Origin: a virus
Virus genome (UHGV): UHGV-0036730
Length of the DNA: 18,094 nt
Direction: 5' to 3' (one strand)
Part shown: one piece after another, positions 1 to 18,094 of the stretch
How the letters are laid out: every line of letters begins with the position of its first letter
How positions within the stretch are numbered: the stretch's first letter is position 1
The notes under the pieces: model-generated
Told to the model about the DNA's origin: nothing
Databases searched by the model: none
The model's input: the letters and a program-made list of their open reading frames with translations, nothing else
Position numbers and translations under genes: made by a program

Positions 1-134
1 CCAAACAGCAGACTCCCCAGCACGCCTATTGCCGCCCACTGAGACGGGGAAACCCTGTCCAGCAACTGCAGGAACCAGTAGCCCGTTCCCACCGCTGACG
101 TGGTGTATGACACACCTGTTGTGATTTTTTCCAT
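1..134 (-). CDS. Pinholin, phage 21 S21 family (5' part only; gene runs off the window start)
   Basis: Minus-strand ATG at 134 (plus 'cat' 132-134). My translation [45 protein letters not shown] closely matches the recalled phage 21 pinholin (…[25 protein letters not shown]…). Not in the ORF track because it is truncated by the window edge. Confidence 0.7.
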
Positions 135-218
135 CTGGTACATACCCCGTCTCCCGTACTCGGAAGCTCACAACAACAAAAGGGCCACCAGCTCTTTACT
201 GATGGCCCTGCCCCGCCG

Positions 219-509
219 TTACAGCATTGTGCCCGGTTCGGGTTGTGTGTCTGTCATATCCGTCACCGGTGGCTCCGGCTGAATATCACCATTTTCCGTG
301 GTGACATCTTCCGCCTGTGGTTCCGGAAGCAGTTCCGGGGATGGTTCCGGCTGTGCACCAAGCAATTCATCCAGAATGGCATCCACTTCTGCATCAAGAC
401 GCGCCTCAAGGTTCTGCCGAAGTTGCTGTTTCAGTGCGCTCCGGACTTCTTCAGAGCGCAGGACTTCCTTCACTGCCTCAGCAGTGACCAGCGATTTTAT
501 TTCTGACAT
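219..509 (-). CDS. Hypothetical phage protein, 96 aa, acidic Pro/Glu-rich C-terminus
   Basis: Track ORF 219..662 trimmed to the internal ATG at 509 (MSEIKSLVTAEAV…), which avoids overlap with the upstream ORF. Charged helical N-terminal half, PEP-repeat tail. Sits between nanS-p and the holin. Start not certain. Confidence 0.35.
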   Translation of the reverse strand: MSEIKSLVTAEAVKEVLRSEEVRSALKQQLRQNLEARLDAEVDAILDELLGAQPEPSPELLPEPQAEDVTTENGDIQPEPPVTDMTDTQPEPGTML

Positions 510-534
510 AGGATTTTCTCGTTGAAAGGGGTTA

Positions 535-729
535 TTAAGAAGGTTGTTCCGGAATGAGTGGGGCTTCTGTTTTTGCTCCGGCTGACTGACTGGCGCTGAT
601 TTTCTCTGCGGCCCTTTTATCAATCTGCCTGCGCCAGAAATCGCGCACTGCCCTGTACCCACCCGAAAGAAGATACAGCACGCATACCACCGTACAGAAG
701 TACAGCATCACCTGATGAACAAATGTCAT
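535..729 (-). CDS. Hypothetical small membrane protein, 64 aa
   Basis: Track ORF; one clear hydrophobic segment (LYFCTVVCVLYLLSGG) then a basic stretch. Weak ribosome-binding site. Late-region position. Confidence 0.3.
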   Translation of the reverse strand: MTFVHQVMLYFCTVVCVLYLLSGGYRAVRDFWRRQIDKRAAEKISASQSAGAKTEAPLIPEQPS

Positions 730-873
730 AGTTTCTTACCGTTATGGTTGACTCTGGAAGCAGTTTTCGTTTAAAAAATACCAGTGACGAAAGTGATATC
801 ATCTTTCCCTGATTCTCACCATGAATCTCACACCGCCAGGGGTTTCAGGCCAGCTGGCGGTTTTTTTTGCCGG

Positions 874-2903
874 TTATGCTGATTCCCGGTTTTCGTTAAC
901 TTTGACTGTGACCGTATCAAGCAGTACCGGATACGTCGCTTTTGCCCCCGTGATATCTGTCAGCGTCAGCGTATCTGCTGTAAAGCCATCATTTGTCCAC
1001 ATCACAAGGTCAAACGCNNNNNNNNNNTAAAGCCATCATTTGTCCACATCACCAGGTCAAACGCAGACTGCTCTGTATCATCAATCACCGGCACCACTTT
1101 TTCGCTGTTATTTCCCGCAAAGCGGAAAACAACTGTATGCCAGTTATGGTCAAATGCCCCAAATGTGCCCAGTTGCGCATTCGACTCCCCCTTGTGGTAC
1201 ATCAGATTCAGATTTGATGCATCCGTCTGAAGGAAGAAGGACGCCAGCATGCTGTTTGCTGTCGCGCCTGACGCCCACTGCGACACCGGCCAGTACAGAC
1301 CAAAGACAAACTGACCGTTAACCAGTTCGACACCCTCCGGGATCTTAAACCGCACGGCAATTTCACCTCCCTTACTGAGAAGATTTTTTGCCTCCTCCAC
1401 CGCAACAGTACGGAACATCTTCCAGGAGGTCAGTTTACCCGGCTGTTTTTCCAGTCGCAGCGCCTTCCTGCCACTGTCATCCGTCACAGTGCCTTTACCA
1501 CCGGACGCATTCCACTGCTGCTCTGTCCATACACCACTGCCACTGTTCGCATCATATCCGGCCACCATTCTTGTTACGGCTTCAGTATGACCGCCTGCAG
1601 AAGTACCTGCACCCTGCTGTTGCGTCGGACCCGCAGAGCCAGACTGTGCATCCCCCGTGGAGGCTGGCGTGGTCGCCAGCGGTGCAGACTGCCCGCTCAG
1701 GAACGGCAGCAAACGCCCGGCTCGCACCAGTATCTCTCCTGCCAGCCGATCTGAAACAATGCCTCTTCGCGCCCAGGAGCTGAAGTGCGTTTTACGATCG
1801 GCTGTCGTCCAGTTACCATTACTGCGTGACGCGGCACCATAGTATCCCGCCGTGATAATGTCCGGATCTTCTGACGGCTCGTTTGTCGGCACATTCGCAC
1901 CATGCTCATCCGTCATCAACGGCACAAAGTGAATATTCTGCGCCGCCTTGCCTTTATAGCCTCCGTAAACCGCCTCATACTGCACTGCATACTTCGCCTT
2001 CCAGTCGTACGTGGTGTCACCGCAAATCCACGGGACGCCGGACGTTGTCCCGCCAATACACTGGTCTGCAATATCTGCCAGGTCTGCACGGTATTTATTT
2101 ACCATGGCAAGAAAAAGTGCATTGTGCTCTGCATGTCTCCCCGAACTGACATCTTTTTCCCCCTGCATCCAGATCACCGACAACAGCACGTTTTTCGGAT
2201 TTTTCTTCAGGGCTGCACGCGTTCTGCTGACCAGGTCACGATACAACGGTTTATCCACCCCCCACAGGGAAGAGCCCGCTGTCGCACCCGACGCCTCATT
2301 AAACGCGCCCTCTGCTCCCGCAGTAAATCCCGAATCGCCACGTCCACACGGGACAAGAAGGATCCCCGCACGGGCAGGCATAAACGGCAGCAGTTTTTTG
2401 GCCACATGCAGGGCATGCCCCACACAGCCATACTGCCCTTTATTGAGGTCTGCTTTCGGGTGATTCAGATTACTCACGTCCTGCACATCATGCAGACAAT
2501 GGTCTGCAGGAATAATGTCGTTATATGCACAGGCCGCACCGCCCGGTGTCACCGTGCTGCGACGCGCCAGTTGCTTAATACGCGGGTCAGGACGATCATA
2601 CGTATCCGGCAGCGGCAGCCCCTCGCCAAAAGACATCGAGTTGGACTGCCCGGCCAGCGCAATGACAAAGTAATATTCCGGTTCGCTGGTGGTGCTGATA
2701 ACAGCGCCACCATCACCCGACGGTTGCACCACCACCGGTGTGGTGACATCACCTTCCGCCGCAATGGCCTGCATCAGGGTATAGGGCGTGATGGCCACCG
2801 GACTGCCAAATGGCTGCCACCCCTCCTTCAGTTTTTGAGTCAGTCGCTCCGCAAGGTCTGACGGCGACGCCGCCCTGACCACGTCATAGTGTTTAAATGC
2901 CAT
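874..2903 (-). CDS. nanS-p: Prophage sialate 9-O-acetylesterase NanS-p (SGNH/sialate O-acetylesterase family); reading frame interrupted by an assembly gap
   Basis: Track ORF 1002..2903: N-terminus MAFKHYDVVRAASPSDLAERLTQKLKEGWQPFGSPV… is the recalled signature of Stx-prophage NanS-p. GGAGG ribosome-binding site 5 nt upstream of the ATG at 2903. The ORF runs into the N-run at 1018..1027; if the duplicated 37-nt flank is collapsed, my manual translation continues in frame (…WTNDGF-TADTLTLTDITGAKATYPVLLDTVTVKVNENRESA) to a TAA at 874..876, so the 3' end at 874 is inferred. Confidence 0.75.
1018..1027. other. Run of 10 N (scaffold/assembly gap) flanked by a near-identical 37-nt duplication (981..1017 vs 1028..1064)
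   Basis: Direct reading: 'taaagccatcatttgtccacatcacaaggtcaaacgc' + 10 N + the same 37-mer with one mismatch (a/c at 1006 vs 1053). Confidence 0.9.
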
Positions 2904-3097
2904 GAATCCTCCCGGTCGGGATAATGTTGTGAGTCAGATGAGGGAACGGGCTGAAGTCCGGAAGTTACAGGACAATGGCAGGAGGAAGACTACAGCCCGC
3001 AATACGAAAAAGGCCGCGCTATTGCGCAGAGTGATTACTGTCGGATATTATTCGCCAGCTGAAATATTACTTCACGTTTTGTTGTTTATTCCTTGCC

Positions 3098-3127
3098 GCC
3101 CGCGTCTCCCAGCGCGGGCTTTTTTTG
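3098..3127 (+). terminator. Rho-independent terminator (plus strand)
   Basis: Stem gcccgcg (3098..3104) / cgcgggc (3113..3119), 8-nt loop, then a T-run 3120..3126. Confidence 0.5.
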
Positions 3128-3128
3128 T

Positions 3129-3157
3129 CCATAAGAAAGCCCCTCCGGAGAGGGGCT
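3129..3157 (-). terminator. Candidate rho-independent terminator (minus strand), back to back with the plus-strand terminator
   Basis: Perfect 8-bp stem agcccctc / gaggggct with cgga tetraloop (3138..3157); on the minus strand it is followed by a U-rich tract (uucuuau). Confidence 0.35.
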
Positions 3158-3475
3158 GGAGAGTGGCGCTATGTGCCATTGCATGGTGCCGGGTGCCTCC
3201 CGGTGAGTTCAGTATCAGCACCTGAACCCGCACAGAAAGGATAAGGGTCGGTGACAAAACACCAGTTGCTGATTGCCCCTCCGCACAGGGGGATTCACCA
3301 TGCCAGTTTCTTTTAACAAACTCCCCGCAAACCAGACAACAGTCAACCGCCTGAATTGTGAGGTATTTAAAAATTTCAACGGGTAACTGATACCCTGCTA
3401 ATCGCCTGATGCTTTCTTTTTCAGCAACGGGGAAGCAACAACCACCACACCCACCAGCCGCCCATTTACCACAAA

Positions 3476-3500
3476 TAAAAAAGCCTTCACTGCGGAAGGC
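3476..3500 (-). terminator. Rho-independent terminator (minus strand) directly after the 95-aa ORF
   Basis: Minus-strand hairpin gccttc-cgcagt-gaaggc followed by uuuuuuauuugu; the stop codon of the 3487..3774 ORF lies in the stem. Confidence 0.5.
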
Positions 3501-3774
3501 GTCTGTAACAACCGAACTGATAGTCTGCCAGACCCGCCATAACCAGCTGGGTCAGTATTAACTGGCAGCGTTCGCGTGAAAGGTAAGTATTCTGCGCAAT
3601 CTCCCCGACTGTCGCCGGGTAGGTGACGCTTAATTCATTAAACACCACTCTGGCGGTTTCTGTCATATCCTGCTGTTTTAGCATGTCTTTTTCCCTTTTC
3701 CGGTTAACGTGACATACCAATAACTCTTGTCTAAAAAGCCAGCAAGCTGAAAGACAGGTATTCACCACCAGCAC
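3487..3774 (-). CDS. Hypothetical protein, 95 aa or shorter, first ORF after tR'
   Basis: Track ORF. Alternative starts at 3684 (MLKQQDMTET…) or 3666 (MTETARV…). It has its own terminator. It occupies the slot where Stx phages carry tRNAs and stxAB. Confidence 0.35.
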   Translation of the reverse strand: MLVVNTCLSACWLFRQELLVCHVNRKREKDMLKQQDMTETARVVFNELSVTYPATVGEIAQNTYLSRERCQLILTQLVMAGLADYQFGCYRRLPQ

Positions 3775-3803
3775 GTTTACTGTACTGATGCGATTTCAGT
3801 CAT

Positions 3804-3830
3804 AAAAAACCCGCCAGGCGGCGGGTTTAA
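3804..3830 (-). terminator. tR'-like rho-independent terminator downstream of Q
   Basis: Minus strand: aaacccgccgcc-tggcgggttt hairpin followed by uuuuuau. About 55 bp downstream of the Q stop, as for lambda tR'. Confidence 0.55.
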
Positions 3831-3885
3831 GTTGTGTGGCGTAGTAACCACTCTTAACATACTGACATACTTTTTGCGGACCGCG
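3831..3885 (-). promoter_or_regulatory. Presumed late promoter pR' / qut region (positional inference)
   Basis: The interval between the Q stop (3886) and the tR'-like terminator is where lambdoid phages carry pR' and the Q-utilisation site. I could not pin -10/-35 hexamers. Confidence 0.3.
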
Positions 3886-4278
3886 CTAATCATTTTTTAC
3901 TTTTTTGGGCAGCCAGTCGTCCATCTCCAGCCTTACACCCAGCATCGACAGACATCCGTCAATAAATCCTTCAGCAATCTGCATCTCAATTCGTATTGCC
4001 TTTTCGCTCTTCTTTCTTGTTCTGGCAATCTGCCTTTTTGATATGCGCAGCAGATAATGAGCTACCAGCAGCGAATACTCGTCCGGTTTTTTCTTCTTCA
4101 GGCGCGTAAGGCAGTTTTCGATGATAAGGCCGTCATCATCGCTGCAGGCCGGGCGAGGTTTAGCGGTGGATGGTAAAAGGCCTTTAAATCCAGCAGCTAT
4201 CGGAGAATAGTCCACCCCGGTGTTACCACTTGCCGCCCATGCGCCCCAGCGTTCAAGCACCTGCTGAATATCACGCAT
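3886..4278 (-). CDS. Antitermination protein Q, phage 21 / QuuD-like family
   Basis: Track ORF 3886..4383 trimmed to the ATG at 4278: [37 protein letters not shown]… matches the recalled QuuD/Q21 N-terminus (MRDIQMVLERWGAWAA…). Overlaps the ninH stop by 8 nt; followed by a tR'-like terminator. Confidence 0.7.
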   Translation of the reverse strand: MRDIQQVLERWGAWAASGNTGVDYSPIAAGFKGLLPSTAKPRPACSDDDGLIIENCLTRLKKKKPDEYSLLVAHYLLRISKRQIARTRKKSEKAIRIEMQIAEGFIDGCLSMLGVRLEMDDWLPKKVKND

Positions 4279-4471
4279 CAGAGTCTTTACCCTTATCCCA
4301 TCCACGATGGACCATAAGGACACCGTTGACGACGGCGTGCCGTTTGCCTTCTTTATCGCCAATATATTTTCTGACCGTGGCACGATTACAGTTCAGTATT
4401 CGGGCCACTTCGGTCTGATTTCCATATGCCTCAACAAGCATGTCAGGAATGATTTTTACGGTGAACGTCAT
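4271..4471 (-). CDS. ninH: NinH
   Basis: [58 protein letters not shown]… is near-identical in pattern to recalled lambda NinH ([36 protein letters not shown]…). Confidence 0.8.
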
Positions 4472-5037
4472 GCGGCCTCACTTCTGCTGTTTCGCAGGCC
4501 TTTAAGTTTCTGTTGATACTCTGCCTTGATCGCCTTGCACTCTTCGACAGTCCAGCGGTGGCGACTATGGTTTGATTCGATTTCGTCTACTGCTTCCTGC
4601 CCGATGCGGTTAATCAGTTCGACGCGATACGGAACGAGATTTCCGCTTTTGTATTGGTTACACACCACGCATTGCTTATGGATATTGCGTTCATCAAATC
4701 TGAGCTGAGGTGCCGCAGCTGTTGTACGGTAATGGCCAGCATCCCACTGGGCTGAATCTAACGTCCCGCATGAAACACACGGCAAATGACGGTCCCGCTC
4801 CCTGATATAAGCATTCACAGCCTGTTGTGCCTGCTTAATCCAGTAACTGCGGGGCTGTAAGTCCCTCCTGCGCGCTTTCAGCTTGTCTGCCTGCTCTTTT
4901 GCTGAAGTTATCGCCTTTTCTTTTCTGACCAGTTCCAGTGCGCACTGACCACAGCAAACTTTCTGATATGAGCGGAACGGCACAAACGAGGAGCCGCACA
5001 CTTTGCATTTTTTGGGTTTACGTTGCTTCATCATCAC
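4468..5037 (-). CDS. ninG: NinG / Rap recombination-associated protein
   Basis: …[96 protein letters not shown]… is near-identical to the recalled lambda NinG C-terminal two-thirds. ATGA overlap with ninH. Confidence 0.85.
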
Positions 5038-5038
5038 C

Positions 5039-5488
5039 TCAGAAAAACGACAGCAGGCGGTTATTCAGTTCAGGGCTGTTTGAGCGCCCAAACACATGCT
5101 TTAACGCGGCATTAATCATTGCGTTGTAGCAACGTTCAAACTCATCCTGATCCATATTCGCGTAACTCAGGCTTTTTGCCCGATATCTCACCTCGCCTCT
5201 TATGGTTGTGACCACATCATAGAACCCGGCAAGAATTGTCAGATTTTTACGAAACTCATCAAACTGCGTCGCTTCATCAGAGAATTCGTATCCAGCATGT
5301 TCAGCGCACCAGTACTGAAAGCAGAAATTAAGAAAAGCGAACATCTTCCGGTGAAAAGATGGGTTACGGGTAAGTTTTGCTTCCAGTGTATACAGCTCAC
5401 CGTTTTTAAATTTTGCCAGTCGGGGTAAATCGCGCTCATACGCCGGTACAAATACGCCATTAGCCGCCTTGATCATCTCTATTTCCAT
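5039..5488 (-). CDS. Phage protein in the NinB position (DUF1367-like; family assignment tentative)
   Basis: Track ORF of 149 aa; start overlaps the primase stop (TGATG). No convincing match to lambda NinB from memory. Confidence 0.45.
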
Positions 5489-6459
5489 CAGGCAGCCTCC
5501 GCTTTGAATTTGCGCGTCAACACATGTTCACGGGCTTCACACCCCTGAATGAGCATGTCGTTAAAATCCGGCAAGTCAGGCCAGCGAATGCTGACCTTCT
5601 CAACGTCATTACGACTCATGAGATTCTTATGCCCACATTTAAAGGCAGCCGCCAGACCTGCGCCGTGCTCATCATTGTCTGCAAAGATAATCAGGTGATT
5701 AACGCCTGGTGGCGCAATAAACTTCTCCATAAAACCGGAGTTCATTGTTGACCACACATTGCAGCGGAAGATTTGACGGCATGAAAGCGCAGTTTCGATA
5801 CCCTCGGCTATCCCCAGAGTGGACGACACCGGATACAGGCGTATTGCCACCGATTTGGCATGCTGCAAACCAGGCAACTCCTGTAGCGCAGTCATTTTTT
5901 TAGCCGCCTCTACATTCGCCTTGCGATCACCATCCAGCAACGTACGATGCAGATAGCAAAGAGAACCTTTGTCATCTGTTGCAATGGCGTAAATTGCCTG
6001 ATATTCGCGCCCGCTGGCGATCTGACGGTCACAGAAACGCACGGATTCGGTCGGTAACTGGAGTATTCCCCTCCCCTGCAGGTACGCCTCACCTGTTGTG
6101 CCCCGCAGACACGGGAGTCCGGCAAACTTATCCATGACCCGCTCCCGTTCTCTGGCAATATCCGTTACAGTGCGTCTGGCATGCCCTCTCTTCCAGGTAT
6201 TACCAACCAGTCGATCGACTTCATCGCACAGATCAACCCAGGGCTTACCCGTGGCAAGTTGCAACAACTTCATCCCGTCCCCGTGACCACAGACACAAAT
6301 CCATGAACCGGAACCATCCTTATCATCACAGCGAAATTTACCTCTGGCACCACATATCGGGCAGGGGCCGCTATAATGTTTCAAGCCAGTAACAGGAGGC
6401 ATGCCGTAATATTCAAAAATTCGCCCCCAATGCCCGGCCGCTGCCTTCTTAGTCTGCAT
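5488..6459 (-). CDS. DNA primase, P4-alpha-like zinc-ribbon + TOPRIM domain protein
   Basis: N-terminal CPICG…CDDKDGSGSWICVCGHGDG zinc-binding motif; C-terminal IIFADNDEHG (TOPRIM DxD-type acidic motif). Overlaps the helicase stop. Confidence 0.65.
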   Translation of the reverse strand: MQTKKAAAGHWGRIFEYYGMPPVTGLKHYSGPCPICGARGKFRCDDKDGSGSWICVCGHGDGMKLLQLATGKPWVDLCDEVDRLVGNTWKRGHARRTVTDIARERERVMDKFAGLPCLRGTTGEAYLQGRGILQLPTESVRFCDRQIASGREYQAIYAIATDDKGSLCYLHRTLLDGDRKANVEAAKKMTALQELPGLQHAKSVAIRLYPVSSTLGIAEGIETALSCRQIFRCNVWSTMNSGFMEKFIAPPGVNHLIIFADNDEHGAGLAAAFKCGHKNLMSRNDVEKVSIRWPDLPDFNDMLIQGCEAREHVLTRKFKAEAA

Positions 6460-7969
6460 GCTGGCCTCCTGTCATGGCTTTCTTGCGCCCTTTGGCATAG
6501 GCAATGGTCTTTGACTTGATGAAGTTGTACACTTCAACTGAGGTTTGCAGCGGCGCATTACTGAAGCCTTTAGGCCACACACCGAACTTCTCCTTGTAGG
6601 TATGAGCGCACCATCCGTCACTCAGGGGTTTACCCGTCGCGTTGCGGTAATTCTGATAACCCTTGATCTCACTCCACCAACGCTGTTTTTCCTCACGGGT
6701 GTATTCGCGTTTCCCTTTGTTGACGCGTGAAAGCTTACGATCGCGATCTGTCGCCACGTCATCACCACCAAGTGGGCGAAATCCACATTTGGGACACATG
6801 TGTACACCAGCAGGCTTCATGAAGTGGCATTTGGGGCATTCTCTGGGAAGTTTTTCAGCTTTAACCTCGCCACCGCCAGCAGACGCTTTCATTCCGTCAT
6901 TTTTTCCCGGAAGTTCGTCATACTCGATATCCTCGGGGAAGCCCAGCCGATGAACCGTACCGGAATGGTCGAAAATCAATGCGCGTTTTTTACCAGACGC
7001 AGTACGTAACGCTCTCCCGATGCACTGCAACCAGCGGATTTCTGATTTGGTCGGACGGGCGTAGATCAGGCAGCGAACATCGCTGTCAAATCCCGCAACC
7101 AGTACGCCGACGTTGACAATTATTTTGGTCGCACCATCTTCAAAACGGCGAATGATATCCTGCCGTTCATCATGGGGGGTATCTGCCGTCATCACCTCTG
7201 CGCCAATGCCAGACTGTAAAAACTCACGGGTAACAAAGTTCGCATGAGCCACGTTCACGCAGAAGCAGATCGTCGGTAAATCCTCGCCATTCTCAAGCCA
7301 GTTGCTAACGATATCGCCAACCAGATCCGAACTCCCCATGATGGATGCGAGCTGTTCCTCGTTGTAATCCCGTCCAAATACGGTGTTACTGGTTTTTACG
7401 CCAGTCAGATCAGGCATTGAGGGGGCAAAAAACTCGTAATCGCTCAGATCACCACGCTGAATAAGTTCACGAATCGTTGTAGGCTTGATCAGGCATTCGT
7501 AGTACTTCCCCATCCAGGCTGCGAATGGGGTGCCGGAAAGTCCAAGAACCCTGATGTCTCTGTCCCGGATAACCTCAAGTAACGCACGACGCTTCATGTG
7601 TGCTTCATCGATGATCAGCAGATCGATGTTGTCAGGAAACTCACGACGGATCAGCGTGTCGGCACTGGCAATCTGAATCAGTCGTGACGGGTCATAGTTA
7701 GGGTGATCACGCCATACAAAACTGATTTCTTCCCACGGTAAACCGTATTCGGTGAAACGTTCCGCTGTCTGGTTCAGCAGGATGGTGTACGGACAGACAA
7801 ACATCACCCGCATACCACGTTCAACCATTCCGGCGGTGACGAATGCTGCAAGACCAGTTTTGCCAGAGCCAGTGGGTGCGTACATCAAGTACGTGCGATG
7901 CTGTTTCCACTGGTGCCGCAGCTGGTTTAAACCGCGCTCCTGAGCAAAGTTTGGGATTATTTTCAGCAT
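6449..7969 (-). CDS. Superfamily-2 DEAD/DEAH-box replicative helicase with C-terminal zinc ribbon
   Basis: Walker A APTGSGKT; DEAH box LLIIDEAHM; C-terminal CPKCHF…CPKCGF. 506 aa, operonic with the primase. Confidence 0.7.
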   Translation of the reverse strand: MLKIIPNFAQERGLNQLRHQWKQHRTYLMYAPTGSGKTGLAAFVTAGMVERGMRVMFVCPYTILLNQTAERFTEYGLPWEEISFVWRDHPNYDPSRLIQIASADTLIRREFPDNIDLLIIDEAHMKRRALLEVIRDRDIRVLGLSGTPFAAWMGKYYECLIKPTTIRELIQRGDLSDYEFFAPSMPDLTGVKTSNTVFGRDYNEEQLASIMGSSDLVGDIVSNWLENGEDLPTICFCVNVAHANFVTREFLQSGIGAEVMTADTPHDERQDIIRRFEDGATKIIVNVGVLVAGFDSDVRCLIYARPTKSEIRWLQCIGRALRTASGKKRALIFDHSGTVHRLGFPEDIEYDELPGKNDGMKASAGGGEVKAEKLPRECPKCHFMKPAGVHMCPKCGFRPLGGDDVATDRDRKLSRVNKGKREYTREEKQRWWSEIKGYQNYRNATGKPLSDGWCAHTYKEKFGVWPKGFSNAPLQTSVEVYNFIKSKTIAYAKGRKKAMTGGQHAD

Positions 7970-8349
7970 GACGCCCCCTTGCTACGTGATTTACCCGTTG
8001 CCGGGATCACGTCGATCTCATCGCTAACGTATTGATCCGGATTACATGAACAGCGCAGAAGCACGATACCAGGAATGCCGTATAGCTTGAGTCTGCGCAG
8101 TTTCAGTATTGAACGTGCCCGTGGTGACGCTCTGTCCACCTCGATCGCGCACCGTTCACCAGATGGGGCAACGACCATGATATCGACGAATCCGCGCTTA
8201 CCGTTGCCCATATCAACCAGATAATTACGTTCGATCGCCAGTCCGGCATCACGCAATTTGGCAGCCAGCACATAATCAAACGTGACCTTGTCTTTTCCGG
8301 TGTAGAATTTGTTTCCGAGCAGGCTGATAACCACATGTTTGATGAACAT
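7963..8349 (-). CDS. Hypothetical protein, 128 aa, first gene of the replication operon
   Basis: Track ORF overlapping the helicase start by 7 nt; possible PD-(D/E)xK-like motif (GFVDIMVV…ERCAIEVD), speculative. Confidence 0.4.
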   Translation of the reverse strand: MFIKHVVISLLGNKFYTGKDKVTFDYVLAAKLRDAGLAIERNYLVDMGNGKRGFVDIMVVAPSGERCAIEVDRASPRARSILKLRRLKLYGIPGIVLLRCSCNPDQYVSDEIDVIPATGKSRSKGASC

Positions 8350-8570
8350 GGTACTATTTCCACTGTGATAGTTAGCACAATAATAATTTCGCCAGAAACT
8401 ATCGCGCCCTATACAGTGATCTACCTAACCTATGGAGCTGCCTTCCTCTGGTAGTGCCCTTACGGGCACGGATGTTACAGATCTGCCCCCTTACCCCCTT
8501 CTTAGTAAAATTTCAAGCCAAATAATTTCACATGAAATTATTTCACAAAAAATAATCACCTTGATGAGGT
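8350..8570. promoter_or_regulatory. Intergenic region with palindromes and AT-rich iteron-like repeats; candidate replication origin and/or promoter
   Basis: 16-bp palindrome gtgccc-ttac-gggcac (8454..8469); inverted repeat aataatttca-ca-tgaaattatt (8521..8542); reiterated (a)aattt(t)ca motifs 8505..8560; two GATC-containing tacag(t)gatct repeats (8411..8421, 8475..8484). Confidence 0.25.
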
Positions 8571-8852
8571 CTATTCCTTCCGTATCGCTACTGGCGAAAG
8601 CATCCAGCCACGGCTGGCTCTCGCGTACTTCTGGACATACACCCGTAACCGGGTGTTGGCGCTCCGTCTTGCCCTGTTGCCCTTCCTGAACGATACAGGC
8701 TCCTTGTCCCACTCTTCCTGGTACACTCTCGCGTACTCTGCTGCAATTTTTACCCGGGTGGTCGGGTCTAGCTGTAACAATTGCTCCTGTATCCAGTCCC
8801 GATCAGCATCGCTGTACTGATCGGGCATAACCGTTTTGATTTGCCTGTTCAC
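8571..8852 (-). CDS. Hypothetical protein in the cII position (no recognisable similarity to lambda cII)
   Basis: Track ORF (GTG at 8852; alternative ATG at 8828 giving MPDQYSD…). Basic C-terminal half. Immediately downstream of cro. Confidence 0.4.
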   Translation of the reverse strand: MNRQIKTVMPDQYSDADRDWIQEQLLQLDPTTRVKIAAEYARVYQEEWDKEPVSFRKGNRARRSANTRLRVYVQKYARASRGWMLSPVAIRKE

Positions 8853-8882
8853 TCACACCTCCGATGGGCTGTGTGTCCAGGA

Positions 8883-9086
8883 TTAATCATCGCCTCTTAC
8901 GAACGCAGGGAACGGTCGAACCTCTTCCGCCTCAACTCTGCCGTCATCAAAGGTTTTGACGTAAATTTCACGTCCGACAAGAAGCGCTTTACTGATCGCG
9001 CTCTGCGCCACACCAAAGTCCTTAGCGGCTTTCTTCTGACCGAACCTGTATACGTAATCAGCCAGGGTCTCTTTTTTCATCGCCAT
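8883..9086 (-). CDS. cro: Cro repressor (lambda Cro family)
   Basis: Track ORF 8883..9122 trimmed to the ATG at 9086, which has an AAGGAG ribosome-binding site with 7-nt spacer. [60 protein letters not shown] parallels recalled lambda Cro (…[36 protein letters not shown]…AEEVKPFP). Divergent from cI. Confidence 0.8.
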
Positions 9087-9181
9087 AACTGACTCCTTCA
9101 AAATGCCCATATCATTACGCACAGTTATTAAAATGTCAACACCGCAGATATTTCATTACATATAACCAAAGGTGATATGGT
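9087..9181. promoter_or_regulatory. cI-cro divergent promoter/operator region (OR-like)
   Basis: 95-bp intergenic region between divergent cro and cI. Minus-strand TTGACA (plus tgtcaa 9134..9139) is suitably placed as a -35 for a PR-like promoter. Inverted ccatatca / tgatatgg elements (9107..9114 and 9173..9180) are candidate operator half-sites. Operators not defined with certainty. Confidence 0.4.
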
Positions 9182-9895
9182 ATGAACATGAAAAAGAAAC
9201 CGTTAACCCCTGAGCAACTGGAAGACGCCAAGCGTCTGAAAAGTATTTTTAACGCTAAAAAGAAAGAGTTAGGCCTGTCGCAGGAATCATTAGCCTATGA
9301 ATTAGGTGTTACCCAAAGCGCTGTTAATCAGCTAATGGCTGGCATCAACGCCATAAATGCCAGCCACGCAGCACAGCTTGCTAAGATACTGAATGTAAAG
9401 GTCGGAGATTTCAGTCCCAGCCTGGCAAAATCTATTGCAGAAATGGCGCTCGCAATTGAAGAGCCATTAACTCGTGTCCCCGCTTACGAATATCCGTTAC
9501 TCTCCTGCGTACAAGCTGGCGCATTCTCAATGGATGATATTTCGTACACCGCAAAAGATGCGATTAAATGGATCTCCACCACCACAAAAGCCAGTGACAG
9601 GTCGTTCTGGCTGGAGGTCAAGGGGCATTCAATGACCGCACCGCAGGGTGGTAAACCCAGCTTCCCTGAAGGTATGCTGATACTCGTTGACCCTGAACGG
9701 GAAATCGAGGATGGCGATTTTTGCGTGGCCCGAATGAACGGCGATGAATTTACCTTCAAACGATTCATTCGTGAGAGCGGTAAAGCGTACCTGGAGCCGC
9801 TCAACCCACGATTCGACATGATTGAGTGTAACGAAAACTGCCAGTTTGTCGGAAAGGTCATCAAATCGCAGTGGAATGATGATACTTTTGATTGA
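9182..9895 (+). CDS. cI: CI repressor, lambda CI family (HTH DNA-binding domain + S24 LexA-like autocleavage domain)
   Basis: 237 aa; collinear with recalled lambda CI along the whole length (KKKPLT.EQLEDA.RLK…LGLSQES…FSP……EYEYP…VQAG.FS…[33 protein letters not shown]……GDFC.AR..GDEFTFK…). Confidence 0.9.
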
Positions 9896-9991
9896 GCTCA
9901 CAGAGCGATATTAATAACCTTGCCGGGAGATGCTTGGGAAGCGATTTTCTGGCATTATTATCTGAGTTGCCCACAACCTATAGAGTCTTAC

Positions 9992-10153
9992 ATGAAAAAA
10001 TCATTTGCTGTATTGTTCGTTTTGTTGTCACTGGTAGCTTCGACTCAATCATTCGCTGGTCGTTGCCAACACGACAATGATACCGCTGCTGACGGCTCTC
10101 GTTGTGGTGGTCGTTCTGCTGATTCTCGTCCTGGCGGTGGTGGTATTCGCTAA
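9992..10153 (+). CDS. Small exported peptide (53 aa, predicted signal peptide, Gly/Arg-rich mature part with 2 Cys)
   Basis: ATG at 9992: MKKSFAVLFVLLSLVASTQSFA | GRCQHDNDTAADGSRCGGRSADSRPGGGGIR. Stop 10151..10153 is followed at once by a hairpin. An overlapping alternative-frame ORF (10077..10316) makes this call uncertain. Confidence 0.3.
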   Translation: MKKSFAVLFVLLSLVASTQSFAGRCQHDNDTAADGSRCGGRSADSRPGGGGIR

Positions 10154-10157
10154 AAAC

Positions 10158-10185
10158 AAGGCCGCTTTCCCGGCCTTTATTTCAA
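10158..10185 (+). terminator. Candidate rho-independent terminator
   Basis: Stem aaggccg / cggcctt with 6-nt loop (10158..10177) followed by a T-rich tract. Confidence 0.4.
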
Positions 10186-10332
10186 TACGTTCAGACAGAA
10201 TTTTTGGCCTGTTGTTAACTAGTAACCTGAAGAGACGTTTGGGTGATGTTTGGGTGATTTTAGTTGTGATTAACGAAAACTATGGTGCAACATCTTATAG
10301 TAAATTGTTAATATAACAAGGTATTGTATCAA

Positions 10333-11235
10333 ATGAGCCAAAATCTTGATTCAACACTAGAAACATACATCTCTTGGCAGTTAGAGCAATTTAAGGATAA
10401 ATTTTTCCCAAACTGTGACGTCATTGCGTACTACGGTGGCATCTTTCCATGGTCAAAAGAAGTTTACCAGCCAAAACTTGAAGCTATTGGTGAGATGGCT
10501 AACAGTCGTACCAATAAATTTCTTGTTATTATACTCAATACAAACGGTGGTTCTGTTGAGTCTGTAGAAAAAATGGTAGAAATTACAAGGCATTTCTACC
10601 AAGAGGTATATTTTATCATTCCAGACATGGCTATGTCGGCAGGTACAATATGGTGCATGTCTGGAGATAAAATTTACATGGACTATGCTTCTTCATTAGG
10701 ACCTATTGATCCTCAAGTGCAATCGTCGGACGGTAAATGGGTTCCCGCTTTGGGATACCTTGATAAAGTTGAAGAAATGATTAATAAATCCAGAGAAGGA
10801 ACCATTACCCAAGCTGAACTGATGATGCTTAGTCAGTTAGATCTGGCGCACTTGCGGAGATATGAGCAAGCCAGAGAACTATCAATAGACTTGCTTAAGA
10901 AATGGCTTGTGGAGTATAAATTTAGAGAGTGGACAGTTCATCAGGGTAACACAAAACGAGGAAAGCTAGTTACCAAGAGGGAAAAGGAAGCGAGGGCTAA
11001 AATGATCGCTACCGCTCTTAGTGACAACGGAAAGTGGCATTCTCACGGAAGAACGATAGGAATAAACACTCTTATCAATGATTTAAGGATAAAAGTAGAA
11101 GACTTTACATACGATAAAGATTTTAGCATGGCGTTAAAAAATATACATAACGTCATTAATGAATACATGTATAAAACAAATCGACAGGTTCTTGTTCTGT
11201 CTTCTTTCCCTTTTCCAGAACAAAGTGAGTCATAA
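10333..11235 (+). CDS. ClpP/crotonase-fold serine peptidase, S49 (SppA) / SDH-like family, no signal peptide
   Basis: Track ORF 10324..11235 (TTG) trimmed to the ATG at 10333. ILNTNGGSVESVEKMVEIT aligns with the ClpP INSPGGVITAGMSIYDTM region; IIPDMAMSAGTIWCMSGDKIYMD carries the A-x-S-x-G catalytic-serine motif (ClpP GQAASMGA / SppA AASGGY). The ClpP His position is IDPQ here, so a Ser-Lys (S49-like) mechanism is inferred. Lies in a locally AT-rich block. Confidence 0.6.
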   Translation: MSQNLDSTLETYISWQLEQFKDKFFPNCDVIAYYGGIFPWSKEVYQPKLEAIGEMANSRTNKFLVIILNTNGGSVESVEKMVEITRHFYQEVYFIIPDMAMSAGTIWCMSGDKIYMDYASSLGPIDPQVQSSDGKWVPALGYLDKVEEMINKSREGTITQAELMMLSQLDLAHLRRYEQARELSIDLLKKWLVEYKFREWTVHQGNTKRGKLVTKREKEARAKMIATALSDNGKWHSHGRTIGINTLINDLRIKVEDFTYDKDFSMALKNIHNVINEYMYKTNRQVLVLSSFPFPEQSES

Positions 11236-11406
11236 ATGAACAAAGACAAATCCCTGACACAACAAGTGGAAGAAATACTTAGCAAGCAAAAAGTTAGCGA
11301 GCAAGGAAAAATGATTCAATCATTAAAGAACAGGGGCTTGATCAACAAGCCTGTTTTTACTTTGGCTTATGGACCAGATATTACAACCTGCCAAATGCAC
11401 CAATAA
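11236..11406 (+). CDS. Small protein (56 aa) translationally coupled to the peptidase
   Basis: ATG at 11236 directly abuts the peptidase stop (TAA-ATG). MNKDKSLTQQVEEILSKQKVSEQGKMIQSLKNRGLINKPVFTLAYGPDITTCQMHQ, stop 11404..11406, then a strong terminator. Below the 60-aa cut-off of the ORF track. Confidence 0.4.
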   Translation: MNKDKSLTQQVEEILSKQKVSEQGKMIQSLKNRGLINKPVFTLAYGPDITTCQMHQ

Positions 11407-11437
11407 CAAAACCCGGCCTTGGTGCCGGGTTTTGTTT
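11405..11437. terminator. Bidirectional rho-independent terminator between convergent operons
   Basis: acccggc-cttggt-gccgggt hairpin (11411..11430) flanked by aaaa / tttgttt, so it is U-rich after the stem on both strands. Sits between the peptidase cassette (+) and hicAB (-). Confidence 0.6.
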
Positions 11438-11522
11438 GCCTCCTGCTCGCCCCACCATTTACCAGTGCGCCGTAAATTCCCCATTCTTCGTGGCGGTGAG
11501 GATGTCAAAGACGAAGGGAACA

Positions 11523-11867
11523 TTAAGCCCCTGTGTGATGGTTGACTTCTTTTTCCAGCGCCTTATTAACAAAGGCGTTCAGTGATAAATCTTCTTCCAT
11601 CGCCATTTCTGCTACCCGACGATGCAGTTCTGGATCAAGCCTGACGTTAAACACACCTTTAAACGGGGTATCAGGCTCCTTTCCATCCTCCACACAAGAC
11701 TGTAAATACAGCTCAACCGATGTCTTAAACTCCTGTTCCAGTTCAGCTAATGTAGAAGCCTCATAAGTTACCAGGTCTCGAATAAACGCCAGTTTTCCGT
11801 ACAGGATATTATTTTCAAAATCTGGTTCTACTGTACCTAAATACCCTTTATATTTTAGATGCTTCAT
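11523..11867 (-). CDS. hicB: HicB-family antitoxin (N-terminal HicB fold + C-terminal ribbon-helix-helix)
   Basis: 114 aa; YKGYLGTVEPDFENNILYGKL…EASTLAELEQEFKTSVELYL… then GVFNVRLDPELHRRVAEMAMEEDLSLNAFVNKALEKEV, the characteristic HicB RHH tail. ATGA overlap with the upstream hicA. Confidence 0.75.
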   Translation of the reverse strand: MKHLKYKGYLGTVEPDFENNILYGKLAFIRDLVTYEASTLAELEQEFKTSVELYLQSCVEDGKEPDTPFKGVFNVRLDPELHRRVAEMAMEEDLSLNAFVNKALEKEVNHHTGA

Positions 11868-12112
11868 AATACCCCAGCCTCTTTCAGATTCTGTTTAATC
11901 GCTTTCAGCGTTCCACCTTTAATATAACTTTCTGGATGTGGGCGATGCATTAATATGGTGTGGTTGATTTCAGCATTGAAAAACCGCACTCTTGAGCCCT
12001 GCATTTCCTTTTTGACATCTCCCAGAGAGGAAAACAAAACGACCAGCTCATCCCATTCAAACGTTTTTTTACTGTTTAAAAACTTTTCCAGTAGCTTATC
12101 TGCTTTCCCCAT
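11864..12112 (-). CDS. hicA: HicA-family toxin (mRNA interferase)
   Basis: Track ORF 11864..12118 (GTG) trimmed to the ATG at 12112. …LLEKFLNSKKTFEWDELVVLFSSLG…HTILMHRPHPESYIKGGTLKAIKQNLKEAGVL follows the HicA/YcfA pattern. Upstream of and overlapping hicB. Confidence 0.7.
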   Translation of the reverse strand: MGKADKLLEKFLNSKKTFEWDELVVLFSSLGDVKKEMQGSRVRFFNAEINHTILMHRPHPESYIKGGTLKAIKQNLKEAGVL

Positions 12113-12268
12113 ACCCACATAATCTCATCTTCGCTACATTGCAACTAATTATAGTTACAGACAGTGTTTTTGTCAAAAGCCACCAAGCCCGCTGGGTTCT
12201 CTTTGACTGTTCGCTGCTTTTCCTGGTGTTATCCGGGGGCTTTTCCCTCACGCCAAATCTCACACAGA

Positions 12269-12294
12269 GTAACCGGCCCGCGCCGGCTTTTCTT
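12269..12294 (+). terminator. Candidate rho-independent terminator in the ORF-poor leader
   Basis: Stem ccggc / gccgg (12273..12286) followed by cttttcttt. Confidence 0.3.
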
Positions 12295-12917
12295 TGACCG
12301 CACTCCGCTAACCGCCCCCTTGAAAAATAAATCACTTTAAAAATCAGTTAAGTAATATTTTTTTGACCCCAATAACCACCAACGGTATTTACACAAAAAT
12401 CACCGCAAGTTATATTTATTTCAAGCCAGAAACATCGCGCCCTTACACAGGGCTACATAAATCAGTCGTACGGCGCGACTTAACCCGCCGCAAAATGCTC
12501 TTTAACAATCTGGAGCTTTACAGCGTCAATGACCTGTTTAGACCCCTACACGTAAACGTGCTGTATCATCGGGTGCGATCCGGTCGATGAGAGAGTATCC
12601 CCGCGCGAGAGCGAGAACGGCGTGAGAACGGGCAACACTGGCAGGAAGTTGGCGCTGACCAATACAGGGAATGTTTTGGGGTGTGGTGAAGGGTTCATGG
12701 ACGGGAATATGTCGCACGTAAAGCGGCGAGGCCCGAGGGACTATTGCTGAAGATAAGTAGGCCGAATCGGGTCGAAATGGGTCTCCCACCTGCCACATCG
12801 CCAAAGCGTTTCTGAGAAAGGACGGTATTGACTGCGTGTGATGTCGGGGCTATATTTGGCGAACACCTCATAAAACGGGTGTCGGGATTGCTACCCCGCT
12901 GACAATCGAGGCGATAC

Positions 12918-12939
12918 AGACGCGCCAGCGTCTTTTTTT
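12918..12939 (+). terminator. Rho-independent terminator upstream of rha (tL-like position)
   Basis: Stem agacgc / gcgtct with gcca loop (12918..12933) followed by a T-run (12933..12939). Confidence 0.45.
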
Positions 12940-13104
12940 GTATCGACATACACGCACATCTTATCAATGGTGGGCTGTATGGGGCCGACTTCGGTCGGGC
13001 TGGTTCCCTTGATTGCCAGTTGTAGCAACCCTGTACAGTCCACCGCCAGCGAGCTTGCTACCTCCAGCGGTGGTTATCAATCACCAATCAAGGAGGCTGC
13101 CATT

Positions 13105-13752
13105 ATGGCTACTATCCCAGTCCTTTCTCAACCTGAAATCACCATTTCCAATGGTCGCGTTATCACAACGTCTATTGCTATTGCTGAATTTTTTGACAAG
13201 CGGCACGACGACGTTTTAAAAAAAATCCGATTGATGGATTGTTCTACGGAATTTAACGCCCGCAATTTTTCGGACGTTACCTACACCGACGCCAAAGGCG
13301 AACAACGCCCAATGTACCAAATCACCAAAAACGGATTCGTTTTCCTGGTGATGGGGTTCACTGGCAAAAAAGCCGCCGCTTTCAAAGAAGCCTACATTGC
13401 TGAATTCGATCGCATGGAAAAACAACTATGGGAACAGAAACAACTGGCCCTGTCTTCTCCTGCGATGAATATCAATTTTCCTTTATCGTGGTTTTCAGAG
13501 CATCACCCCTACGCCACGATGAACTATGTTGATCGCAAGGTTATCAGCCTTGATGCTTCCGTGCTCTTCGATATGCCAAGCCCAACTATGCGCATCCTCA
13601 ACGAGCTACACAGCAAAGGCTATAACGTCGATGCGGCTGTCGCCGAATTTAACGCCTTCAAGCATCTGACGGAAGAAATGCGCCGTCAATTGCTGGACAT
13701 TTCCCGCACATCGGAAAAGTCTTCCCGCTTTGGTTTCAACGTAAATCTTTAA
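13105..13752 (+). CDS. rha: Rha-family phage regulatory protein
   Basis: Track ORF 12967..13752 trimmed to the ATG at 13105, which has an AGGAGG ribosome-binding site at 13091..13096 (8-nt spacer). The N-terminus (…SNGRVITTSIAIAEFFDKRHDDVLKKIR…) fits the Rha domain as I recall it. Confidence 0.65.
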   Translation: MATIPVLSQPEITISNGRVITTSIAIAEFFDKRHDDVLKKIRLMDCSTEFNARNFSDVTYTDAKGEQRPMYQITKNGFVFLVMGFTGKKAAAFKEAYIAEFDRMEKQLWEQKQLALSSPAMNINFPLSWFSEHHPYATMNYVDRKVISLDASVLFDMPSPTMRILNELHSKGYNVDAAVAEFNAFKHLTEEMRRQLLDISRTSEKSSRFGFNVNL

Positions 13753-13822
13753 TTAACCCCATCCCCGACCACATATCGGGGATTAAATTAAATATCTGGA
13801 TTAATTAACCGGAGGATTTGTC

Positions 13823-14035
13823 ATGCTCAAACCTCACTACGGAACCGCATTAGTTTCTCGCGAGGACGTTAAACCCGGCACAGCAATTCTTTACAACGGG
13901 CGTTATTACATGGCGTCAGCGAACGTTAATAATGCACTTTACGCACATTCACTGATTGAAAAAATTCGCATTATCTCAGATGCAATAGAAGTTTACCTGA
14001 ACAATAAAGGCCAACCGTTAATCTCACCAGCCTGA
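13823..14035 (+). CDS. Hypothetical early protein, 70 aa
   Basis: Track ORF with GGAGGA ribosome-binding site upstream (ccggaggatttgtcATG). Confidence 0.4.
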   Translation: MLKPHYGTALVSREDVKPGTAILYNGRYYMASANVNNALYAHSLIEKIRIISDAIEVYLNNKGQPLISPA

Positions 14036-14046
14036 AAGGAAATATC

Positions 14047-14328
14047 ATGCTCAATCAAAAAATAAATATCAATGTAAAAAGCGTCGTAACTCCAGCAGGA
14101 ACGATAATGGGAGAAGTTTTTATGGATGATAAAATCATCGCCTATTTTGTCGTCCTGTCTGATGAGGCTATTTCTGTTATTGATACGGAAGGCAATGTTA
14201 TGTTTATCGCAGAACATCCAGAAGACATCGCATTACAGGCCGCTGCATATTTCTTCGCTAAGGAGCAGGAGGAAGAATGTAACTGCCCTGTATGTCAGCT
14301 TTCCCGACAAATTAATTTAATGCATTAA
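14047..14328 (+). CDS. Hypothetical early protein, 93 aa
   Basis: Track ORF with AAGGAA ribosome-binding site; C-terminal CNCPVC motif. Confidence 0.4.
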   Translation: MLNQKININVKSVVTPAGTIMGEVFMDDKIIAYFVVLSDEAISVIDTEGNVMFIAEHPEDIALQAAAYFFAKEQEEECNCPVCQLSRQINLMH

Positions 14329-14348
14329 CCGGAATCAGGAGTTCCGCC

Positions 14349-14630
14349 ATGAACGCATACCTCACCTGCGACCGCATAGAGGAGCGTCGCTGGATTAATC
14401 AGCAAATTCAGGATGAAAAGGATAAATGGATTGATGATCGGGCGCAGGAGCTTATCAGCATGTTCCCCGATAAACCATTGCTTATGAGCAGCCTTTTTTT
14501 ACCCAAAGAAGCCCAACTGGCACTCACTGGCGAAAAAGCTGAAGAGGCGTACAACGATTATATCTCAGCGATCGCCTATGCTCGGGCGGAAGAAGAATGG
14601 GAGAGAAAATTCTCCCCCTGTCCTTTCTGA
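14349..14630 (+). CDS. Gam-like host-nuclease (RecBCD) inhibitor, short form
   Basis: MNAYLTCDRIEERRWINQQIQDEKDKW… parallels the recalled N-terminus of the short lambda GamS form ([31 protein letters not shown]…). Lies immediately upstream of the recombinase-exo pair, in lambda gene order. Confidence 0.5.
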   Translation: MNAYLTCDRIEERRWINQQIQDEKDKWIDDRAQELISMFPDKPLLMSSLFLPKEAQLALTGEKAEEAYNDYISAIAYARAEEEWERKFSPCPF

Positions 14631-14646
14631 TTTTCAGGACCAAAAA

Positions 14647-15597
14647 ATGTTCGATATCGTTGAATTTGTTAAGCAGCAGGAGCGCTTTTTCTGCGAGGCA
14701 TTAACTGAACCGACGCTGACATGGGCGAAGGAAAGTCAGTTTGCAATTCAGCAATTCCAGAAAAATGCCTTTCTGGCTGACACAGCACGGGCAAATCTGC
14801 CCAGCGCACAGAACGCTATCATCAATGTTGCCGCCATAGGCATAACCCTGAACCCGGCCAGCAAGCTGGCGTATCTGGTACCACGAAAAAAGGCTGTATG
14901 CCTGGATATCAGTTATATGGGGCTTCTGCATCTGGCACAGGTCACAGGAGCCATTCAGTGGGGGCAATGCAAACTTGTTTACGAGAAGGACATTTACGAG
15001 TCCAACGGTATTGACTGCGCCCCCACGCACAAATACAACCCATTCGTAGACAGGGGCGCACGCATTGGCGGTTATTGTGTCGTAAAAACATCCGAAGGCG
15101 ACTATCTGACCGAAGAGATGAGCAACAGGGAAATCGAGGTCATCAGGGCGTGCAGCAAAGCCGGAAATAACGGAGGAAGTAGCCCGTGGGATAGTTTCCC
15201 CGATGAAATGGCCAGAAAAGCCATTGTTAAGCGCGCCAGCAAATACTGGCCCCGTCGCGATCGCCTGGATACAGCTATCGACTACCTGAACACTCAGGCC
15301 GGTGAAGGTATCATCCTGAATGCTGATCACATCCCTGAGCGTGACGTCACTCCCGCATCAGATGAGATTATCAATGAGATCACTCAGGCAATCACCGAAA
15401 TTAACAAGACATGGGATGACCTGCTTCCCGTATGTTCCAAAACATTCCGTCGCACGATTGCATCACATGAAGCTCTCTCTCAGGAAGAAGCTGTCAAAAC
15501 GCTTGATTTTGTCAAAAAGAAAGCTGCCAGAAACAAGGCCACGGCGGAAGCGAAAGTTCACGCCACCACGGAAAATAACAGCGAGGCCGTGTCATGA
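14647..15597 (+). CDS. Single-strand annealing recombinase: RecT-family core with a lambda Bet-like C-terminal tail
   Basis: Track ORF 14578..15597 trimmed to the ATG at 14647 ([11 protein letters not shown]…). The core carries RecT-like blocks ([24 protein letters not shown]; [16 protein letters not shown]; [14 protein letters not shown]). The last ~70 aa ([64 protein letters not shown]) closely track the recalled lambda Bet C-terminus. Stop overlaps the exo start. Confidence 0.75.
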
Positions 15598-16274
15598 CAC
15601 CAGAAATTATTCTCCAGCGAACTGGCGTGGATATTACCAGCCTCGACCAGGGCGATGATGGATGGCACAAGCTGAGACTCGGTGTTATCACTGCTTCAGA
15701 AGTTCACAACGTCATAGCCAAACCACGTTCAGGCAGCAAATGGCCTGATACAAAAATGTCATACTTCCACACCCTGCTGGCTGAAGTTTGTACTGGCGTG
15801 GCACCGGAAGTTAACGCTAAGTCGCTCGCATGGGGAAAGCAATACGAAGATGATGCCCGTGCCCTCTTCGAATTTATCGCGGATGTTACCGTCGCGGAAA
15901 CGCCAATAATTTTTCGTGACGAAAGCATGCGCACCGCCTGCTCTCCCGACGGTTTATGCAGCGACGGTAACGGTCTTGAGCTTAAATGCCCCTTCACTTC
16001 CCGCGACTTCATGAAGTTCCGGCTTGGCGGCTTTGACGCTATCAAGCCTGCTTACATGGCCCAGGTGCAATTCAGCATGTGGGTTACAGACAAGGACGCC
16101 TGGTACTTCGCCAACTACGACCCACGTATGAAGCGTGAAGGCCTGCATTATGTCGTGATTGAGCGGAATGAAAAGTACATGGCGAATTTTGACGAGATGG
16201 TGCCGGAGTTCATCGAAAAAATGGACGAGGCACTGGCTGAAATTGGTTTTGTATATGGGGAGCAATGGCAATGA
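15594..16274 (+). CDS. exo: Lambda-type exonuclease (Red-alpha / Exo, YqaJ-like)
   Basis: 226 aa, near-identical over its length to recalled lambda Exo (MTPDIILQRTGIDV…[55 protein letters not shown]…). Confidence 0.9.
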
Positions 16275-16429
16275 AGCATCCTCACGATAATATCCGGGTA
16301 GGCGCGATCACTTTCGTCTACTCCGTTACAAAGCGAGGCTGGGTATTTCCCGGCCTTTCTGTTATCCGAAATCCGCTGAAAGCACAGCGGCTGGCTGAGG
16401 AGATAAATAATAAACGGGAGAGTGTATGA
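16271..16429 (+). CDS. Small hypothetical ORF (52 aa) between exo and the 250-aa ORF
   Basis: ATG at 16271 overlaps the exo stop (ATGA); its stop overlaps the next ATG (ATGA). [52 protein letters not shown]. Gene status uncertain; below the ORF-track cut-off. Confidence 0.3.
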
Positions 16430-17178
16430 TTCATTTTCACGGTGGTCCAATAACTCCCGATACCTGTGCGTTGAAAGCCTGGAAAGGCAGACACGCATTC
16501 ATCAGTTTTGCTAATCCAGCTCAGATTGATCTGGCTTCCGAAGTCACCCAATCATTTGCTCTTGATAATGGTGCATTCACATTCTGGACAAAAAACAAGG
16601 CCATAGACTGGAATGAATATTACAGATTTGTTGAACGCTGGGGTAATCACCCTCGTTTCTCATTCGCGGTTATCCCGGATGTTATCGGCGGAACCAGTGA
16701 AGAGAATGACGCCCTGATTGCGGCATGGCCTCACGGTAAATTTATTGGTGCTCCGGTGTGGCACATGAACGAACCAGATGAGCGATTTATTCGTCTGTGC
16801 CATGAGTTTCCCCGCGTCTGCATCGGCTCGATGGGGGAATACGATGCAAAACGACCGAGAGCGTGTCGGGCTAAACTACGCGATCTTATACGTCATGTTG
16901 TAGATCAGTACGGCTACCCAATCACCAAGATTCATGGGTTACGGATGTTAAATAAAGACATTTTTACTCATGTACCGCTTTCGTCTGCAGACAGCACGAA
17001 CGTCGCAAGAAATATAGGCATCGACAAATCCTGGGTAGGTTCGCCATATGCTCCCGCAAGTAAAGAAACCCGTACGCAAGTTCTTGTGGAACGCATTGAA
17101 TCATTCAACAGTGCCAGTTCACTTAATTACAACGCTGAACGGGACGTCTTTACCCCTCAACTGGCATTCGAAGTGTGA
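16426..17178 (+). CDS. Conserved phage early protein of unknown function, 250 aa (tentative TGT/DpdA-like motif, see findings)
   Basis: Track ORF; translationally coupled upstream and downstream. Contains ALDNGAFTFW, reminiscent of the transglycosylase DSGGFQ motif, but the assignment is speculative. Confidence 0.5.
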   Translation: MIHFHGGPITPDTCALKAWKGRHAFISFANPAQIDLASEVTQSFALDNGAFTFWTKNKAIDWNEYYRFVERWGNHPRFSFAVIPDVIGGTSEENDALIAAWPHGKFIGAPVWHMNEPDERFIRLCHEFPRVCIGSMGEYDAKRPRACRAKLRDLIRHVVDQYGYPITKIHGLRMLNKDIFTHVPLSSADSTNVARNIGIDKSWVGSPYAPASKETRTQVLVERIESFNSASSLNYNAERDVFTPQLAFEV

Positions 17179-17185
17179 GGCCAAT

Positions 17186-17401
17186 ATGACAATAGAACAT
17201 AATAACGCCCTTCGCAGCATTGCCCGTCAGGCTAATTCTGAAATCAAAAAAGCCAGACAGCAGTTTCCGGATAAAAACGTCGATGACATTTGCCGTAGCG
17301 TACTGAAGAAGCACCGCGAAACGGTAACGCTGATGGGATTCACACCGACTCACTTAAGTCTGGCAATCGGTATGTTAAACGGCGTCTTTAAGGAACGGTG
17401 A
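17186..17401 (+). CDS. Hypothetical early protein, 71 aa
   Basis: Track ORF 17048..17401 trimmed to the ATG at 17186, which has a GAGG ribosome-binding site that overlaps the upstream stop. Confidence 0.4.
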   Translation: MTIEHNNALRSIARQANSEIKKARQQFPDKNVDDICRSVLKKHRETVTLMGFTPTHLSLAIGMLNGVFKER

Positions 17402-17499
17402 ACATGAAAAGCAAAATCATCAGGGAGCTACAGGCTCCTTTTTTATTATTCGCATTCACCCTCAAGCGTATTAACCAACAATTCAGGGATTAATGGAAG

Positions 17500-17721
17500 A
17501 TGGCAGACCTCATTGATTCAGCATCAGAAATTGAAGAATTACAGCGCAACACAGCAATAAAAATGCGCCGCCTGAACCACCAGGCTATATCTGCCACTCA
17601 TTGTTGTGAGTGTGGCGATCCCATAGATGAGCGAAGACGCCTGGCCGTTCAGGGTTGTCGGACTTGTGCAAGTTGCCAGGAGGATCTGGAGCTTATCAGT
17701 AAACAGAGAGGTTCGAAGTGA
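17500..17721 (+). CDS. TraR/DksA-family C4 zinc-finger protein (lambda Orf73-like)
   Basis: 73 aa with C-x2-C-x17-C-x2-C (CCECGDPIDERRRLAVQGCRTCASC), the same size and architecture as TraR. Confidence 0.65.
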   Translation: MADLIDSASEIEELQRNTAIKMRRLNHQAISATHCCECGDPIDERRRLAVQGCRTCASCQEDLELISKQRGSK

Positions 17722-18094
17722 GCGAAATTAACTATCAGGAACTGCGTGAAAAGGCAGAGAAAGCAACTAAAGGAAGCTACATCGTAGGGCATACATCTGT
17801 TAACCAGCACGGCAATTTAACAGGAGTTTTTGTTTGTCAAAAATGGAAAGGAGAACCCGGTGGCGTGATTGCCGAATGTCATGTTAACTGCCTGATTGAA
17901 TCAGATGCTCAGGCTTATGCAAACGCTGAATTTATAGCAGATGCTAACCCAGCTACCGTACTGGCGCTACTGGATGAACGGGAAAGAAACCAGCAATACA
18001 TCAAACGCCGCGACCAGGAGAACGAGGATATTGCGCTTACGGTTGGGAAGCTGAGAGTTGAGCTTGAGGAGACAAAATCAAAACTCAACGAGCA
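17718..18094 (+). CDS. Ea22-like early protein (5' part; continues beyond the window end)
   Basis: GTG at 17718 overlaps the TraR-like stop. N-terminus SEINYQELREKAEKATKGSYIV… resembles recalled Ead/Ea22-like prophage proteins; coiled-coil-like tail. No stop codon before the window end. Confidence 0.4.
   Translation, partial: MSEINYQELREKAEKATKGSYIVGHTSVNQHGNLTGVFVCQKWKGEPGGVIAECHVNCLIESDAQAYANAEFIADANPATVLALLDERERNQQYIKRRDQENEDIALTVGKLRVELEETKSKLNE

Follow-up and report, generated by a model that had tools for sequence, protein, structure and literature searches.

The region 2904-3830 of the window (the whole stretch of DNA analyzed here, 18,094 nt of the virus genome UHGV-0036730) is very probably the cargo ("moron") slot of a lambdoid E. 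coli prophage that resembles Stx phages, located in its late operon; the slot holds no cargo, and its distal border is a convergent pair of small RNA (sRNA) genes. By homology, this border consists of two known small regulatory RNA genes arranged tail to tail, which also border the slot in real Stx phages. Since the pair is already known at this border, the arrangement is an ordinary, previously described one. The empty slot is the product of a ~2.2 kb deletion between short imperfect repeats, which took a DNA methylase gene, three tRNA genes, TerB and two thirds of the gene for a DUF3927 protein, leaving the 3' end of the latter as a scar.

Organization of the late region

The late genes are on the minus strand, in the order Q (3886-4281), a hairpin (3800-3828), a small ORF with its terminator (3477-3500), back-to-back hairpins (3098-3157) and nanS-p (1002-2903). 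This gene order (Q, small ORF, terminators, nanS-p), proposed in the preliminary description of the sequence, is real: the ORFs and hairpins were re-found, including both convergent terminators, plus- and minus-strand, of the segment 3098-3157 in the terminator scan, and Q and nanS-p carry Pfam domains. The region contains six terminator-like sites, compared to 2.0 +/- 1.7 in shuffled sequences.

The Q gene encodes 131 amino acids as annotated in identical RefSeq copies; the mechanically called ORF (3886-4383) begins at a GTG at position 4383, and the start of the RefSeq homologue is at 4281. The product matches PF06530 (E 5.5e-52) and phrog_79, "anti-termination protein Q-like" (E 8.5e-48), and the locus is 99.7% identical to a RefSeq-annotated one (L003). 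The late promoter pR' with its transcript start would lie within 3829-3885(-), as positions 3804-3860 (57 nt) share 77% identity with the sequence directly downstream of Q in the Sakai prophage Sp5, where the pR' start has been mapped by dRNA-seq (PMC7547250). The consensus sigma-70 scan of the minus strand gave no match that reached its threshold here, and a base-level placement was abandoned, as the sequence is insufficient for it.

The G+C-rich hairpin with the following U6 (3800-3828, minus strand) starts 58 nt downstream of the Q stop codon. It has a 9-bp stem (3806-3828), and a 56-nt stretch here folds at -18.3 kcal/mol (z -3.5); the terminator scanner did not list it. The hairpin is kept in a Stx2a phage (L002) with one C-to-T (wobble) change. 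Comparison with the mapped Sp5 transcript (PMC7547250) places the homologous hairpin at +24..+51, the first hairpin there, distinct from the tR' mapped by Term-seq. The element labeled tR' earlier (3804-3830) is a candidate for tR' or a leader hairpin.

The next gene is a conserved ORF of 65 codons (3487-3684, minus strand). In the Stx2a phage, in O104:H4 and in other prophages, its copies are annotated as coding sequences of 198 nt that follow Q. The 95-aa ORF of the preliminary description (3487-3774, minus strand, counted from an upstream GTG) exists as an ORF, but the conserved gene, according to the annotation of its homologues, has only 65 codons. Its product matches phrog_331 (E 2.8e-37), is identical in 62 of 65 residues to that of the prophage locus L013, and has no match in Pfam or NCBIfam. 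Some copies are named "TrmB family transcriptional regulator" by PGAP. The intrinsic terminator identified by the scan (3477-3500, minus strand) overlaps the stop codon, and its hairpin (3483-3500) carries a T-run. The block 3447-3560, which includes this terminator, is 95-100% conserved in L002, L007 and L013.

The following ~570 bp had been considered non-coding. While the small ORF and its terminator are indeed present in the slot, this interval contains the gene of the STnc100 sRNA, an antisense sRNA gene and a remnant of a DUF3927 gene. The RefSeq annotation here consists solely of a spurious pseudogene antisense to STnc100. The first gene past the slot, nanS-p (1002-2903, minus strand), encodes a sialate O-acetylesterase with DUF1737, SASA and DUF6645 domains; its homologues are annotated as SASA family carbohydrate esterases.

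In this layout, late transcription would proceed right to left from Q through the late promoter just after Q, the leader hairpin, the 65-aa ORF and its terminator. Upon induction, judging from near-identical EHEC and EPEC copies, Q-modified polymerase would pass the minus-strand terminators and reach nanS-p and the lysis genes.

Loss of the cargo

A search for a deletion or replacement scar by alignment, suggested in the preliminary description, located a junction at 3447-3464 in comparison with L013, with the microhomology ACACCC-CCA-CAGC. In particular, positions 3300-3464 correspond to L013 3461-3625 (97% identity), and positions 3447-3560 to L013 5784-5897 (95.6%), with an overlap of 18 bp. 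The terminator region of the 65-aa ORF is thus joined to the middle of the DUF3927 gene, and since only the 3' end of the latter follows, a deletion of ~2.2 kb is implied. Of 5426 E. coli genomes, 201 have the same junction, and phage PhiR5_1 has it as well.

The remnant of the gene for the DUF3927 small membrane protein, its last 21 codons and the stop codon, occupies 3398-3464 on the minus strand, as identified by tblastn and blastn. Residues 32-54 of the L013 protein match positions 3466-3401 with 82.6% identity (tblastn, E 2e-6), and for more than 1400 genomes, the blastn matches of the remnant coincide with annotated DUF3927 genes. The comparison shows that the lost cargo was the methylase-tRNAs-TerB-DUF3927 block, and that stx was not part of it.

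Relation to Stx-converting phages

No tRNA was found by ARAGORN in the whole window or by Rfam in 2600-4500 at E<=10. Searches with Stx2A, Stx2B, the methylase and TerB (tblastn) and with the Sp5 tRNA-stx block (blastn) gave no match, and stx1 and stx2 left no trace as ORFs, in tblastn or in blastn. The earlier observation that tRNAs and stx-sized ORFs are absent therefore agrees with these searches, and the sensitive search for tRNA or stx remnants that could have overturned it came out empty. The backbone is Stx-phage-like, as had been suggested: positions 4230-16268 are 94-97% identical to a Stx1a prophage, with a mosaic boundary at ~4230, inside the 5' end of Q, and the module of Q and the small ORF also occurs in Stx2a phages. 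Among complete E. coli genomes, none contains 80% or more of the whole window at a single location.

It is, still, quite unlikely that the window descends from a Stx phage that directly lost stxAB and the tRNA genes, with the scar marking the former toxin locus. The identity of the early region to the Stx1a prophage (94-97%), the presence of the Q-small ORF module in Stx2a phages, where it is followed by the methylase, tRNAs and stx2AB, and the position of the sRNA pair 3' of stx in Stx phages are all consistent with such an origin. However, what adjoins the junction on the side of STnc100 is the DUF3927 3' end, 97% identical to the TerB-DUF3927 cargo of L013, and not the 75-nt spacer between stx2B and STnc100; the homology to the Stx2a phage L002 ends at 3361, short of the DUF3927 remnant; and neither tblastn nor blastn detected any remnant of stx. 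Moreover, the terminators do not stand in place of the tRNAs and stx, as had been proposed: in Sakai Sp5 the same convergent pair follows stx2B, and in Stx1 phages it follows stx1B. Being located behind the toxin genes in true Stx1 and Stx2 phages, it is no stand-in for them.

The order Q, late promoter, slot, STnc100, antisense element, nanS-p, small ORFs and holin is shared with the Stx phages 933W/Sp5, AP005153 (a Stx1 phage) and Stx2_EH2201 (a Stx2a phage), while stxAB, the tRNAs and the methylase are absent from the window. Of the features that define Stx-converting phages, Q and nanS-p are present, while the segment from Q/pR' to the lysis genes has neither stxA nor stxB, and the tRNAs (ileZ-argN-argO in Stx phages) are missing. 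The Q protein of the window is of the 131-aa, PF06530 type, compared to the 144-aa Q933 of Sp5 and of the Stx1a prophage (L139). StxS of Stx1 and Stx2a phages, the 3' 74 nt of the 258-nt pR' transcript, is linked to the 144-aa Q; in the window, the resemblance to Sp5 ends ~57 nt past Q (77% up to there), the rest of the Sp5 interval between Q and the tRNAs has no match, and no StxS was assigned here.

The sense small RNA

The sRNA gene sense to the late operon (3127-3332, minus strand) is STnc100 (Rfam RF02076): the covariance-model search gave 143.2 bits (gathering score 47, E 3.7e-33) over positions 1-206 of the 206-position model. Its terminator is the minus-strand hairpin (3138-3157), which the preliminary description had left unrecognized as the end of a full-length STnc100. 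STnc100 occupies the same place in the Stx2a phage L002, Sakai Sp5, the Stx1a prophage L139 and prophages of O157 and O104, and its location here, in a lambdoid late region downstream of Q or the cargo, is the one expected for this RNA. Transcription is known from the EDL933 and Sakai copies: the EDL933 copies are transcribed, one being Northern-verified (PMC5331693), and the Hfq peak EcOnc05 of Sakai Sp4 maps to window positions 3148-3271.

STnc100 is related to PasD1/PasD2 (Zhu, Shabalina and Storz 2026 preprint), and shares with PasD2, as described, the location between Q and a sialate esterase. The assignment of the minus-strand RNA to PasD was ruled out, as STnc100 proper matches at full length; the PasD2 region of E2348/69 has just a weak 48-nt match to the window, and no STnc100 match at the gathering level was found by Rfam at that locus. 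Neither is the plus-strand RNA PasA or PasC: PasA is located beyond the esterase, ~2.2 kb from PasD2, and nothing in its region resembles the window.

The antisense small RNA

The plus-strand terminator, taken earlier as a sign of a short divergent transcript, marks a small antisense RNA that is 95-99% identical to Hfq-bound EHEC and EPEC sRNAs of the EcOnc08/EcOnc21/EcOnc42 family. The gene is located at ~3057-3126 on the plus strand, with an uncertain 5' end that may lie further upstream. It comprises a GU-rich stretch (3075-3088), the putative seed CCUUGCC (3091-3097), the terminator stem (3098-3119) and U7 (3120-3126). The RNA is convergent with the sense sRNA, ends in a terminator with a U-tract and abuts the STnc100 3' end at 3127, and its CCUUGCC is complementary to GGCAAGG, the RIL-seq target motif of the EPEC sRNA E2348C_1409.E2348C_1408.IGR, whose EHEC homologues are EcOnc08, EcOnc21 and EcOnc42 (sequence in Fig. 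S5 of PMC8550237). Over 2997-3127, the window differs from E2348/69 in one nucleotide, in the loop, at 3111.

A short promoter is predicted at 3022-3051(+), with the -35 box TTGCGC (3022-3027), an 18-nt spacer and the -10 box TATTAT (3046-3051), which would set the start at 3057-3058. It is below the threshold of the consensus scanner; its hexamers are kept in the diverged copies L007 and L008, and it aligns with the -35 TTGCGC and -10 TAAAAT of AsxR in Sakai Sp5, the Rfam 5' end of AsxR being 6-7 nt past its -10.

The antisense RNA folds at -16.9 kcal/mol (z -3.7). The L007 copy has compensatory stem changes, and compensatory or wobble changes are confined to the L007 and L008 types. In viral contigs, 28 distinct variants were identified; an exact 14-mer scan of these contigs yielded mostly chance matches, with the sRNA signature in 53 of 130. 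The covariation test was set aside, as the true copies are too alike. Of 5426 E. coli genomes, 1337 carry the RNA; it is also present in 58 phage records, Stx1 and Stx2a phages among them.

EcOnc08 and EcOnc21 have Hfq-CRAC peaks and a Northern signal of ~271 nt in Sakai (Tree et al. 2014 Table S2, PMC4104026). The EcOnc08 peak of Sp4 maps to 3052-3124 and the EcOnc21 peak to 2961-3046, given that the mapping was done on NC_002695.2 with zero offset assumed at Sp4, while NC_002695.1, used in the papers, differs by ~137-142 bp at Sp5. The 182-nt EPEC RIL-seq feature corresponds to window positions 2946-3127; hence both the Northern product and the RIL-seq feature are longer than the predicted 70-nt form. 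The upstream part of a possible longer form is 2932-3056(+), which contains the EcOnc21 peak and is preceded by a promoter-like site ATGCCA-17-GATAAT (2897-2925, 9 of 12 matches).

By analogy with the EHEC and EPEC copies, both RNAs would be made in the lysogen from their own promoters, end at their own intrinsic terminators and be bound by Hfq; for the antisense copy, we infer both Hfq binding and expression in the lysogen. The antisense RNA may pair with the cfa, dppA, pcm, tir and perA mRNAs via CCUUGCC and the adjacent GU-rich stretch. RIL-seq chimeras with cfa (767), dppA (197) and pcm (118) map to the 3'-terminal 20-35 nt. In predicted duplexes with cfa and dppA, the seeds pair at the expected place, with energies no stronger than those of shuffled seeds.

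Several other readings of the hairpins and the plus strand were considered. That the main plus-strand product is a longer RNA (~180-270 nt) with its start at the 5' end of nanS-p or within it, acting in cis as an antisense to nanS-p translation or late transcription, with trans targets being secondary, seems unlikely. The Northern and RIL-seq lengths (~271 and 182 nt), the second Hfq peak (EcOnc21), the overlap of the promoter-like site with the nanS-p start and the conservation of 2904-3030 (~90% even in comparison with the AsxR locus) point to it; against it, the L007 copies lacking nanS-p keep only the short promoter, seed and terminator, the chimeras are at the 3' end, and for the positional allele AsxR, the homologous promoter yields a primary transcript of 54 nt. 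We regard as very improbable a mere bidirectional insulator between the cargo slot and nanS-p, yielding no functional sRNAs. Two strong convergent terminators a few bases apart could block read-through both ways, but the minus-strand hairpin forms the 3' end of STnc100, which is matched over its full length, the plus-strand one is preceded by conserved -35 and -10 boxes and a single-stranded seed invariant in diverged copies, and near-identical copies of the RNAs are Hfq-bound, Northern-positive and present in RIL-seq chimeras.

There is hardly any chance that the 107-aa plus-strand ORF (2902-3225) is a real gene, like the divergent iraM-like gene of some Stx2a phages. It is present in the ORF list, its residues 15-44 match phrog_31368 (E 1e-17), and a plus-strand "iraM" gene lies between STnc100 and nanS-p in L002 and L014. 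However, its product is not similar to that of the L002 iraM and has no Pfam or NCBIfam match, the ORF crosses two terminators as well as sequence antisense to STnc100, its frame is broken among close homologues by 1-nt indels (at 2942 and within the T-run), and RefSeq annotates no gene for it. On the similarity and indel evidence, a coding reading of the plus strand, iraM-like or 107-aa, was rejected, and the antisense sRNA is retained as its content.

Comparison with known convergent pairs

Tree et al. (2014, Mol Cell; PMC4104026) reported pairs of convergent sRNA genes in lambdoid prophages of EHEC, at the pR' moron site: in Sakai Sp4, EcOnc05 (sense) is paired with EcOnc08/EcOnc21 (antisense), and EcOnc42 is 3' of stx1 in Sp15. 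The pair of the window has the same place, between the cargo and the conserved nanS-p ORF, the same orientation and the same tail-to-tail terminators. Its identity to Sp4 is 95.5% over 2850-3373, and the antisense sRNA is 98.3% identical to that of the Stx1 phage of O157:H7. Unlike Sp4, with three tRNAs, and Sp15, with stx1AB, the window has no cargo before the pair. In EPEC E2348/69 (Pearl Mizrahi et al. 2021, PMC8550237), the seed CCUUGCC and the neighbors, a STnc100 remnant and a nanS-p-like gene, are the same; there, STnc100 is truncated beside ISEc13 (75 bits) with tRNAs upstream, whereas in the window it is full-length.

AsxR (RF02703) and AgvB (RF02702) share with the window antisense sRNA the site, the strand and the convergence with STnc100, being short Hfq-type RNAs with an intrinsic terminator. 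Alignments with Sakai Sp5 confirm the antisense place in the convergent pair and the common promoter region, and according to Rfam, AsxR immediately adjoins the 3' end of STnc100, like the antisense sRNA here. The identity to the AsxR locus is ~90% over 2880-3030 (the flank and -35), but ~42% over the sRNA body, that is, the cassette is different. The window RNA is ~70 nt long, compared to 51-60 nt in AsxR and AgvB. Its seed, the GU-rich stretch with CCUUGCC, differs both from the 5' end of AsxR, which is complementary to FnrS, and from the CACAACA mimic in AgvB. Rfam yielded no AsxR or AgvB match at E<=10, and the attributes of that class (a model match, the conserved ~42-nt 3' region and the 51-60 nt length) were not observed.

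Discussion

Both RNAs and their convergent layout are already published, and because of that the discovery value is low; the value for annotation is in an sRNA pair that is unmarked in a prophage late region. The sRNA pair is a constant border of the cargo slot, with or without stx. The antisense sRNA is found in approximately one quarter of complete genomes of E. coli, those of O157:H7 and O104:H4 among them, and its RIL-seq partners cfa, dppA and tir are candidate targets. The junction demonstrates that clean cargo loss is possible by a microhomology deletion; at least one phage, PhiR5_1, which was isolated on E. coli C, has the same junction.

We tentatively suggest, as a somewhat doubtful possibility, that the antisense site is a cassette locus, where a shared flank and -35 box drive interchangeable bodies (AsxR, AgvB or EcOnc08 type), and that the EcOnc08-type body here is a GcvB-like phage-borne repressor. 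If so, the GU-rich stretch and CCUUGCC might base-pair with the cfa leader and, in dppA, with the C/A-rich region of the GcvB site, and such a repressor would be the functional opposite of AgvB, carried by sibling prophages at the same site. Since the pair survives the loss of all cargo, it would belong to the phage backbone and not to the moron.

Organization of the cargo slot

The interval between Q and nanS-p (2904-3830) consists of known elements, namely an Rfam sRNA family, an unnamed Hfq-binding sRNA, a published convergent layout, and a deletion scar; the finding is genuine, though not out of the ordinary. The preliminary description of the sequence was accurate: Q, a hairpin, a small ORF, terminators, and nanS-p are all confirmed. 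The late genes are all oriented on the minus strand. Q is encoded there (ORF 3886-4383; Pfam Phage_antitermQ PF06530, E=5.5e-52), with a start at 4281, yielding 131 aa, in the annotation of identical RefSeq copies. The minus-strand ORF 1002-2903 has the phage sialate O-acetylesterase architecture of nanS-p (DUF1737, SASA, DUF6645). A G+C-rich hairpin with a U-run is located at 3800-3828 on the minus strand (fold z -3.5), and between Q and nanS-p there are a minus-strand terminator (3477-3500) and back-to-back hairpins (3098-3119 on the plus strand and 3138-3157 on the minus strand). The region contains six terminator-like sites, compared to 2.0 +/- 1.7 in shuffled sequences. The absence of tRNA and stx genes was also borne out, as no tRNA was identified by ARAGORN in the whole window or by Rfam in 2600-4500 (E<=10), tblastn of the window yielded no match to Stx2A, Stx2B, the slot methylase or TerB, and blastn of the tRNA-stx block from Sakai prophage Sp5 against the window was empty.

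The small ORF had been described as encoding 95 aa, while the conserved gene is its 65-aa form (3487-3684, minus strand; phrog_331, E=2.8e-37), which matches no Pfam or NCBIfam family and is labelled a TrmB-family regulator in some PGAP annotations. A 107-aa ORF (2902-3225, plus strand) was rejected as a gene: it does not resemble the iraM-like gene occupying that position in the Stx2a phage Stx2_EH2201, it spans two terminators, and its frame is broken in close homologues by 1-nt indels, at 2942 and in the T-run. Certain Stx2a phages and other prophages have a divergent gene annotated as iraM (anti-adaptor) between STnc100 and nanS-p, as in Stx2_EH2201 (locus L002, 2588-2911, plus strand) and locus L014 (2942-3278, plus strand); in the window this plus-strand position is held by the EcOnc08-type sRNA flank.

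Window positions 3804-3860 share 77% identity with the beginning of the Sp5 pR' transcript; the remainder of StxS has no counterpart in the window. In the Sp5 locus (L015) this transcript starts near 1846 according to dRNA-seq, and Term-seq places tR' 258 nt downstream, at hairpin 2076-2104 (PMC7547250). The Sp5 hairpin homologous to the first hairpin of the window, at +24 to +51 of the transcript, is not the mapped tR'; at 1869-1896 it is strongly terminator-like, with T7, yet the Term-seq end is at +258. In the window, either 3806-3828 or 3483-3500 may terminate the late transcript.

Deletion scar

Homology to Stx2_EH2201 falls into two blocks, 3447-4280 (Q, the small ORF and terminator; 90.6%) and 3131-3361 (STnc100), between which the phage carries a methylase gene, three tRNA genes, and stx2AB (2.84 kb in total). 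The 85 bp between these blocks in the window are known sequence rather than novel, and over 1400 genomes have annotated DUF3927 genes that match 3340-3465. In E. coli EC67 the slot order is Q, the 65-aa ORF, methylase, three tRNAs, TerB, DUF3927, STnc100, nanS-p; window positions 3300-3464 correspond to 3461-3625 of this locus (97%) and 3447-3560 to 5784-5897 (95.6%), the two alignments overlapping at an 18 bp imperfect repeat ACACCC(A/G)CCA(C)CAGC. Given the DUF3927 matches and this overlap, the window is a derivative of a TerB-DUF3927-type slot with a deletion of about 2.16 kb, retaining the last 21 codons of DUF3927 (3398-3464; tblastn E=2e-6). Of 5426 E. coli genomes, 201 have the junction, as does one phage record, PhiR5_1 (recorded host E. 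coli C), hence the deletion appears to be compatible with a functional phage. In strain SCU-482 it lies beside a different Q allele, indicating spread by recombination.

Sense sRNA

The minus strand at 3127-3332 matches STnc100 (RF02076) over its full length (model positions 1-206), scoring 143.2 bits where the gathering score is 47 (E=3.7e-33), the model terminator being hairpin 3138-3157. STnc100 was found at the equivalent position in every relative fetched: directly 3' of stx2B in Stx2_EH2201 and Sp5 (207 bits), 3' of stx1B in a Stx1a prophage (195 bits), and likewise in O157:H7 and O104:H4 prophages without stx. It has been reported that the stx2 operon is followed by STnc100 75 nt downstream (PMC12370729), that EDL933 has 11 transcribed copies, one of them verified by Northern blot (PMC5331693), and that PasD1 and PasD2 of EPEC are regarded as STnc100 relatives (bioRxiv 10.64898/2026.05.13.724894).

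E. coli SW071611 carries a tandem pair, at 2722-2931 (165.6 bits) and 3209-3414 (141.4 bits) of locus L004, about 85% and 98% similar to the window copy, respectively, so this module can be duplicated or stacked via recombination. Neither sRNA of the slot is annotated by RefSeq/PGAP; instead, many genomes have a pseudogene for a "hypothetical protein" called on the strand opposite STnc100 (window ~3173-3313, plus strand; 4270-4410 in the 99.7% identical RefSeq locus L003), and this is probably a systematic mis-annotation.

Antisense sRNA

The suggestion that the plus-strand terminator marks a small RNA proved correct, since 95-99% identical copies are Hfq-bound in EHEC and EPEC. Pearl Mizrahi et al. 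2021 print this sequence (Supplementary Fig. S5) as RIL-seq sRNA candidate E2348C_1409.E2348C_1408.IGR (NC_011601 1444797-1444978, minus strand, prophage PP6), with EHEC homologues EcOnc08/EcOnc21/EcOnc42 (PMC8550237, crediting Tree et al., 2014). The E2348/69 locus has a single difference from window positions 2997-3127, in the loop, and its sRNA 3' end adjoins an STnc100 remnant. For Sakai Sp4, Tree et al. list three Hfq peaks, EcOnc05 (plus strand, ~222 nt), EcOnc08 and EcOnc21 (minus strand, ~271 nt) (Table S2; PMC4104026). Mapped via NC_002695.2 (95.5% identity to the window), they correspond to 3148-3271 on the minus strand, inside STnc100, and to 3052-3124 and 2961-3046 on the plus strand, respectively. 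The papers use NC_002695.1, and zero offset was assumed at Sp4, as only then do the peaks coincide with the RNAs predicted here; this assumption has no bearing on the match to EPEC. The Sakai coordinates of Tree 2014 and Sy 2020 are offset relative to NC_002695.2 at Sp5 (about +137-142 bp) and apparently not at Sp4, and mapping EcOnc features onto NC_002695.2 requires correction. Published work places EcOnc42 of the Stx1 phage on the 3' side of stx1 (PMC7547250), consistent with a 98.3% identical copy between stx1B and yjhS/nanS-p in AP005153 (Stx1 phage of O157:H7). A 2021 review gives the function as unknown (PMC7873438).

The predicted promoter (3022-3027 and 3046-3051, start at 3057-3058) would yield an RNA of about 70 nt, with seed CCUUGCC at 3091-3097, stem at 3098-3119, and U7 at 3120-3126; the 62-nt stretch 3066-3127, covering most of the sRNA and its terminator, has a fold energy of -16.9 kcal/mol (z -3.7). 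Of 5426 complete E. coli genomes, 1337 contain the 232 bp that separate the nanS-p start from the end of the plus-strand terminator, O157:H7 and O104:H4 being among them. In two diverged copies (74-83% identity; L007, without nanS-p, and L008) conservation is confined to the final ~85-110 nt, with the -35 box (TTGCGC/TTGCAA), the 18-nt spacer, the -10 box TATTAT, the stretches CTTCACGTTT and TTCCTTGCC, and a terminator hairpin in which one change is a wobble and another is compensatory (G-C to A-T). Length estimates differ: the conserved promoter implies ~70 nt, the RIL-seq annotation 182 nt, and the Sakai Northern blot ~271 nt, and transcription from a promoter-like site at 2897-2925 would yield ~195 nt.

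The convergent architecture is already published: Tree et al. described, for lambdoid prophages, sRNA genes that converge within the moron site 3' of pR', exemplified by AsxR (EcOnc02) and EcOnc27 3' of stx2B in Sp5, with the equivalent layout in Sp3, 4, 9, 10, 11, 15, and 17 (PMC4104026). According to Rfam, Sp5 STnc100 (L015 3923-4128, plus strand) and AsxR (4130-4182, minus strand) are tail to tail, exactly as in the window. The back-to-back terminators do not substitute for tRNAs and stx, as formerly considered, but constitute a constant border at the distal end of the slot; the pair is also found 3' of stx in Sp5. In a global alignment to Sp5, identity is ~90% in the nanS-p start, intergenic flank and -35 box (2880-3030), ~42% in the spacer, -10 box and sRNA body (3031-3097), 76% in the terminator (3098-3126), and 66% in STnc100 (3127-3332). 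Hence the antisense sRNA is a positional allele of AsxR, sharing the flank but differing in the transcribed cassette; it belongs to neither the AsxR nor the AgvB family of Rfam (no match at E<=10). The antisense site might function as a cassette locus.

Prophage backbone and other elements

No complete E. coli genome has 80% or more of the window at a single location. Positions 4230-16268 are 94-97% identical to the Stx1a prophage of STEC2018-553, which to the left of 4230 has Q933, stx1AB, STnc100, and a diverged nanS-p. The mosaic boundary at ~4230 falls inside the Q 5' end, and leftward (Q body, slot, nanS-p) identity to this prophage is 71-78% or absent; the window therefore combines a Stx-phage backbone with a different Q-slot module.

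Gathering-level Rfam matches to isrK (12863-12938, plus strand; 61.8 bits) and C4 antisense RNA (12963-13050, plus strand; 77.4 bits) are adjacent, just upstream of a 261-aa ORF (12967-13752), and the pair, also present in Stx2_EH2201, looks like a P1/P7-type c4-controlled antirepressor module. A plus-strand terminator-like hairpin at ~833-870 (CCGCCAG...CTGGCGG followed by T8), missed by the terminator scanner due to its long loop, is antisense to the late genes between the DUF1378 ORF and the nanS-p end, where EPEC has the antisense sRNA PasA; its sequence has no similarity to EPEC PasA and no Rfam match above noise.

Proposed action of the antisense sRNA

Near-identical copies of the antisense sRNA are Hfq-bound, Northern-positive, and present in RIL-seq chimeras (PMC8550237, PMC4104026), with the 5'UTRs of cfa (767) and dppA (197), and with pcm (118), perA (30), tir (29), and espC (26), the sRNA portion being the 3'-terminal 20-35 nt (PMC8550237). 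The motif GGCAAGG, common to the targets, is complementary to the seed CCUUGCC. In pairing checks, the cfa leader offers CGGCAAGGG as the partner of UUCCUUGCC (3089-3097), and 3077-3097 pairs with dppA -43 to -21 over 21 nt; neither pairing energy is better than for shuffled seeds, so these pairings represent consistency, not evidence.

By analogy with these copies, the window sRNA may have its own promoter, constitutively active in the lysogen, and may regulate host and virulence mRNAs in trans via Hfq. Upon induction, as expected from established lambdoid biology, Q-modified polymerase should pass the minus-strand terminators into nanS-p.

Follow-up and report, generated by a model that had tools for sequence, protein, structure and literature searches.

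A conserved non-coding element upstream of the helicase and primase genes is a candidate initiation region of Eru1-type prophages

Analysis of an 18,094-nucleotide stretch of a viral genome (UHGV-0036730), referred to here in its full length as the window, reveals that the 221-bp gap separating a 93-aa gene from a 128-aa gene is a genuine non-coding element, under selection and tightly linked to genes for a helicase and a primase, as the original prediction of a special region at this position had held. We tentatively propose, with somewhat less than an even chance of being right, that this gap is the cis-acting initiation region of an Eru1-type replicon consisting of the 93-aa protein, an SF2 helicase and a primase. 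On the comparative evidence given below, the element, which many enterobacterial prophages share, relatives of the O104:H4 Shiga-toxin phage among them, is the best candidate for their replication origin. It is not a lambda-style iteron origin.

The genes that surround the gap are as follows.

8571-8852, minus strand: 93-aa gene at the cII position (PHROG match, phrog_852)
7963-8349, minus strand: 128-aa ORF, whose stop overlaps the helicase start by 7 nt
6449-7969, minus strand: SF2 DEAD/DEAH helicase of 506 aa, Eru1A (ResIII, Helicase_C and DEAD matches; Pfam, PHROG)
5488-6459, minus strand: zinc-ribbon/TOPRIM primase of 323 aa, Eru1B (Zn_Ribbon_Prim, DUF7146 and Toprim_3 matches; Pfam, PHROG)
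5039-5488, minus strand: DUF1367/NinB-like protein of 149 aa, Eru1C (domain match)

Replication by a helicase and a primase, and not by O and P proteins, had been predicted for this DNA, and is borne out both by these domains and by a scan of the ten ORFs from cI to the esterase gene, in which no Phage_rep_O or P-type domain was found. The helicase is 99% identical to that of TL-2011c, and the primase, encoded directly downstream of it, shares about 94% identity with the TL-2011c-type one. Further genes identified in the window are those for Cro, an S24 repressor, NinG and Q. Given a 506-aa eru1A helicase, a 323-aa eru1B primase and a 149-aa eru1C DUF1367 protein, placed between cI/cro and Q with O and P absent, the gene module is the already published Eru1 replication unit of non-lambdoid Stx phages and is not new; the three eru genes were named in that work (Llarena 2021, PMC8044961). 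The Eru1 units of TL-2011c, the O104:H4 phage P13374 and phi191 have the same genes in the same order, likewise between cro and Q and without O or P. The present prophage differs from the Eru1 Stx phages in that it carries no stx, and from TL-2011c both in the upstream half of the gap and in the gene that follows the gap, which shares only 37% identity with its TL-2011c counterpart. In some of the most virulent EHEC/EAEC outbreak strains, stx2a is borne by Eru1-type phages, which reportedly form unusually unstable lysogens. Neither the 93-aa gene nor the small gene before the helicase is named eru in the two Llarena papers (2021, PMC8044961; 2022, PMC8951638), which are silent on the origin and on the non-coding element, and full-text literature searching found no description of an Eru1 origin.

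The gap has a GC content of 41%, compared with 49% for the window, and holds the following features.

8350-8570, minus strand as the sense strand: the whole conserved non-coding element, the candidate initiation region; the gap is not filled by any ORF
8506-8565, no strand: AT-rich block forming the upstream flank site, about four 15-bp units of the AATAATTTCAC type
8520-8543: 24-bp palindrome AAATAATTTCA-ca-TGAAATTATTT with 11-bp arms
8537-8556: inverted repeat ATTATTT-N6-AAATAAT
8486-8498, minus strand as the sense strand: G-tract GGGGGTAAGGGGG (G5TAAG5)
8454-8469, minus strand: palindrome GTGCCCTTACGGGCAC, a hairpin GUGCCC-GUAA-GGGCAC with a 6-bp stem and a 4-nt loop
8418-8434, minus strand: core CATAGGTTAGGTAGATC, a tandem AGGT-N motif followed by GATC
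8418-8431, minus strand: 14-mer AGGTTAGGTAGATC within the core
8361-8418, minus strand: downstream flank, an interrupted inverted repeat CACTGT..GATAGTT-(23 nt)-AACTATC-ACAGTG

In the conserved element the parts follow one another in the order flank site, G5-7/W1-3/G5-7 tract, stem-loops, core, hairpin and second flank site. The 23-nt loop of the downstream flank holds a remote AT-rich unit (8382-8396), and on the sense strand the hairpin at 8454-8469 could be enclosed by a 5-bp pairing of GGGGC (8485-8489) with GCUCC (8434-8438). About 0.65 kb upstream of the G-tract is a pR-like TTGACA-17-AATGAT site. The most conserved features of the gap, the G5TAAG5 tract and the 14-mer, were absent from the original prediction.

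We compared the repeats with 2000 shuffled versions of the gap that preserve its dinucleotides. An inverted repeat of at least 11 bp has a probability of P = 0.0005 in such shuffles, as do at least nine stem/loop combinations of at least 6 bp when overlapping registers of one palindrome are counted separately, and simple k-mer repetition is not above chance (8-mer count P = 0.28). Tandem Repeats Finder reports a period of 15 with 2.5 copies at 8520-8556, and the three occurrences of AAT[AT]ATTTC in the 18-kb window all lie within the gap. These results confirm the predicted repeat-rich intergenic region of about 220 bp with a 16-bp palindrome. They correct the predicted 10-bp inverted repeat, which is real but has 11-bp arms, and they uphold the reiterated AT-rich motifs as about four 15-bp units plus a remote copy, but not as k-mer repetition above the chance level. 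Over 8500-8560 the GC content is 0.175-0.2, and the lowest 40-bp GC of the window is found here, the 12320 region excepted. G5-N1-4-G5 has a single match in the window, against 0.08 expected, and the 14-mer occurs once even when 3 mismatches are allowed. Scans for the DnaA-box and IHF consensus sequences gave no enrichment and no notable site.

Conservation was assessed in two sets of loci, 55 anchored on the motif and an unbiased set of 76 anchored on the helicase, with gene presence counted in 75 of the latter. The element is conserved in prophages of Escherichia, Klebsiella, Yersinia, Serratia and Pseudescherichia, and the same architecture is found in the 55 motif-anchored loci and in 71 of the 76 helicase-anchored ones. 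Between the 93-aa gene and the helicase, the exact 14-mer is present in 55 IMG/VR contigs whose helicases are 65-100% identical and also in seven genome loci of Yersinia, Serratia and Pseudescherichia; distant loci have the core variants GGGTTAGGTAGGTAC and GAGTGAGTAGATCT. The most widely conserved feature of the element is the G-tract. G5-N1-4-G5 occurs on the sense strand in 71/76 helicase-anchored loci, 158-869 nt upstream of the helicase, and has 0 matches in 325 kb of remaining locus sequence. The gene that comes after the element is the 128-aa gene, another gene or the helicase itself, and the retention of the element in each case argues against a gene-specific translational leader.

There are exactly two flank sites per locus, about 140-185 bp apart, and their sequence family switches at both together. 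Other subfamilies have GTACYAG..CTRGTAC or TTTAGACGTC in place of the AT-rich block, and among members of the window's own subfamily the downstream flank varies in step with the upstream flank site. The AT-rich repeats, which had been expected to recur in prophages sharing the module, are specific to the closest subfamily, as are the two palindromes, and as literal sequences they fail the refutation test that the original prediction had set, but relatives with the same helicase and primase do have repeat sites of other, unrelated sequence at the same two positions.

Five loci are without the element (L209, L212, L227, L228 and L245). In L209 and L245 the slot is occupied by a gene whose RepL score exceeds the Pfam cutoff. 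L212 and L227 are taken to have this gene as well, since the DNA that flanks the slot is near-identical, and the upstream DNA of L228 resembles that of L245. In these four of the five loci, the RepL-like initiator gene that holds the slot of the element is preceded by a core-like AAGGTCAAGGTCAACAC..GATC. In a complete 37-kb Klebsiella phage, the only replication genes are the 93-aa homologue, the helicase and the primase, and a 308-bp gap is the only large gap of the early region.

The 93-aa gene is found upstream of the helicase in 75/75 helicase-anchored loci and is the constant partner of the helicase-primase pair. The invariant module consists of the 93-aa protein together with the element, helicase and primase, and not of the three eru genes of the literature. 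The true start of the 93-aa gene is probably Met9 at 8828, which gives an 85-aa product; PGAP annotates 85 aa in a genome with a near-identical replication region, in which the gap is 100% identical. The motif EPVSFRxxNRARxxANTRLR of this protein is largely invariant. An AF2 model has three helices (pLDDT 76), and searches of Pfam, NCBIfam and the PDB gave no sequence match. An attempt to assign the protein to an HTH or another known DNA-binding fold failed, the three-helix model having no Foldseek or PDB match. The type of flank site mostly matches the clade of the 93-aa protein, with the exception of locus L123, whose 93-aa protein is 72% identical to the Klebsiella one and which nevertheless has TTTAGACGTC flank sites, so that the correlation is broken.

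Some helices of the element covary. Within the window's subfamily, the 24-bp palindrome has undergone one compensatory change from A-U to G-C with a G.U intermediate, five variants of the 8454-8469 hairpin have a C to U change that yields a U.G pair, and in the downstream flank repeat one pair has changed in a compensatory way from A-U to G-C, while several changes have produced G.U. At the position of the hairpin, relatives have stem-loops of other sequence, with three unrelated closing helices that abut the core and one compensatory pair in the inner hairpin (AGUGC/GCACU to AGCGC/GCGCU). Immediately past the 93-aa gene, relatives also have hairpins whose stems covary around a conserved loop, CUUAAAGGUG. 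The sense strand of the window folds with z = -4.0, as opposed to -1.55 for the antisense strand. Across subfamilies the whole-element z-scores are neither consistently significant nor strand-biased, and for this reason we dropped the claim of a globally structured sense-strand RNA. The strand bias of wobble changes (7 vs 2 transition events, read by eye) is not significant (P about 0.09). RNAalifold found nothing in a mixed MAFFT alignment because the subfamilies are not structurally aligned in it, and a duplex-energy cross-matrix for the closing helix was uninformative, since the G-rich upstream regions pair promiscuously.

The covarying helices and the sense-strand fold of the window fit a single-stranded intermediate, and the initiation we propose would proceed through one. 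Early transcription from pR would cross the G-tract and produce a G-rich nascent RNA opposite a C-rich template strand; the G-rich RNA would favor an R-loop, or the duplex may be opened in another way. The non-ring SF2 helicase would then be loaded on the displaced sense strand, which bears the hairpins and the AGGT-repeat core, and the zinc-ribbon primase would prime there. A protein of the module, for which the 93-aa protein is the obvious candidate, would bind the paired flank sites, and an O-type sequence-specific initiator would not be required. The full form of this proposal is that an enterobacterial temperate phage family, the O104:H4 and O103:H25 outbreak Stx phages included, initiates without a sequence-specific double-strand DNA initiator, through an R-loop at a CSB-II-like G5-7/W/G5-7 tract and a displaced strand, with hairpins and core, onto which the SF2 helicase would be loaded along with a T7/P4-type zinc-ribbon primase; we regard this full form as unlikely. 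Against the origin reading, no homology to any mapped origin was found, DnaA-box and IHF sites are not enriched, and a conserved unwinding element is not evident, since the AT-rich block is confined to one subfamily. Initiation could instead take place within the helicase or primase genes or further downstream. When the replication genes (4400-9250) were searched outside the gap, repeats formed no clusters and occurred only as pairs at the chance level.

ColE1 RNA II, T4 oriF/oriG and mitochondrial CSB II are transcription- or R-loop-primed origins. The element resembles them in its structured surroundings, in a G-run/W/G-run tract that lies on the non-template strand past a strong promoter and recurs in the related loci counted above, and in that a dedicated double-strand origin-binding initiator is not evident. 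It has no sequence homology to them, and an R-loop here is putative. In addition, those origins employ Pol I and RNase H or a phage polymerase, whereas the present module would use its own helicase and primase, and the tract in the window has only two G-runs and therefore, unlike that of several relatives, a weak potential for an intramolecular G-quadruplex. The oriV of RSF1010/IncQ has iterons and ssi hairpins that are used by the plasmid's own RepC initiator, RepA helicase and RepB' primase. Here, too, a small protein, a helicase and a primase form a self-contained trio, encoded beside a compact non-coding region in which repeats and hairpins occur along with GC-rich and AT-rich parts. However, the helicase is SF2 and not a ring, there is no oppositely oriented ssi pair, and no protein or DNA homology to oriV was found.

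The main rival of the origin reading is that the element is a cis-acting leader RNA of the replication operon, which would fold in the pR transcript and control downstream expression through HK022 put-like factor-independent processive antitermination, attenuation or RNA stability, and would not be an origin. We consider this possible, though rather unlikely. The conservation of the hairpins and the sense-strand wobble changes fit an RNA function equally well. A leader RNA would account for the covarying local helices (three closing helices, the inner hairpin and two compensatory pairs in the window's subfamily), for one-sided changes that mostly give G.U on the sense strand, for the lower sense-strand z-score of the window and for the CUUAAAGGUG-loop hairpins of relatives, and one that acts on RNA polymerase would tolerate the insertion of genes downstream. 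Eru1 phages are, moreover, reported to be without N (Llarena 2021, PMC8044961). Against this reading, a search of Rfam 15 at E <=1 found no family in 8350-8570, nor in six diverse relatives over the corresponding stretch, no terminator-like site is present in the element or adjoining it, the sequence of the flank sites (GTAC..GTAC) is kept more than their pairing, the folding z-scores are inconsistent across subfamilies, and the presence of a RepL-like gene in place of the element is left unexplained. HK022 put RNAs are cis-acting antiterminator RNAs, and put-type elements serve both early operons. Like them, the element is non-coding and structured and belongs to an early operon of a lambdoid phage without N. 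It differs in being a single copy, about 0.6-0.75 kb from pR, that has no pL-side counterpart (the core, allowing <=3 mismatches, and the G-tract are absent from 8.9 kb on the pL side of cI), and put, as generally described, has nothing that corresponds to the G-tract or the flank sites. As to a conserved two-stem fold of the put type that would act on RNA polymerase, local helices covary, but the strand bias is not significant and the whole-element z-scores differ among subfamilies.

It is improbable that the gap is a lambda-like double-stranded iteron origin, in which the 128-aa (or 93-aa) protein would bind the 15-bp AT-rich repeats as iterons and an AT-rich unwinding region would adjoin them. 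Like oriLambda, the element comes after the cII position in the early-right operon, is part of the pR transcript and includes both repeats and an AT-rich stretch; its approximately four tandem units and one remote copy are confined to this gap, and outside the 12320 region no 40 bp of the window have a GC content below that of this stretch (0.175). Unlike oriLambda, it is located outside any gene, no O-type (Phage_rep_O winged-helix) initiator is encoded in the ten ORFs from cI to the esterase gene, and the conserved hallmarks are the G-tract and a short AGGT-repeat core and not family-wide repeats. The repeats are missing from most relatives with the same helicase and primase, so there is no set of at least three iterons conserved with an initiator. 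As to an adjoining unwinding region, the low GC content over 8500-8560 would suit one, and no comparable AT-rich block is conserved in other subfamilies. The repeat block is, furthermore, largely one palindrome that behaves like a hairpin stem, and its k-mer repetition is no greater than chance.

The 128-aa protein also speaks against iterons. It had been described as a leader gene of the helicase and as a possible binder of the repeats. The ORF is indeed present, but it is not a constant leader, being found in 38/75 helicase-anchored loci as an optional accessory. Its AF2 model (pLDDT 89.9) matches Bax1, NucS/EndoMS and VRR-NUC in Foldseek with probability 1.0 and TM-scores of only 0.45-0.5, and a profile search gave a match to AF1548. 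Among stand-alone homologues (set A3), D72, S80 and K83 do not vary and E70, P76 and R77 hardly do, and in the set of fused homologues (A2) D56 and E70 are near-invariant. The protein is thus predicted to have a PD-(D/E)xK fold, with both the fold and the acidic and lysine residues by which this superfamily is recognized; a nuclease fold of this kind, if the model is correct, is not a winged helix. Homologous domains occur elsewhere fused behind Phage_rep_O, DUF1376 or HTH_36 N-terminal domains, which ties the neighborhood to initiation; in a comparison of the 128-aa protein with an O-like protein, only the non-O middle domain matches. Being optional and 94-100% identical while the AT-rich repeats vary, the 128-aa protein is a poor candidate for a repeat-binding initiator, and the proposal that it binds the repeats is not sustained. 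It is removed as an essential player.

A transcription-control region is very improbable. In that case the replication genes would be served by a promoter/operator pair in the gap, or an oop-like promoter there would direct antisense transcription against the 93-aa gene, with the flank sites as operators of a phage regulator. An antisense promoter-like TTCACA-18-AATAAT is present on the plus strand at 8527-8556, aimed into the 93-aa gene from the position that lambda uses for oop, and the palindromic flank sites, with two in every locus, would suit operators. However, promoter-like matches in the region are no commoner than in shuffles (3 vs 1.9 expected), the 8527-8556 site is not conserved in TL-2011c or in other subfamilies, a scan for promoters and terminators found no sense-strand promoter in the gap, the flank sites are unlike the OR operators, and the G-tract and the invariant core would be left unexplained.

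That the gap is a mosaic junction or spacer without function, its repeats being remnants of inter-module recombination, is hardly credible, for although identity to TL-2011c drops sharply where the 93-aa gene ends, right at its stop codon, and a second time within the 128-aa gene, the G-tract and a 78-bp block are kept between these diverged flanks, the 14-mer is invariant where helicases are only 65% identical, and the order and spacing of the parts are also kept.

The origin reading narrows the search for the origin to a short element with parts that can be mutated, namely the G-tract, the 14-mer core and the paired flank sites. If the element is instead a regulatory RNA, it would represent an uncatalogued RNA family. 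If the element is an origin that transcription fires, it would start replication in a way that is not described for lambdoid phages, and would link the leakiness of the repressor to phage copy number and toxin output. If, in particular, the R-loop reading is true, replication and Stx dosage would be wired directly to the leakiness of pR, which could explain the lysogenic instability reported for Eru1 phages.

The window covers a portion of a lambdoid E. coli prophage whose early-right genes lie on the minus strand, in the following order of transcription.

9182-9895, divergent from cro: S24/HTH repressor gene
9122-8883, minus: cro, first in transcription order
8852-8571, minus: 93-aa gene, in the cII position
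8570-8350, minus: non-coding gap, 221 bp
8349-7963, minus: 128-aa gene
7969-6449, minus: SF2 helicase, 506 aa
6459-5488, minus: zinc-ribbon/DUF7146/TOPRIM primase, 323 aa
After the primase: DUF1367/NinB-like gene, then NinG, then Q

A pR-like site, TTGACA-17-AATGAT, separates the repressor gene from cro. As originally predicted, replication is encoded by a helicase and a primase and not by O and P; ten ORFs, from cI through to the esterase gene, were scanned and no O or P domain was detected. No stx genes lie in the interval from Q (3886-4383) to the DUF1737/SASA esterase gene (1002-2903), the place where Stx phages carry stx, and the prophage is therefore stx-negative with an Eru1 module. Three RNAs exceeded the Rfam gathering cutoff: STnc100 sRNA (3127-3332, minus), located between Q and the esterase gene, and, on the pL side, an isrK-like RNA directly followed by C4 antisense RNA (12863-12938 and 12963-13050, both plus).

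The helicase-primase gene module is the already published Eru1 replication unit. Eru1 was defined for phage TL-2011c and the O104:H4 Stx phage, with eru1A encoding a 506-aa SF2 helicase, eru1B a 323-aa Toprim protein and eru1C a 149-aa DUF1367 protein (Llarena et al. 2021, PMC8044961). The helicase of the window is 99% identical to that of TL-2011c and the primase approximately 94%. The two Eru papers (PMC8044961, PMC8951638) are silent on an origin, on the non-coding gap and on the small upstream genes, and a full-text search of the literature found no study of an Eru1 origin. The 93-aa gene goes unnamed in these papers, although it is constant upstream of the helicase.

The gap, which had been proposed as the replication origin, is real and its repeats exceed chance: inverted repeats of such length or number arose in only about 1 in 2000 dinucleotide-preserving shuffles. 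The 16-bp palindrome lies at 8454-8469. What had been called a 10-bp inverted repeat is present but larger, a 24-bp palindrome (8520-8543) with 11-bp arms, and a third inverted repeat occupies 8537-8556. The reiterated AT-rich motif proved to be a 15-bp tandem array with a remote copy at 8382; the 9-mer AAT[AT]ATTTC is confined to the gap within the 18-kb window. A promoter-like TTCACA-18-AATAAT (8527-8556, plus) faces the 3' end of the 93-aa gene in the antisense direction, in the same position as the oop promoter of lambda, and is not conserved in TL-2011c-type loci. E. coli 2015C-3121 and UCPROB-002 match the gap sequence (8330-8590) at 100% identity, and alignment with TL-2011c gives a mosaic: the 93-aa gene is near-identical as far as its stop codon, the next 130 nt diverge around conserved islands including GGGGGTAAGGGGG, a 78-bp block (8368-8445) common to about 130 E. 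coli genomes is approximately 90% conserved, the next small gene encodes a protein with just 37% identity, and identity resumes at the helicase start.

The 14-mer AGGTTAGGTAGATC, taken from the 78-bp block, has exact matches in over 120 contigs of IMG/VR. Of the 120 matches listed, 55 place it between a 93-aa homologue and a helicase 65-100% identical to that of the window, and the remaining 65 are unrelated coding or chance matches. A 16-mer version of the core (a tandem AGGT-N motif with GATC) has the same arrangement in seven Yersinia, Serratia and Pseudescherichia genome loci, and the core is also found in the Klebsiella and E. coli phages ST16-OXA48phi5.3 and phi467. To avoid the bias of anchoring on the motif, we fetched 80 loci through the helicase alone, of which 75 had enough upstream sequence for gene counts; motifs were counted over 76. 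The 93-aa gene is present in 75/75, which makes it part of the replication module, and the primase in 72/75. The 128-aa family gene, by comparison, is found in only 38/75, so that the idea of a fixed leader gene for the helicase had to be abandoned. With up to two mismatches the 14-mer occurs in 35/76 loci, and most of the others have variant cores, GGGTTAGGTAGGTAC or GAGTGAGTAGATCT. Upstream of the helicase, at a distance of 158-869 nt, 71/76 loci have a sense-strand G-tract of the form G5-N1-4-G5; the remaining 325 kb of these loci contain no match on either strand. The element keeps its position whatever comes next, be it the nuclease-fold gene, an HNH gene, a different one, or no gene at all.

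In all subfamilies the sense strand reads flank site, G-tract, one to three stem-loops, core, hairpin, second flank site and next gene, with the AGGT-repeat core ending in GATC or GGTAC. The G-tract of the window (8486-8498) consists of two G-runs only. Flank sites fall into sequence families: loci of the window and TL-2011c types carry GAAAT(A/T)ATTTC palindromes, those of the Klebsiella, phi467, Yersinia and Pseudescherichia types carry GTACYAG-N-CTRGTAC, and low-GC loci of the L197 type carry TTTAGACGTC, as does locus L123. Every locus checked has exactly two copies of its site motif, one on each side of the core, with about 140-185 bp between them. Among ten close variants of the window type, most variation falls in the two flank sites, which by eye vary in step, and the central 100 nt are almost invariant. 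The expectation that the repeats would be conserved in prophages sharing the module thus failed for the literal sequences: the AT-rich repeats represent the flank site as it occurs in one subfamily, and the conserved heart of the element lies elsewhere. A lambda-like iteron form of the origin reading is probably wrong. The origin interpretation of the gap is a plausible hypothesis that is now better founded.

Several relatives carry one or two hairpins right after the 93-aa stop, with covarying stems and a conserved loop, CUUAAAGGUG (or CUUGAAGGUG, AUCAAGGUG), as at L004 4240-4290, L006, L125, L203 and L240. These could be boxB-like protein-binding RNA hairpins; the window retains only a vestige, TCA-TCAAGG-TGA, at about 8548-8559.

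We tested five helices in the window subfamily: the AT-rich palindrome, GGGGC/GCUCC, the GUGCCC-GUAA-GGGCAC hairpin, and two from the two-part downstream repeat. They are 96.8% paired, compared with 34-49% when the partners are slid, and at two pairs A-U has been replaced by G-C in a compensatory manner. Read on the sense strand, seven one-sided changes produce G.U and two other transitions A.C, a bias that is not significant (manual tally, P ~0.09). In subfamilies with an inner AGYGC-GAA-GCRCU hairpin, itself showing one compensatory change, the closing helix abutting the core is built from three unrelated sequences (GTGCCCGT/ACGGGTAC, GGAGTTG/CAACTCC and TGATCT/AGATCA). The folding z in the window is -4.0 for the sense strand and -1.55 for the antisense strand; across subfamilies, whole-element z-scores show neither consistent significance nor strand bias. 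Judged by these sequence comparisons, local helices are under selection, and some single-stranded state of the element is likely. The helix data fit RNA and displaced ssDNA equally, and the short palindromes are also compatible with dyad-symmetric protein sites. The 5' arm of the 8454-8469 hairpin, GUGCCCGU, is also that of the long-range closing helix in phi467-type elements (L004, about 4351-4358), and the simple hairpin of the window may be the phi467-type domain minus its two inner hairpins.

Five helicase-anchored loci (L209, L212, L227, L228 and L245) lack the G-tract element. In L209 (1553-2388), which additionally carries a NUMOD4/HNH endonuclease gene, and in L245 (2117-2937), the gene in its slot scores above the Pfam RepL cutoff and also matches HTH_36. 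In L212 and L227, which look the same as L209, the gene was assigned from near-identical DNA, giving four of five, a count that leaves out L228. Ahead of the RepL-like gene lies a tandem AGGTNA motif, AAGGTCAAGGTCAACAC..GATC, that resembles the core. RepL is a family of plasmid replication initiators, and finding a known initiator type here is the strongest indirect reason for placing the initiation determinant in this slot.

The 128-aa protein has a confidently predicted PD-(D/E)xK nuclease fold (AF2 pLDDT 89.9), with Foldseek matches to NucS/EndoMS, to VRR-NUC and to Bax1, a nuclease that partners the SF2 helicase XPB, and a profile-search match to AF1548. The 7-nt overlap between the stop of its gene and the start of the helicase gene is suggestive of translational coupling. 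The same domain forms the middle part of 250-500-aa proteins with N-terminal Phage_rep_O, DUF1376 or HTH_36, such as the 390-aa "replication protein O" of Providencia phage PSTCR7lys (L005, 3994-5166), encoded beside a DnaB-like helicase; on its modeled fold it is an uncharacterised nuclease-fold domain of phage initiators. We rejected the 128-aa protein as the site-specific initiator and regard it as accessory, because half of the loci lack it and its identity stays at 94-100% even where the flank sites differ between loci. The 93-aa protein has a largely invariant basic motif, NRARxxANTRLR, and a three-helix AF2 model. No known homologues of it were found, and it is not demonstrably a CII homologue; a lambda CII homologue is reported absent from Eru1 phages (Llarena et al. 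2021, PMC8044961). A conserved Met9, together with the 85 aa annotated by PGAP, suggests that the true start is at 8828.

If the element is an origin, transcription from pR through the G-tract would favour a stable RNA-DNA hybrid, and the sense strand displaced by it, which bears the hairpins and the AGGT-repeat core, would provide ssDNA for loading of the SF2 helicase and priming by the T7/P4-type zinc-ribbon primase. The paired flank sites would bind a protein of the module, perhaps the 93-aa protein. Such a mechanism resembles those of ColE1, T4 and mitochondrial CSB II in logic, and RSF1010 as a self-contained helicase-primase replicon, in each case without sequence homology. The element showed no homology to any mapped origin and no enrichment of DnaA-box or IHF sites, and no conserved AT-rich unwinding block was found across relatives. 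A cis-acting RNA, as opposed to an origin, is compatible with all of these observations except two: the element is single-copy, with none on the pL side of the window, and its replacement by RepL-like genes is not accounted for.

Also bearing on origin function is L248 (NZ_CP076549.1), a 37-kb K. pneumoniae record deposited as "plasmid p5", which in fact holds the full genome of a temperate phage, integrase included. Its entire early-right operon comprises cro, the 93-aa homologue, a 308-bp gap (the sole sizeable gap in the early region), helicase, primase, one ORF and Q, and no replication genes beyond the 93-aa homologue, helicase and primase were found in the genome. L248 shows the module in a minimal, naturally occurring form that would lend itself to experiments. 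No earlier description of the conserved composite element appears to exist, and it offers a well-defined target for experiment in a medically relevant group of phages.

What the first reader, a model, noticed from the sequence alone, without database searches (positions are those of the whole stretch)
9896..10316. Two overlapping small ORFs next to cI: a signal-peptide peptide and a poly-hydrophobic alternative frame
Between cI and the peptidase cassette, one frame encodes a 53-aa peptide with a textbook signal peptide and a Gly/Arg-rich, two-Cys mature part, followed at once by a hairpin. The overlapping frame (10077..10316) encodes a 79-aa, strongly hydrophobic single-pass membrane protein that reads through that hairpin. 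Either could be a lysogen-expressed exclusion factor or a type-I-toxin-like membrane peptide; only one is likely real.
Basis: seen in the sequence. Interest (0 to 1): 0.45.

Follow-up and report, generated by a model that had tools for sequence, protein, structure and literature searches.

The report
Small secreted prophage peptide plus shadow ORF
Of the two overlapping small reading frames next to the phage repressor gene, only the 53-residue one is a real gene: an already annotated but uncharacterised accessory gene for a small exported peptide, while the hydrophobic 79-residue frame is a by-product of its codon usage.

Summary
Only one of the two ORFs is a gene.

**The real gene (9992..10153, 53 aa).** RefSeq annotates it as WP_071525586.1, "transmembrane anchored protein". 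It matches PHROG 14503 at E=9e-38. Across 13 enterobacterial homologues, all 25 third-codon positions of the core vary, against 7 first and 6 second positions. pN/pS is 0.13.

**The shadow ORF (10077..10316, 79 aa).** Its frame gives pN/pS 3.1. Homologues have early stops or charged residues there. Its C-terminal half lies beyond a recombination junction, and it has no homologue. Its hydrophobic run arises because 20 of the 25 overlapped codons end in T, which becomes codon position 2 in that frame.

**The product.** It has a variable Sec signal peptide with a conserved A-x-A|G cleavage site. The mature peptide is 31 residues, with an almost invariant two-Cys core (C-x12-C-GGRSADSRPGG).

**The family.** The core is an undescribed extracytoplasmic mini-domain with no Pfam, NCBIfam, PDB or Foldseek match. 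It has 408 cluster representatives across Proteobacteria and Cyanobacteria.

**Gene arrangement.** The gene always carries the same terminator hairpin. It sits in accessory-gene hot spots of different prophages and occurs in 473 of 5,426 complete E. coli genomes.

**Function.** Untested. Most likely it is a lysogen-expressed periplasmic peptide that binds a conserved envelope component.

The parts
9182..9895 (+). cI-type prophage repressor (HTH_3 + Peptidase_S24), the upstream gene on the same strand
   Evidence: Pfam PF00717 E=9.5e-29 and PF01381 E=8.2e-10. RefSeq names it a LexA family protein, WP_001056249.1. A divergent Cro gene lies at 8883..9122 on the minus strand (PF09048).
9896..9991 (+). 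Intergenic spacer between cI and the peptide gene. It has no terminator. It holds a weak promoter-like site at 9934-9961 (TTGGGA-16-TATTAT) and a partial Shine-Dalgarno AGAG at 9982-9985.
   Evidence: The promoter/terminator scan found a 9-of-12 promoter-like site and no plus-strand terminator here. The sequence was read directly. This region is shared only with the other cI-adjacent copy, L002.
9992..10153 (+). Real gene: 53-aa precursor of a small exported peptide (RefSeq 'transmembrane anchored protein' WP_071525586.1; PHROG 14503)
   Evidence: RefSeq CDS at exactly these coordinates. phrog_14503 E=8.9e-38 over the full length. 58 homologues. pN/pS 0.13, and variable sites by codon position 7/6/25.
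9992..10057 (+). Signal peptide (residues 1-22), with predicted SPase I cleavage after S-F-A
   Evidence: Its sequence varies while hydrophobicity is kept. A22 and G23 are at least 90% conserved and the -3 residue is always small (A/S/V). AlphaFold models residues 3-16 or 2-22 as a helix. SignalP was not available.
10058..10150 (+). Mature 31-aa peptide GRCQHDNDTAADGSRCGGRSADSRPGGGGIR, carrying the conserved two-Cys mini-domain
   Evidence: C25, C38 and R41 are invariant, and A32, D34, G35, S36, G39, R46, G48, G49 are at least 90% conserved, in 56 sequences. There are 408 cluster representatives at E<=1e-3. No Pfam, NCBIfam or PDB match was found.
10158..10177 (.). Conserved G+C-rich hairpin (7-bp stem, 6-nt loop). 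It is terminator-like in both directions, with A-run and T-run flanks, and marks the 3' end of the mobile gene unit.
   Evidence: The terminator scan flagged it on the minus strand in the window and on the plus strand in L050. Folding gives -10.8 kcal/mol for the centroid structure. The stem AAGGCCGC/GCGGCCTT is invariant while the loop varies in five homologous loci from different contexts; the window has a 7-bp version of the stem. Homology to L002 ends right after the hairpin.
10077..10316 (+). 79-aa ORF in the +1 frame: a shadow ORF, not a gene
   Evidence: No PHROG, Pfam, NCBIfam or PADLOC match and no tblastn match. The frame gives pN/pS 3.1 and 42% mean identity. Homologues have stops or charged residues in this frame. 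RefSeq does not annotate it. 20 of the 25 overlapped codons end in T.

Best explanation
**Shown**
- The locus holds one real gene, 9992..10153. It encodes a 53-aa precursor with a cleavable Sec-type signal peptide and a 31-aa hydrophilic mature peptide. The two invariant cysteines lie 13 residues apart.
- The gene and its terminator hairpin (10158-10177) travel together as a unit between temperate phages. The unit turns up in several different accessory-gene hot spots.
- The 79-aa overlapping ORF is a non-coding shadow. The real gene uses NNT codons (GGT, CGT, GCT, TCT), which put T at codon position 2 of the +1 frame. That spells Val/Leu/Ile/Phe.

**Inferred**
- In this prophage the gene is transcribed in the lysogen, by read-through from cI (as rexAB is in lambda) and possibly also from a weak promoter of its own.
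- The precursor is exported by Sec, cut after A22 and oxidised to a disulfide loop, and the peptide stays in the periplasm.
- The core is almost unchanged from Enterobacterales to Alphaproteobacteria and Cyanobacteria. It also occurs as a tethered module on lipoproteins and on membrane proteins. The peptide therefore most likely binds a conserved component of the diderm envelope, not a fast-evolving phage protein.
- The benefit to the lysogen is most likely envelope-level protection, for example interference with superinfecting phage entry.

**Confidence by layer**
- About 0.9 for gene identity and the shadow-ORF verdict.
- About 0.7 for a cleaved periplasmic peptide expressed in lysogens.
- About 0.25-0.3 for the envelope-binding or exclusion role.
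For: **Coding frame**
- Variable sites by codon position are 7/6/25. pN/pS is 0.13 in the 53-aa frame, 3.1 in the +1 frame and 2.5 in the +2 frame. Mean amino-acid identity is 89%, 42% and 42% respectively.
- Alt-frame translations of 12 homologues are truncated or non-hydrophobic.
- RefSeq annotates only the 53-aa CDS.
- phrog_14503 matches at E=8.9e-38.

**Signal peptide and core**
- Alignments show a variable h-region, a conserved A-x-A|G, and invariant C25 and C38.
- There is no lipobox.

**Mobile unit**
- The hairpin stem is the same in five other loci from different contexts, and the window carries a 7-bp version of it. ATGAAAAAA is invariant in all six sequences, including the window.
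- In the epsilon15/P22-like contexts a strong terminator lies about 75 nt upstream of the gene, so the gene needs its own promoter.
- The contexts differ. One is downstream of cI (window, L002, L051, Tolumonas L011). One lies between the BRO-N/YafO accessory genes and the ejection/tailspike genes. One is convergent with the pilot protein in Alcaligenes phage Piluca. One is among tail genes in Pectobacterium.

**Lysogen expression**
- There is no terminator between cI and the gene.
- In Tolumonas the gap to a cI that is only 29% identical is 28 nt.

**Breadth and tethered forms**
- The profile search found 408 representatives.
- Genome hits fall in Alphaproteobacteria, Cyanobacteria, Burkholderiales and Myxococcota.
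- Among the best 150 representatives the domain motif almost always follows a signal peptide or TM segment. It occurs alone, at the C-terminus of lipoproteins, ahead of a TM segment plus cytoplasmic domain, in tandem, and as a 4-Cys variant beside SH3_3.

**Prevalence:** 473 of 5,426 complete E. coli genomes.
Against: - There is no experimental or homology-based evidence for any function. PADLOC, Pfam, NCBIfam, PDB sequence search and Foldseek all returned nothing. No paper was found.
- Signal-peptide cleavage is inferred from the -3/-1 rule only; SignalP was not run.
- The plus-strand T-run after the hairpin is weak (TATTTC). The fold z-score in a 61-nt window is only -0.98, so termination efficiency in this orientation is uncertain.
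- The promoter-like site is a 9-of-12 match, no better than shuffled sequence gives.
- Non-enteric homologues have no conserved gene neighbours, so context gives no functional clue there.
- The AlphaFold model of the mature part is only moderately confident (pLDDT 73-82).
Confidence: 0.6

Rival explanations
1. The 53-aa product is not cleaved. It stays anchored in the inner membrane by its N-terminal helix, as its database name 'transmembrane anchored protein' implies. It would then act like MgrB-type small membrane proteins, presenting a disulfide-containing periplasmic tail to a membrane sensor or transporter.
For: - Its size and layout resemble MgrB: one N-terminal hydrophobic helix, then a short periplasmic tail with two essential Cys (my own knowledge of MgrB).
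- In some family members the domain follows a TM segment with no obvious cleavage site, or precedes a TM segment, so it works when tethered.
- AlphaFold models residues 3-16 as a helix.
Against: - A22 and G23 are at least 90% conserved, and the -3 residue is always A, S or V, across 56 sequences from several phyla. Selection for SPase I cleavage would produce exactly this pattern.
- The h-region is only about 13 residues long and follows MKK, which is typical of a signal peptide and short for a stable membrane anchor.
- The h-region sequence is poorly conserved.
Confidence: 0.12
2. The peptide is a host-fitness or virulence accessory factor, not an anti-phage factor. It would protect the lysogen's envelope against host or environmental stress, as lambda Bor does for serum resistance.
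For: - The strongly conserved core implies a conserved non-phage ligand.
- Family members occur in chromosomal, non-prophage settings in Alphaproteobacteria and Cyanobacteria.
- The gene sits in the lysogenic-conversion region next to tailspike and O-antigen-modifying genes in epsilon15/P22-like prophages, for example beside an acyltransferase in L055.
Against: - In the window the immediate neighbours (cI, the HicAB toxin-antitoxin pair, an SDH protease cassette; a Panacea-domain gene in L002) look more like an immunity/defence hot spot.
- No phenotype data exist either way.
Confidence: 0.2
3. Both frames are translated: an out-of-frame overlapping gene pair, like the lambda Rz/Rz1 pair. The 79-aa product would be a membrane peptide or type-I-toxin-like protein.
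For: - The ORF is open for 79 codons with an ATG start and a 25-residue hydrophobic stretch.
- In the closest relative, L002, the +1 frame is also open with a similar N-terminus.
Against: - pN/pS is 3.1 in that frame, with 42% mean identity.
- In most of the 12 homologues the frame is stopped early (L003, L004, L006, L007, L010, L011, L013) or carries D/E/P/R in the supposed TM stretch.
- Residues 34-79 lie beyond the hairpin and the homology breakpoint, so they differ completely in L002.
- No Shine-Dalgarno sequence precedes ATG 10077.
- It has no database homologue and is not annotated.
- The hydrophobicity is explained by 20 of 25 NNT codons.
Confidence: 0.02
4. The peptide is a secreted communication signal linked to the lysis-lysogeny switch, analogous to the arbitrium AimP pro-peptide encoded next to its regulator.
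For: It is a small gene with a signal peptide, placed directly beside the repressor gene in four independent loci (window, L002, L051, Tolumonas L011).
Against: - Most copies are not next to cI at all.
- A 3-kDa peptide would not cross the outer membrane unaided.
- The whole 25-residue core is conserved across phyla, with none of the phage-specific short variable signal that communication systems show.
- No receptor-like partner gene is conserved nearby.
Confidence: 0.04

Closest known systems
PHROG 14503 / RefSeq 'transmembrane anchored protein' (e.g. WP_071525586.1, WP_000708858.1; Escherichia phage TL-2011b AEW24557.1)
   Same: The window protein is WP_071525586.1 itself (100% identity, same coordinates). 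It matches the PHROG profile over its full length at E=8.9e-38.
   Different: Nothing differs; it is a member. The name is only a prediction-derived label. No function has been reported, and the conserved cleavage site suggests the label 'anchored' is probably wrong.
Lambda rexA-rexB: lysogen-expressed genes co-transcribed with cI from PRM (established knowledge)
   Same: Same position immediately downstream of cI on the same strand, with no intervening terminator and a terminator at the end. A lysogen-expressed accessory role is likely.
   Different: There is no sequence similarity. rexAB encode a cytoplasmic sensor and a polytopic membrane protein acting in abortive infection. This gene encodes a single 31-aa exported peptide, and most of its homologues sit elsewhere in their phages.
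Exported superinfection-exclusion or conversion proteins of phages: T4 Sp (spackle), phi80/N15 Cor, T5 Llp, lambda Bor (established knowledge)
   Same: All are small phage-encoded proteins with N-terminal export signals that act in the periplasm or outer membrane of the infected or lysogenic cell. Several are independently transcribed accessory genes ('morons').
   Different: No homology was detected. Cor, Llp and Bor are lipoproteins, and this protein has no lipobox (FAGRC). It is also much smaller (31 aa mature) and has non-phage relatives in several phyla.
MgrB-type small membrane regulators (47 aa, one TM helix, two periplasmic Cys; established knowledge)
   Same: Similar length, an N-terminal hydrophobic helix, and a short periplasmic tail with two conserved cysteines.
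   Different: No sequence similarity. Here the conserved A-x-A|G site predicts cleavage and release. MgrB is chromosomal and PhoPQ-regulated, whereas this gene is phage-borne.
Excalibur calcium-binding domain (PF05901; DxDxDGxxCE motif) (recalled from memory)
   Same: Both are short extracytoplasmic Cys-containing modules with an Asp-rich ...DG..C motif. One distant family member (P0174) also carries an Excalibur-like stretch.
   Different: hmmscan against Pfam gave no match to Excalibur or to any other family at E<=1. The acidic positions D28 and D30 are not conserved across the wider family.
Rz/Rz1 embedded out-of-frame gene pair, and type I toxins such as Hok and TisB (established knowledge)
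   Different: The +1 frame here shows no purifying selection and is not conserved. No antisense RNA family was found.

Membership tests
PHROG 14503 / RefSeq 'transmembrane anchored protein' family | Full-length profile match and identity to an annotated member | tested here: met
   phrog_14503 E=8.9e-38, residues 1-53 of 53. RefSeq CDS WP_071525586.1 sits at the same coordinates in five identical genomes.
PHROG 14503 / RefSeq 'transmembrane anchored protein' family | Signal peptide followed by the two-Cys core C-x12-C-GGR[SA]-x-x-x-RPGG | tested here: met
   The alignments show C25, C38 and R41 invariant and the rest of the core at least 90% conserved.
Sec/SPase I-cleaved secreted protein | Positively charged n-region, hydrophobic h-region of 10-15 residues, and small residues at -3 and -1 | tested here: met
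   MKK + SFAVLFVLLSLVA + STQ-S-F-A|G. A22 and G23 are at least 90% conserved, and the -3 residue is A, S or V in all homologues. This was judged by rule only; SignalP was not available.
Sec/SPase I-cleaved secreted protein | Demonstrated export and cleavage | not testable with these tools
   Needs PhoA fusions, cell fractionation, and N-terminal sequencing or mass spectrometry.
Bacterial lipoprotein (SPase II; Cor/Llp/Bor-like) | Lipobox [LVI][ASTVI][GAS]C with Cys at +1 | tested here: not met
   The sequence before C25 is F-A-G-R (G-N in most homologues).
Phage moron (independently transcribed accessory gene) | The same gene occupies different positions in otherwise unrelated or mosaic phage genomes | tested here: met
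   It lies downstream of cI. It lies in the BRO-N/YafO accessory region beside the ejection and tailspike genes. It is convergent with the pilot gene in Piluca. It lies among tail genes on the opposite strand in Pectobacterium.
Phage moron (independently transcribed accessory gene) | Its own terminator directly after the gene | tested here: met
   A conserved hairpin stem follows the stop in all six aligned loci. The terminator scan flagged it.
Phage moron (independently transcribed accessory gene) | Its own promoter | tested here: inconclusive
   - **Window:** only a 9-of-12 match at 9934-9961, no better than shuffled sequence gives.
- **Epsilon15/P22-like loci:** an upstream terminator forces a separate promoter, and a conserved TGnTAnAnT-like motif is visible, but it falls below the scan threshold.
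- **Still needed:** TSS mapping.
Out-of-frame overlapping gene pair (Rz/Rz1-like), for the 79-aa ORF | Purifying selection and conservation of the second frame across homologues | tested here: not met
   pN/pS is 3.1 and mean identity 42%. Seven of the 12 homologues have early stops and others carry charged residues in this frame.
Type I toxin (Hok/TisB/Ibs-like), for the 79-aa ORF | Conserved short hydrophobic ORF with its own translation signals and a cis-encoded antisense RNA | tested here: not met
   - No homologue was found.
- No Rfam match was found in 9800-10400.
- No Shine-Dalgarno sequence precedes ATG 10077.
- The ORF runs through a terminator hairpin and a recombination junction.
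Known anti-phage defence systems (PADLOC) | Profile match to a catalogued defence protein | tested here: not met
   No PADLOC family matched at E<=1 for the 53-aa ORF, the 79-aa ORF, the SDH protease or the 56-aa ORF.
Excalibur Ca-binding domain (PF05901) | Pfam profile match and a DxDxDGxxCE motif | tested here: not met
   No Pfam match at E<=1. The motif is not present as such.

The most novel reading that the evidence does not exclude
The mature peptide is the free, phage-borne form of an undescribed extracytoplasmic mini-domain that spans several phyla (C-x5-D-x-A-x-DGSRCGGR[SA]A-x-x-RPGG). The domain has no Pfam, NCBIfam or PDB relative. In this reading it binds a universal diderm-envelope component such as peptidoglycan, a lipid-linked precursor, an LPS phosphate or a metal ion. 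Temperate phages would have captured it as a new kind of periplasmic lysogenic-conversion or superinfection-exclusion factor, carried by about 9% of complete E. coli genomes.
Probability: 0.25. Interest if true: 0.6.

Novelty: new member of a known kind. Interest (0 to 1): 0.3.

Why it matters
For genome annotation the result is routine. It confirms the RefSeq call of the 53-aa gene and shows that the attractive-looking hydrophobic ORF is a codon-usage artefact. Frameshifted database entries such as P0147 read into that same frame.

The modest wider interest is that the peptide belongs to a deeply conserved small extracytoplasmic domain that nobody has described or characterised. Different temperate phages have picked it up repeatedly, and it is present in roughly one in eleven complete E. 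coli genomes, including Shiga-toxin prophages. If it proves to alter the cell envelope or block phage entry, it would add a very small, easily synthesised effector to the list of lysogenic-conversion factors. It would also give a function to a domain found from enterobacteria to cyanobacteria.

Tried and rejected
- **Family and fold searches on the 53-aa protein: all negative.**
  - Pfam and NCBIfam gave no match, and neither did eighteen distant family members.
  - PADLOC gave no match.
  - A profile search of PDB sequences gave no match at E<=10.
  - Foldseek of the AlphaFold model found nothing in PDB, and nothing meaningful in BFVD (best E=0.21).
- **Structure prediction.** The first AlphaFold run, with 34 close homologues, gave a poor model of the mature part (pLDDT 45-64). 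A 56-sequence alignment raised this to 73-82.
- **Literature.** Searches for the product name, the accessions, the motif DGSRCGG and 'downstream of cI' found nothing relevant.
- **Gene neighbourhood outside Enterobacterales.** A tally over 26 non-enteric loci (102 neighbouring ORFs) found no recurrent partner. BacA, MurJ and PAP2 neighbours appear in three loci, too few to build on.
- **Known RNA.** Rfam gave no match for 9800-10400.
- **Ideas considered and dropped.**
  - Lipoprotein: there is no lipobox.
  - EF-hand or Excalibur-like Ca site: the acidic positions are not conserved in the wider family.
  - Membrane-active antimicrobial peptide: net charge is about +1 and GRAVY is -1.28.
  - C-terminal sorting signal: stand-alone versions carry no cargo.
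  - Ivy-like lysozyme-inhibitor loop: the His is not conserved.
Full report
**1. What is in the sequence.**
The window is part of a lambdoid prophage of Escherichia coli. The stretch 9896-10330 is 100% identical to five complete E. coli chromosomes. In one of them, NZ_CP027340, it lies in an Stx1a prophage.

The immunity region reads as follows:
- Cro on the minus strand at 8883..9122 (PF09048).
- A cI-type repressor at 9182..9895 on the plus strand (HTH_3 + Peptidase_S24).
- A 96-nt spacer.
- A 53-codon ORF at 9992..10153.
- A G+C-rich hairpin at 10158-10177.
- An A+T-rich cassette (GC 33-40%) encoding an SDH-family Clp-fold serine protease (10336..11235) and an abutting 56-aa ORF.
- hicBA on the minus strand.

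This includes the 79-aa ORF in the +1 frame at 10077..10316, which reads through the hairpin.

**2. Which frame is real.**
RefSeq annotates only the 53-aa ORF, as WP_071525586.1 'transmembrane anchored protein'. That ORF matches PHROG 14503 over its full length at E=8.9e-38. The 79-aa ORF matches nothing in PHROGs, Pfam, NCBIfam or PADLOC, and nothing by tblastn against 50,697 phage records.

A protein search returned 58 homologues of the 53-aa protein. Sources name members from E. coli, Shigella, Klebsiella, Citrobacter, Cronobacter, Franconibacter, Pantoea, Raoultella, Salmonella, Pectobacterium and Dickeya.

I took the DNA of 13 enterobacterial copies and compared the gap-free 25-codon core:

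| Measure | 53-aa frame | +1 frame (79-aa ORF) | +2 frame |
|---|---|---|---|
| pN/pS | 0.13 | 3.1 | 2.5 |
| Mean pairwise amino-acid identity | 89% | 42% | 42% |

Mean nucleotide identity over the same core is 75%. All 25 third-codon positions vary, against only 7 first and 6 second positions.

Translating the +1 frame of each homologue shows no conserved product. The frame stops early in L003, L004, L006, L007, L010, L011 and L013. In others it carries Asp, Glu, Pro or Arg within the supposed membrane helix.

Only the first 25 residues of the 79-aa ORF are strongly hydrophobic (GRAVY 3.25, against 0.37 for the rest). Those residues are exactly the ones that overlap the real gene. There, 20 of the 25 real codons end in T (GGT, CGT, GCT, TCT, GAT). 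In the +1 frame that T is codon position 2, which spells Val, Leu, Ile and Phe.

The remaining 46 codons lie beyond the hairpin and beyond the point where homology to the nearest relative ends, at window position ~10180. In that relative (L002) hicB follows the hairpin directly.

The window holds 46 ORFs of at least 79 aa, so an ORF of this length is unremarkable. The 79-aa ORF is a shadow ORF. One database entry, P0147, is a frameshifted homologue that runs into this same frame.

**3. The product.**
The N-terminal 22 residues vary in sequence but keep the layout of a Sec signal peptide: MKK, a hydrophobic core of about 13 residues, and a small-x-small motif. A22 and G23 are at least 90% conserved, and the -3 residue is always A, S or V. 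There is no lipobox.

The predicted mature peptide is GRCQHDNDTAADGSRCGGRSADSRPGGGGIR. It has 31 residues, a mass of 3.09 kDa, a pI of about 8 and GRAVY of -1.28.

Its core is almost invariant. Across 56 sequences C25, C38 and R41 are invariant. A32, D34, G35, S36, G39, R46, G48 and G49 are at least 90% conserved. Two invariant cysteines in an exported peptide imply a disulfide loop; this is an inference.

AlphaFold with the 56-sequence alignment gives pLDDT 73-82 for the mature part. The model shows a small hairpin around DGSR followed by short turns. Foldseek finds no analogue in PDB and nothing meaningful in BFVD.

**4. A wider, undescribed mini-domain.**
A profile search of 1.84 billion cluster representatives found 408 proteins at E<=1e-3. 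A scan of one genome per species found the motif in:
- Alphaproteobacteria (Mesorhizobium, Rhizobium, Agrobacterium, Methylobacterium, Devosia, Microvirga);
- Cyanobacteria (Nostoc, Anabaena, Dolichospermum and others);
- Paraburkholderia;
- a myxobacterial metagenome-assembled genome.

Among the best 150 representatives, wherever my motif pattern detected the domain it almost always followed a signal peptide or a TM segment. It occurs in several architectures:
- alone, at about 50 aa;
- at the extreme C-terminus of lipoproteins (Mesorhizobium);
- right after a signal peptide and ahead of a TM helix and a cytoplasmic domain of about 150 aa;
- in tandem;
- as a 4-Cys variant (CPCPY...NGSRCGGRSAYSRPGG..P.C) next to SH3_3.

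No Pfam or NCBIfam model covers it. A profile search of PDB sequences also found nothing. Outside Enterobacterales there is no conserved neighbouring gene.

**5. Gene organisation and mobility.**
An alignment of six loci shows the shared unit runs from ATGAAAAAA to the hairpin. The stem AAGGCCGC/GCGGCCTT is the same in five loci while the loop varies (TTTC, GAAA, AGAA, TTCG). The window carries a 7-bp version of the stem.

The unit sits in different places in different phages:

| Context | Where seen |
|---|---|
| Directly downstream of cI | Window, L002, L051, and a Tolumonas prophage whose cI is only 29% identical (gap of 28 nt) |
| Between the BRO-N/YafO accessory genes and the ejection/tailspike genes | Epsilon15/P22-like prophages of E. 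coli and Klebsiella, including phage TL-2011b |
| Convergent with the epsilon15 gp17-like pilot gene | Alcaligenes phage Piluca |
| Among tail genes, on the opposite strand | Pectobacterium |

In the second context a strong terminator lies about 75 nt upstream, so the gene needs a promoter of its own there. A conserved TGnTAnAnT-like element is visible but falls below the scan threshold.

In the window no terminator separates cI from the gene. Read-through from the cI transcript is therefore the simplest route to expression in the lysogen, as for rexAB in lambda (established knowledge).

The gene or a close variant is present in 473 of 5,426 complete E. coli genomes.

**6. Most likely mechanism.**
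Two things are shown. The locus holds a real, conserved gene for a small protein with an export signal. That gene moves together with its terminator between accessory-gene hot spots of temperate phages.

The rest is inferred:
- The gene is expressed in the lysogen.
- The precursor is exported by Sec, cleaved after A22 and oxidised. The resulting 3-kDa peptide is too large for porins, so it stays in the periplasm.
- The core is under strong purifying selection and is nearly identical across phyla. It also works as a tethered module on envelope proteins. Its partner is therefore more likely a conserved envelope component than a variable phage protein.
- Its neighbours are immunity, toxin-antitoxin and other accessory genes. 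The payoff for the prophage is therefore most plausibly envelope-level protection of the lysogen, possibly exclusion of superinfecting phages.

This last step is a hypothesis with no direct support. I give it about 0.25-0.3.

**7. Rivals.**

| Rival | Main argument | Weight |
|---|---|---|
| Uncleaved, membrane-anchored MgrB-like peptide | Disfavoured by the conserved A-x-A\|G site | 0.12 |
| Host-fitness factor, not an anti-phage factor | Cannot be separated from the main model with the data in hand | 0.2 |
| True overlapping gene pair, or type-I-toxin-like 79-aa product | Effectively excluded by the frame analysis | 0.02 |
| Arbitrium-like secreted signal | Most copies are not next to cI, and there is no outer-membrane route and no receptor gene | 0.04 |

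**8. Novelty and verdict.**
The gene itself is already annotated and catalogued in RefSeq and PHROGs. The specific finding therefore resolves into an ordinary small accessory gene plus a shadow ORF.

What has not been described is the family behind it. It is a deeply conserved extracytoplasmic two-Cys mini-domain. It has no entry in the domain databases, no structure, and no paper that I could find. That makes it a reasonable but not urgent target for a simple experiment: deletion or expression, followed by a phage panel and envelope stress tests. Interest 0.3.

Noticed in passing
window 10324..11406: A+T-rich cassette (GC 33-40%) encoding an SDH-family Clp-fold serine protease (PF01972, phrog_11747) and an abutting 56-aa ORF (11236..11406) with no family match. 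In the relative L002 the cassette is absent and hicB follows the peptide's hairpin directly. It therefore looks like a separate insertion into the same hot spot. It has no PADLOC match.
   Followed up: partly
window 11523..12112 (minus strand): HicB antitoxin (11523..11867) and HicA toxin (11870..12112), a type II toxin-antitoxin pair in the region between cI and the Rha gene. L002 additionally carries a Panacea-domain gene there. This region is an accessory/defence hot spot.
   Followed up: partly
window 1002..4383: The late-regulation region runs from antiterminator Q (3886..4383, minus strand) to a NanS-p-like esterase (1002..2903, minus strand; DUF1737+SASA+DUF6645) with no stx genes and no tRNAs between them. 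Yet the immunity region is 100% identical to that of an Stx1a prophage in NZ_CP027340. The same immunity module therefore occurs in stx-positive and stx-negative lambdoid prophages.
   Followed up: partly
protein P0147: This database homologue is frameshifted after ...AGNCQ and continues in the +1 frame (…RMIAPLMVRVVVVVLLIPGLVVSNN). It shows how the hydrophobic shadow frame can enter protein databases as an artefact.
   Followed up: no
window 9920..10153: A TTG at 9920 gives a 77-aa extended version of the gene. PHROG 3117 (77 aa, E=9e-34) appears to collect such over-extended calls. The extension is not conserved in other contexts, whereas ATGAAAAAA at 9992 is invariant.
   Followed up: partly
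L011 2668..3870 (Tolumonas MAG): The same layout (divergent cro-like gene, S24 cI, the peptide gene 28 nt downstream, then a terminator with a T-run) occurs in an Aeromonadales prophage whose cI is only 29% identical. The cI-peptide arrangement is therefore either old or has arisen more than once.
   Followed up: partly
L014, L031/L038 and another non-enteric locus: Outside Enterobacterales, some copies of the mini-domain gene lie next to genes of the undecaprenyl-phosphate/lipid II cycle: BacA, MurJ and a divergent PAP2 phosphatase. There are too few cases to count as evidence, but this could hint at the ligand.
   Followed up: no
proteins P0073, P0094, P0100, P0115, P0121, P0149, P0204: A subfamily has a signal peptide, the mini-domain, the motif RNPDTDW, a TM helix, and a conserved cytoplasmic domain of about 150 aa with no Pfam match. 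The layout resembles a receptor.
   Followed up: no
window 1902..2861 (plus strand): A 319-aa ORF lies antisense to the NanS-p-like esterase gene. It is another long shadow ORF and shows how common such ORFs are in this window.
   Followed up: no

Follow-up and report, generated by a model that had tools for sequence, protein, structure and literature searches.

The cI-proximal segment described here, part of an 18,094-nucleotide virus genome stretch that belongs to a lambda-like prophage of E. coli (UHGV-0036730; the window, hereafter the whole of that stretch), is an autonomous, horizontally mobile two-gene module that is inherited jointly across bacterial phyla. Its first gene encodes a serine protease of the SDH-type ClpP fold that is, by its invariant candidate residues and modelled fold, catalytically intact, and the small ORF that follows is a real and ancient partner of that protease. 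The pair is in our view a good candidate for a new anti-phage or toxin-like module built on a protease. Our best guess, to which we attach a rough probability of 0.4, is that the protease is expressed in the lysogen and serves exclusion or abortive infection, with the partner holding it in check or directing it.

An initial annotation, made from the letters of the window alone, had drawn this region as a 300-aa peptidase gene, a 56-aa ORF whose ATG abuts the peptidase stop, and a strong bidirectional terminator, all within an AT-rich block suggestive of horizontal acquisition, and the layout stands as drawn (Table 1). The start of gene 1 is also the RefSeq start in a sibling prophage, and an AAGG lies about 12 nt 5' of it within the AT-rich leader, where a consensus scan gave no convincing sigma-70 site. 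The terminator is a perfect 13-bp stem (11405-11417/11424-11436) with a 6-nt loop and runs of A and T on either side; it reaches a free energy of -21.2 kcal/mol on one strand and -22.3 kcal/mol on the other (z about -4.5), a stability equalled by 0 of 200 shuffled sequences. The block from 10186 to 11437 has a GC content of 37.9%, as against 49.6% in the remaining window, with a sliding-window minimum of 0.355. The position “directly downstream of cI” holds for sibling and related prophages and not for this window, in which a 59-aa ORF and a hairpin intervene. That ORF belongs to phrog_14503 (“membrane associated protein”, 1e-37; RefSeq label “transmembrane anchored protein”), and the segment 9974-10177 that carries it together with the hairpin is missing in most related pair-carrying prophages. 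The protease gene is part of the immunity region, with cI on one side and the early-left recombination genes on the other, and hicAB adjoins the gene pair. As a side observation on this region, a motif picked out post hoc, with matches at 9140 and 12401, is suggestive, and not proof, of operator repeats tying OR to a putative OL.

Table 1. Features in and around the protease-partner pair (positions in the window).
Feature	Position	Strand	Basis or remark
cro gene, divergent	8883-9122		Pfam
cI-type repressor (HTH_3 + Peptidase_S24), co-oriented with the pair	9182..9895	+	Pfam
59-aa signal-peptide moron ORF between cI and the pair	9974-10153	+	phrog_14503
Hairpin between the 59-aa ORF and the pair	10158-10177	+	-10.8 kcal/mol
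AT-rich leader, from the upstream hairpin to gene 1	10186..10332	+	sequence
Gene 1, 300-aa SDH-type ClpP-fold serine peptidase (predicted)	10333..11235	+	ATG 10333; stop TAA 11233-11235
Gene 2, 56-aa partner protein	11236..11406	+	ATG immediately after the gene 1 stop TAA
Bidirectional intrinsic terminator, closes the pair and also serves the convergent hicBA operon	11405..11436	.	inverted repeat + folding energy

The case for a true cassette, as the initial annotation had proposed, is carried by the co-inheritance of the two genes. Using a profile HMM, a homologous ORF of 55-90 aa was found directly downstream of the protease gene in 95 of 98 loci from many phyla, with a median gap of 10 nt between the genes and an overlap or a gap of at most 20 nt in 75 of the 95. 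Pairwise distances of protease and partner are strongly correlated (r = 0.80; a value as high was reached in 0 of 2000 Mantel permutations), and purifying selection acts on both, with a dN/dS of 0.21 for the partner. A search with the partner profile recovered 466 cluster representatives, nearly all of 57-99 aa, while clustering of all flanking ORFs revealed neither a third conserved gene nor an upstream regulator. This protein-level conservation across phyla is at odds with the idea that the small ORF arose by chance behind a phage head-maturation or scaffold protease, or behind a housekeeping protease of the ClpP or SppA kind. Some similarity in that direction is evident from weak matches to phrog_53 (5e-7) and to the head-maturation model NF045542 (24.9 bits); the latter score is far under the cut-off of 120 bits, the gene sits in the immunity region rather than in the head module, and the family is found mostly outside phages. 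On scores, position and partner conservation we consider this explanation refuted, with a probability close to nil. Assignment to a capsid-maturation or housekeeping family, which the initial annotation had named as an outcome that would overturn its reading, thus did not come about.

The protease matches the Pfam family PF01972 (SDH_protease) over residues 62-199 with 44.2 bits (cut-off 31.3), with weaker matches to NfeD1b_N and CLP_protease, and PF01972 is found in all 120 of the homologues listed. Its RefSeq name is “SDH family Clp fold serine proteinase” (NF047768). The match to that equivalog model (Clp_like_SDH) reaches 57 bits against a cut-off of 250 and covers only residues 60-149, and because it falls so far below the cut-off we consider the protein to represent a distinct SDH subfamily. 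Across all 82 unique homologues Ser102, Asp126, Lys196, His236, His238 and Arg240 never vary, and the AMSAG serine motif and GPIDPQ are likewise invariant, whereas Lys145, the candidate for an SppA-type dyad, is present in only 76 of the 82 sequences. The order of the candidate catalytic residues (Ser102, Asp126, His236 or His238) agrees with the Ser-Asp-His order that Pfam describes for the SDH family (PF01972). The assignment to the ClpP/S49 class with an intact serine motif is borne out. As to the replacement of the ClpP histidine within IDPQ, a by-eye alignment places Asp126 at the position of the ClpP histidine, which follows the serine by about 25 residues; the hhalign comparison with E. 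coli ClpP (2.5% probability) is too weak to establish a His-to-Asp equivalence. The structure model is confident and adopts a ClpP/crotonase fold, with ClpP and SppA as the closest structures (Foldseek top match SppA, E 3e-6, with TM-scores of only 0.4-0.55). By inspection of the sequence, the basis also for the description of the protein as cytoplasmic, it has no hydrophobic N-terminus or anchor and no transmembrane stretch. Scores fall below threshold for ClpP (MEROPS S14, PF00574; 18.3 bits, cut-off 20.2) and for SppA (TIGR00706; 20.4 bits, cut-off 155). A search of the literature returned no described function for any member of the SDH family.

The partner belongs to phrog_28875 (5e-31), a family of unknown function, and appears to fold as a small helical hairpin, joined to a conserved linear motif that is apparently unstructured. 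This motif of about 12 residues, KPVFTLAYGPDITT in this window and K-P-x-[YF]-x-L-[PA]-x-x-D-T-I-G in most phyla, is the sole strongly conserved part of the protein. The AF2 model (pLDDT 66) contains helices at residues 7-17 and 22-32 and leaves the motif region unstructured. Against Pfam only a sub-threshold match to ArgR-N was obtained, for the E. coli variants (E 0.006), and no DNA-binding antitoxin domain was detected. A similarity to designer PPR proteins in a profile search of the PDB was judged spurious, being the sum of weak repeats with no single significant stretch.

The protease family comprises at least 434 species representatives and some 4,400 homologues, has most of its members outside prophages, and keeps about 50% identity across phyla. 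Outside the gammaproteobacterial prophages the pair forms a solitary AT-rich islet amid housekeeping genes. In 98% of 90 loci the module is lower in GC than its surroundings, by a mean of 9 points; together with the identity kept across phyla and the patchy occurrence, this speaks for mobility. A rival account takes the pair for a protease with a dedicated substrate or regulator in a physiological role unrelated to phages, carried by the prophage as a lysogenic-conversion or fitness gene. The NfeD (1510-N) protease, which cleaves a stomatin encoded in its own operon, offers a resemblance of this kind; the partner described here is no stomatin and lacks a membrane segment. The distribution is very patchy, with the pair in only 17 of 5426 complete E. 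coli genomes (0.3%), the composition is foreign and AT-rich throughout the loci, and the moron slot beside the repressor is occupied by the pair time and again. An accessory conflict gene fits this pattern better than a physiological function, which we hold to be rather unlikely.

The interval between cI and N is a documented hotspot and a location of defence genes, being the home of rexAB and bstA (PMC8585504). In Enterobacterales and Pasteurellaceae the pair occupies this slot in several unrelated lambdoid prophages, co-oriented with the repressor, in agreement with the rexAB-type position that the initial annotation had assigned to it. It is found right after differing repressor types in E. 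coli, Klebsiella aerogenes, Enterobacter, Pasteurella, Gallibacterium and “Martelella”, and in gammaproteobacterial prophages it always adjoins the repressor gene, including a set (L083-L086) whose repressor has no S24 autocleavage domain. This constant adjacency could be read as the mark of a regulatory device, in which the protease would cleave a repressor, an anti-repressor or a CII-like factor, its own or that of a competitor, and so tune lysogeny or induction. We consider this very unlikely, as most members of the family reside outside prophages and the pair is accompanied by unrelated repressor types. In sibling prophages with an identical cI allele the slot holds other cargo, an IS element or nothing, and the pair is thus dispensable for the immunity circuit. 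One of the alternative cargoes is itself a gene pair with weak matches to the PADLOC candidate PDC-M24.

The compact two-gene operon, its tight coupling and its mobile, AT-rich nature would also suit a toxin-antitoxin-like addiction module, with the protease as toxin and a labile partner as antitoxin, stabilising the prophage or islet with no anti-phage action. The neighbouring hicAB points the same way, as does the precedent of IetAS, in which a serine protease is a plasmid-stabilising toxin. A further hint comes from the remnants, in which the partner outlives deletion of the protease and the reverse was never observed: the protease is cleanly deleted and the partner retained in three E. coli genomes, and three fusions of protease and partner by internal deletion are present in metagenomes. 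The excess of remnants with the protease lost and the partner kept (4 versus 0) falls short of significance, since the protease gene offers deletions a target five times as large, and the asymmetry thus lends this explanation no statistical weight. Fusions were also considered as Rosetta-stone evidence for an interaction and were discarded, since the long matches are internal-deletion remnants only and no functional fusion is among them. Addiction modules are typically plasmid-rich, whereas the pair is nearly missing from plasmids, with 7 of 72,556 records positive and only one of these carrying the E. coli-type pair. Together with the partner's want of a DNA-binding antitoxin domain beyond the sub-threshold ArgR-N similarity, this makes an addiction module without anti-phage action an unlikely account.

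In sequenced phage isolates a nucleotide search did not find the pair, and a protein search yielded two distant SDH proteases with other genes downstream. Outside the gammaproteobacterial prophages, the nearest neighbours of the pair include DrmD/BrxH-like helicases of the DISARM/BREX type in 2 of 137 cases and phage repressor-like genes in another 2 of 137 (raw counts); with so few helicase-like neighbours and mostly housekeeping genes besides, the classical defence-island signal is weak. Set against this is the recurrence of the pair in the repressor-adjacent prophage hotspot. Given these housekeeping neighbours and the near-absence from plasmids and phage isolates, a defence or toxin-antitoxin reading therefore has the standing of a reasonable hypothesis. 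The initial annotation had recognised no named anti-phage system, and a comparison with the 5027 PADLOC models (PADLOC-DB v2.0.0), which presumably include IetA and IetS, indeed gave 0 families for either protein at E up to 0.1. A literature search likewise returned nothing on the pair, and no solved structure of it was found.

For the reading that we prefer, a lysogen-expressed anti-phage protease, we envisage the following course. Expression of the module in the lysogen would come from the repressor promoter, by read-through, or from a promoter of its own. The partner would use its [YF]-x-L-[PA] motif to bind the protease, either restraining it as a pseudo-substrate or acting as a specificity subunit. 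Superinfection would release or redirect the protease, which would then cleave a phage or host protein, and the cleavage would block the incoming phage through exclusion or abortive infection, as rexAB, bstA or IetAS do for their carriers. Compatible with a docking peptide are the conserved motif left unstructured by AF2 and the self-peptide in the active site of SppA, as given in the title of PDB entry 4kwb. The remnants that retain the partner, the adjacent hicAB and the repressor-proximal slot with its interchangeable cargo also fit this course. Counting against lysogenic expression in this window are the hairpin that separates cI from the pair and the negative promoter scan; in the L002 prophage, cI and the pair have no terminator between them, and a hairpin equivalent to the one described here comes after the second gene. 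A wider form of the proposal, which we put forward tentatively and think less probable than not, would see the pair as the first example of a cross-phylum class of protease-based immunity or abortive-infection modules, in which the micro-protein plugs the substrate groove with [YF]-x-L-P-x-x-D-T-I-G and infection displaces or destroys the plug, thereby unleashing the protease. To our knowledge, neither a ClpP-fold effector nor a pseudo-substrate micro-protein switch has been described in bacterial defence to date.

Should the pair protect lysogens, it would represent a new type of prophage-defence effector, a ClpP-fold Ser-Asp-His protease, under a new control logic that relies on a co-evolving micro-protein, and it would provide a function for a widespread protease family that so far has a fold-based name only. 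The prophages whose immunity region holds the pair are close relatives of the Shiga-toxin phages of pathogenic E. coli, in which superinfection exclusion influences the combinations of toxin phages that can share a host. Even if its role is not defence, it offers a tractable model of small-protein control over self-compartmentalising proteases.

Among known systems, the SDH-type ClpP-like proteinases (PF01972) are related to the protease through the fold, an above-threshold match and the order of Ser, Asp and His; they differ from it in that the protease described here has no membrane segment and is always accompanied by a small partner gene. SppA is membrane-anchored and works with a Ser-Lys dyad, whereas here a histidine and an aspartate are conserved and Lys145 is not invariant. 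The context of the serine motif is the same in both (MEROPS S49; PDB 3rst, 4kwb), and the C-terminal peptide of SppA in its own active-site groove, again from the title of 4kwb, sets a precedent for a peptide-occupied resting state. The match to NfeD/1510-N lies below the Pfam threshold (40 bits), and in contrast to that system the partner is a soluble protein of 56 aa and no membrane domain is present in the protease. Lambda rexAB and bstA of Salmonella BTP1 share with the pair the slot and the orientation, after cI and before the early-left operon, as well as closure by a terminator, and by this position the pair would be lysogen-expressed as they are. No sequence or fold relation to RexA, RexB or BstA was seen, the matches in Pfam, PHROG and PADLOC being to protease or function-unknown families only. 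RexB resides in the membrane and BstA associates with DNA, whereas the predicted effector here is a protease. The closest parallel in logic is provided by IetAS, a subtilisin-like serine protease toxin with an AAA ATPase antitoxin that is both a plasmid-stabilising toxin-antitoxin system and an anti-phage system (PMC13069673): while protease fold and partner are both unrelated to those described here, it is likewise a two-gene module with a serine protease as effector, and in IetAS it is the partner that restrains the protease.

The region is a mobile, strictly two-gene module that joins an intact SDH-type protease of the ClpP fold to a co-evolving micro-protein, and no third conserved gene was found on either side of the pair. 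The genes abut as the initial annotation had claimed, the partner's ATG beginning at the base immediately after the protease's TAA, and the strong bidirectional terminator described there is also borne out, its hairpin folding at -21 to -22 kcal/mol on each strand (z about -4.5, no shuffle as stable). This terminator is common to the pair and a convergent hicBA operon, the promoter of which (12176-12148) is a perfect 12-of-12 sigma-70 consensus (TTGACA-17-TATAAT). The block is indeed AT-rich (37.9% GC vs 49.6% in the rest of the window). The supposed position directly downstream of cI holds for related prophages but not for the window itself, where a 59-aa signal-peptide ORF and a weak hairpin (9974-10177) intervene, an insertion missing from most other prophages carrying the pair. 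With hicBA as a moron besides the others, the cI-to-PL interval therefore contains three separate morons.

Features of the window and of the orphan partner locus
Feature	Position	Strand	Remarks
Q	3889-4383	minus	
ninG		minus	
Primase/helicase replication module	5491-7969	minus	
cro	8883-9122	minus	
cI-type repressor	9182-9895	plus	HTH_3 and Peptidase_S24 domains
59-aa ORF	9974-10153		signal peptide and Gly/Arg-rich tail; phrog_14503 'membrane associated protein'; RefSeq 'transmembrane anchored protein'
Gene 1, protease	ATG 10333 to TAA 11233-11235	plus	300 aa
Gene 2, partner	ATG 11236 to 11406	plus	56 aa
Bidirectional terminator	11405-11436		13-bp perfect hairpin flanked by A and T runs
hicB/hicA toxin-antitoxin operon	11523-12118	minus	113 aa and 83 aa
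Rha/Ash, RecT, YqaJ exonuclease	right of cI	plus	
Orphan partner ORF	L097 (E. coli strain 48, NZ_CP166879) 3927-4184		56 aa, one substitution; 1.3-kb loss; also in the E. coli genomes H18 and H20

The protease passes the Pfam threshold for PF01972, 'ClpP-like SDH-type serine proteinase' (44.2 vs 31.3 bits), with sub-threshold matches to NfeD1b_N and CLP_protease, and misses the NCBIfam equivalog cut-off (57 vs 250 bits). Identities as SppA or as a head-maturation protease were rejected, the model cut-offs not being reached. While sequence searches detected no solved structure, a confident AlphaFold2 model (pLDDT 89.8, from 24 homologues) retrieved SppA first in Foldseek (E 3e-6, TM about 0.5), followed by ClpP and the 1510-N protease. 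Ser102 (AMSAG), Asp126 (GPIDPQ), Asp170, Lys196, His236, Ser237, His238 and Arg240 are invariant in 82 unique homologues, and Lys145, which would be the likeliest residue for an SppA-like dyad, is found in 76 of them. This set of residues is compatible with a Ser-Asp-His enzyme active in all members; the WHSHGR loop is the lowest-confidence part of the folded region.

Word-based searches with the 56-aa partner alone returned nothing beyond near-identical enterobacterial proteins. The small ORF is a real and ancient partner of the protease. We examined 80 genomic loci encoding protease homologues at 47-67% identity, from Proteobacteria, Bacteroidota, Acidobacteriota, Gemmatimonadota, Elusimicrobia, Omnitrophota, Spirochaetota and others, and an ORF of 55-90 aa lies immediately 3' of the protease in all 80 (five by manual inspection). 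Of 98 protease loci, 95 have a partner recognised by a profile built from these ORFs, with a median intergenic gap of 10 nt; the remaining three are two from Haemophilus/Neisseria and a distant Gordonia phage homologue. At the partner position in the former (L014, Haemophilus sp.; L015, Neisseria subflava) stands a 62-aa ORF that the profile does not recognise (MSYTQQDLEYLL...SYDIATPQEV...) and that may have replaced the partner or be a strongly diverged form of it. Among 1.84 billion proteins the profile found 466 cluster representatives, almost all standalone and of 57-99 aa, none with a name or Pfam domain.

In the partner, a pair of short helices precedes G-[LIV]-[ILV]-x-K-P-x-[Y 84%/F 16%]-x-[L/F/I]-[P 71%/A 27%]-x-x-D-T-I-G-[KR], a motif unstructured in the AlphaFold model. 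Pairwise identities of protease and partner are correlated (r = 0.80; 0/2000 Mantel permutations as high), with mean identities of 57% and 22%, respectively; dN/dS, calculated between the two E. coli alleles, is 0.04 and 0.21 in the same order. Against PDB sequences the partner profile (alignment A2) gave seemingly strong E-values to designer pentatricopeptide-repeat (PPR) proteins, with no single stretch significant; since the helix-turn 'F..Y.EM...G[IL]' is similar to the PPR consensus and its score adds up over the repeats, a PPR relationship is probably an artefact.

The window covers the early and immunity region of a lambdoid prophage of E. coli, and within it 9900-11500 matches prophages of five complete E. 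coli genomes at 99.9% identity, among them the Stx1a prophage of strain 2015C-3121. In this sibling, stx1AB occupies the position equivalent to 1005-4383, a region of the window that holds no stx genes or tRNAs; the window therefore appears to derive from an stx-negative relative. Downstream of Q in this region lies the sRNA STnc100 (3127-3332, 143 bits), followed by a NanS-p-like esterase (DUF1737 + SASA + DUF6645). In the early-left region, Rfam places isrK (61.8 bits) and C4 antisense RNA (77.4 bits) back to back at 12863-13050, overlapping the start of the Rha/Ash-family ORF (12967-13752), which looks like an antirepressor control unit of the P1/P7-style c4-ant or isrK-anrP type.

The interval between cI and N is known as a mosaic hotspot, where rexAB and bstA are found (PMC8585504). 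Prophages carrying the pair occur in E. coli, Klebsiella aerogenes, Enterobacter cloacae complex, Pasteurella multocida, Gallibacterium and 'Martelella alba'; lambdoid prophages of two gammaproteobacterial orders have recruited the module to the repressor-adjacent slot. There it lies 70-175 nt downstream of the repressor and co-oriented with it, divergent from cro and upstream of kil/gam/recT or N. That the module regulates lysogeny from this position we consider very improbable; the repressor types differ, and even the two E. coli alleles (92% nucleotide identity) each sit beside a different cI gene. At one such locus (L002) no terminator separates cI from the pair and one follows directly after it. 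Of about 776 E. coli genomes with the cI allele of this locus, only a dozen have the pair; in others the slot contains a two-gene set that weakly matches the PADLOC candidate PDC-M24, an IS element or a hypothetical protein of 345 aa, or is empty. In E. coli ExPEC XM (L101 4055-5361, same cI allele) it holds a 185-aa protein and a DUF1828 protein that also match this candidate system weakly (E 5e-4 and 5e-10), with sieB nearby. The operator-like sequence CACCGCA-N(2-5)-TATTT occurs in the window only at OR, between cro and cI (9140-9153), and at 12401-12417, adjoining a PL-like promoter (TTGACC-17-TATTTA, about 12366-12394). This post-hoc motif suggests that the immunity region proper includes both the pair and hicAB, the chance estimate being optimistic because the pattern was chosen after viewing the sequence.

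The pair is rare (17/5426 complete E. coli genomes), and in database searches it was essentially absent from sequenced phage isolates. The only isolates with a distant SDH-type protease (26-29% identity), Gordonia phage BeeGee (gene 31, L099) and Shewanella phage MuM16-1 (p15, L100), have it in a moron-like position, and downstream of it a 185-212-aa hypothetical protein takes the place of the small partner. Module GC is below that of the flanks in 98% of 90 loci (mean difference 9 points), which suggests that it has been acquired horizontally on repeated occasions. In Shewanella, as in most other phyla, housekeeping genes surround a solitary pair, and nearest neighbours resembling DrmD/BrxH helicases account for only 2/137. 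A protease-substrate pair unrelated to phages is, in our view, an unlikely account of the module.

Decay products offer a further view of the pair. Window positions 9930-11222, and with them the signal-peptide ORF and the entire protease gene, have been lost from a collinear prophage in three E. coli genomes; the partner ORF survives there intact, ribosome-binding site included. In three metagenomic proteins an internal deletion has removed the catalytic part of the protease and left its N-terminal fragment fused in frame to the partner, and no protease of this subfamily was seen without a downstream small ORF. The asymmetry among remnants (4 vs 0) has the direction predicted by a model of dangerous protease and protective partner, but is not significant, since the protease gene offers deletions a five-fold larger target. 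A pure addiction module could leave similar remnants; we regard it as quite improbable, and on plasmids the pair was found in 7/72,556. We suggest, tentatively and with a probability of roughly 0.4, that the module functions in defence or exclusion: it would be expressed in the lysogen, its partner could dock in the protease via the linear motif, and superinfecting phages would be excluded.

The RefSeq name of the protease family is based on fold only, PHROGs lists both proteins as of unknown function (the protease as phrog_11747), and neither has a model in PADLOC v2. A full-text literature search found nothing on the pair, although earlier naming in the latest DefenseFinder models or a 2025 prophage screen is possible. 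SppA with a peptide held in its active site provides a structural precedent, and the NfeD protease, which cleaves its operon partner, a functional one. Depending on its function, the pair would represent a prophage-borne two-gene protease/partner conflict module; a further precedent is IetAS, in which a serine-protease toxin and a restraining partner combine plasmid stabilisation with anti-phage action (PMC13069673).

Follow-up and report, generated by a model that had tools for sequence, protein, structure and literature searches.

A close relative of the locus studied here, the hicAB pair of IncX4 plasmids, was described by Lin et al. 2025, who assigned it to an overlapping subfamily that predominates on IncX4 (PMC11878559). 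[quoted passage not shown] For hicAB of plasmid pJIE143, a role in plasmid maintenance has been ruled out according to work cited in a review (PMC11594946). The same review reports the same catalytic histidine for the HicA proteins of E. coli, S. pneumoniae, and S. meliloti (PMC11594946).

Here, we investigated a hicAB pair in an 18,094-nucleotide stretch of the virus genome UHGV-0036730, hereafter called the window, which belongs to a lambdoid prophage with Stx-converting phages among its relatives. The minus strand of the window carries genes for antiterminator Q, NinG, a primase, a helicase, and Cro. The plus strand encodes a cI-like LexA-family repressor (9182–9895) and, further right, Rha, Kil, Gam, RecT, and an exonuclease. 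Antiterminator Q is encoded at 3886–4383 (minus strand) and, about 1 kb on, a 633-aa DUF1737/SASA/DUF6645 esterase-like gene occupies 1002–2903 (minus strand). No ORF lying between these two genes has the size of an Stx A subunit, and tRNA genes are absent from the window. In strain 2015C-3121, a near-identical prophage carries stx1a beyond Q.

The toxin gene, hicA, occupies 11864–12112 on the minus strand and encodes 82 amino acids, from an ATG at 12112 (the RefSeq start) to a TGA stop at 11864–11866. An in-frame GTG at 12118 offers an alternative start that would give an 84-aa product (ORF 11864–12118). The antitoxin gene, hicB, lies at 11523–11867 on the same strand and encodes 114 amino acids. 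The toxin gene comes first, and the hicB start codon overlaps the hicA stop in an ATGA at 11864–11867. We used the curated gathering thresholds of Pfam as cut-offs (27 for HicA_toxin and 21 for HicB), and both were exceeded: HicA matched PF07927 (HicA_toxin) with an E-value of 8.4e-10 and 39.1 bits over profile positions 1–58 of 58, and HicB matched PF05534 (HicB) with an E-value of 7.5e-20 and 71 bits. In PHROGs, both proteins matched over their full lengths, HicA to phrog_8887, “toxin” (E-value of 1e-33), and HicB to phrog_9151, “HicB-like antitoxin” (E-value of 4e-50). An NCBIfam search returned no match for HicA and only sub-threshold matches for HicB. Both ORFs are real, far beyond chance.

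In near-identical prophages, the RefSeq PGAP annotation places HicA and HicB at the same coordinates, with the product names “type II toxin-antitoxin system HicA family toxin” and “HicB family antitoxin,” and the exact sequences of both proteins are present in NCBI under those names. The locus has the layout of a type II hicAB operon, with the toxin gene first, an overlapping antitoxin gene, its own promoter (12148–12176), and a hairpin downstream. Because the profiles, predicted folds, gene order, overlap, promoter, and database annotation agree, we identify the pair as a genuine toxin-first type II hicA/hicB toxin-antitoxin system. The original prediction of a toxin-first HicA/HicB pair with ATGA coupling at 11523–12112 therefore stands, including under the profile search that it had proposed as a check.

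An AlphaFold (AF2) model of HicA, built on 18 homologs and with a mean pLDDT of 91, shows an N-terminal helix followed by an alpha-beta-beta-beta-alpha arrangement (helix 20–29; strands 33–36, 41–46, and 51–56; helix 66–79). When the model was compared with the PDB using Foldseek, the top four matches were all HicA structures (1whz, 6g26_E/F, and 4c26), with probabilities of 0.77–1.00. According to the model, HicA has the double-stranded-RNA-binding-like alpha-beta-beta-beta-alpha fold that had been expected of it. A single-sequence search of PDB sequences gave no HicA match, and a narrow profile of 18 sequences gave non-significant HicA matches; a broader profile of 71 sequences was needed to match a PDB HicA at an E-value of 0.001. 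This 71-sequence profile aligns over HicA residues 21–74 with the Burkholderia pseudomallei and Yersinia pestis HicA structures.

The same alignment places Arg41 of HicA (window 11990–11992) at the position of the catalytic histidine, H24 in the Burkholderia protein and H28 in Yersinia HicA3 (4p78_C); H24 is replaced by Ala in the crystallized mutants 4c26 and 6g26. The canonical catalytic histidine of the Gly-x-His turn (H24 in B. pseudomallei, H28 in Y. pestis, and H23 in E. coli) is absent from the HicA described here. Position 41 is Arg in 135 of 152 clade representatives and His in 1 of the 152, and the HicA of H. influenzae likewise has Arg at this position, within the same signature as the window HicA. 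On these grounds, the histidine treated as catalytic in reviews does not appear to be a feature of the founder HicA clade. This clade includes the window pair together with its IncX4 plasmid counterpart and the founding hicA of H. influenzae. None of the papers searched discusses the Arg-for-His substitution of this clade.

The entire clade, including the H. influenzae and IncX4 proteins, reads Gly-Ser-Arg where characterized HicAs have the catalytic Gly-Ser-His. Two other histidines are widely retained, His56 (window 11945–11947) in 141 and His59 in 143 of the 152 clade representatives. His56 sits in a clade-specific insertion of two residues at the end of the next beta-strand and is expected opposite position 41. 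It may have replaced the catalytic histidine, or the toxin may act without His-dependent RNA cleavage.

HicA also carries Asp32 (window 12017–12019), a position that is Tyr in all close relatives (Y32D). Across 152 aligned family members, residue 32 is Tyr, Phe, Ala, or Gly, and Asp is unique to the window allele. The D32 allele is not a sequencing error, as it is recorded on 216 contigs, and it occurs in 445 index blocks; all of the places examined (8 of 8) were this prophage slot. Sister prophages carry the Y32 allele. The substitution might weaken the toxin; the reading frame and the other clade-invariant residues (G39, S40, R41, R43, H56, P58, and H59) are intact.

The AF2 model of HicB, built on 30 homologs and with a pLDDT of 90, has strands within residues 4–37, a helix at 40–60, a linker, and helices at 79–91 and 96–112. 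Its best fold matches in the PDB are 6g26_A/B over the full length, then 2dsy, 4p78_A, 6u0i, and 6g1c, and also 3k6q, several of them at probabilities of 0.9–1.0. In the model, the N-terminal domain (about residues 1–60) adopts the HicB-type toxin-binding fold, a beta-sheet with one long helix. Residues 72–112 match Arc-like repressor PHROGs with an E-value of 1e-4, and weaker matches of the C-terminus were to Pfam Antitox_RHH (E-value of 0.023) and a CopG structure, 9kkd (E-value of 0.05). A single-sequence search of PDB sequences with HicB gave only weak ribbon-helix-helix matches, and in the fold comparison HicB aligns over its full length with the ribbon-helix-helix HicB of 6g26. HicB is thus predicted to be the usual two-domain antitoxin, with a C-terminal ribbon-helix-helix DNA-binding domain at about residues 70–112.

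The pair has a promoter of its own at 12148–12176 (minus strand), with a −35 box TTGACA at 12171–12176, a 17-nt spacer, and a −10 box TATAAT at 12148–12153. It matches the sigma-70 consensus at 12 of 12 positions, lies 35 bases upstream of the hicA ATG, and is the one perfect sigma-70 site in the window, where 0.01 would be expected by chance. Both the IncX4 plasmid and prophages with other contexts retain this promoter. An inverted repeat, TGTAACTA-N4-TAGTTGCA, overlaps the −10 box at 12140–12159 (minus strand). Photorhabdus, Salmonella, the IncX4 plasmid, and the window all keep a palindrome of the form TGTAACTA-N4-TAGTTACA, whereas their sequences are not conserved upstream of the −35 box. 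Because it is conserved, and because such binding is the usual mode of type II antitoxins, we read this palindrome as the probable HicB operator. We also searched for cI operator-like repeats that the cI/cro region might share with the sequence to the right of hicA and found nothing convincing.

Compared with IncX4, Photorhabdus, and Salmonella, the spacing from the ribosome-binding site to the hicA ATG is about eight bases longer in the prophage lineage (12110–12130, minus strand). This 8-nt insertion creates an out-of-frame ATG at 12120, which opens a 14-codon upstream ORF, as well as the in-frame GTG at 12118, and it could change translation of the toxin.

The genes lie in a variable accessory slot next to cI. 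Homology to phage PA2 ends at 9909 and restarts at 12273, and we therefore place the slot at 9910–12272 (2.36 kb), between cI and the isrK/C4/Rha region. It contains a 53-aa membrane ORF, a gene for an SDH-type Clp-fold protease, a 56-aa ORF, and hicBA. The gene for the protease, an SDH-family Clp-fold serine protease, occupies 10324–11235 on the plus strand, and the protease cassette (10324–11406, plus strand) is convergent with hicAB (minus strand), as the original prediction had it. At 40.9%, the GC content of the slot falls below the 48.8% of the window as a whole. The AT-rich island of ~1.9 kb that had been proposed at 10186–12118 is indeed AT-rich (39.8% against 48.8% GC), but the slot extends from 9910 to 12272 and is a mosaic. 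The protease and 56-aa ORF cassette (10245–11442) stands alone beside cI in about a dozen genomes among the matches listed, and the complete slot content was present in only 5 of 5426 complete E. coli genomes. In prophages, hicAB occurs with the 56-aa ORF only, directly beside cI, or with a Panacea-domain pair. These arrangements show a mosaic of independently mobile cassettes rather than a single island, and the cI-adjacent slot is an exchange hot spot.

Further observations concern the contents of this slot. Within 9992–11406 (plus strand), the 53-aa ORF is membrane-anchored, and the 53-aa ORF, the protease, and the 56-aa ORF each form their own PHROG family of unknown function. PA2-type Stx phages hold a methyltransferase/restriction endonuclease pair at this site (phage PA2 slot, L003 2490–4909), and the prophage slot of E. 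coli JNEC-KY204 (L005 3563–4413) holds a Panacea-domain protein and a hypothetical gene beside hicAB. A megablast search of a deposited-phage collection found no record with the slot content; matches were confined to the final 72 bases of the query.

To the right of hicA, about 690 bp without a predicted protein-coding gene are followed by isrK, C4 RNA, and a Rha-family gene. The Hfq-binding RNA isrK (12863–12938, plus strand) and the C4 antisense RNA (12963–13050, plus strand) scored 61.8 and 77.4 bits in Rfam, respectively, each above its gathering score. The pair had been placed between a cI-side cassette and the early-left operon; the cI-adjacent position holds, but this right-hand neighbor is not the start of an operon. 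The two RNAs lie just upstream of, or overlap the start of, a 261-aa Rha-family ORF (12967–13752), for which some gene callers use a later start that gives 215 aa. A promoter-like site at 12828–12856 directly precedes isrK. The N-terminus of the 261-aa ORF gave a weak “Phage_ASH” match, which is probably translated C4 RNA region.

Between the protease/56-aa cassette (plus strand) and hicAB (minus strand) lies a two-way intrinsic terminator hairpin at 11405–11436, 86 nt past the hicB stop. Its perfect 13-bp arms (11405–11417 and 11424–11436) enclose a 6-nt loop, and it is flanked by an A-run and a T-run, so that a U-run follows the hairpin on either strand. The calculated dG is −21.2 kcal/mol on the plus strand and −23.7 kcal/mol on the minus strand (z-scores of −3.3 and −4.2), and no shuffled sequence was as stable. 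The hairpin was not listed by the promoter/terminator scan and was established by folding and a repeat finder. A bidirectional terminator shared by hicAB and the protease cassette, as originally suggested, is therefore plausible given its stability on both strands, but the hairpin is not specific to the pair. In prophages that have the protease cassette and lack hicAB, homology reaches 11442 and includes the hairpin. Because it travels with that cassette where hicAB is absent, the hairpin is historically part of the protease/56-aa cassette.

The promoter, hicA, and hicB together form a 672-bp cassette (11507–12178, minus strand) that is common to IncX4 plasmids. A blastn search with 11507–12178 against the IncX4 plasmid pIPCEC48_3 gave 91.3% identity over exactly that span. 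The cassette was matched by 798 plasmid records, 553 of which cover at least 80%. At the protein level, the window and IncX4 sequences are identical at 78 of 82 HicA residues (95%) and 110 of 114 HicB residues (96%). We take the experimentally tested p14EC007a pair to be the same as the IncX4 copy compared here; the link is indirect, and we draw it because the overlapping type predominates on IncX4 (PMC11878559) and the IncX4 matches are uniform. As judged from these comparisons, the cassette is horizontally mobile between plasmids and prophages. In IncI2 mcr-1 plasmids, a stretch of ~258 bp that lacks annotation shows 88% identity to a portion of the window hicB (window 11626–11886; six matches, e.g., pHNSHP45, NZ_KP347127.1). 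This fragment looks like a remnant of an overlapping-type cassette beside those plasmids’ own, different hicAB.

We consider it highly likely that the locus is an autonomous type II hicAB cassette capable of horizontal transfer, inserted in the cI-adjacent accessory slot of a lambdoid prophage. The analysis establishes gene structure, family membership, folds, promoter, palindrome conservation, and mobility; RNase activity, neutralization, autoregulation, and role are inferences. By family knowledge, free HicA would cleave cellular RNA and growth would stop, and the N-terminal domain of HicB would bind HicA and mask the active face of the toxin. The C-terminal ribbon-helix-helix domain of HicB would bind the palindrome over the −10 box, and the complex would in this way repress the very strong promoter of the pair. 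Translation of hicA and hicB would be coupled through the ATGA overlap, which would keep both proteins in step, and the two-way hairpin would end the transcript. Since hicAB is driven by a promoter of its own and points away from phage transcription, we expect it to be on in lysogens, where it would be expressed independently of the lytic program. The most likely role is that of a selfish addiction/competition module that moves between plasmids and prophages and is weakly stabilizing at best.

An abortive-infection role is possible, and hicAB could be a lysogen-expressed anti-phage module in which an infecting phage frees HicA, so that RNA is degraded and the infection is aborted. The pair has the same position as lambda rexAB, its strong promoter is independent of phage transcription, and the slot holds defense-type cargo in other phages and prophages (restriction-modification genes in PA2 and VT2phi_272 and a Panacea-domain pair in KY204). 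HicA domains have also been argued to cluster in defense islands (Gerdes 2024, PMC10865869). However, PADLOC defense models gave no match for HicA, HicB, or any other gene of the slot, and nothing in the sequence indicates a trigger for HicA release. Moreover, deletion of the other plasmid hicAB type left resistance to the lytic phages tested unchanged (PMC11878559), and no targeted phage was found for the HicAB-like pair of Adephagia (PMC11594946). We regard a dedicated anti-phage module as unlikely.

It is improbable, though consistent with some features of the locus, that the toxin is attenuated by Y32D and that HicB is the useful product, acting in anti-addiction against the IncX4 HicA or as a mere regulator. 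The odd Asp32 is nonetheless fixed in many isolates, and the 8-nt insertion before the hicA ATG may lower toxin translation. The near identity of the window and IncX4 HicB proteins makes cross-neutralization plausible. Against attenuation, the hicA frame and all other clade-invariant residues are preserved, sister prophages carry Y32, and Asp at position 32 may be harmless, as distant members tolerate Ala and Gly there. A joint reading, in which an active site unlike that of every characterized HicA goes together with a toned-down prophage toxin and an anti-addiction/defense module that interacts with IncX4, is a tentative possibility that we think more doubtful than not. The small size of both ORFs is the sole point for regarding them as chance frames or decayed, functionless remnants. 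The significant profiles, confident folds, and conserved promoter and operator refute this, as does the 57%–62% identity to Pasteurellaceae homologs of the same length and with the same overlap, and its probability is practically nil. The mobile type II cassette remains our preferred explanation.

The pair is already known, since RefSeq gives both genes their correct names and experiments on a near-identical plasmid type have been published, and as a correct but ordinary toxin-antitoxin pair it adds little. However, the 672-bp cassette moves between resistance plasmids (IncX4/IncI2) and the slot beside cI in lambdoid prophages akin to Stx-converting phages, which makes cross-talk between prophage antitoxin and plasmid toxin possible. 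The slot is documented here as a hot spot for exchangeable cargo, including restriction-modification genes, the SDH protease, the Panacea-domain pair, and hicAB.

Among known systems, the chromosomal hicAB of E. coli K-12 shares the family name and the toxin-first order, but the K-12 genes do not overlap. Furthermore, the K-12 HicB uses a helix-turn-helix domain (PMC11594946), whereas the window HicB is predicted to use a ribbon-helix-helix domain. We rejected the idea that the window pair is a copy of the K-12 locus, with which it has essentially no HicA or HicB sequence similarity. The systems of Burkholderia pseudomallei (6G26) and Yersinia pestis (HicAB3, 4P78) have the same folds of both partners and the same two-domain ribbon-helix-helix HicB, at a sequence identity of only 10%–22%. 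Unlike them, the window clade has Arg41 in place of their histidine, the two-residue insertion with His56, and an extra N-terminal helix.

The IncX4 hicAB (“HicA^O B” of the overlapping subfamily; pJIE143 and p14EC007a) has the same promoter, toxin-first order, and 4-nt overlap as the window pair. It resides on a conjugative plasmid, whereas the window pair resides in the cI-adjacent prophage slot. The window copy differs from it by the 8-nt insertion before the hicA ATG, by Y32D in HicA, and in the last few residues of HicB. For the name-giving locus of Haemophilus influenzae, we found hicA by scanning H. influenzae genomes for the gene upstream of hicB. The H. influenzae HicB (Q9LA69) and HicA are 62% and 57% identical to the window pair, respectively, in ungapped alignments. 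The H. influenzae locus is chromosomal in Pasteurellaceae, whereas the window pair is prophage-borne. Both have an 82-aa HicA, a 4-nt overlap, and the GSR...H(K/R)PHP signature, and these comparisons place the window pair in one clade with the name-giving H. influenzae locus.

Follow-up and report, generated by a model that had tools for sequence, protein, structure and literature searches.

What occupies the early-left control region of a lambdoid prophage in which the antiterminator gene N is missing? By lambda gene order, pL, nutL and N should lie between the immunity region and the recombination genes, and in the prophage considered here this place is taken by about 1 kb of DNA that an initial annotation described as poor in ORFs, furnished with two plus-strand terminators and devoid of N. 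A decayed N gene, a long structured leader or small RNA, and an antitermination RNA of the HK022 put type were offered as explanations. The DNA analyzed is the 18,094-nt stretch of UHGV virus genome UHGV-0036730, referred to below as the window, and all coordinates are positions in it. The kilobase is very probably the early-left control region of a lambdoid prophage of the Eru1 type (Oslovirus-like) that has lost N, in which a phi80-type pL-nutL-N shell is joined to an IsrK/C4/antirepressor cassette of the P1 immI/Gifsy-1 type. The gap is neither empty nor decayed. It is a mosaic of known parts, which follow one another in the order terminator, pL-like promoter, put stem I remnant, nutL, N leader, IsrK, C4, a2/b2 and rha.

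Gene context and coding content

Gene order identifies the window as part of a lambdoid prophage of the Eru1/Oslovirus type, with helicase and primase genes replacing O and P beside cro-cI. Accessory genes (a ClpP-like SDH protease and others) lie 3' of cI and are followed by a hicA-hicB pair, while the 3' side of the gap carries rha, kil, gam, recT and exo on the plus strand. The landmarks around the gap are as follows.

8883-9122, minus strand: cro
9182-9895, plus strand: cI, LexA-type
11523-12118, minus strand: hicA-hicB toxin-antitoxin genes, with Pfam matches for HicA and HicB
12148..12176, minus strand: hicA-hicB promoter-like site, a perfect TTGACA-17-TATAAT identified by consensus scan alone
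13105..13752, plus strand: rha, an AnrP-like antirepressor gene of 215 aa from an ATG with a Shine-Dalgarno sequence; Pfam Phage_pRha (1.4e-30), PHROG transcriptional regulator and anti-repressor families

The same gene order is found in P13374, an O104:H4 Stx2a phage, and the closest relative is an E. coli prophage with 99.8% identity over 7.5 kb. The features of the Eru1 type are present in that cro-cI adjoins the helicase and primase genes and no N is found within the 18-kb window; Eru1 phages have been described as having no homologues of lambda N, cII and cIII (PMC8044961).

The gap measures 986 nt from the hicA start (12118, minus strand) to the rha ATG (13105) and contains no credible ORF. 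The longest plus-strand ORF (12363-12590; 75 aa) uses TTG as its start codon, and this start lies 5' of the predicted pL. A Pfam and PHROGs scan of gap ORFs of at least 42 aa returned nothing credible (best E = 8.8e-4, over 24 residues), and none of the gap ORFs matched Pfam N_peptide. Frameshift-tolerant tblastn with phi80, mEp234 and lambda N as queries gave a best E of 1, with the top matches lying outside the region, and no N gene that could serve lambda-type N/nut antitermination was found within the 18-kb window. Since there is no credible ORF, tblastn is negative, and both of the terminators reported previously (12269..12294 and 12918..12939) are recovered by scan at 12273-12296 and 12918-12939, the observation that raised the question is confirmed. 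ORF26 of P13374, labelled 'antitermination', was considered as a substitute for N; it is actually an ORF6N antirepressor and is absent from the window.

The phi80-type promoter, nut site and leader

The 5' two-thirds of the gap carry the following elements; here and below, promoters and terminators are consensus-scan matches.

12273..12296, plus strand: intrinsic terminator 1 (scan match 12273-12286 plus T-run; CCGGCCCGCGCCGG + CTTTTCTTTG)
12388..12416, plus strand: candidate pL, TTTACA-17-TATATT, from the consensus scan
12456..12497, plus strand: match of a put covariance model, containing a put RNA stem I remnant (27 nt), between pL and boxA
12496..12508, plus strand: nutL boxA, TGCTCTTTAACAA, aligned with the annotated phi80 'nutL boxA'
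12548..12561, plus strand: nutL boxB-type hairpin, ACACG-TAAA-CGTGC, identical to the annotated phi80 'nutL core'
12562..12813, plus strand: leader of the missing N gene, about 250 nt, structured, homologous to phi80

By its position, terminator 1 corresponds to Timm, ending cI/moron transcripts, and the annotated Timm of mEp234 is found at the same relative place, upstream of oL. Position 12273 is also the first base of a block common to 182 phage records (megablast, query 161).

The initial expectation that pL and nutL would be found where lambda gene order puts them is borne out by a pL-like site at 12388-12416 and a nutL at 12496-12561, both aligned with the phi80 annotation. The candidate pL is in register with the annotated pL of both phi80 and mEp234. 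Among 22 distinct relatives, the sequence is highly variable 5' of about 12417, while hardly any changes occur between that point and 12685, a switch that marks the edge of the immunity-specific operator region, and operator-bearing, immunity-specific DNA is accordingly placed, on sequence grounds, at about 12340-12416. A lambda-like half-site (AATCACCGC) is present at 12398, within the candidate pL. A scan with the lambda half-site TATCACCGC gives this one good site and two weak ones at oR, among 77 matches window-wide, which makes them statistically undistinctive. No operators common to the cro-cI intergenic region and the gap were found by exact and mismatch k-mer searches or by palindrome searches. 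As a point against the reading preferred here, the near-invariance of the leader at 12424-12685 in the 22 relatives could mean selection for function instead of recent ancestry.

From the nutL boxA through boxB to 35 nt before the N ATG, positions 12496-12813 are 95% identical to phi80; past 12813, the window and phi80 are unrelated. A search for boxA and boxB elements recovers this single pair, with the boxA and the boxB hairpin both downstream of pL. With up to 2 mismatches allowed for boxA and up to 3 for boxB, neither has a second copy at a sensible position in the window, and thus there is no nutR. All 13 nt of the boxA agree with the boxA of the rrn leaders, and they start a 41-mer of which every one of the 5426 E. 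coli genomes has seven copies, located 144 nt ahead of the 16S rRNA gene. The phi80 boxA, in contrast, is TGCTTTTTAACAA, with one mismatch to the rrn boxA; a perfect rrn-type boxA next to a one-mismatch phi80 copy is unexpected under simple decay.

The long structured leader that had been suggested is present as well. Within it, 12667-12813 has a multibranched hairpin fold, carried by a stem of some 21 bp (-60.5 kcal/mol, z = -3.1), and compensatory changes are seen at five of its pairs when the window, phi80 and mEp234 are compared. This hairpin may be an RNase III site, to go by the analogy of the lambda N leader. The N leader of the mEp234/933W type is 91.7% identical to 12675-12806, and those phages carry a different N. 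Positions 12684-12795 are deleted in 16 of the 22 distinct relatives, including the closest (99.8%) one.

The pL-nutL-N unit of phi80 (JX871397) therefore offers a direct comparison: it shares the pL register and the boxA-boxB region with the window, whereas it also has the N coding sequence and the tL1 terminators, both absent here, and its operators differ because the immunity differs. To judge from the sequence, N is not eroded: a mobile cassette of the immI type has taken its place, and the junction (12813/12814) is clean. The earlier proposal of a decayed, frameshifted N gene and the related idea of unannotated small Arg-rich proteins can be weighed at this point. Short ATG-initiated peptides with Arg-rich stretches do exist, at 12588 and 12698, as had been reported; they lie, however, within a leader which does not code in phi80 either and has N after it there, and the 12698 peptide falls in the segment deleted in most relatives. 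The gap ORFs have no family matches, the phi80 homology stops cleanly short of the N start codon with a different cassette after it, and the frameshifted-N reading fails because tblastn finds no N-like remnant in any frame. Both possibilities are considered very improbable.

The same can be said with slightly greater firmness of the suggestion that a put-type processive antiterminator RNA of the HK022 kind replaces N just downstream of pL. A put RNA consists of two stems and is about 70 nt long (PMC9378689). When a covariance model of 7 such RNAs is run on the window, its best match (12456-12497, 17.9 bits, E about 0.005) falls precisely in the interval from pL to boxA, and the hairpin there (AGTCG-TACGGCG-CGACT at 12463-12479, followed by a TTAACCC linker) is 1 nt off stem I of five put RNAs, those of phiEt88, UPF_BP1, CobraSix, S9-5 and HK639. 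However, the match covers stem I and the linker only, with all 50 stem II positions of the model deleted, and since the whole of stem II is missing, this is a fragment and no put element. Furthermore, the hairpin begins about 40 nt past the predicted transcription start and not at +3, and no putR-like second copy lies downstream of pR, the other matches in the window having E values of at least 0.34 and lying in unrelated places. Relative to the put RNAs of HK022 and HK639, then, the stem I hairpin and linker downstream of pL are near-identical, whereas stem II and putR are both missing.

Whether nutL could still work is a separate matter. In one reading, its rrn-type boxA recruits NusB/NusE/SuhB without N and shields the leader of about 680 nt from Rho, or the N of a co-resident phi80-type prophage acts in trans to allow read-through of the IsrK terminator described below. 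A pL transcript must indeed traverse 680 nt of untranslated RNA ahead of rha, the boxA matches that of rrn exactly where the phi80 copy does not, and boxA, boxB and the put stem I fragment are unchanged in all 21 distinct relatives that reach that far, including ones with a different pL and immunity. Yet the whole 260-nt block is invariant and not the boxes alone, so the conservation is not box-specific; neither nutR nor N is present in the window, and the adjacent leader hairpin is freely lost in relatives. In addition, boxA-only complexes, as in rrn antitermination, are not known to overcome an intrinsic terminator like that of IsrK, which likewise counts against a functional nutL. This reading is therefore judged unlikely. 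Rather than a working antitermination device, the nutL site, the N leader and the put fragment most likely represent relics or a recombination linker, the relic status of the leader being indicated by the loss of its hairpin in 16 of 22 distinct relatives.

The IsrK/C4/antirepressor cassette

The 3' third of the gap is of a different nature. The elements found between the junction and rha are listed here.

12828..12856, plus strand: IsrK promoter, TTGACT-17-TATATT, from the consensus scan; it ends 6 nt before the first base of IsrK
12863..12938, plus strand: IsrK sRNA, Rfam RF01394, 61.8 bits (gathering score 50), full length, model positions 1-77
12888-12894, plus strand: a1, TTGCTAC, within IsrK
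12903-12911, plus strand: b1, CAATCGAGG, within IsrK
12918-12939, plus strand: terminator 2, the IsrK intrinsic terminator, a 6-bp GC-rich stem (12918-12933) + T7, from the scan
12963..13050, plus strand: C4-type antisense RNA, Rfam RF01695, 77.4 bits (gathering score 45), full length, model positions 1-87
13004-13015, plus strand: b', the 12-nt loop of C4 hairpin 2
13022-13028, plus strand: a', GTAGCAA, at the C4 3' junction
13055-13061, plus strand: a2, TTGCTAC, on the mRNA
13085-13093, plus strand: b2, CAATCAAGG, overlapping the rha Shine-Dalgarno sequence
13090-13096, plus strand: rha Shine-Dalgarno sequence, AAGGAGG

Rfam thus identifies isrK and C4, both above their gathering scores; at permissive E values, the only other matches over the gap are chance-level ones to bxd_1 and SAM-Chlorobi. 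The initial suggestion of a small RNA was sound in that two are present, and it stopped short of recognizing the IsrK/C4/antirepressor cassette to which they belong. The Rfam family c4-a1b1 (RF03163) has no match on 12050-13200 even at E up to 10, while the a1/b1 sequences themselves are present; in one relative, phi315, the family scores 50.1 bits and overlaps the isrK match.

IsrK has the attributes expected of it, with its own sigma-70 promoter and Rho-independent terminator (as consensus matches), complementarity to the downstream orf45 region, and an antirepressor gene after that. A promoter-like hexamer pair is seen at the same position in most diverged cassettes and is clear in seven of them (by eye, unscored), and the isrK promoter of Gifsy-1 has been demonstrated experimentally (PMC4825925). 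Terminator 2 was also considered as a tL-type terminator awaiting N; its place at the end of the Rfam isrK match identifies it as the IsrK sRNA terminator.

The minimum free energy fold of C4 (-42.6 kcal/mol) has the architecture of the family, and the segments that define the system pair as they should. Between IsrK and C4, a1 pairs with a' over 7 nt and b1 with b' over 9 nt, including one G.U pair; between C4 and the mRNA, b' (13007-13015) and b2 form 9 contiguous Watson-Crick pairs and a' and a2 form 7. C4 is therefore complementary through a'/b' to a2/b2 on the same transcript, with b2 lying over a ribosome-binding site. An icd-like leader ORF is absent, as the Shine-Dalgarno sequence covered by b2 stands directly before the rha ATG with no icd homologue between them.

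Evidence that this pairing is maintained comes from 10 cassettes with 68-100% identity, namely that of the window and nine further ones (68-73%) from phiP27, P1-like D6, lambda-like 2H10, phi315, P2-like P88, APSE-7 and three Stx phages. In all nine, isrK is followed by C4, and in every one a'/b' have changed along with their own a1/b1 and a2/b2. Over the 10 cassettes, the mean cognate runs are 8.9 (b'-b1), 10.5 (b'-b2), 6.9 (a'-a1) and 7.0 nt (a'-a2), as against 5.7, 6.3, 5.2 and 5.7 nt for the respective non-cognate combinations; in 10000 permutations, the cognate means were never attained. Duplex energies of the complete RNAs, for IsrK with C4 and for C4 with the downstream region, are only marginally better than those of shuffled sequences (4/300); the site-specific covariation test is far more informative than these energies. 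The 298-nt cassette region of the window (12828-13125) is 100% identical to that of TL-2011c and P13368.

The antirepressor gene rha is the first gene of the kil-gam-recT-exo operon. Relatives annotate a 261-aa 'Rha' from 12967, a position inside the C4 RNA, while the start with a Shine-Dalgarno sequence is 13105. The ORF from the C4-internal ATG ranges from 15 to 261 aa among the 10 cassettes and varies in frame, which argues that it is the RNA that is conserved and not a protein.

These features place the cassette among several known systems. Citron and Schuster are said to have described in 1990 the immI region of P1/P7 with the order a1 b1 - c4 - a2 b2 - icd - ant. The window shares with it the order of elements, an antirepressor as the regulated gene, a b2 lying over the ribosome-binding site of the downstream gene, and the C4 architecture of a 17-bp outer stem, a UUCG-type hairpin and a second hairpin with the b' loop. 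In P1, C4 is processed from a precursor transcript by RNase P. The differences are that P1 has an icd-like leader ORF, whereas b2 of the window covers the Shine-Dalgarno sequence of rha itself; that P1 is a plasmid prophage, whereas the cassette of the window heads the pL operon of a lambdoid prophage; and that the antirepressor here is a Rha-domain protein, unlike that of P1 immI. Both the isrK and the C4 models score in the P1-like phage D6, where the pair lies upstream of icd and ant, in the P1 immI arrangement.

In the Salmonella prophage Gifsy-1, some transcripts pass the IsrK terminator and form an mRNA that is translationally silent, IsrK activates anrP translation in trans by pairing with the orf45 region, and an RNA of about 80 nt, STnc1160, is processed from that region (PMC4825925). 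An Hfq-binding IsrK of about 76 nt and trans-activation of antirepressor translation have been shown for Gifsy-1 only, and the paper on isrK-orf45-anrP makes no mention of C4 (PMC4825925). Common to Gifsy-1 and the window are an IsrK with its own promoter and a leaky intrinsic terminator, complementarity to the orf45 region, and an antirepressor downstream. The ATGs of orf45 lie at +107 and +119-121 (PMC4825925), close to the ATG at 12967 and the in-frame ATG at 12979 of the window, which are +105 and +117 of the IsrK transcript. The C4 of the window corresponds to orf45/STnc1160 of Gifsy-1. Unlike in Gifsy-1, the ORF that starts within C4 forms an in-frame fusion with rha in the window, and the same orf45-antirepressor fusion has been noted for Shigella dysenteriae (PMC4825925). 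The Gifsy-1 locus is found downstream of the late antiterminator gene antQ, whereas the cassette of the window sits at the place expected for N; other phages carry it in the nin region, behind cro, behind Q or in P1 immI (PMC4825925). Finally, the APSE phages of Hamiltonella also have adjacent isrK and C4, with annotated a'/b', upstream of an antirepressor-type gene (isrK + c4 + BRO/antirepressor; PMC7313666), although they are phages of another type and their downstream gene encodes a BRO-N protein.

Proposed regulation and implications for Stx phages

The steps that lead from pairing to regulation have been shown in P1 and Gifsy-1, and we infer them for the phage of the window. The cassette promoter would produce the 76-nt IsrK, with most transcripts ending at the IsrK terminator. 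Transcripts that read through would carry C4, whose a'/b' would pair with a2/b2 and mask the rha Shine-Dalgarno sequence, leaving the antirepressor untranslated. The long untranslated RNA would probably be exposed to Rho-dependent polarity acting on the downstream recombination genes. Since IsrK has the same a1/b1 sequences as the target, it would be a decoy for C4 and turn rha translation on. Upon inactivation of cI, pL transcripts would cross the leader into IsrK, and this pL-derived RNA should raise both the amount of a1/b1-bearing RNA and the read-through, tipping the balance to expression. With N replaced by an immI-type cassette, an sRNA terminator and a translational block by antisense RNA, and not N-dependent antitermination, would stand at the head of the early-left operon.

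It is also conceivable, with a small but not negligible chance, that the two parts of the mosaic act jointly. The perfect rrn-type boxA and the boxB would assemble an N-independent complex of Nus factors that guards the 680 nt of untranslated pL transcript against Rho, and pL transcripts ending at the IsrK terminator would constitute an SOS-triggered a1/b1 'anti-antisense' RNA that titrates C4. If so, N would have been functionally replaced as the early-left gate by an antisense-RNA switch in the Stx2a phages that the O104:H4 and O103:H25 outbreak strains carry.

All of the elements described here have been catalogued already, and their mosaic arrangement is modestly interesting. As every single part was catalogued, the main gain is a better annotation and the linking of three literatures, those on P1 immI, Gifsy-1 IsrK and the Eru1 Stx phages. 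In the literature searched, three points are not stated: the clean replacement of N, the orphan nutL with its put fragment, and the correspondence between IsrK and a1/b1 on the one hand and between orf45/STnc1160 and C4 on the other. They refine the annotation and do not amount to a new kind of system.

Among the members of the phage group to which the window belongs are the Stx2a phages of the outbreak strains O104:H4 (2011) and O103:H25 (2006), in which the cassette is identical. In public records of outbreak-type phages, this kilobase is either unannotated or has a Rha ORF stretched across the C4 RNA. Ultimately, the clean exchange of N for an IsrK/C4/antirepressor cassette, together with the equivalences of IsrK with a1/b1 and of orf45/STnc1160 with C4, gives a testable picture of early-left and antirepressor control in Stx phages that have no N, and hence possibly of their induction.

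Early antitermination remnants and the N leader

Between the left promoter pL and a phi80-type nutL, the window carries a 27-nt near-copy of stem I and linker of the HK022/HK639-type put RNA (12456-12497). The window therefore holds, next to each other, what is left of the two known early antitermination systems of lambdoid phages, and in this phage neither the put nor the N/nut system is complete. The N leader itself is polymorphic, with 112 nt (12684-12795) either present or absent, and their absence takes away most of the conserved leader hairpin. This stretch is missing in 16 of the 22 distinct relatives, including a prophage otherwise 99.8% identical to the window. The intact version found here is the rarer form.

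Flanking genes and a possible Q leader RNA

The following features of the window lie outside the N leader:

11523-12176, minus strand, hicA-hicB toxin-antitoxin pair with its promoter
17422-17450, plus strand, good terminator
3127-3332, minus strand, STnc100 RNA (Rfam, full-length match, 143 bits)
3886-4383, Q antiterminator gene (Pfam Phage_antitermQ, 5.5e-52)

The hicA-hicB pair, with a predicted sigma-70 promoter of perfect consensus, forms an insertion flanked by the accessory genes on the cI side and by the Timm-like terminator; in phage P13374 this slot holds a methylase and a restriction endonuclease instead. In the left operon, an ORF matching phrog_887 (16426-17178, 2.1e-99; PHROG label 'queuine tRNA-ribosyltransferase') and a gene for a DksA-like zinc-finger protein (17500-17721) are separated by the plus-strand terminator. 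The STnc100 match, located downstream of the Q gene and closed by a strong terminator (3157-3138), looks like the pR' leader RNA, the would-be target of Q antitermination, and is comparable to StxS of Stx phages.

RNA-plus-antirepressor units

Coordinates in the relatives are as follows:

P13374, 7596-8381, annotated Rha-family CDS (public annotation)
A second relative (L002), 7762-8535, annotated Rha-family CDS (public annotation)
P13374, 8515-8598, sRNA-Xcc1 (Rfam, 79.6 bits)
P13374, 8637-9311, ORF26, directly downstream of sRNA-Xcc1

In public annotations, the Rha-family CDS takes as its start an ATG that lies within the C4 RNA, or a point shortly past that ATG, for a product of 261 or 257 aa. 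From the start that a Shine-Dalgarno sequence supports, Rha is 215 aa long, and the upstream extension (window 12967-13104) shows no conservation across cassettes. ORF26 is annotated as 'antitermination', a label rejected here, as its product is an ORF6N-domain antirepressor. The same sRNA-Xcc1/ORF6N pairing has been reported in APSE phages (PMC7313666); this second RNA-plus-antirepressor unit of P13374 is absent from the window.

In the P1-like phage D6, which has an immI locus of the P1 type, the isrK model of Rfam gives an above-threshold match (1191-1401, 59.1 bits) to the a1/b1 region of this locus, ahead of icd and ant. The Rfam families 'isrK' and 'c4-a1b1' therefore appear to represent one and the same element.

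Follow-up and report, generated by a model that had tools for sequence, protein, structure and literature searches.

A probable phi80-style lambda Red operon whose annealase joins a RecT-family core to a Bet-type C-terminal domain

The question raised by this locus is whether a phage annealase can combine the core of one protein family with the tail of another, and whether such a tail keeps to the exonuclease partner of the family that it resembles. We analysed a window of 18,094 nucleotides (UHGV virus genome UHGV-0036730), in which positions 14349-16274 comprise three co-directional genes in the list of open reading frames, encoding a GamL-like protein, an annealase and an exonuclease. The original prediction had described a natural domain swap that retains partner specificity while the annealing core is exchanged. 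We consider it likely that the module is a phi80-style lambda Red operon with a modular annealase, in which a docking domain and the exo gene move together between unrelated cores.

Gene layout and genomic setting

All three genes are located on the plus strand. The first, gamL (14349-14630), encodes 93 aa and was identified by NF033500 and phrog_1050; the annealase gene (14647-15597) encodes 316 aa, and exo (15594-16274) encodes a lambda-type 5'-3' exonuclease of 226 aa. An AGGA ribosome-binding site was read from the sequence at 14636-14639 (plus strand), 7 nt 5' of the annealase ATG at 14647, and the TGA of the annealase gene overlaps the ATG of exo in the tetranucleotide ATGA (15594-15597). 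The annealase and exo genes are adjacent and co-oriented in one operon, which is the gene layout of a Red/RecET-type two-component recombinase. A longer annealase ORF starting at 14578 was considered and rejected; it does not begin at the annotated start, and databases hold the 316-aa form, with which the start used here agrees in database cluster P0007 (831 members, 99% identity).

The 5' neighbours of the module are genes for a Rha-type regulator, kil, and another 93-aa gene, and exo is followed on its 3' side by a DUF1317 gene resembling lambda orf60a. This neighbourhood is the early-left (pL) operon of a Stx-type lambdoid phage (Sepvirinae/Oslovirus-like). A guess that the window would carry stx2 and tRNA genes as in phage F004 proved wrong: a tRNA search of the window found none, and the coordinates of the toxin B-subunit gene, mapped over from F004, contain stop codons in the window.

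More than 60 phage records, most of them from Stx2a converting phages, contain the module at 98-99% identity and label the annealase "Bet", "RecT" or "recombinase". Of 5426 complete E. coli genomes, 148 carry it as well, and there the PGAP labels for the pair are "RecT family recombinase" and "lambda exonuclease family protein". As a gene set it is ordinary: phi80 and many sequenced Stx phages have it, and annotation pipelines name it routinely. Genomes of Serratia, Yersinia, Morganella, Providencia, Proteus and Klebsiella encode homologues of the annealase (58-67% identity, 85-95% of the length). The window module is no one-off chimera; its architecture is widespread and old in Enterobacterales phages and prophages, phi80 included.

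Two parts of the annealase and its partner genes

The annealase core (residues 1-215; 14647-15291, plus strand) was assigned to the RecT-family single-strand annealing domain by TIGR00616, phrog_148, BLAST and an AF2 model. Separate alignment of residues 1-225 and 226-316 against RecT and Bet revealed a clean breakpoint. In split BLAST, the first part matched Rac RecT at 33% identity over 157 aa (E 4e-20), the SKAGNNG block included, and did not match lambda Bet, whereas the second matched Bet residues 186-261 at 51% identity over 76 aa (E 7e-25) and did not match RecT. In NCBIfam, the annealase passes the RecT-family model TIGR00616 (65.8 bits, cut-off 52.65) and has no match to TIGR01913 bet_lambda, to which lambda Bet scores 169.5 bits; lambda Bet has the reverse pattern, matching bet_lambda and not TIGR00616. 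By PHROGs, the core belongs with Rac RecT (phrog_148) and the tail with Bet (phrog_17377 and the C-terminal end of phrog_252). The score of the annealase against the Rac RecT equivalog model NF007351 was 71.8 bits, far below the cut-off of 296; Rac RecT is a homologue of the core and the annealase is no orthologue of it. NCBIfam and PHROGs were used for these assignments because Pfam PF03837 ("RecT family"), in which the annealase scores 86.9 bits (cut-off 24), accepts both RecT and Bet and does not discriminate between them.

The AF2 model, built with 42 homologues in the alignment and having a mean pLDDT of 79, divided the protein into the core (residues 1-215), a linker modelled as disordered (216-231) and a three-helix bundle predicted with confidence (approximately 239-300). 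Its best PDB match, to the core, was the RecT of Listeria phage A118 (7ub2, E 2.3e-6, 206 columns), and no Bet N-terminal structure was present among the 50 PDB matches listed. The linker (residues 216-231; 15292-15339, plus strand) has a pLDDT <50, is predicted to be flexible, and contains or adjoins the recombination junction. The Bet-type C-terminal domain (CTD; residues 232-300; 15340-15546, plus strand) is modelled as a three-helix bundle, and the tail sequence matches PDB entries 8tfu (E 1.7e-18) and 6m9k (E 2.3e-14). The AF2 bundle superposed on 6m9k_D, the Bet CTD in the lambda Exo complex, with an rmsd of 0.8 Å, a TM of 0.91 and 51% identity, and it also matched 8tfu, in which the Bet CTD is in complex with the C-terminal peptide of SSB. 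By homology and predicted fold, the tail appears to be a Bet CTD, and residues 232-300 are the putative docking site for Exo and SSB. A 16-residue C-terminal extension (301-316), which together with the stop codon occupies 15547-15597 on the plus strand, is without counterpart in lambda Bet; in the alignment with Bet and homologues it is confined to the window type and to one further protein, P0009. The RecT-like core and Bet-like C-terminus of the original prediction were confirmed by split BLAST, NCBIfam, PHROGs and the structure search alike, with the breakpoint placed not at residue 240, as had been proposed, but in the linker, around residues 199-231.

The tail alone was difficult to trace by fast methods. 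A word-indexed protein search with it returned just six fragments, all of the same E. coli gene, and an exhaustive search of a representative library returned 20 matches, mostly Bet fragments, and revealed an ERF fusion (P0135). Recent recombinants joining the window core to another tail had been suspected, as the core is found at >=95% identity in 96 phage records and the tail in 62; the single record examined (Stx2a_JNE160313) instead has an IS element that interrupts the annealase gene at about residue 229.

The adjacent nuclease is of the lambda Exo type, as had been predicted, with 87% identity to lambda Exo over all 226 residues (BLAST) and membership of the YqaJ family (Pfam PF09588, 99.9 bits, cut-off 22, 2e-28). 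Its residues D119, E129 and K131, which we take to be the active-site residues of lambda Exo, do not vary in alignment A3. At the nucleotide level, homology to lambda (84.6%, 15593-16428) starts exactly at the exo ATG and runs through exo and the DUF1317 gene. The annealase tail has no nucleotide-level match to lambda and was therefore not recently taken from lambda. The two-part annealase is an old arrangement, in which divergence has been faster in the small tail than in Exo.

The gene described as "Gam-like" is a phi80-type gamL: its product passes NF033500 phi80_GamL (149.8 bits, cut-off 40) and matches phrog_1050 (1e-48). It is not lambda Gam: lambda Gam falls in a different PHROG (phrog_259), the BLAST match to it is marginal (E 0.001 over 15 aa), and the score against Pfam Gam PF06064 (E 0.1, 13.3 bits) lies below the cut-off of 25.

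Association of the tail with the exonuclease

Among 24 genome loci with the core type of the window, nine carry a Bet-like tail and 15 a different tail. A lambda-Exo-type gene is located downstream in 9/9 of the Bet-tailed loci and is directly adjacent in eight; at locus L019 a 68-aa ORF lies between it and the annealase gene. The other 15 loci, with cores 60-68% identical and an unrelated tail, have no lambda-Exo-type gene. In 14 of these the annealase gene is followed by a 160-aa Sipho_Gp157 gene, at one locus with an HNH gene in between, and in the fifteenth the contig ends first.

Bet-like tails were found on three core kinds, RecT-type, Bet-type and ERF-type, and all of them were from Enterobacterales. 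Seventeen of the 120 ERF-family proteins examined carried such a tail, the hosts being Rouxiella, Serratia, Erwinia, Winslowiella, Xenorhabdus and Photorhabdus, and in 4/4 sequenced contexts (three proteins) a gene for a YqaJ/Exo protein of 226-227 aa was positioned immediately 3'. The Bet core is exemplified by Klebsiella phage ST16-OXA48phi5.2, in which a 206-aa HTH gene separates annealase and exo. A lambda-Exo-type gene was located 3' of the Bet-like tail in every locus examined, and the two were adjacent in all except two.

Alleles of the two genes were likewise associated. Across 78 IMG/VR loci, the window-type Exo allele occurred solely with the window-type annealase (16 loci) and the lambda-type Exo allele solely with Bet (62 loci). 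Mantel tests on 18 annealase/Exo pairs covering the three core kinds indicated that tail identity varied with Exo identity (r=0.82, p=1e-4), whereas the correlation between core and Exo identity was not significant (r=0.16, p=0.19) and that between core and tail identity was r=0.09; the test was also run as a 14-pair version. With 53% tail identity at 87% Exo identity, the window and lambda fall somewhat under the trend of the other pairs, in which 85-90% Exo identity is accompanied by 59-77% tail identity. Tail identities within the RecT-core group range from 23 to 77%, and the closest relative of the lambda Bet tail is the tail of the RecT-type Rec of phi80 (77%).

One clean recombinant was identified. 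P0009, from E. coli (locus L108), is 100% identical over residues 1-198 to the Salmonella-type protein P0118, which carries the other tail, and from residue 199 on is 95-100% identical to the window annealase. The exchange junction (198/199) is located just past the last core helix and before the linker. At this locus, the tail DNA is 98% identical to that of the window, and the neighbouring Exo shares 97% identity with that of the window. The mosaic structure, the covariation of tail and Exo, and P0009 all speak for a domain swap as originally proposed; a singular swap is not what they indicate, as the arrangement is widespread and includes phi80. The domain-swap reading is supported by comparison, not experiment, and the comparative data appear to fit a tail that stays with its Exo partner while the core is exchanged.

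The residues through which tail and Exo would meet were compared with the lambda complex, in which helix E of Exo (T90, L91, F94 and T95) inserts into a pocket of the CTD (L223, I227, F249 and L250), and Bet L223 and F249 and Exo L91 and F94 are each essential (Caldwell et al., PMC6393309). The window counterparts of these four essential residues are V, F, L and F. The pocket differs from that of lambda at 3/4 residues (L223V, I227T and L250V) and the Exo ridge at two (T90A and T95I), which makes binding between the window tail and Exo plausible, not guaranteed. The combination of T227 in the tail with I95 in Exo, compared with I and T in lambda, resembles a reciprocal exchange, but it was seen in a single lineage and is only a lead. 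The substitutions between window and lambda Exo cluster in residues 86-107, helix E included (9/30, Fisher p=6e-4), although this region was picked after seeing the data and the p-value carries little weight; only two of the eight contact residues named in the Caldwell paper differ in this window-lambda comparison. Across tail types, changes in the contacting helix E of Exo accompany changes in the tail pocket.

Proposed mechanism, alternatives and known systems

In the mechanism that we propose, GamL would block RecBCD and so protect linear DNA, and the lambda-type Exo trimer would resect the 5' strand at a double-strand end. The annealase would be tethered to Exo via its C-terminal three-helix domain, the Bet CTD homologue, and the RecT-family core would thereby be loaded onto the emerging 3' single strand. 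At the replication fork, the presumed site of annealing, the C-terminal bundle would then probably pass the filament to host SSB. Over evolutionary time, docking domain and adjacent exo would have been exchanged together by recombination in or near the linker in Enterobacterales phages, with Bet-type, RecT-type and ERF-type cores as acceptors. That the window tail binds the window Exo and SSB, and hence carries partner specificity, we infer from the lambda structures and mutagenesis.

Three other explanations were weighed against this modular reading. The main one, which we regard as unlikely, holds that the tail serves mainly to dock onto host SSB and is found with Exo only through linkage, as mosaic blocks would transfer exo along with the 3' end of the annealase gene; the association would then say nothing about specificity for Exo. 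Structures 8tfu and 8tg7 do show the Bet CTD with the SSB C-terminal peptide, the SSB and Exo sites overlap on the CTD (Caldwell et al., PMC6393309), and the confinement of Bet-like tails to Enterobacterales fits a host-factor constraint. Tail and exo are moreover contiguous, so linkage alone predicts the Mantel correlation; given this adjacency, co-inheritance in mosaic blocks would yield covariation even without functional constraint, and, given 8tfu, conservation of the CTD may owe more to host SSB than to Exo. However, within the same host group the same core carries the other tail precisely where Exo is absent, which would be unexpected if the tail served SSB only, and helix E varies with the tail pocket across tail types. 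The lambda Bet-Exo complex has in addition been solved and validated by mutagenesis, and the SSB and Exo roles are not mutually exclusive.

The remaining two explanations do without a swap. A Bet-type CTD ancestral to the RecT/Bet superfamily, inherited vertically and lost or replaced in some lineages, would suit the placement of Bet and RecT in the single Pfam family PF03837 and the age and diversity of the tail within the RecT-core group (23-77% identity). We find this account very improbable, since Rac RecT is without the tail, tail relationships depart from core relationships (r=0.09), the lambda Bet tail nests among tails on RecT cores, ERF-family cores carry the tail as well, and a recombinant with a sharp junction, P0009, exists. 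Still less credence, close to none, is given to the view that the protein belongs to one family over its whole length, as a diverged Bet or RecT whose similarity shows no break. The use of three database names for one gene ("Bet", "RecT" and "recombinase") might suggest it, but full-length similarity of that kind was not borne out; split BLAST, NCBIfam, PHROGs and structure search put the halves in different families and refute it.

Within the modular reading, a stronger form can be entertained tentatively, in which the Bet-type CTD is a self-sufficient, portable adaptor: its fusion to any Bet, RecT or ERF core would suffice for coupling to lambda-type Exo and enterobacterial SSB, and the tail pocket and helix E of Exo would co-evolve into pairs that exclude one another. 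If this were true, I227T with T95I could be a specificity switch that makes the module orthogonal to lambda Red in a co-infected cell. The module is a natural experiment on what sets exonuclease/annealase partner specificity: one docking domain occurs on three unrelated cores, with a lambda-type Exo each time, which suggests that a domain of about 65 residues carries the specificity. Such a domain could be grafted onto better annealases so that they work with lambda Exo in dsDNA recombineering.

Parts of this picture were anticipated in the literature. The statement that RecT normally partners with RecE, from which the locus first seemed unusual, is too simple, as RecT-family genes are often found beside YqaJ/lambda-Exo nucleases, and Firmicutes phages commonly have a YqaJ-type nuclease gene in this position (PMC8093625). 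The 2025 lambdoid Rec survey catalogued the core type of the window with Exo and GamL (phi80), with RecE, or without a nuclease (PMC12315714). A C-terminal domain with remote similarity to the Bet CTD was remarked on in passing for members of the Sak4, RecT and Erf clusters, with domain shuffling as the suggested cause (Steczkiewicz et al. 2021, PMC8093625), and according to a 2023 review (PMC11611040) it "is unknown" whether a CTD of this kind is used by RecT and others. The module is known and the domain-shuffling idea anticipated; added here are the three cores, the tail-Exo covariation and a recombinant caught with its junction.

Four named systems define the position of the module. With lambda Red, the window shares operon position and gene order, the orf60a/DUF1317 gene after exo, an Exo of 87% identity and a homologous CTD (51%, 0.8 Å to 6m9k); they differ in the core, which is of the Bet family in lambda and of the RecT family in the window, in the RecBCD inhibitor, Gam in lambda and GamL in the window, and at the interface, where V223/T227/V250 with Exo A90/I95 in the window stand against L/I/L with T/T in lambda. 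With Rac RecET it shares the RecT-homologous core (33%, SKAGNNG, same PHROG), but Rac RecT is without the Bet-type tail and the window is without RecE. The annealases of HK140 and Salmonella prophages have cores 69-73% identical to that of the window, but their tail, of about 80 aa, is unrelated, and their neighbour is not an exonuclease gene but a Sipho_Gp157 gene, which follows.

The phi80 Rec module shares with the window the order gamL, rec, exo, a RecT-type annealase with a Bet-type CTD, and an exo start that overlaps the annealase stop. The two annealases are 56% identical overall and the Exo proteins 81%, and the phi80 tail is closer to the lambda tail (77%) than is that of the window (53%). 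In phi80 a Mog/agt gene is located beside gamL, whereas the window is without Mog/agt and has an AbrB-like gene and kil upstream. The annealing domain of phi80 was catalogued as type 4, with Exo and GamL, in a survey that also lists TL-2011c (PMC12315714). The annealase core of TL-2011c is 99.6% identical to the window core.

Alternative tails, cores and possible partners

A RecT-type core 60–73% identical to that of the window annealase was found with an alternative C-terminal tail of approximately 80 aa (motif ...LCDEMAQAE.MDDLK..F..AYK.T.GMKLQQNVQAIY.ECK) in relatives' loci L007–L018, L022, and L024–L026, and in phage HK140 (L113, 2501–3878). The exonuclease is absent from these loci, and a 160-aa Sipho_Gp157 (PF05565) gene stands in its place 3' of the annealase; the alternative tail and Sipho_Gp157 may represent a second tail–partner pairing. 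The Bet-like C-terminal domain was also carried by ERF-family annealases (proteins P0135 and P0147–P0160; loci L115 3501–4930, L116 3501–4935, and L118 3501–4930) of lambdoid prophages from Rouxiella, Photorhabdus, and Winslowiella, among others, with 44–66% identity to the lambda counterpart and a lambda-Exo-type gene directly 3' of each.

Exonuclease substitutions and interrupted loci

The window Exo (15594–16274) differs from lambda Exo by 30 clustered substitutions, six of which fall in residues 12–18 and nine in residues 86–107, both regions having been chosen post hoc, after the data were seen. The latter cluster spans helix E; in the solved complex of lambda Exo with the Bet C-terminal domain (6m9k), this helix makes contact with the annealase tail.

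The Bet-like tail is retained in Klebsiella phage ST16-OXA48phi5.2 (L111) and L019, despite a small HTH or unknown gene (2731–3351 and 4903–5109, respectively) inserted between annealase and exo, which breaks the usual overlap of the two genes. An IS3-family insertion sequence splits the annealase gene of the Stx2a-converting phage Stx2a_JNE160313 (L112, about 3190–4500) in the linker, at approximately residue 229, and the tail was not seen beyond the element in this locus. Whereas 96 phage records matched the window annealase core at ≥95%, only 62 matched the tail; therefore, up to 34 may carry this or a similar disruption. Of the core, loci L040 and L041 contain just a fragment.

Other window genes and mosaic blocks

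Two genes 3' of exo, a 250-aa gene (16426–17178, + strand) matched phrog_887 ("queuine tRNA-ribosyltransferase", 2e-99) and no Pfam family; its product may act as a DpdA-like enzyme in the 7-deazaguanine modification of DNA. The block at 17204–17613 (+ strand) shares 97.8% nucleotide identity with lambda 30500–30910, much higher than the 84.6% across exo, and reveals another mosaic block boundary. In lambda, this segment belongs to the b2/early-left region, on its orf61 side. Between kil and gamL, a 93-aa gene (14047–14328, + strand) belongs to phrog_1635, of unknown function; in one phage record it carries the label AbrB family regulator, and its product has CxxC...CPVC at its end.

Follow-up and report, generated by a model that had tools for sequence, protein, structure and literature searches.

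Gene locus and neighbourhood

The window, i.e. the whole stretch of 18,094 nucleotides from the virus genome UHGV-0036730 that was analysed, carries a dpdA-like gene at 16426..17178 on the plus strand. The open reading frame codes for 250 amino acids from ATG to TGA and is a singleton phage DpdA homolog. Its place is the 'ea' stretch of the early-left (pL) region in a lambdoid prophage, behind the genes for RecT (14578-15597) and a lambda-type exonuclease (15594..16274, plus strand; phrog_149 with E=1e-62), both identified by PHROG matches; the exonuclease shares the early-left transcription unit with the dpdA-like gene. An earlier reading of the DNA, made from the sequence alone, had called a 250-residue early protein behind the exonuclease, and this was borne out.

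Upstream lies a DUF1317/orf60a-like gene for 54 amino acids (16265..16429, plus strand; phrog_1998 with E=6e-33), which bears the DUF1317 label in phage SfI and in all those E. coli genomes among the ones listed that carry the dpdA-like gene. Downstream follows an orf61-like gene for 71 amino acids (17186..17401, plus strand; phrog_303 with E=1e-34), which is named 'orf61' in PhiR5_1. At its 3' side a consensus scan, the only basis for this call, detected a terminator-like hairpin with a T-run (17422..17440, plus strand); the region showed no promoter-like excess. The sequence-only reading had described the gene as translationally coupled on both sides, which is roughly right. At the upstream junction the reading frames overlap by 4 nt in an ATGA, and coupling of the dpdA-like gene to the preceding frame via this overlap is plausible. 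At the downstream junction there is no overlap; 7 nt separate the stop codon TGA (17176-17178) from the ATG of the orf61-like gene at 17186, and a Shine-Dalgarno-like GAGG spans the stop. No gene for preQ0 synthesis (FolE, QueD, QueE, QueC) was present in the window or in the complete SfI genome, and the window contained no ParB-like gene.

Identity and distribution

With gp34 of phage SfI and the corresponding protein of PhiR5_1 the window protein shares 99.6-100% of its residues, and the genes are 99.7-100% identical at the nucleotide level; the values for SfI gp34 itself are 99.6% (protein) and 99.7% (DNA). SfI gp34 (YP_009147480) was entered as a singleton DpdA in Supplementary Data 1 of Hutinet et al. 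(2019), where SfI is a DpdA-only phage, and its RefSeq product is 'queuine tRNA-ribosyltransferase'. Thus, the assignment of the gene as dpdA is correct, but was already known from the 2019 cataloguing of the near-identical SfI copy. In bacterial genomes PGAP labels the gene 'hypothetical protein' everywhere.

Among complete E. coli genomes, about 2% were found to carry the dpdA-like gene. The copies in 100 such genomes were all at least 99% identical and 95 were essentially full length. Further carriers are the Shigella serotype-converting phage SfI, BTP1 and other P22-like prophages of Salmonella, and one or more Stx1a-converting phages. Clustering at 90% identity divides the clade into more than 6,000 clusters and clustering at 50% identity into 1,639, with full length and catalytic residues kept; its carriers are temperate phages whose hosts belong to Enterobacterales, Vibrio and Aeromonas. 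The locus is mosaic and dispensable and is filled by other genes in other lambdoid phages.

Relationship to phage DpdA

Phage DpdA is an enzyme that replaces guanines of DNA by 7-deazaguanine bases and thereby weakens restriction. The window protein matched phrog_887 with E=2e-99, a PHROG that it has in common with the DpdAs of CAjan, 7-11, Rinkes and DMCA. In BLASTP the E-values were 1e-36 for DpdA of Salmonella phage 7-11, 2e-11 for that of Rinkes and 1e-4 for that of CAjan. An alignment of the window family (A2; 60 sequences with 31-90% identity to the window protein) was compared by hhalign with the CAjan DpdA family (A3), which yielded a probability of 99.0% and E=9e-18 over 172 columns. 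CAjan DpdA has been validated genetically, as the dpdA deletion is devoid of any dPreQ0. In the DNA of 7-11 about 0.02% of the Gs are present as dADG, and DpdA of the mycobacteriophage Rinkes is encoded inside a full preQ0 operon, FolE-QueC-QueD-QueE. At the phage DpdA level these results support the DpdA-type transglycosylase suggested by the sequence-only reading: profile matches to phage DpdA are strong (phrog_887, hhalign), the model also matches predicted phage structures (the 29 BFVD matches below), and direct matches to canonical TGT are weak.

Specifically, a Pfam scan of the window protein failed to find PF01702 or any other domain at E<=10, a scan of 60 family members gave noise only, and NCBIfam and PADLOC scans of the window protein showed no match, to DpdA or otherwise. 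Sequence searches of the PDB by phmmer and hmmsearch with the protein and the profiles A2 and A4, the latter being the merged phage-DpdA alignment, returned GCN4, HipT and cellulase entries, which were rejected as spurious, and no TGT or DpdA entry. The hhalign comparisons of A2 and A4 with the single E. coli Tgt and with a profile of 21 gamma-proteobacterial TGTs (A5, which is too shallow with 68-98% identity among members) were insignificant, with values below 2% for A5. As a positive control, the CAjan DpdA family was likewise insignificant against TGT, and CAjan and Rinkes DpdA had no PDB TGT or Pfam match either. Because validated phage DpdAs fail the Pfam, PDB-sequence and hhalign-to-TGT tests as well, we consider these tests insensitive rather than negative. 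The sole local alignment by hhalign between the TGT profile and A4 or A3 paired LDNGAF with TDSGGFQ, which is the motif equivalence of the sequence-only reading. All members of A5 keep the Zn ligands of E. coli Tgt (C302/C304/C307/H333). The window protein lacks the Zn-binding CxCxxC...H motif, has no Cys or His beyond residue 183 and is missing the Ins8 subdomain.

Active-site residues

The residues of the CAjan active site were taken from Kot 2020, and conservation was counted in 150 representatives drawn from the clusters at 50% identity. The CAjan residues map to D47, N48, F51, D85, H113, G134, L172 and D189 of the window protein, which are 91-98% conserved. For the pocket set of CAjan, i.e. 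S64, F67, D105, H132, G153/G154 and F189, the counterparts are N48, F51, D85, H113, G134/S135 and L172 with a conservation of 77-98%. The substitutions S to N and F to L in the pocket are conservative and clade-wide.

The motif ALDNGAFTFW (residues 45-54; 16558..16587, plus strand), which had been proposed as a transglycosylase-like active-site block, aligns with LD63S64GAF67 of CAjan. D47 was kept in 142/145 representatives and is among the five invariant columns of A2; A50 and W54 were kept in 141/144 and 131/142, respectively. Judged by these alignments the motif is genuine and conserved and not a chance similarity. D47, located where strand beta3 ends, is predicted to act as the general acid/base, and N48 and F51 are predicted residues of the base pocket. 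A second catalytic aspartate, for which the sequence-only reading had suggested a search, was identified as D189 in the motif SADST (16990..16992, plus strand) at the end of beta8. This predicted nucleophile aligns with the nucleophile Asp206 of CAjan, is invariant in A2 and was kept in 109/120 representatives.

D85 (16678..16680, plus strand) was kept in 141/144 representatives; BLASTP aligned it to Asp105 of CAjan and to the Asp of the Rinkes motif ALDVIG, a pairing that depends on the method since hhalign and MAFFT shift the CAjan loop by three residues. H113 of the motif PVWH (16762..16764, plus strand), a predicted pocket residue at the end of beta5, was kept in 135/138 and aligns with CAjan His132. 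H170 of the motif KIHGLR in strand beta7 (16933..16935, plus strand) is invariant in A2 and A4 and aligns with CAjan His187, located two residues ahead of the pocket residue Phe189. Furthermore, H5, W54, P84, N94 and R173 are near-invariant in the clade and absent from CAjan and Rinkes DpdA.

Predicted structure

The AlphaFold2 model of the window protein (pLDDT 93.5, pTM 0.89) showed a (beta/alpha)8 barrel of eight strand-helix units with D47 after beta3 and D189 after beta8. Only about 60 residues extend beyond beta8, and the model has no C-terminal nucleic-acid-binding extension. An earlier model from a shallow alignment of 20 sequences had a pLDDT of 58 and was discarded.

Foldseek against BFVD yielded 29 matches with E<=1e-3 and TM-scores of up to 0.77, mostly predicted structures of phage 'queuine tRNA-ribosyltransferases'. 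Against the PDB the top matches were generic TIM barrels (E>=4e-3, TM-scores of 0.4-0.5, about 10% identity), led by mandelate oxidase, tryptophan synthase alpha, PdxJ and aldolases. ArcTGT (1j2b_A) ranked 17th behind generic TIM barrels with E=0.027, a probability of 0.82 and a TMq of 0.39, and Salmonella DpdA 7UI4 was not among the best 50. For the modelled structure, the PDB comparison thus supports the fold class only and not a TGT specifically.

Genomic associations of relatives

Homologs of the window protein adjoin genes for QueD, a C5 DNA methylase and ParB-like proteins. One homolog gene overlaps a YhhQ-like gene, the Phleasolo neighbour, which is homologous to the annotated preQ0 transporter of CAjan (E=4e-6). 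The label 'VUT family' of this neighbour had no Pfam support, and we accepted it only as a homolog of the CAjan transporter. Fusion proteins were found with QueD (P0255) and with Dam (P0236); the first approximately 40 residues of the domain are missing in both, and the fusions could be artefacts of gene calling. A third fusion with a tail baseplate-hub domain (P0261) was dismissed as a probable chimera. The members linked or fused to QueD or a YhhQ-like gene are more distant relatives of the window protein; family members beside or fused to QueD, the YhhQ-like transporter or DNA methylases match the protein or its profile with E<=1e-33.

Comparison with known transglycosylases

The DpdAs of phages (DpdA1 sensu Hutinet 2019/2023), exemplified by CAjan gp35, Enterobacteria phage 9g and gp3 of Mycobacterium phage Rosebush/Rinkes, share with the window protein phrog_887 and the motifs LD[SN]GAF, D-x-IG, P-x-[WF]-H, I-G-[GS]-M, K-x-H-[GA]-[LF] and S-x-D-S. 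Like them the window protein consists of the barrel only, has no Zn subdomain and is expressed alongside genes of DNA metabolism. On the other hand, identity is only about 20-26%, the window gene is a singleton without phage FolE, QueD, QueE or QueC, and its carriers are temperate lambdoid or P22-like phages in contrast to the lytic Queuovirinae. Compared to CAjan DpdA the window protein is about 40-55 residues shorter, as the N-terminal extension is missing and the C-terminal helical tail is largely absent. The closest relatives with published context are the singleton DpdAs of 7-11 (AEK81947) and Escherichia phage HK106 (YP_007151699) with 35-37% identity, both DpdA-only phages according to Hutinet et al. 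(2019). The lytic phage 7-11 (Moazamivirus) is large, and its DpdA lacks the first approximately 18 residues (beta1) found in the window protein; the amide form dADG in its DNA implies an additional activity.

Bacterial DpdA of Salmonella Montevideo (PDB 7UI4) is a TIM-barrel transglycosylase which exchanges G for preQ0 in DNA. According to its crystal structure the general acid/base Asp95 is located just ahead of Ins3 (Gly97-Tyr109) and the nucleophile Asp256 at the start of Ins8. These positions at the beta3/alpha3 and beta8/alpha8 insertions correspond to D47 and D189 after beta3 and beta8 of the window protein. Yet, the bacterial enzyme has about 400 residues, four insertions including the 128-residue Zn-binding Ins8 and a requirement for the ParB-like ATPase DpdB, none of which applies to the window protein. 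A bacterial Dpd system is also not indicated by PADLOC, which gave no match, by an Ins8, which is absent, or by the neighbours, which are the DUF1317 and orf61-like genes. A ParB-like neighbour was seen only with some relatives of the window protein (Pantoea phage AH07, Rinkes). With Tgt and ArcTGT (PF01702) the window protein presumably has the (beta/alpha)8 fold and the double-displacement mechanism in common, but it is shorter (250 versus 375-580 residues), lacks the Zn site and shows no significant sequence or profile match. Its expected substrate is DNA, while that of Tgt is tRNA. Among the proteins compared, the window protein is approximately the smallest DpdA/TGT-type barrel.

Discussion

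We favor the view, with a probability of roughly 60%, that the window protein belongs to the DNA guanine transglycosylases of the phage DpdA family, as a compact, stand-alone member consisting of the barrel only.

The most serious alternative, which we regard as possible though distinctly less probable, is a true DpdA homolog of diverged function. Such an enzyme would have kept the double-displacement chemistry, and would use another base, act on host or phage tRNA, be a DNA glycosylase, or mark a few sites for regulation or anti-defence. Hutinet et al. (2019) placed gamma-proteobacterial singleton DpdAs in a separate cluster of their similarity network and raised a possible functional divergence as a matter for study. 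Moreover, singleton phages tested so far were either unmodified, such as Orion without 7-deazaguanine, or had trace dADG like 7-11. The five clade-specific residues that CAjan and Rinkes DpdA do not have, and the very compact clade without the C-terminal nucleic-acid-binding extension, point in the same direction. Against divergence stand the conserved guanine/preQ0 pocket, which is complete, and both conserved catalytic aspartates, as well as the family members beside or fused to QueD, the YhhQ-like transporter or DNA methylases. As for Orion, its host has no preQ0 pathway, which accounts for the lack of modification. In a further variant, which appears unlikely to us, the compact singleton clade would be a shifted transglycosylase and not a bulk anti-restriction modifier, for example one that sets a site-specific 'self' mark, counters Dpd-type or modification-sensing defences, or uses a non-DNA or non-preQ0 substrate. 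A shift of this kind would explain why the genes travel without biosynthesis genes and have conserved residues of their own.

It is quite improbable that the gene is a decaying or inactive passenger (moron) without current activity. The ubiquitous label 'hypothetical protein' and the mosaic, dispensable locus occupied by other genes in other lambdoid phages would fit, but full length and catalytic residues are kept throughout the thousands of clusters, and the copies in the 100 E. coli genomes are nearly identical and predominantly intact. An unrelated small TIM-barrel enzyme of the aldolase, synthase or hydrolase kind with a DxGxF likeness to TGT by chance is hardly credible, because the generic PDB barrels that outrank TGT are of low TM-score and identity and the missing Pfam and hhalign matches to TGT are outweighed by the 99% hhalign match to a knockout-validated DpdA family with aligned active-site motifs (the D85 loop being offset by three), by the BLASTP matches to DpdAs whose phages have modified DNA or a full preQ0 operon, and by BFVD neighbours that are phage DpdA models.

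As a phage dpdA, the gene would be expressed together with the recombination genes of the early-left (pL) operon at prophage induction or upon infection. By analogy with TGT and DpdA, a target guanine of duplex phage DNA would be flipped into the pocket formed by N48, F51, D85, H113, G134 and L172. Attack of D189 on C1' would displace the guanine and generate a covalent enzyme-DNA intermediate. An incoming 7-deazaguanine base, most probably preQ0, would then be deprotonated at N9 by D47, resolve the intermediate and leave dPreQ0 in the DNA. [quoted passage not shown] The preQ0 pathway is present in E. coli and Shigella hosts (Hutinet et al., 2019), and DpdA of 9g alone in E. coli led to dPreQ0 at 0.3% of plasmid Gs. 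With a host-derived base, modification is predicted to be low and sub-stoichiometric and to occur at particular sequence motifs; the target motifs of CAjan and iggy are GA/GGC and GA, respectively. Progeny phage DNA would probably gain a partial protection against restriction in the next host.

Literature searches found no experimental work on a DpdA of lambdoid or Stx prophages and no LC-MS or nanopore data for SfI, PhiR5_1 or the lambdoid carriers. The finding is without conceptual novelty; its value is the transfer of an annotation to a gene called 'hypothetical protein'. The small size of the barrel could suit the engineering of DNA base exchange. If induction leads to the installation of host-derived 7-deazaguanines, the DNA of widespread temperate phages of enteric pathogens would be hypermodified at a low level. 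This would bear on the restriction barriers that lysogenic conversion meets, on the susceptibility to defences that depend on modification, such as the GmrSD-like GrwAB, and on nanopore base-calling.

Assignment to the phage DpdA family

The window protein, the product of a 250-codon gene (16426-17178, +; ATG to TGA), had been proposed to be of the DpdA type from one motif, ALDNGAFTFW at residues 45-54. At the level of phage DpdA this guess was right. Residues 1-245 matched phrog_887 with E=2e-99, and the same family takes in the DpdAs of CAjan, Salmonella phage 7-11 and mycobacteriophage Rinkes as well as a Caulobacter phage homolog. Deletion of CAjan dpdA abolishes dPreQ0, 7-11 DNA contains dADG at 0.02% of Gs, and Rinkes DpdA is embedded in a ParB-like/FolE/DpdA/QueC/QueD/QueE operon. 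Pairwise BLASTP of the window protein yielded E=1e-36 with 7-11 DpdA, 2e-11 with Rinkes DpdA and 1e-4 with CAjan DpdA. A profile of 60 sequences, which are 31-90% identical to the window protein, matched the CAjan family in an hhalign comparison with a probability of 99.0% and E=9e-18 over 172 columns. Thus we concluded that the window protein belongs to the phage DpdA family.

By the defining features of those groups it is neither a canonical TGT nor a DpdA of the bacterial Dpd systems. TGT and the bacterial DpdA have a zinc site, while the window protein has no Cys or His beyond residue 183; the invariant C302/C304/C307/H333 of E. coli Tgt have no counterpart, and the large beta8/alpha8 insertion is absent. 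Pfam, NCBIfam and PADLOC scans of the window protein gave no match, HMM searches of PDB sequences with the family profiles did not find a TGT or DpdA entry, and hhalign of these profiles with a gamma-proteobacterial TGT profile was insignificant. As a control, the DpdAs of CAjan, 7-11 and Rinkes likewise had no Pfam match, the CAjan family had no precomputed Pfam domains, the CAjan profile did not match the TGT profile, and neither this profile nor Rinkes DpdA retrieved TGT from the PDB. Because validated DpdAs fail the same tests, the distance between phage DpdAs and TGT exceeds what these tools can bridge, and the negative results do not mark the window protein as different. The only segment that hhalign aligned between TGT and the merged phage-DpdA or the CAjan profile was LD[NS]GAF opposite TDSGGFQ. 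The suggested likeness of LDNGAF to the DSGGFQ block of TGT was thus recovered as a pairing, yet by itself it lacked statistical significance.

Active-site residues and predicted structure

In CAjan DpdA, deprotonation of preQ0 has been assigned to Asp63 as the base and the role of nucleophile to Asp206, with Ser64, Phe67, Asp105, His132, Gly153/154 and Phe189 lining the pocket (Kot et al. 2020, PMC7544227). Alignment places D47 and D189 of the window protein opposite the two aspartates and N48, F51, D85, H113, G134/S135 and L172 opposite the pocket residues. D47, H170, S187, D189 and S190 were invariant in the 60-sequence profile. Counted over 150 representatives of 50%-identity clusters, D47 was kept in 142/145, D85 in 141/144, H113 in 135/138, G134 in 128/138, H170 in 114/126 and D189 in 109/120. 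Hence the second catalytic aspartate, whose absence would have spoken against the sequence-only reading, is present as a conserved residue matching the CAjan nucleophile.

A structural model from a shallow alignment was poor (pLDDT 58); the 60-sequence alignment yielded a model of eight alternating strand-helix units (pLDDT 93.5, pTM 0.89). D47 marks the C-terminal end of beta3 and D189 that of beta8. In the crystal structure of Salmonella Montevideo DpdA, Asp95 directly precedes the insertion in the beta3/alpha3 loop and Asp256 is at the beginning of that in the beta8/alpha8 loop; mutation of either abolished guanine exchange (Gedara et al. 2023, PMC10164549). Foldseek against BFVD returned 29 matches with E<=1e-3, many labelled queuine tRNA-ribosyltransferase, from Arthrobacter, Microbacterium and Mycobacterium phages, a Dinoroseobacter phage and a Sulfolobales virus. 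Next came an uncharacterized 464-aa protein of Vibrio phage nt-1 (E=1.7e-3). Foldseek against the PDB was unspecific: generic TIM barrels were best (E>=4e-3, TM 0.4-0.5), ArcTGT 1j2b ranked 17th (E=0.027) and 7UI4 was absent from the best 50 matches.

Genomic associations of the family

PHROG scans of the window ORFs detected no FolE, QueD, QueE, QueC or QueF. Elsewhere, some family members are connected with the preQ0 pathway or with DNA modification. The homolog of Caulobacter phage DMCA begins where a PTPS/QueD gene stops, and that of the Drexlerviridae phage Phleasolo overlaps the gene of a membrane protein homologous over its full length to the annotated preQ0 transporter of CAjan (E=4e-6). 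The Pseudomonas phage Epa33 homolog lies immediately upstream of a C5 DNA methylase. A 68%-identical copy in Pantoea phage AH07 (L091, 2182-4256) overlaps by ATGA the stop codon of the gene for a 440-aa ParB-HTH protein, and gene 1 of the Rinkes operon (L004, 1-2560) encodes a ParB-like nuclease-domain protein. These neighbours recall the obligatory pair of DpdA and the ParB-like ATPase DpdB in bacterial Dpd systems; the window copy has no ParB-like partner. Two cluster representatives join a DpdA-like domain, its first ~40 barrel residues missing, to PTPS/QueD (P0255, 335 aa, E=1e-24) or to a D12-class Dam methyltransferase (P0236, 421 aa, E=9e-62). These apparent fusions may be real or artefacts of frameshifts or gene calling.

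Location in the prophage

The window comes from a lambdoid, Stx-phage-like prophage of mosaic make-up. PHROG scans identified NanS-p-like esterase, Q, NinG, NinB, primase, helicase, cI repressor, an SDH-type serine protease, a HicB-like antitoxin with an adjoining HicA-sized ORF, Rha, Kil and a Gam-like inhibitor. RecT (14578-15597) and a lambda-type exonuclease (15594-16274) are followed by a DUF1317/orf60a-like gene (16265-16429, 54 aa), the stop of which overlaps the dpdA-like start (ATGA). After a 7-nt gap, with GAGG straddling the dpdA-like stop codon, comes an orf61-like gene (17186-17401, +; 71 aa, phrog_303) and then a DksA-like zinc-finger gene (17500-17721). No promoter-like excess was seen around the dpdA-like gene, and the sole terminator-like hairpin nearby follows the orf61-like gene. 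Gene order, junctions and these signals confirmed the earlier placement in the tightly packed non-essential early region after exo.

The orf60a-like and orf61-like genes flank the dpdA-like gene both here (16265-17401) and in PhiR5_1 (L002, 5840-6976). In the close relatives P22-like BTP1, SfI and PhiR5_1 the gene is invariably in the early-left 'ea' region. In lambda the slot between the orf60a and orf61 equivalents presumably holds orf63, which would suggest a cassette replacement in a conserved scaffold. SfI RefSeq has a 117-aa ORF (window 17048-17401, +) that shares 131 nt with the 3' end of the dpdA-like gene; the PhiR5_1 annotation and the phrog_303 match favour the 71-aa version from 17186, and the longer call is probably over-extended.

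Elsewhere in the window, downstream of cI (9182-9895), lies the gene of a 303-aa protein (phrog_11747; 10324-11235, +), for which PGAP uses the name 'SDH family Clp fold serine proteinase' in a related prophage. Because it takes the position that rexAB has in lambda and SfI, it is a possible defence or exclusion gene of the prophage. The HicB-like antitoxin (phrog_9151, E=4e-50) and the HicA-sized ORF upstream (11523-12118, -) form a toxin-antitoxin pair within the immunity/early-left region. The antiterminator gene Q (3886-4383) lies only ~1 kb from the NanS-p-like SASA esterase gene (1002-2903; region 1002-4383, -). Since related prophages have stx1/stx2 in this interval and the window has none, it represents a relative of Stx phages devoid of stx. 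ARAGORN found 0 tRNA genes.

Distribution and prior cataloguing

At the DNA level a gene of Escherichia phage PhiR5_1 is 100% identical, and gene 34 of Shigella phage SfI 99.7% identical, to the dpdA-like gene. The SfI product appears in RefSeq as 'queuine tRNA-ribosyltransferase' and in GenBank as hypothetical; the PhiR5_1 record also labels its product hypothetical. Hutinet et al. 2019 (PMC6884629) list SfI YP_009147480 in Supplementary Data 1, where SfI and HK106 are among 76 phages with DpdA that lack preQ0/G+ synthesis genes. An ortholog is thus already known and catalogued as DpdA. Of 5,426 complete E. coli genomes, 100 carry a copy of at least 99% nucleotide identity, always on the chromosome; among those listed, each full-length copy adjoins DUF1317 and each record reads 'hypothetical protein'. 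The exact protein is found in ~1,000 contigs, and at 90% identity the wider family forms 6,182 clusters, while at 50% it has 1,639 representatives. Those members that have a name derive from genomes of Enterobacterales and Aeromonas and from a Vibrio phage. Record OR850331.1 (1,719 bp, 'Staphylococcus phage SA 1298 Kay') encodes a protein 68.0% identical to the window protein, a match equal in identity and bit score to those of several homologs of Salmonella P22-like phages; this record is probably mislabelled or a contaminant.

Proposed mechanism and significance

Following established TGT/DpdA chemistry, the enzyme would flip the target G into the barrel pocket, where D189 would displace guanine and become covalently linked in a glycosyl-enzyme intermediate. 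D47 would activate N9 of the entering 7-deazaguanine, which then would resolve the intermediate. As the phage does not itself encode the biosynthesis, the donor is likely to be preQ0 of the host. Its use is feasible since 9g DpdA by itself formed dPreQ0 at 0.3% of plasmid Gs in E. coli (Hutinet 2019, PMC6884629). By analogy with 7-11, modification is expected to be low-level and motif-specific, and may benefit the phage against restriction. The analysis bears out the family assignment, the conserved residues, the fold and the genomic links; the substrate, the target, the extent of modification and a gain against restriction are predicted. The same paper raised functional divergence of the gamma-proteobacterial singleton cluster as a possibility, and our literature search found no later experimental work on this cluster. 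The interest lies in the biochemistry of a very widespread, minimal and host-dependent clade, the gene of which bacterial genome annotation still misses.
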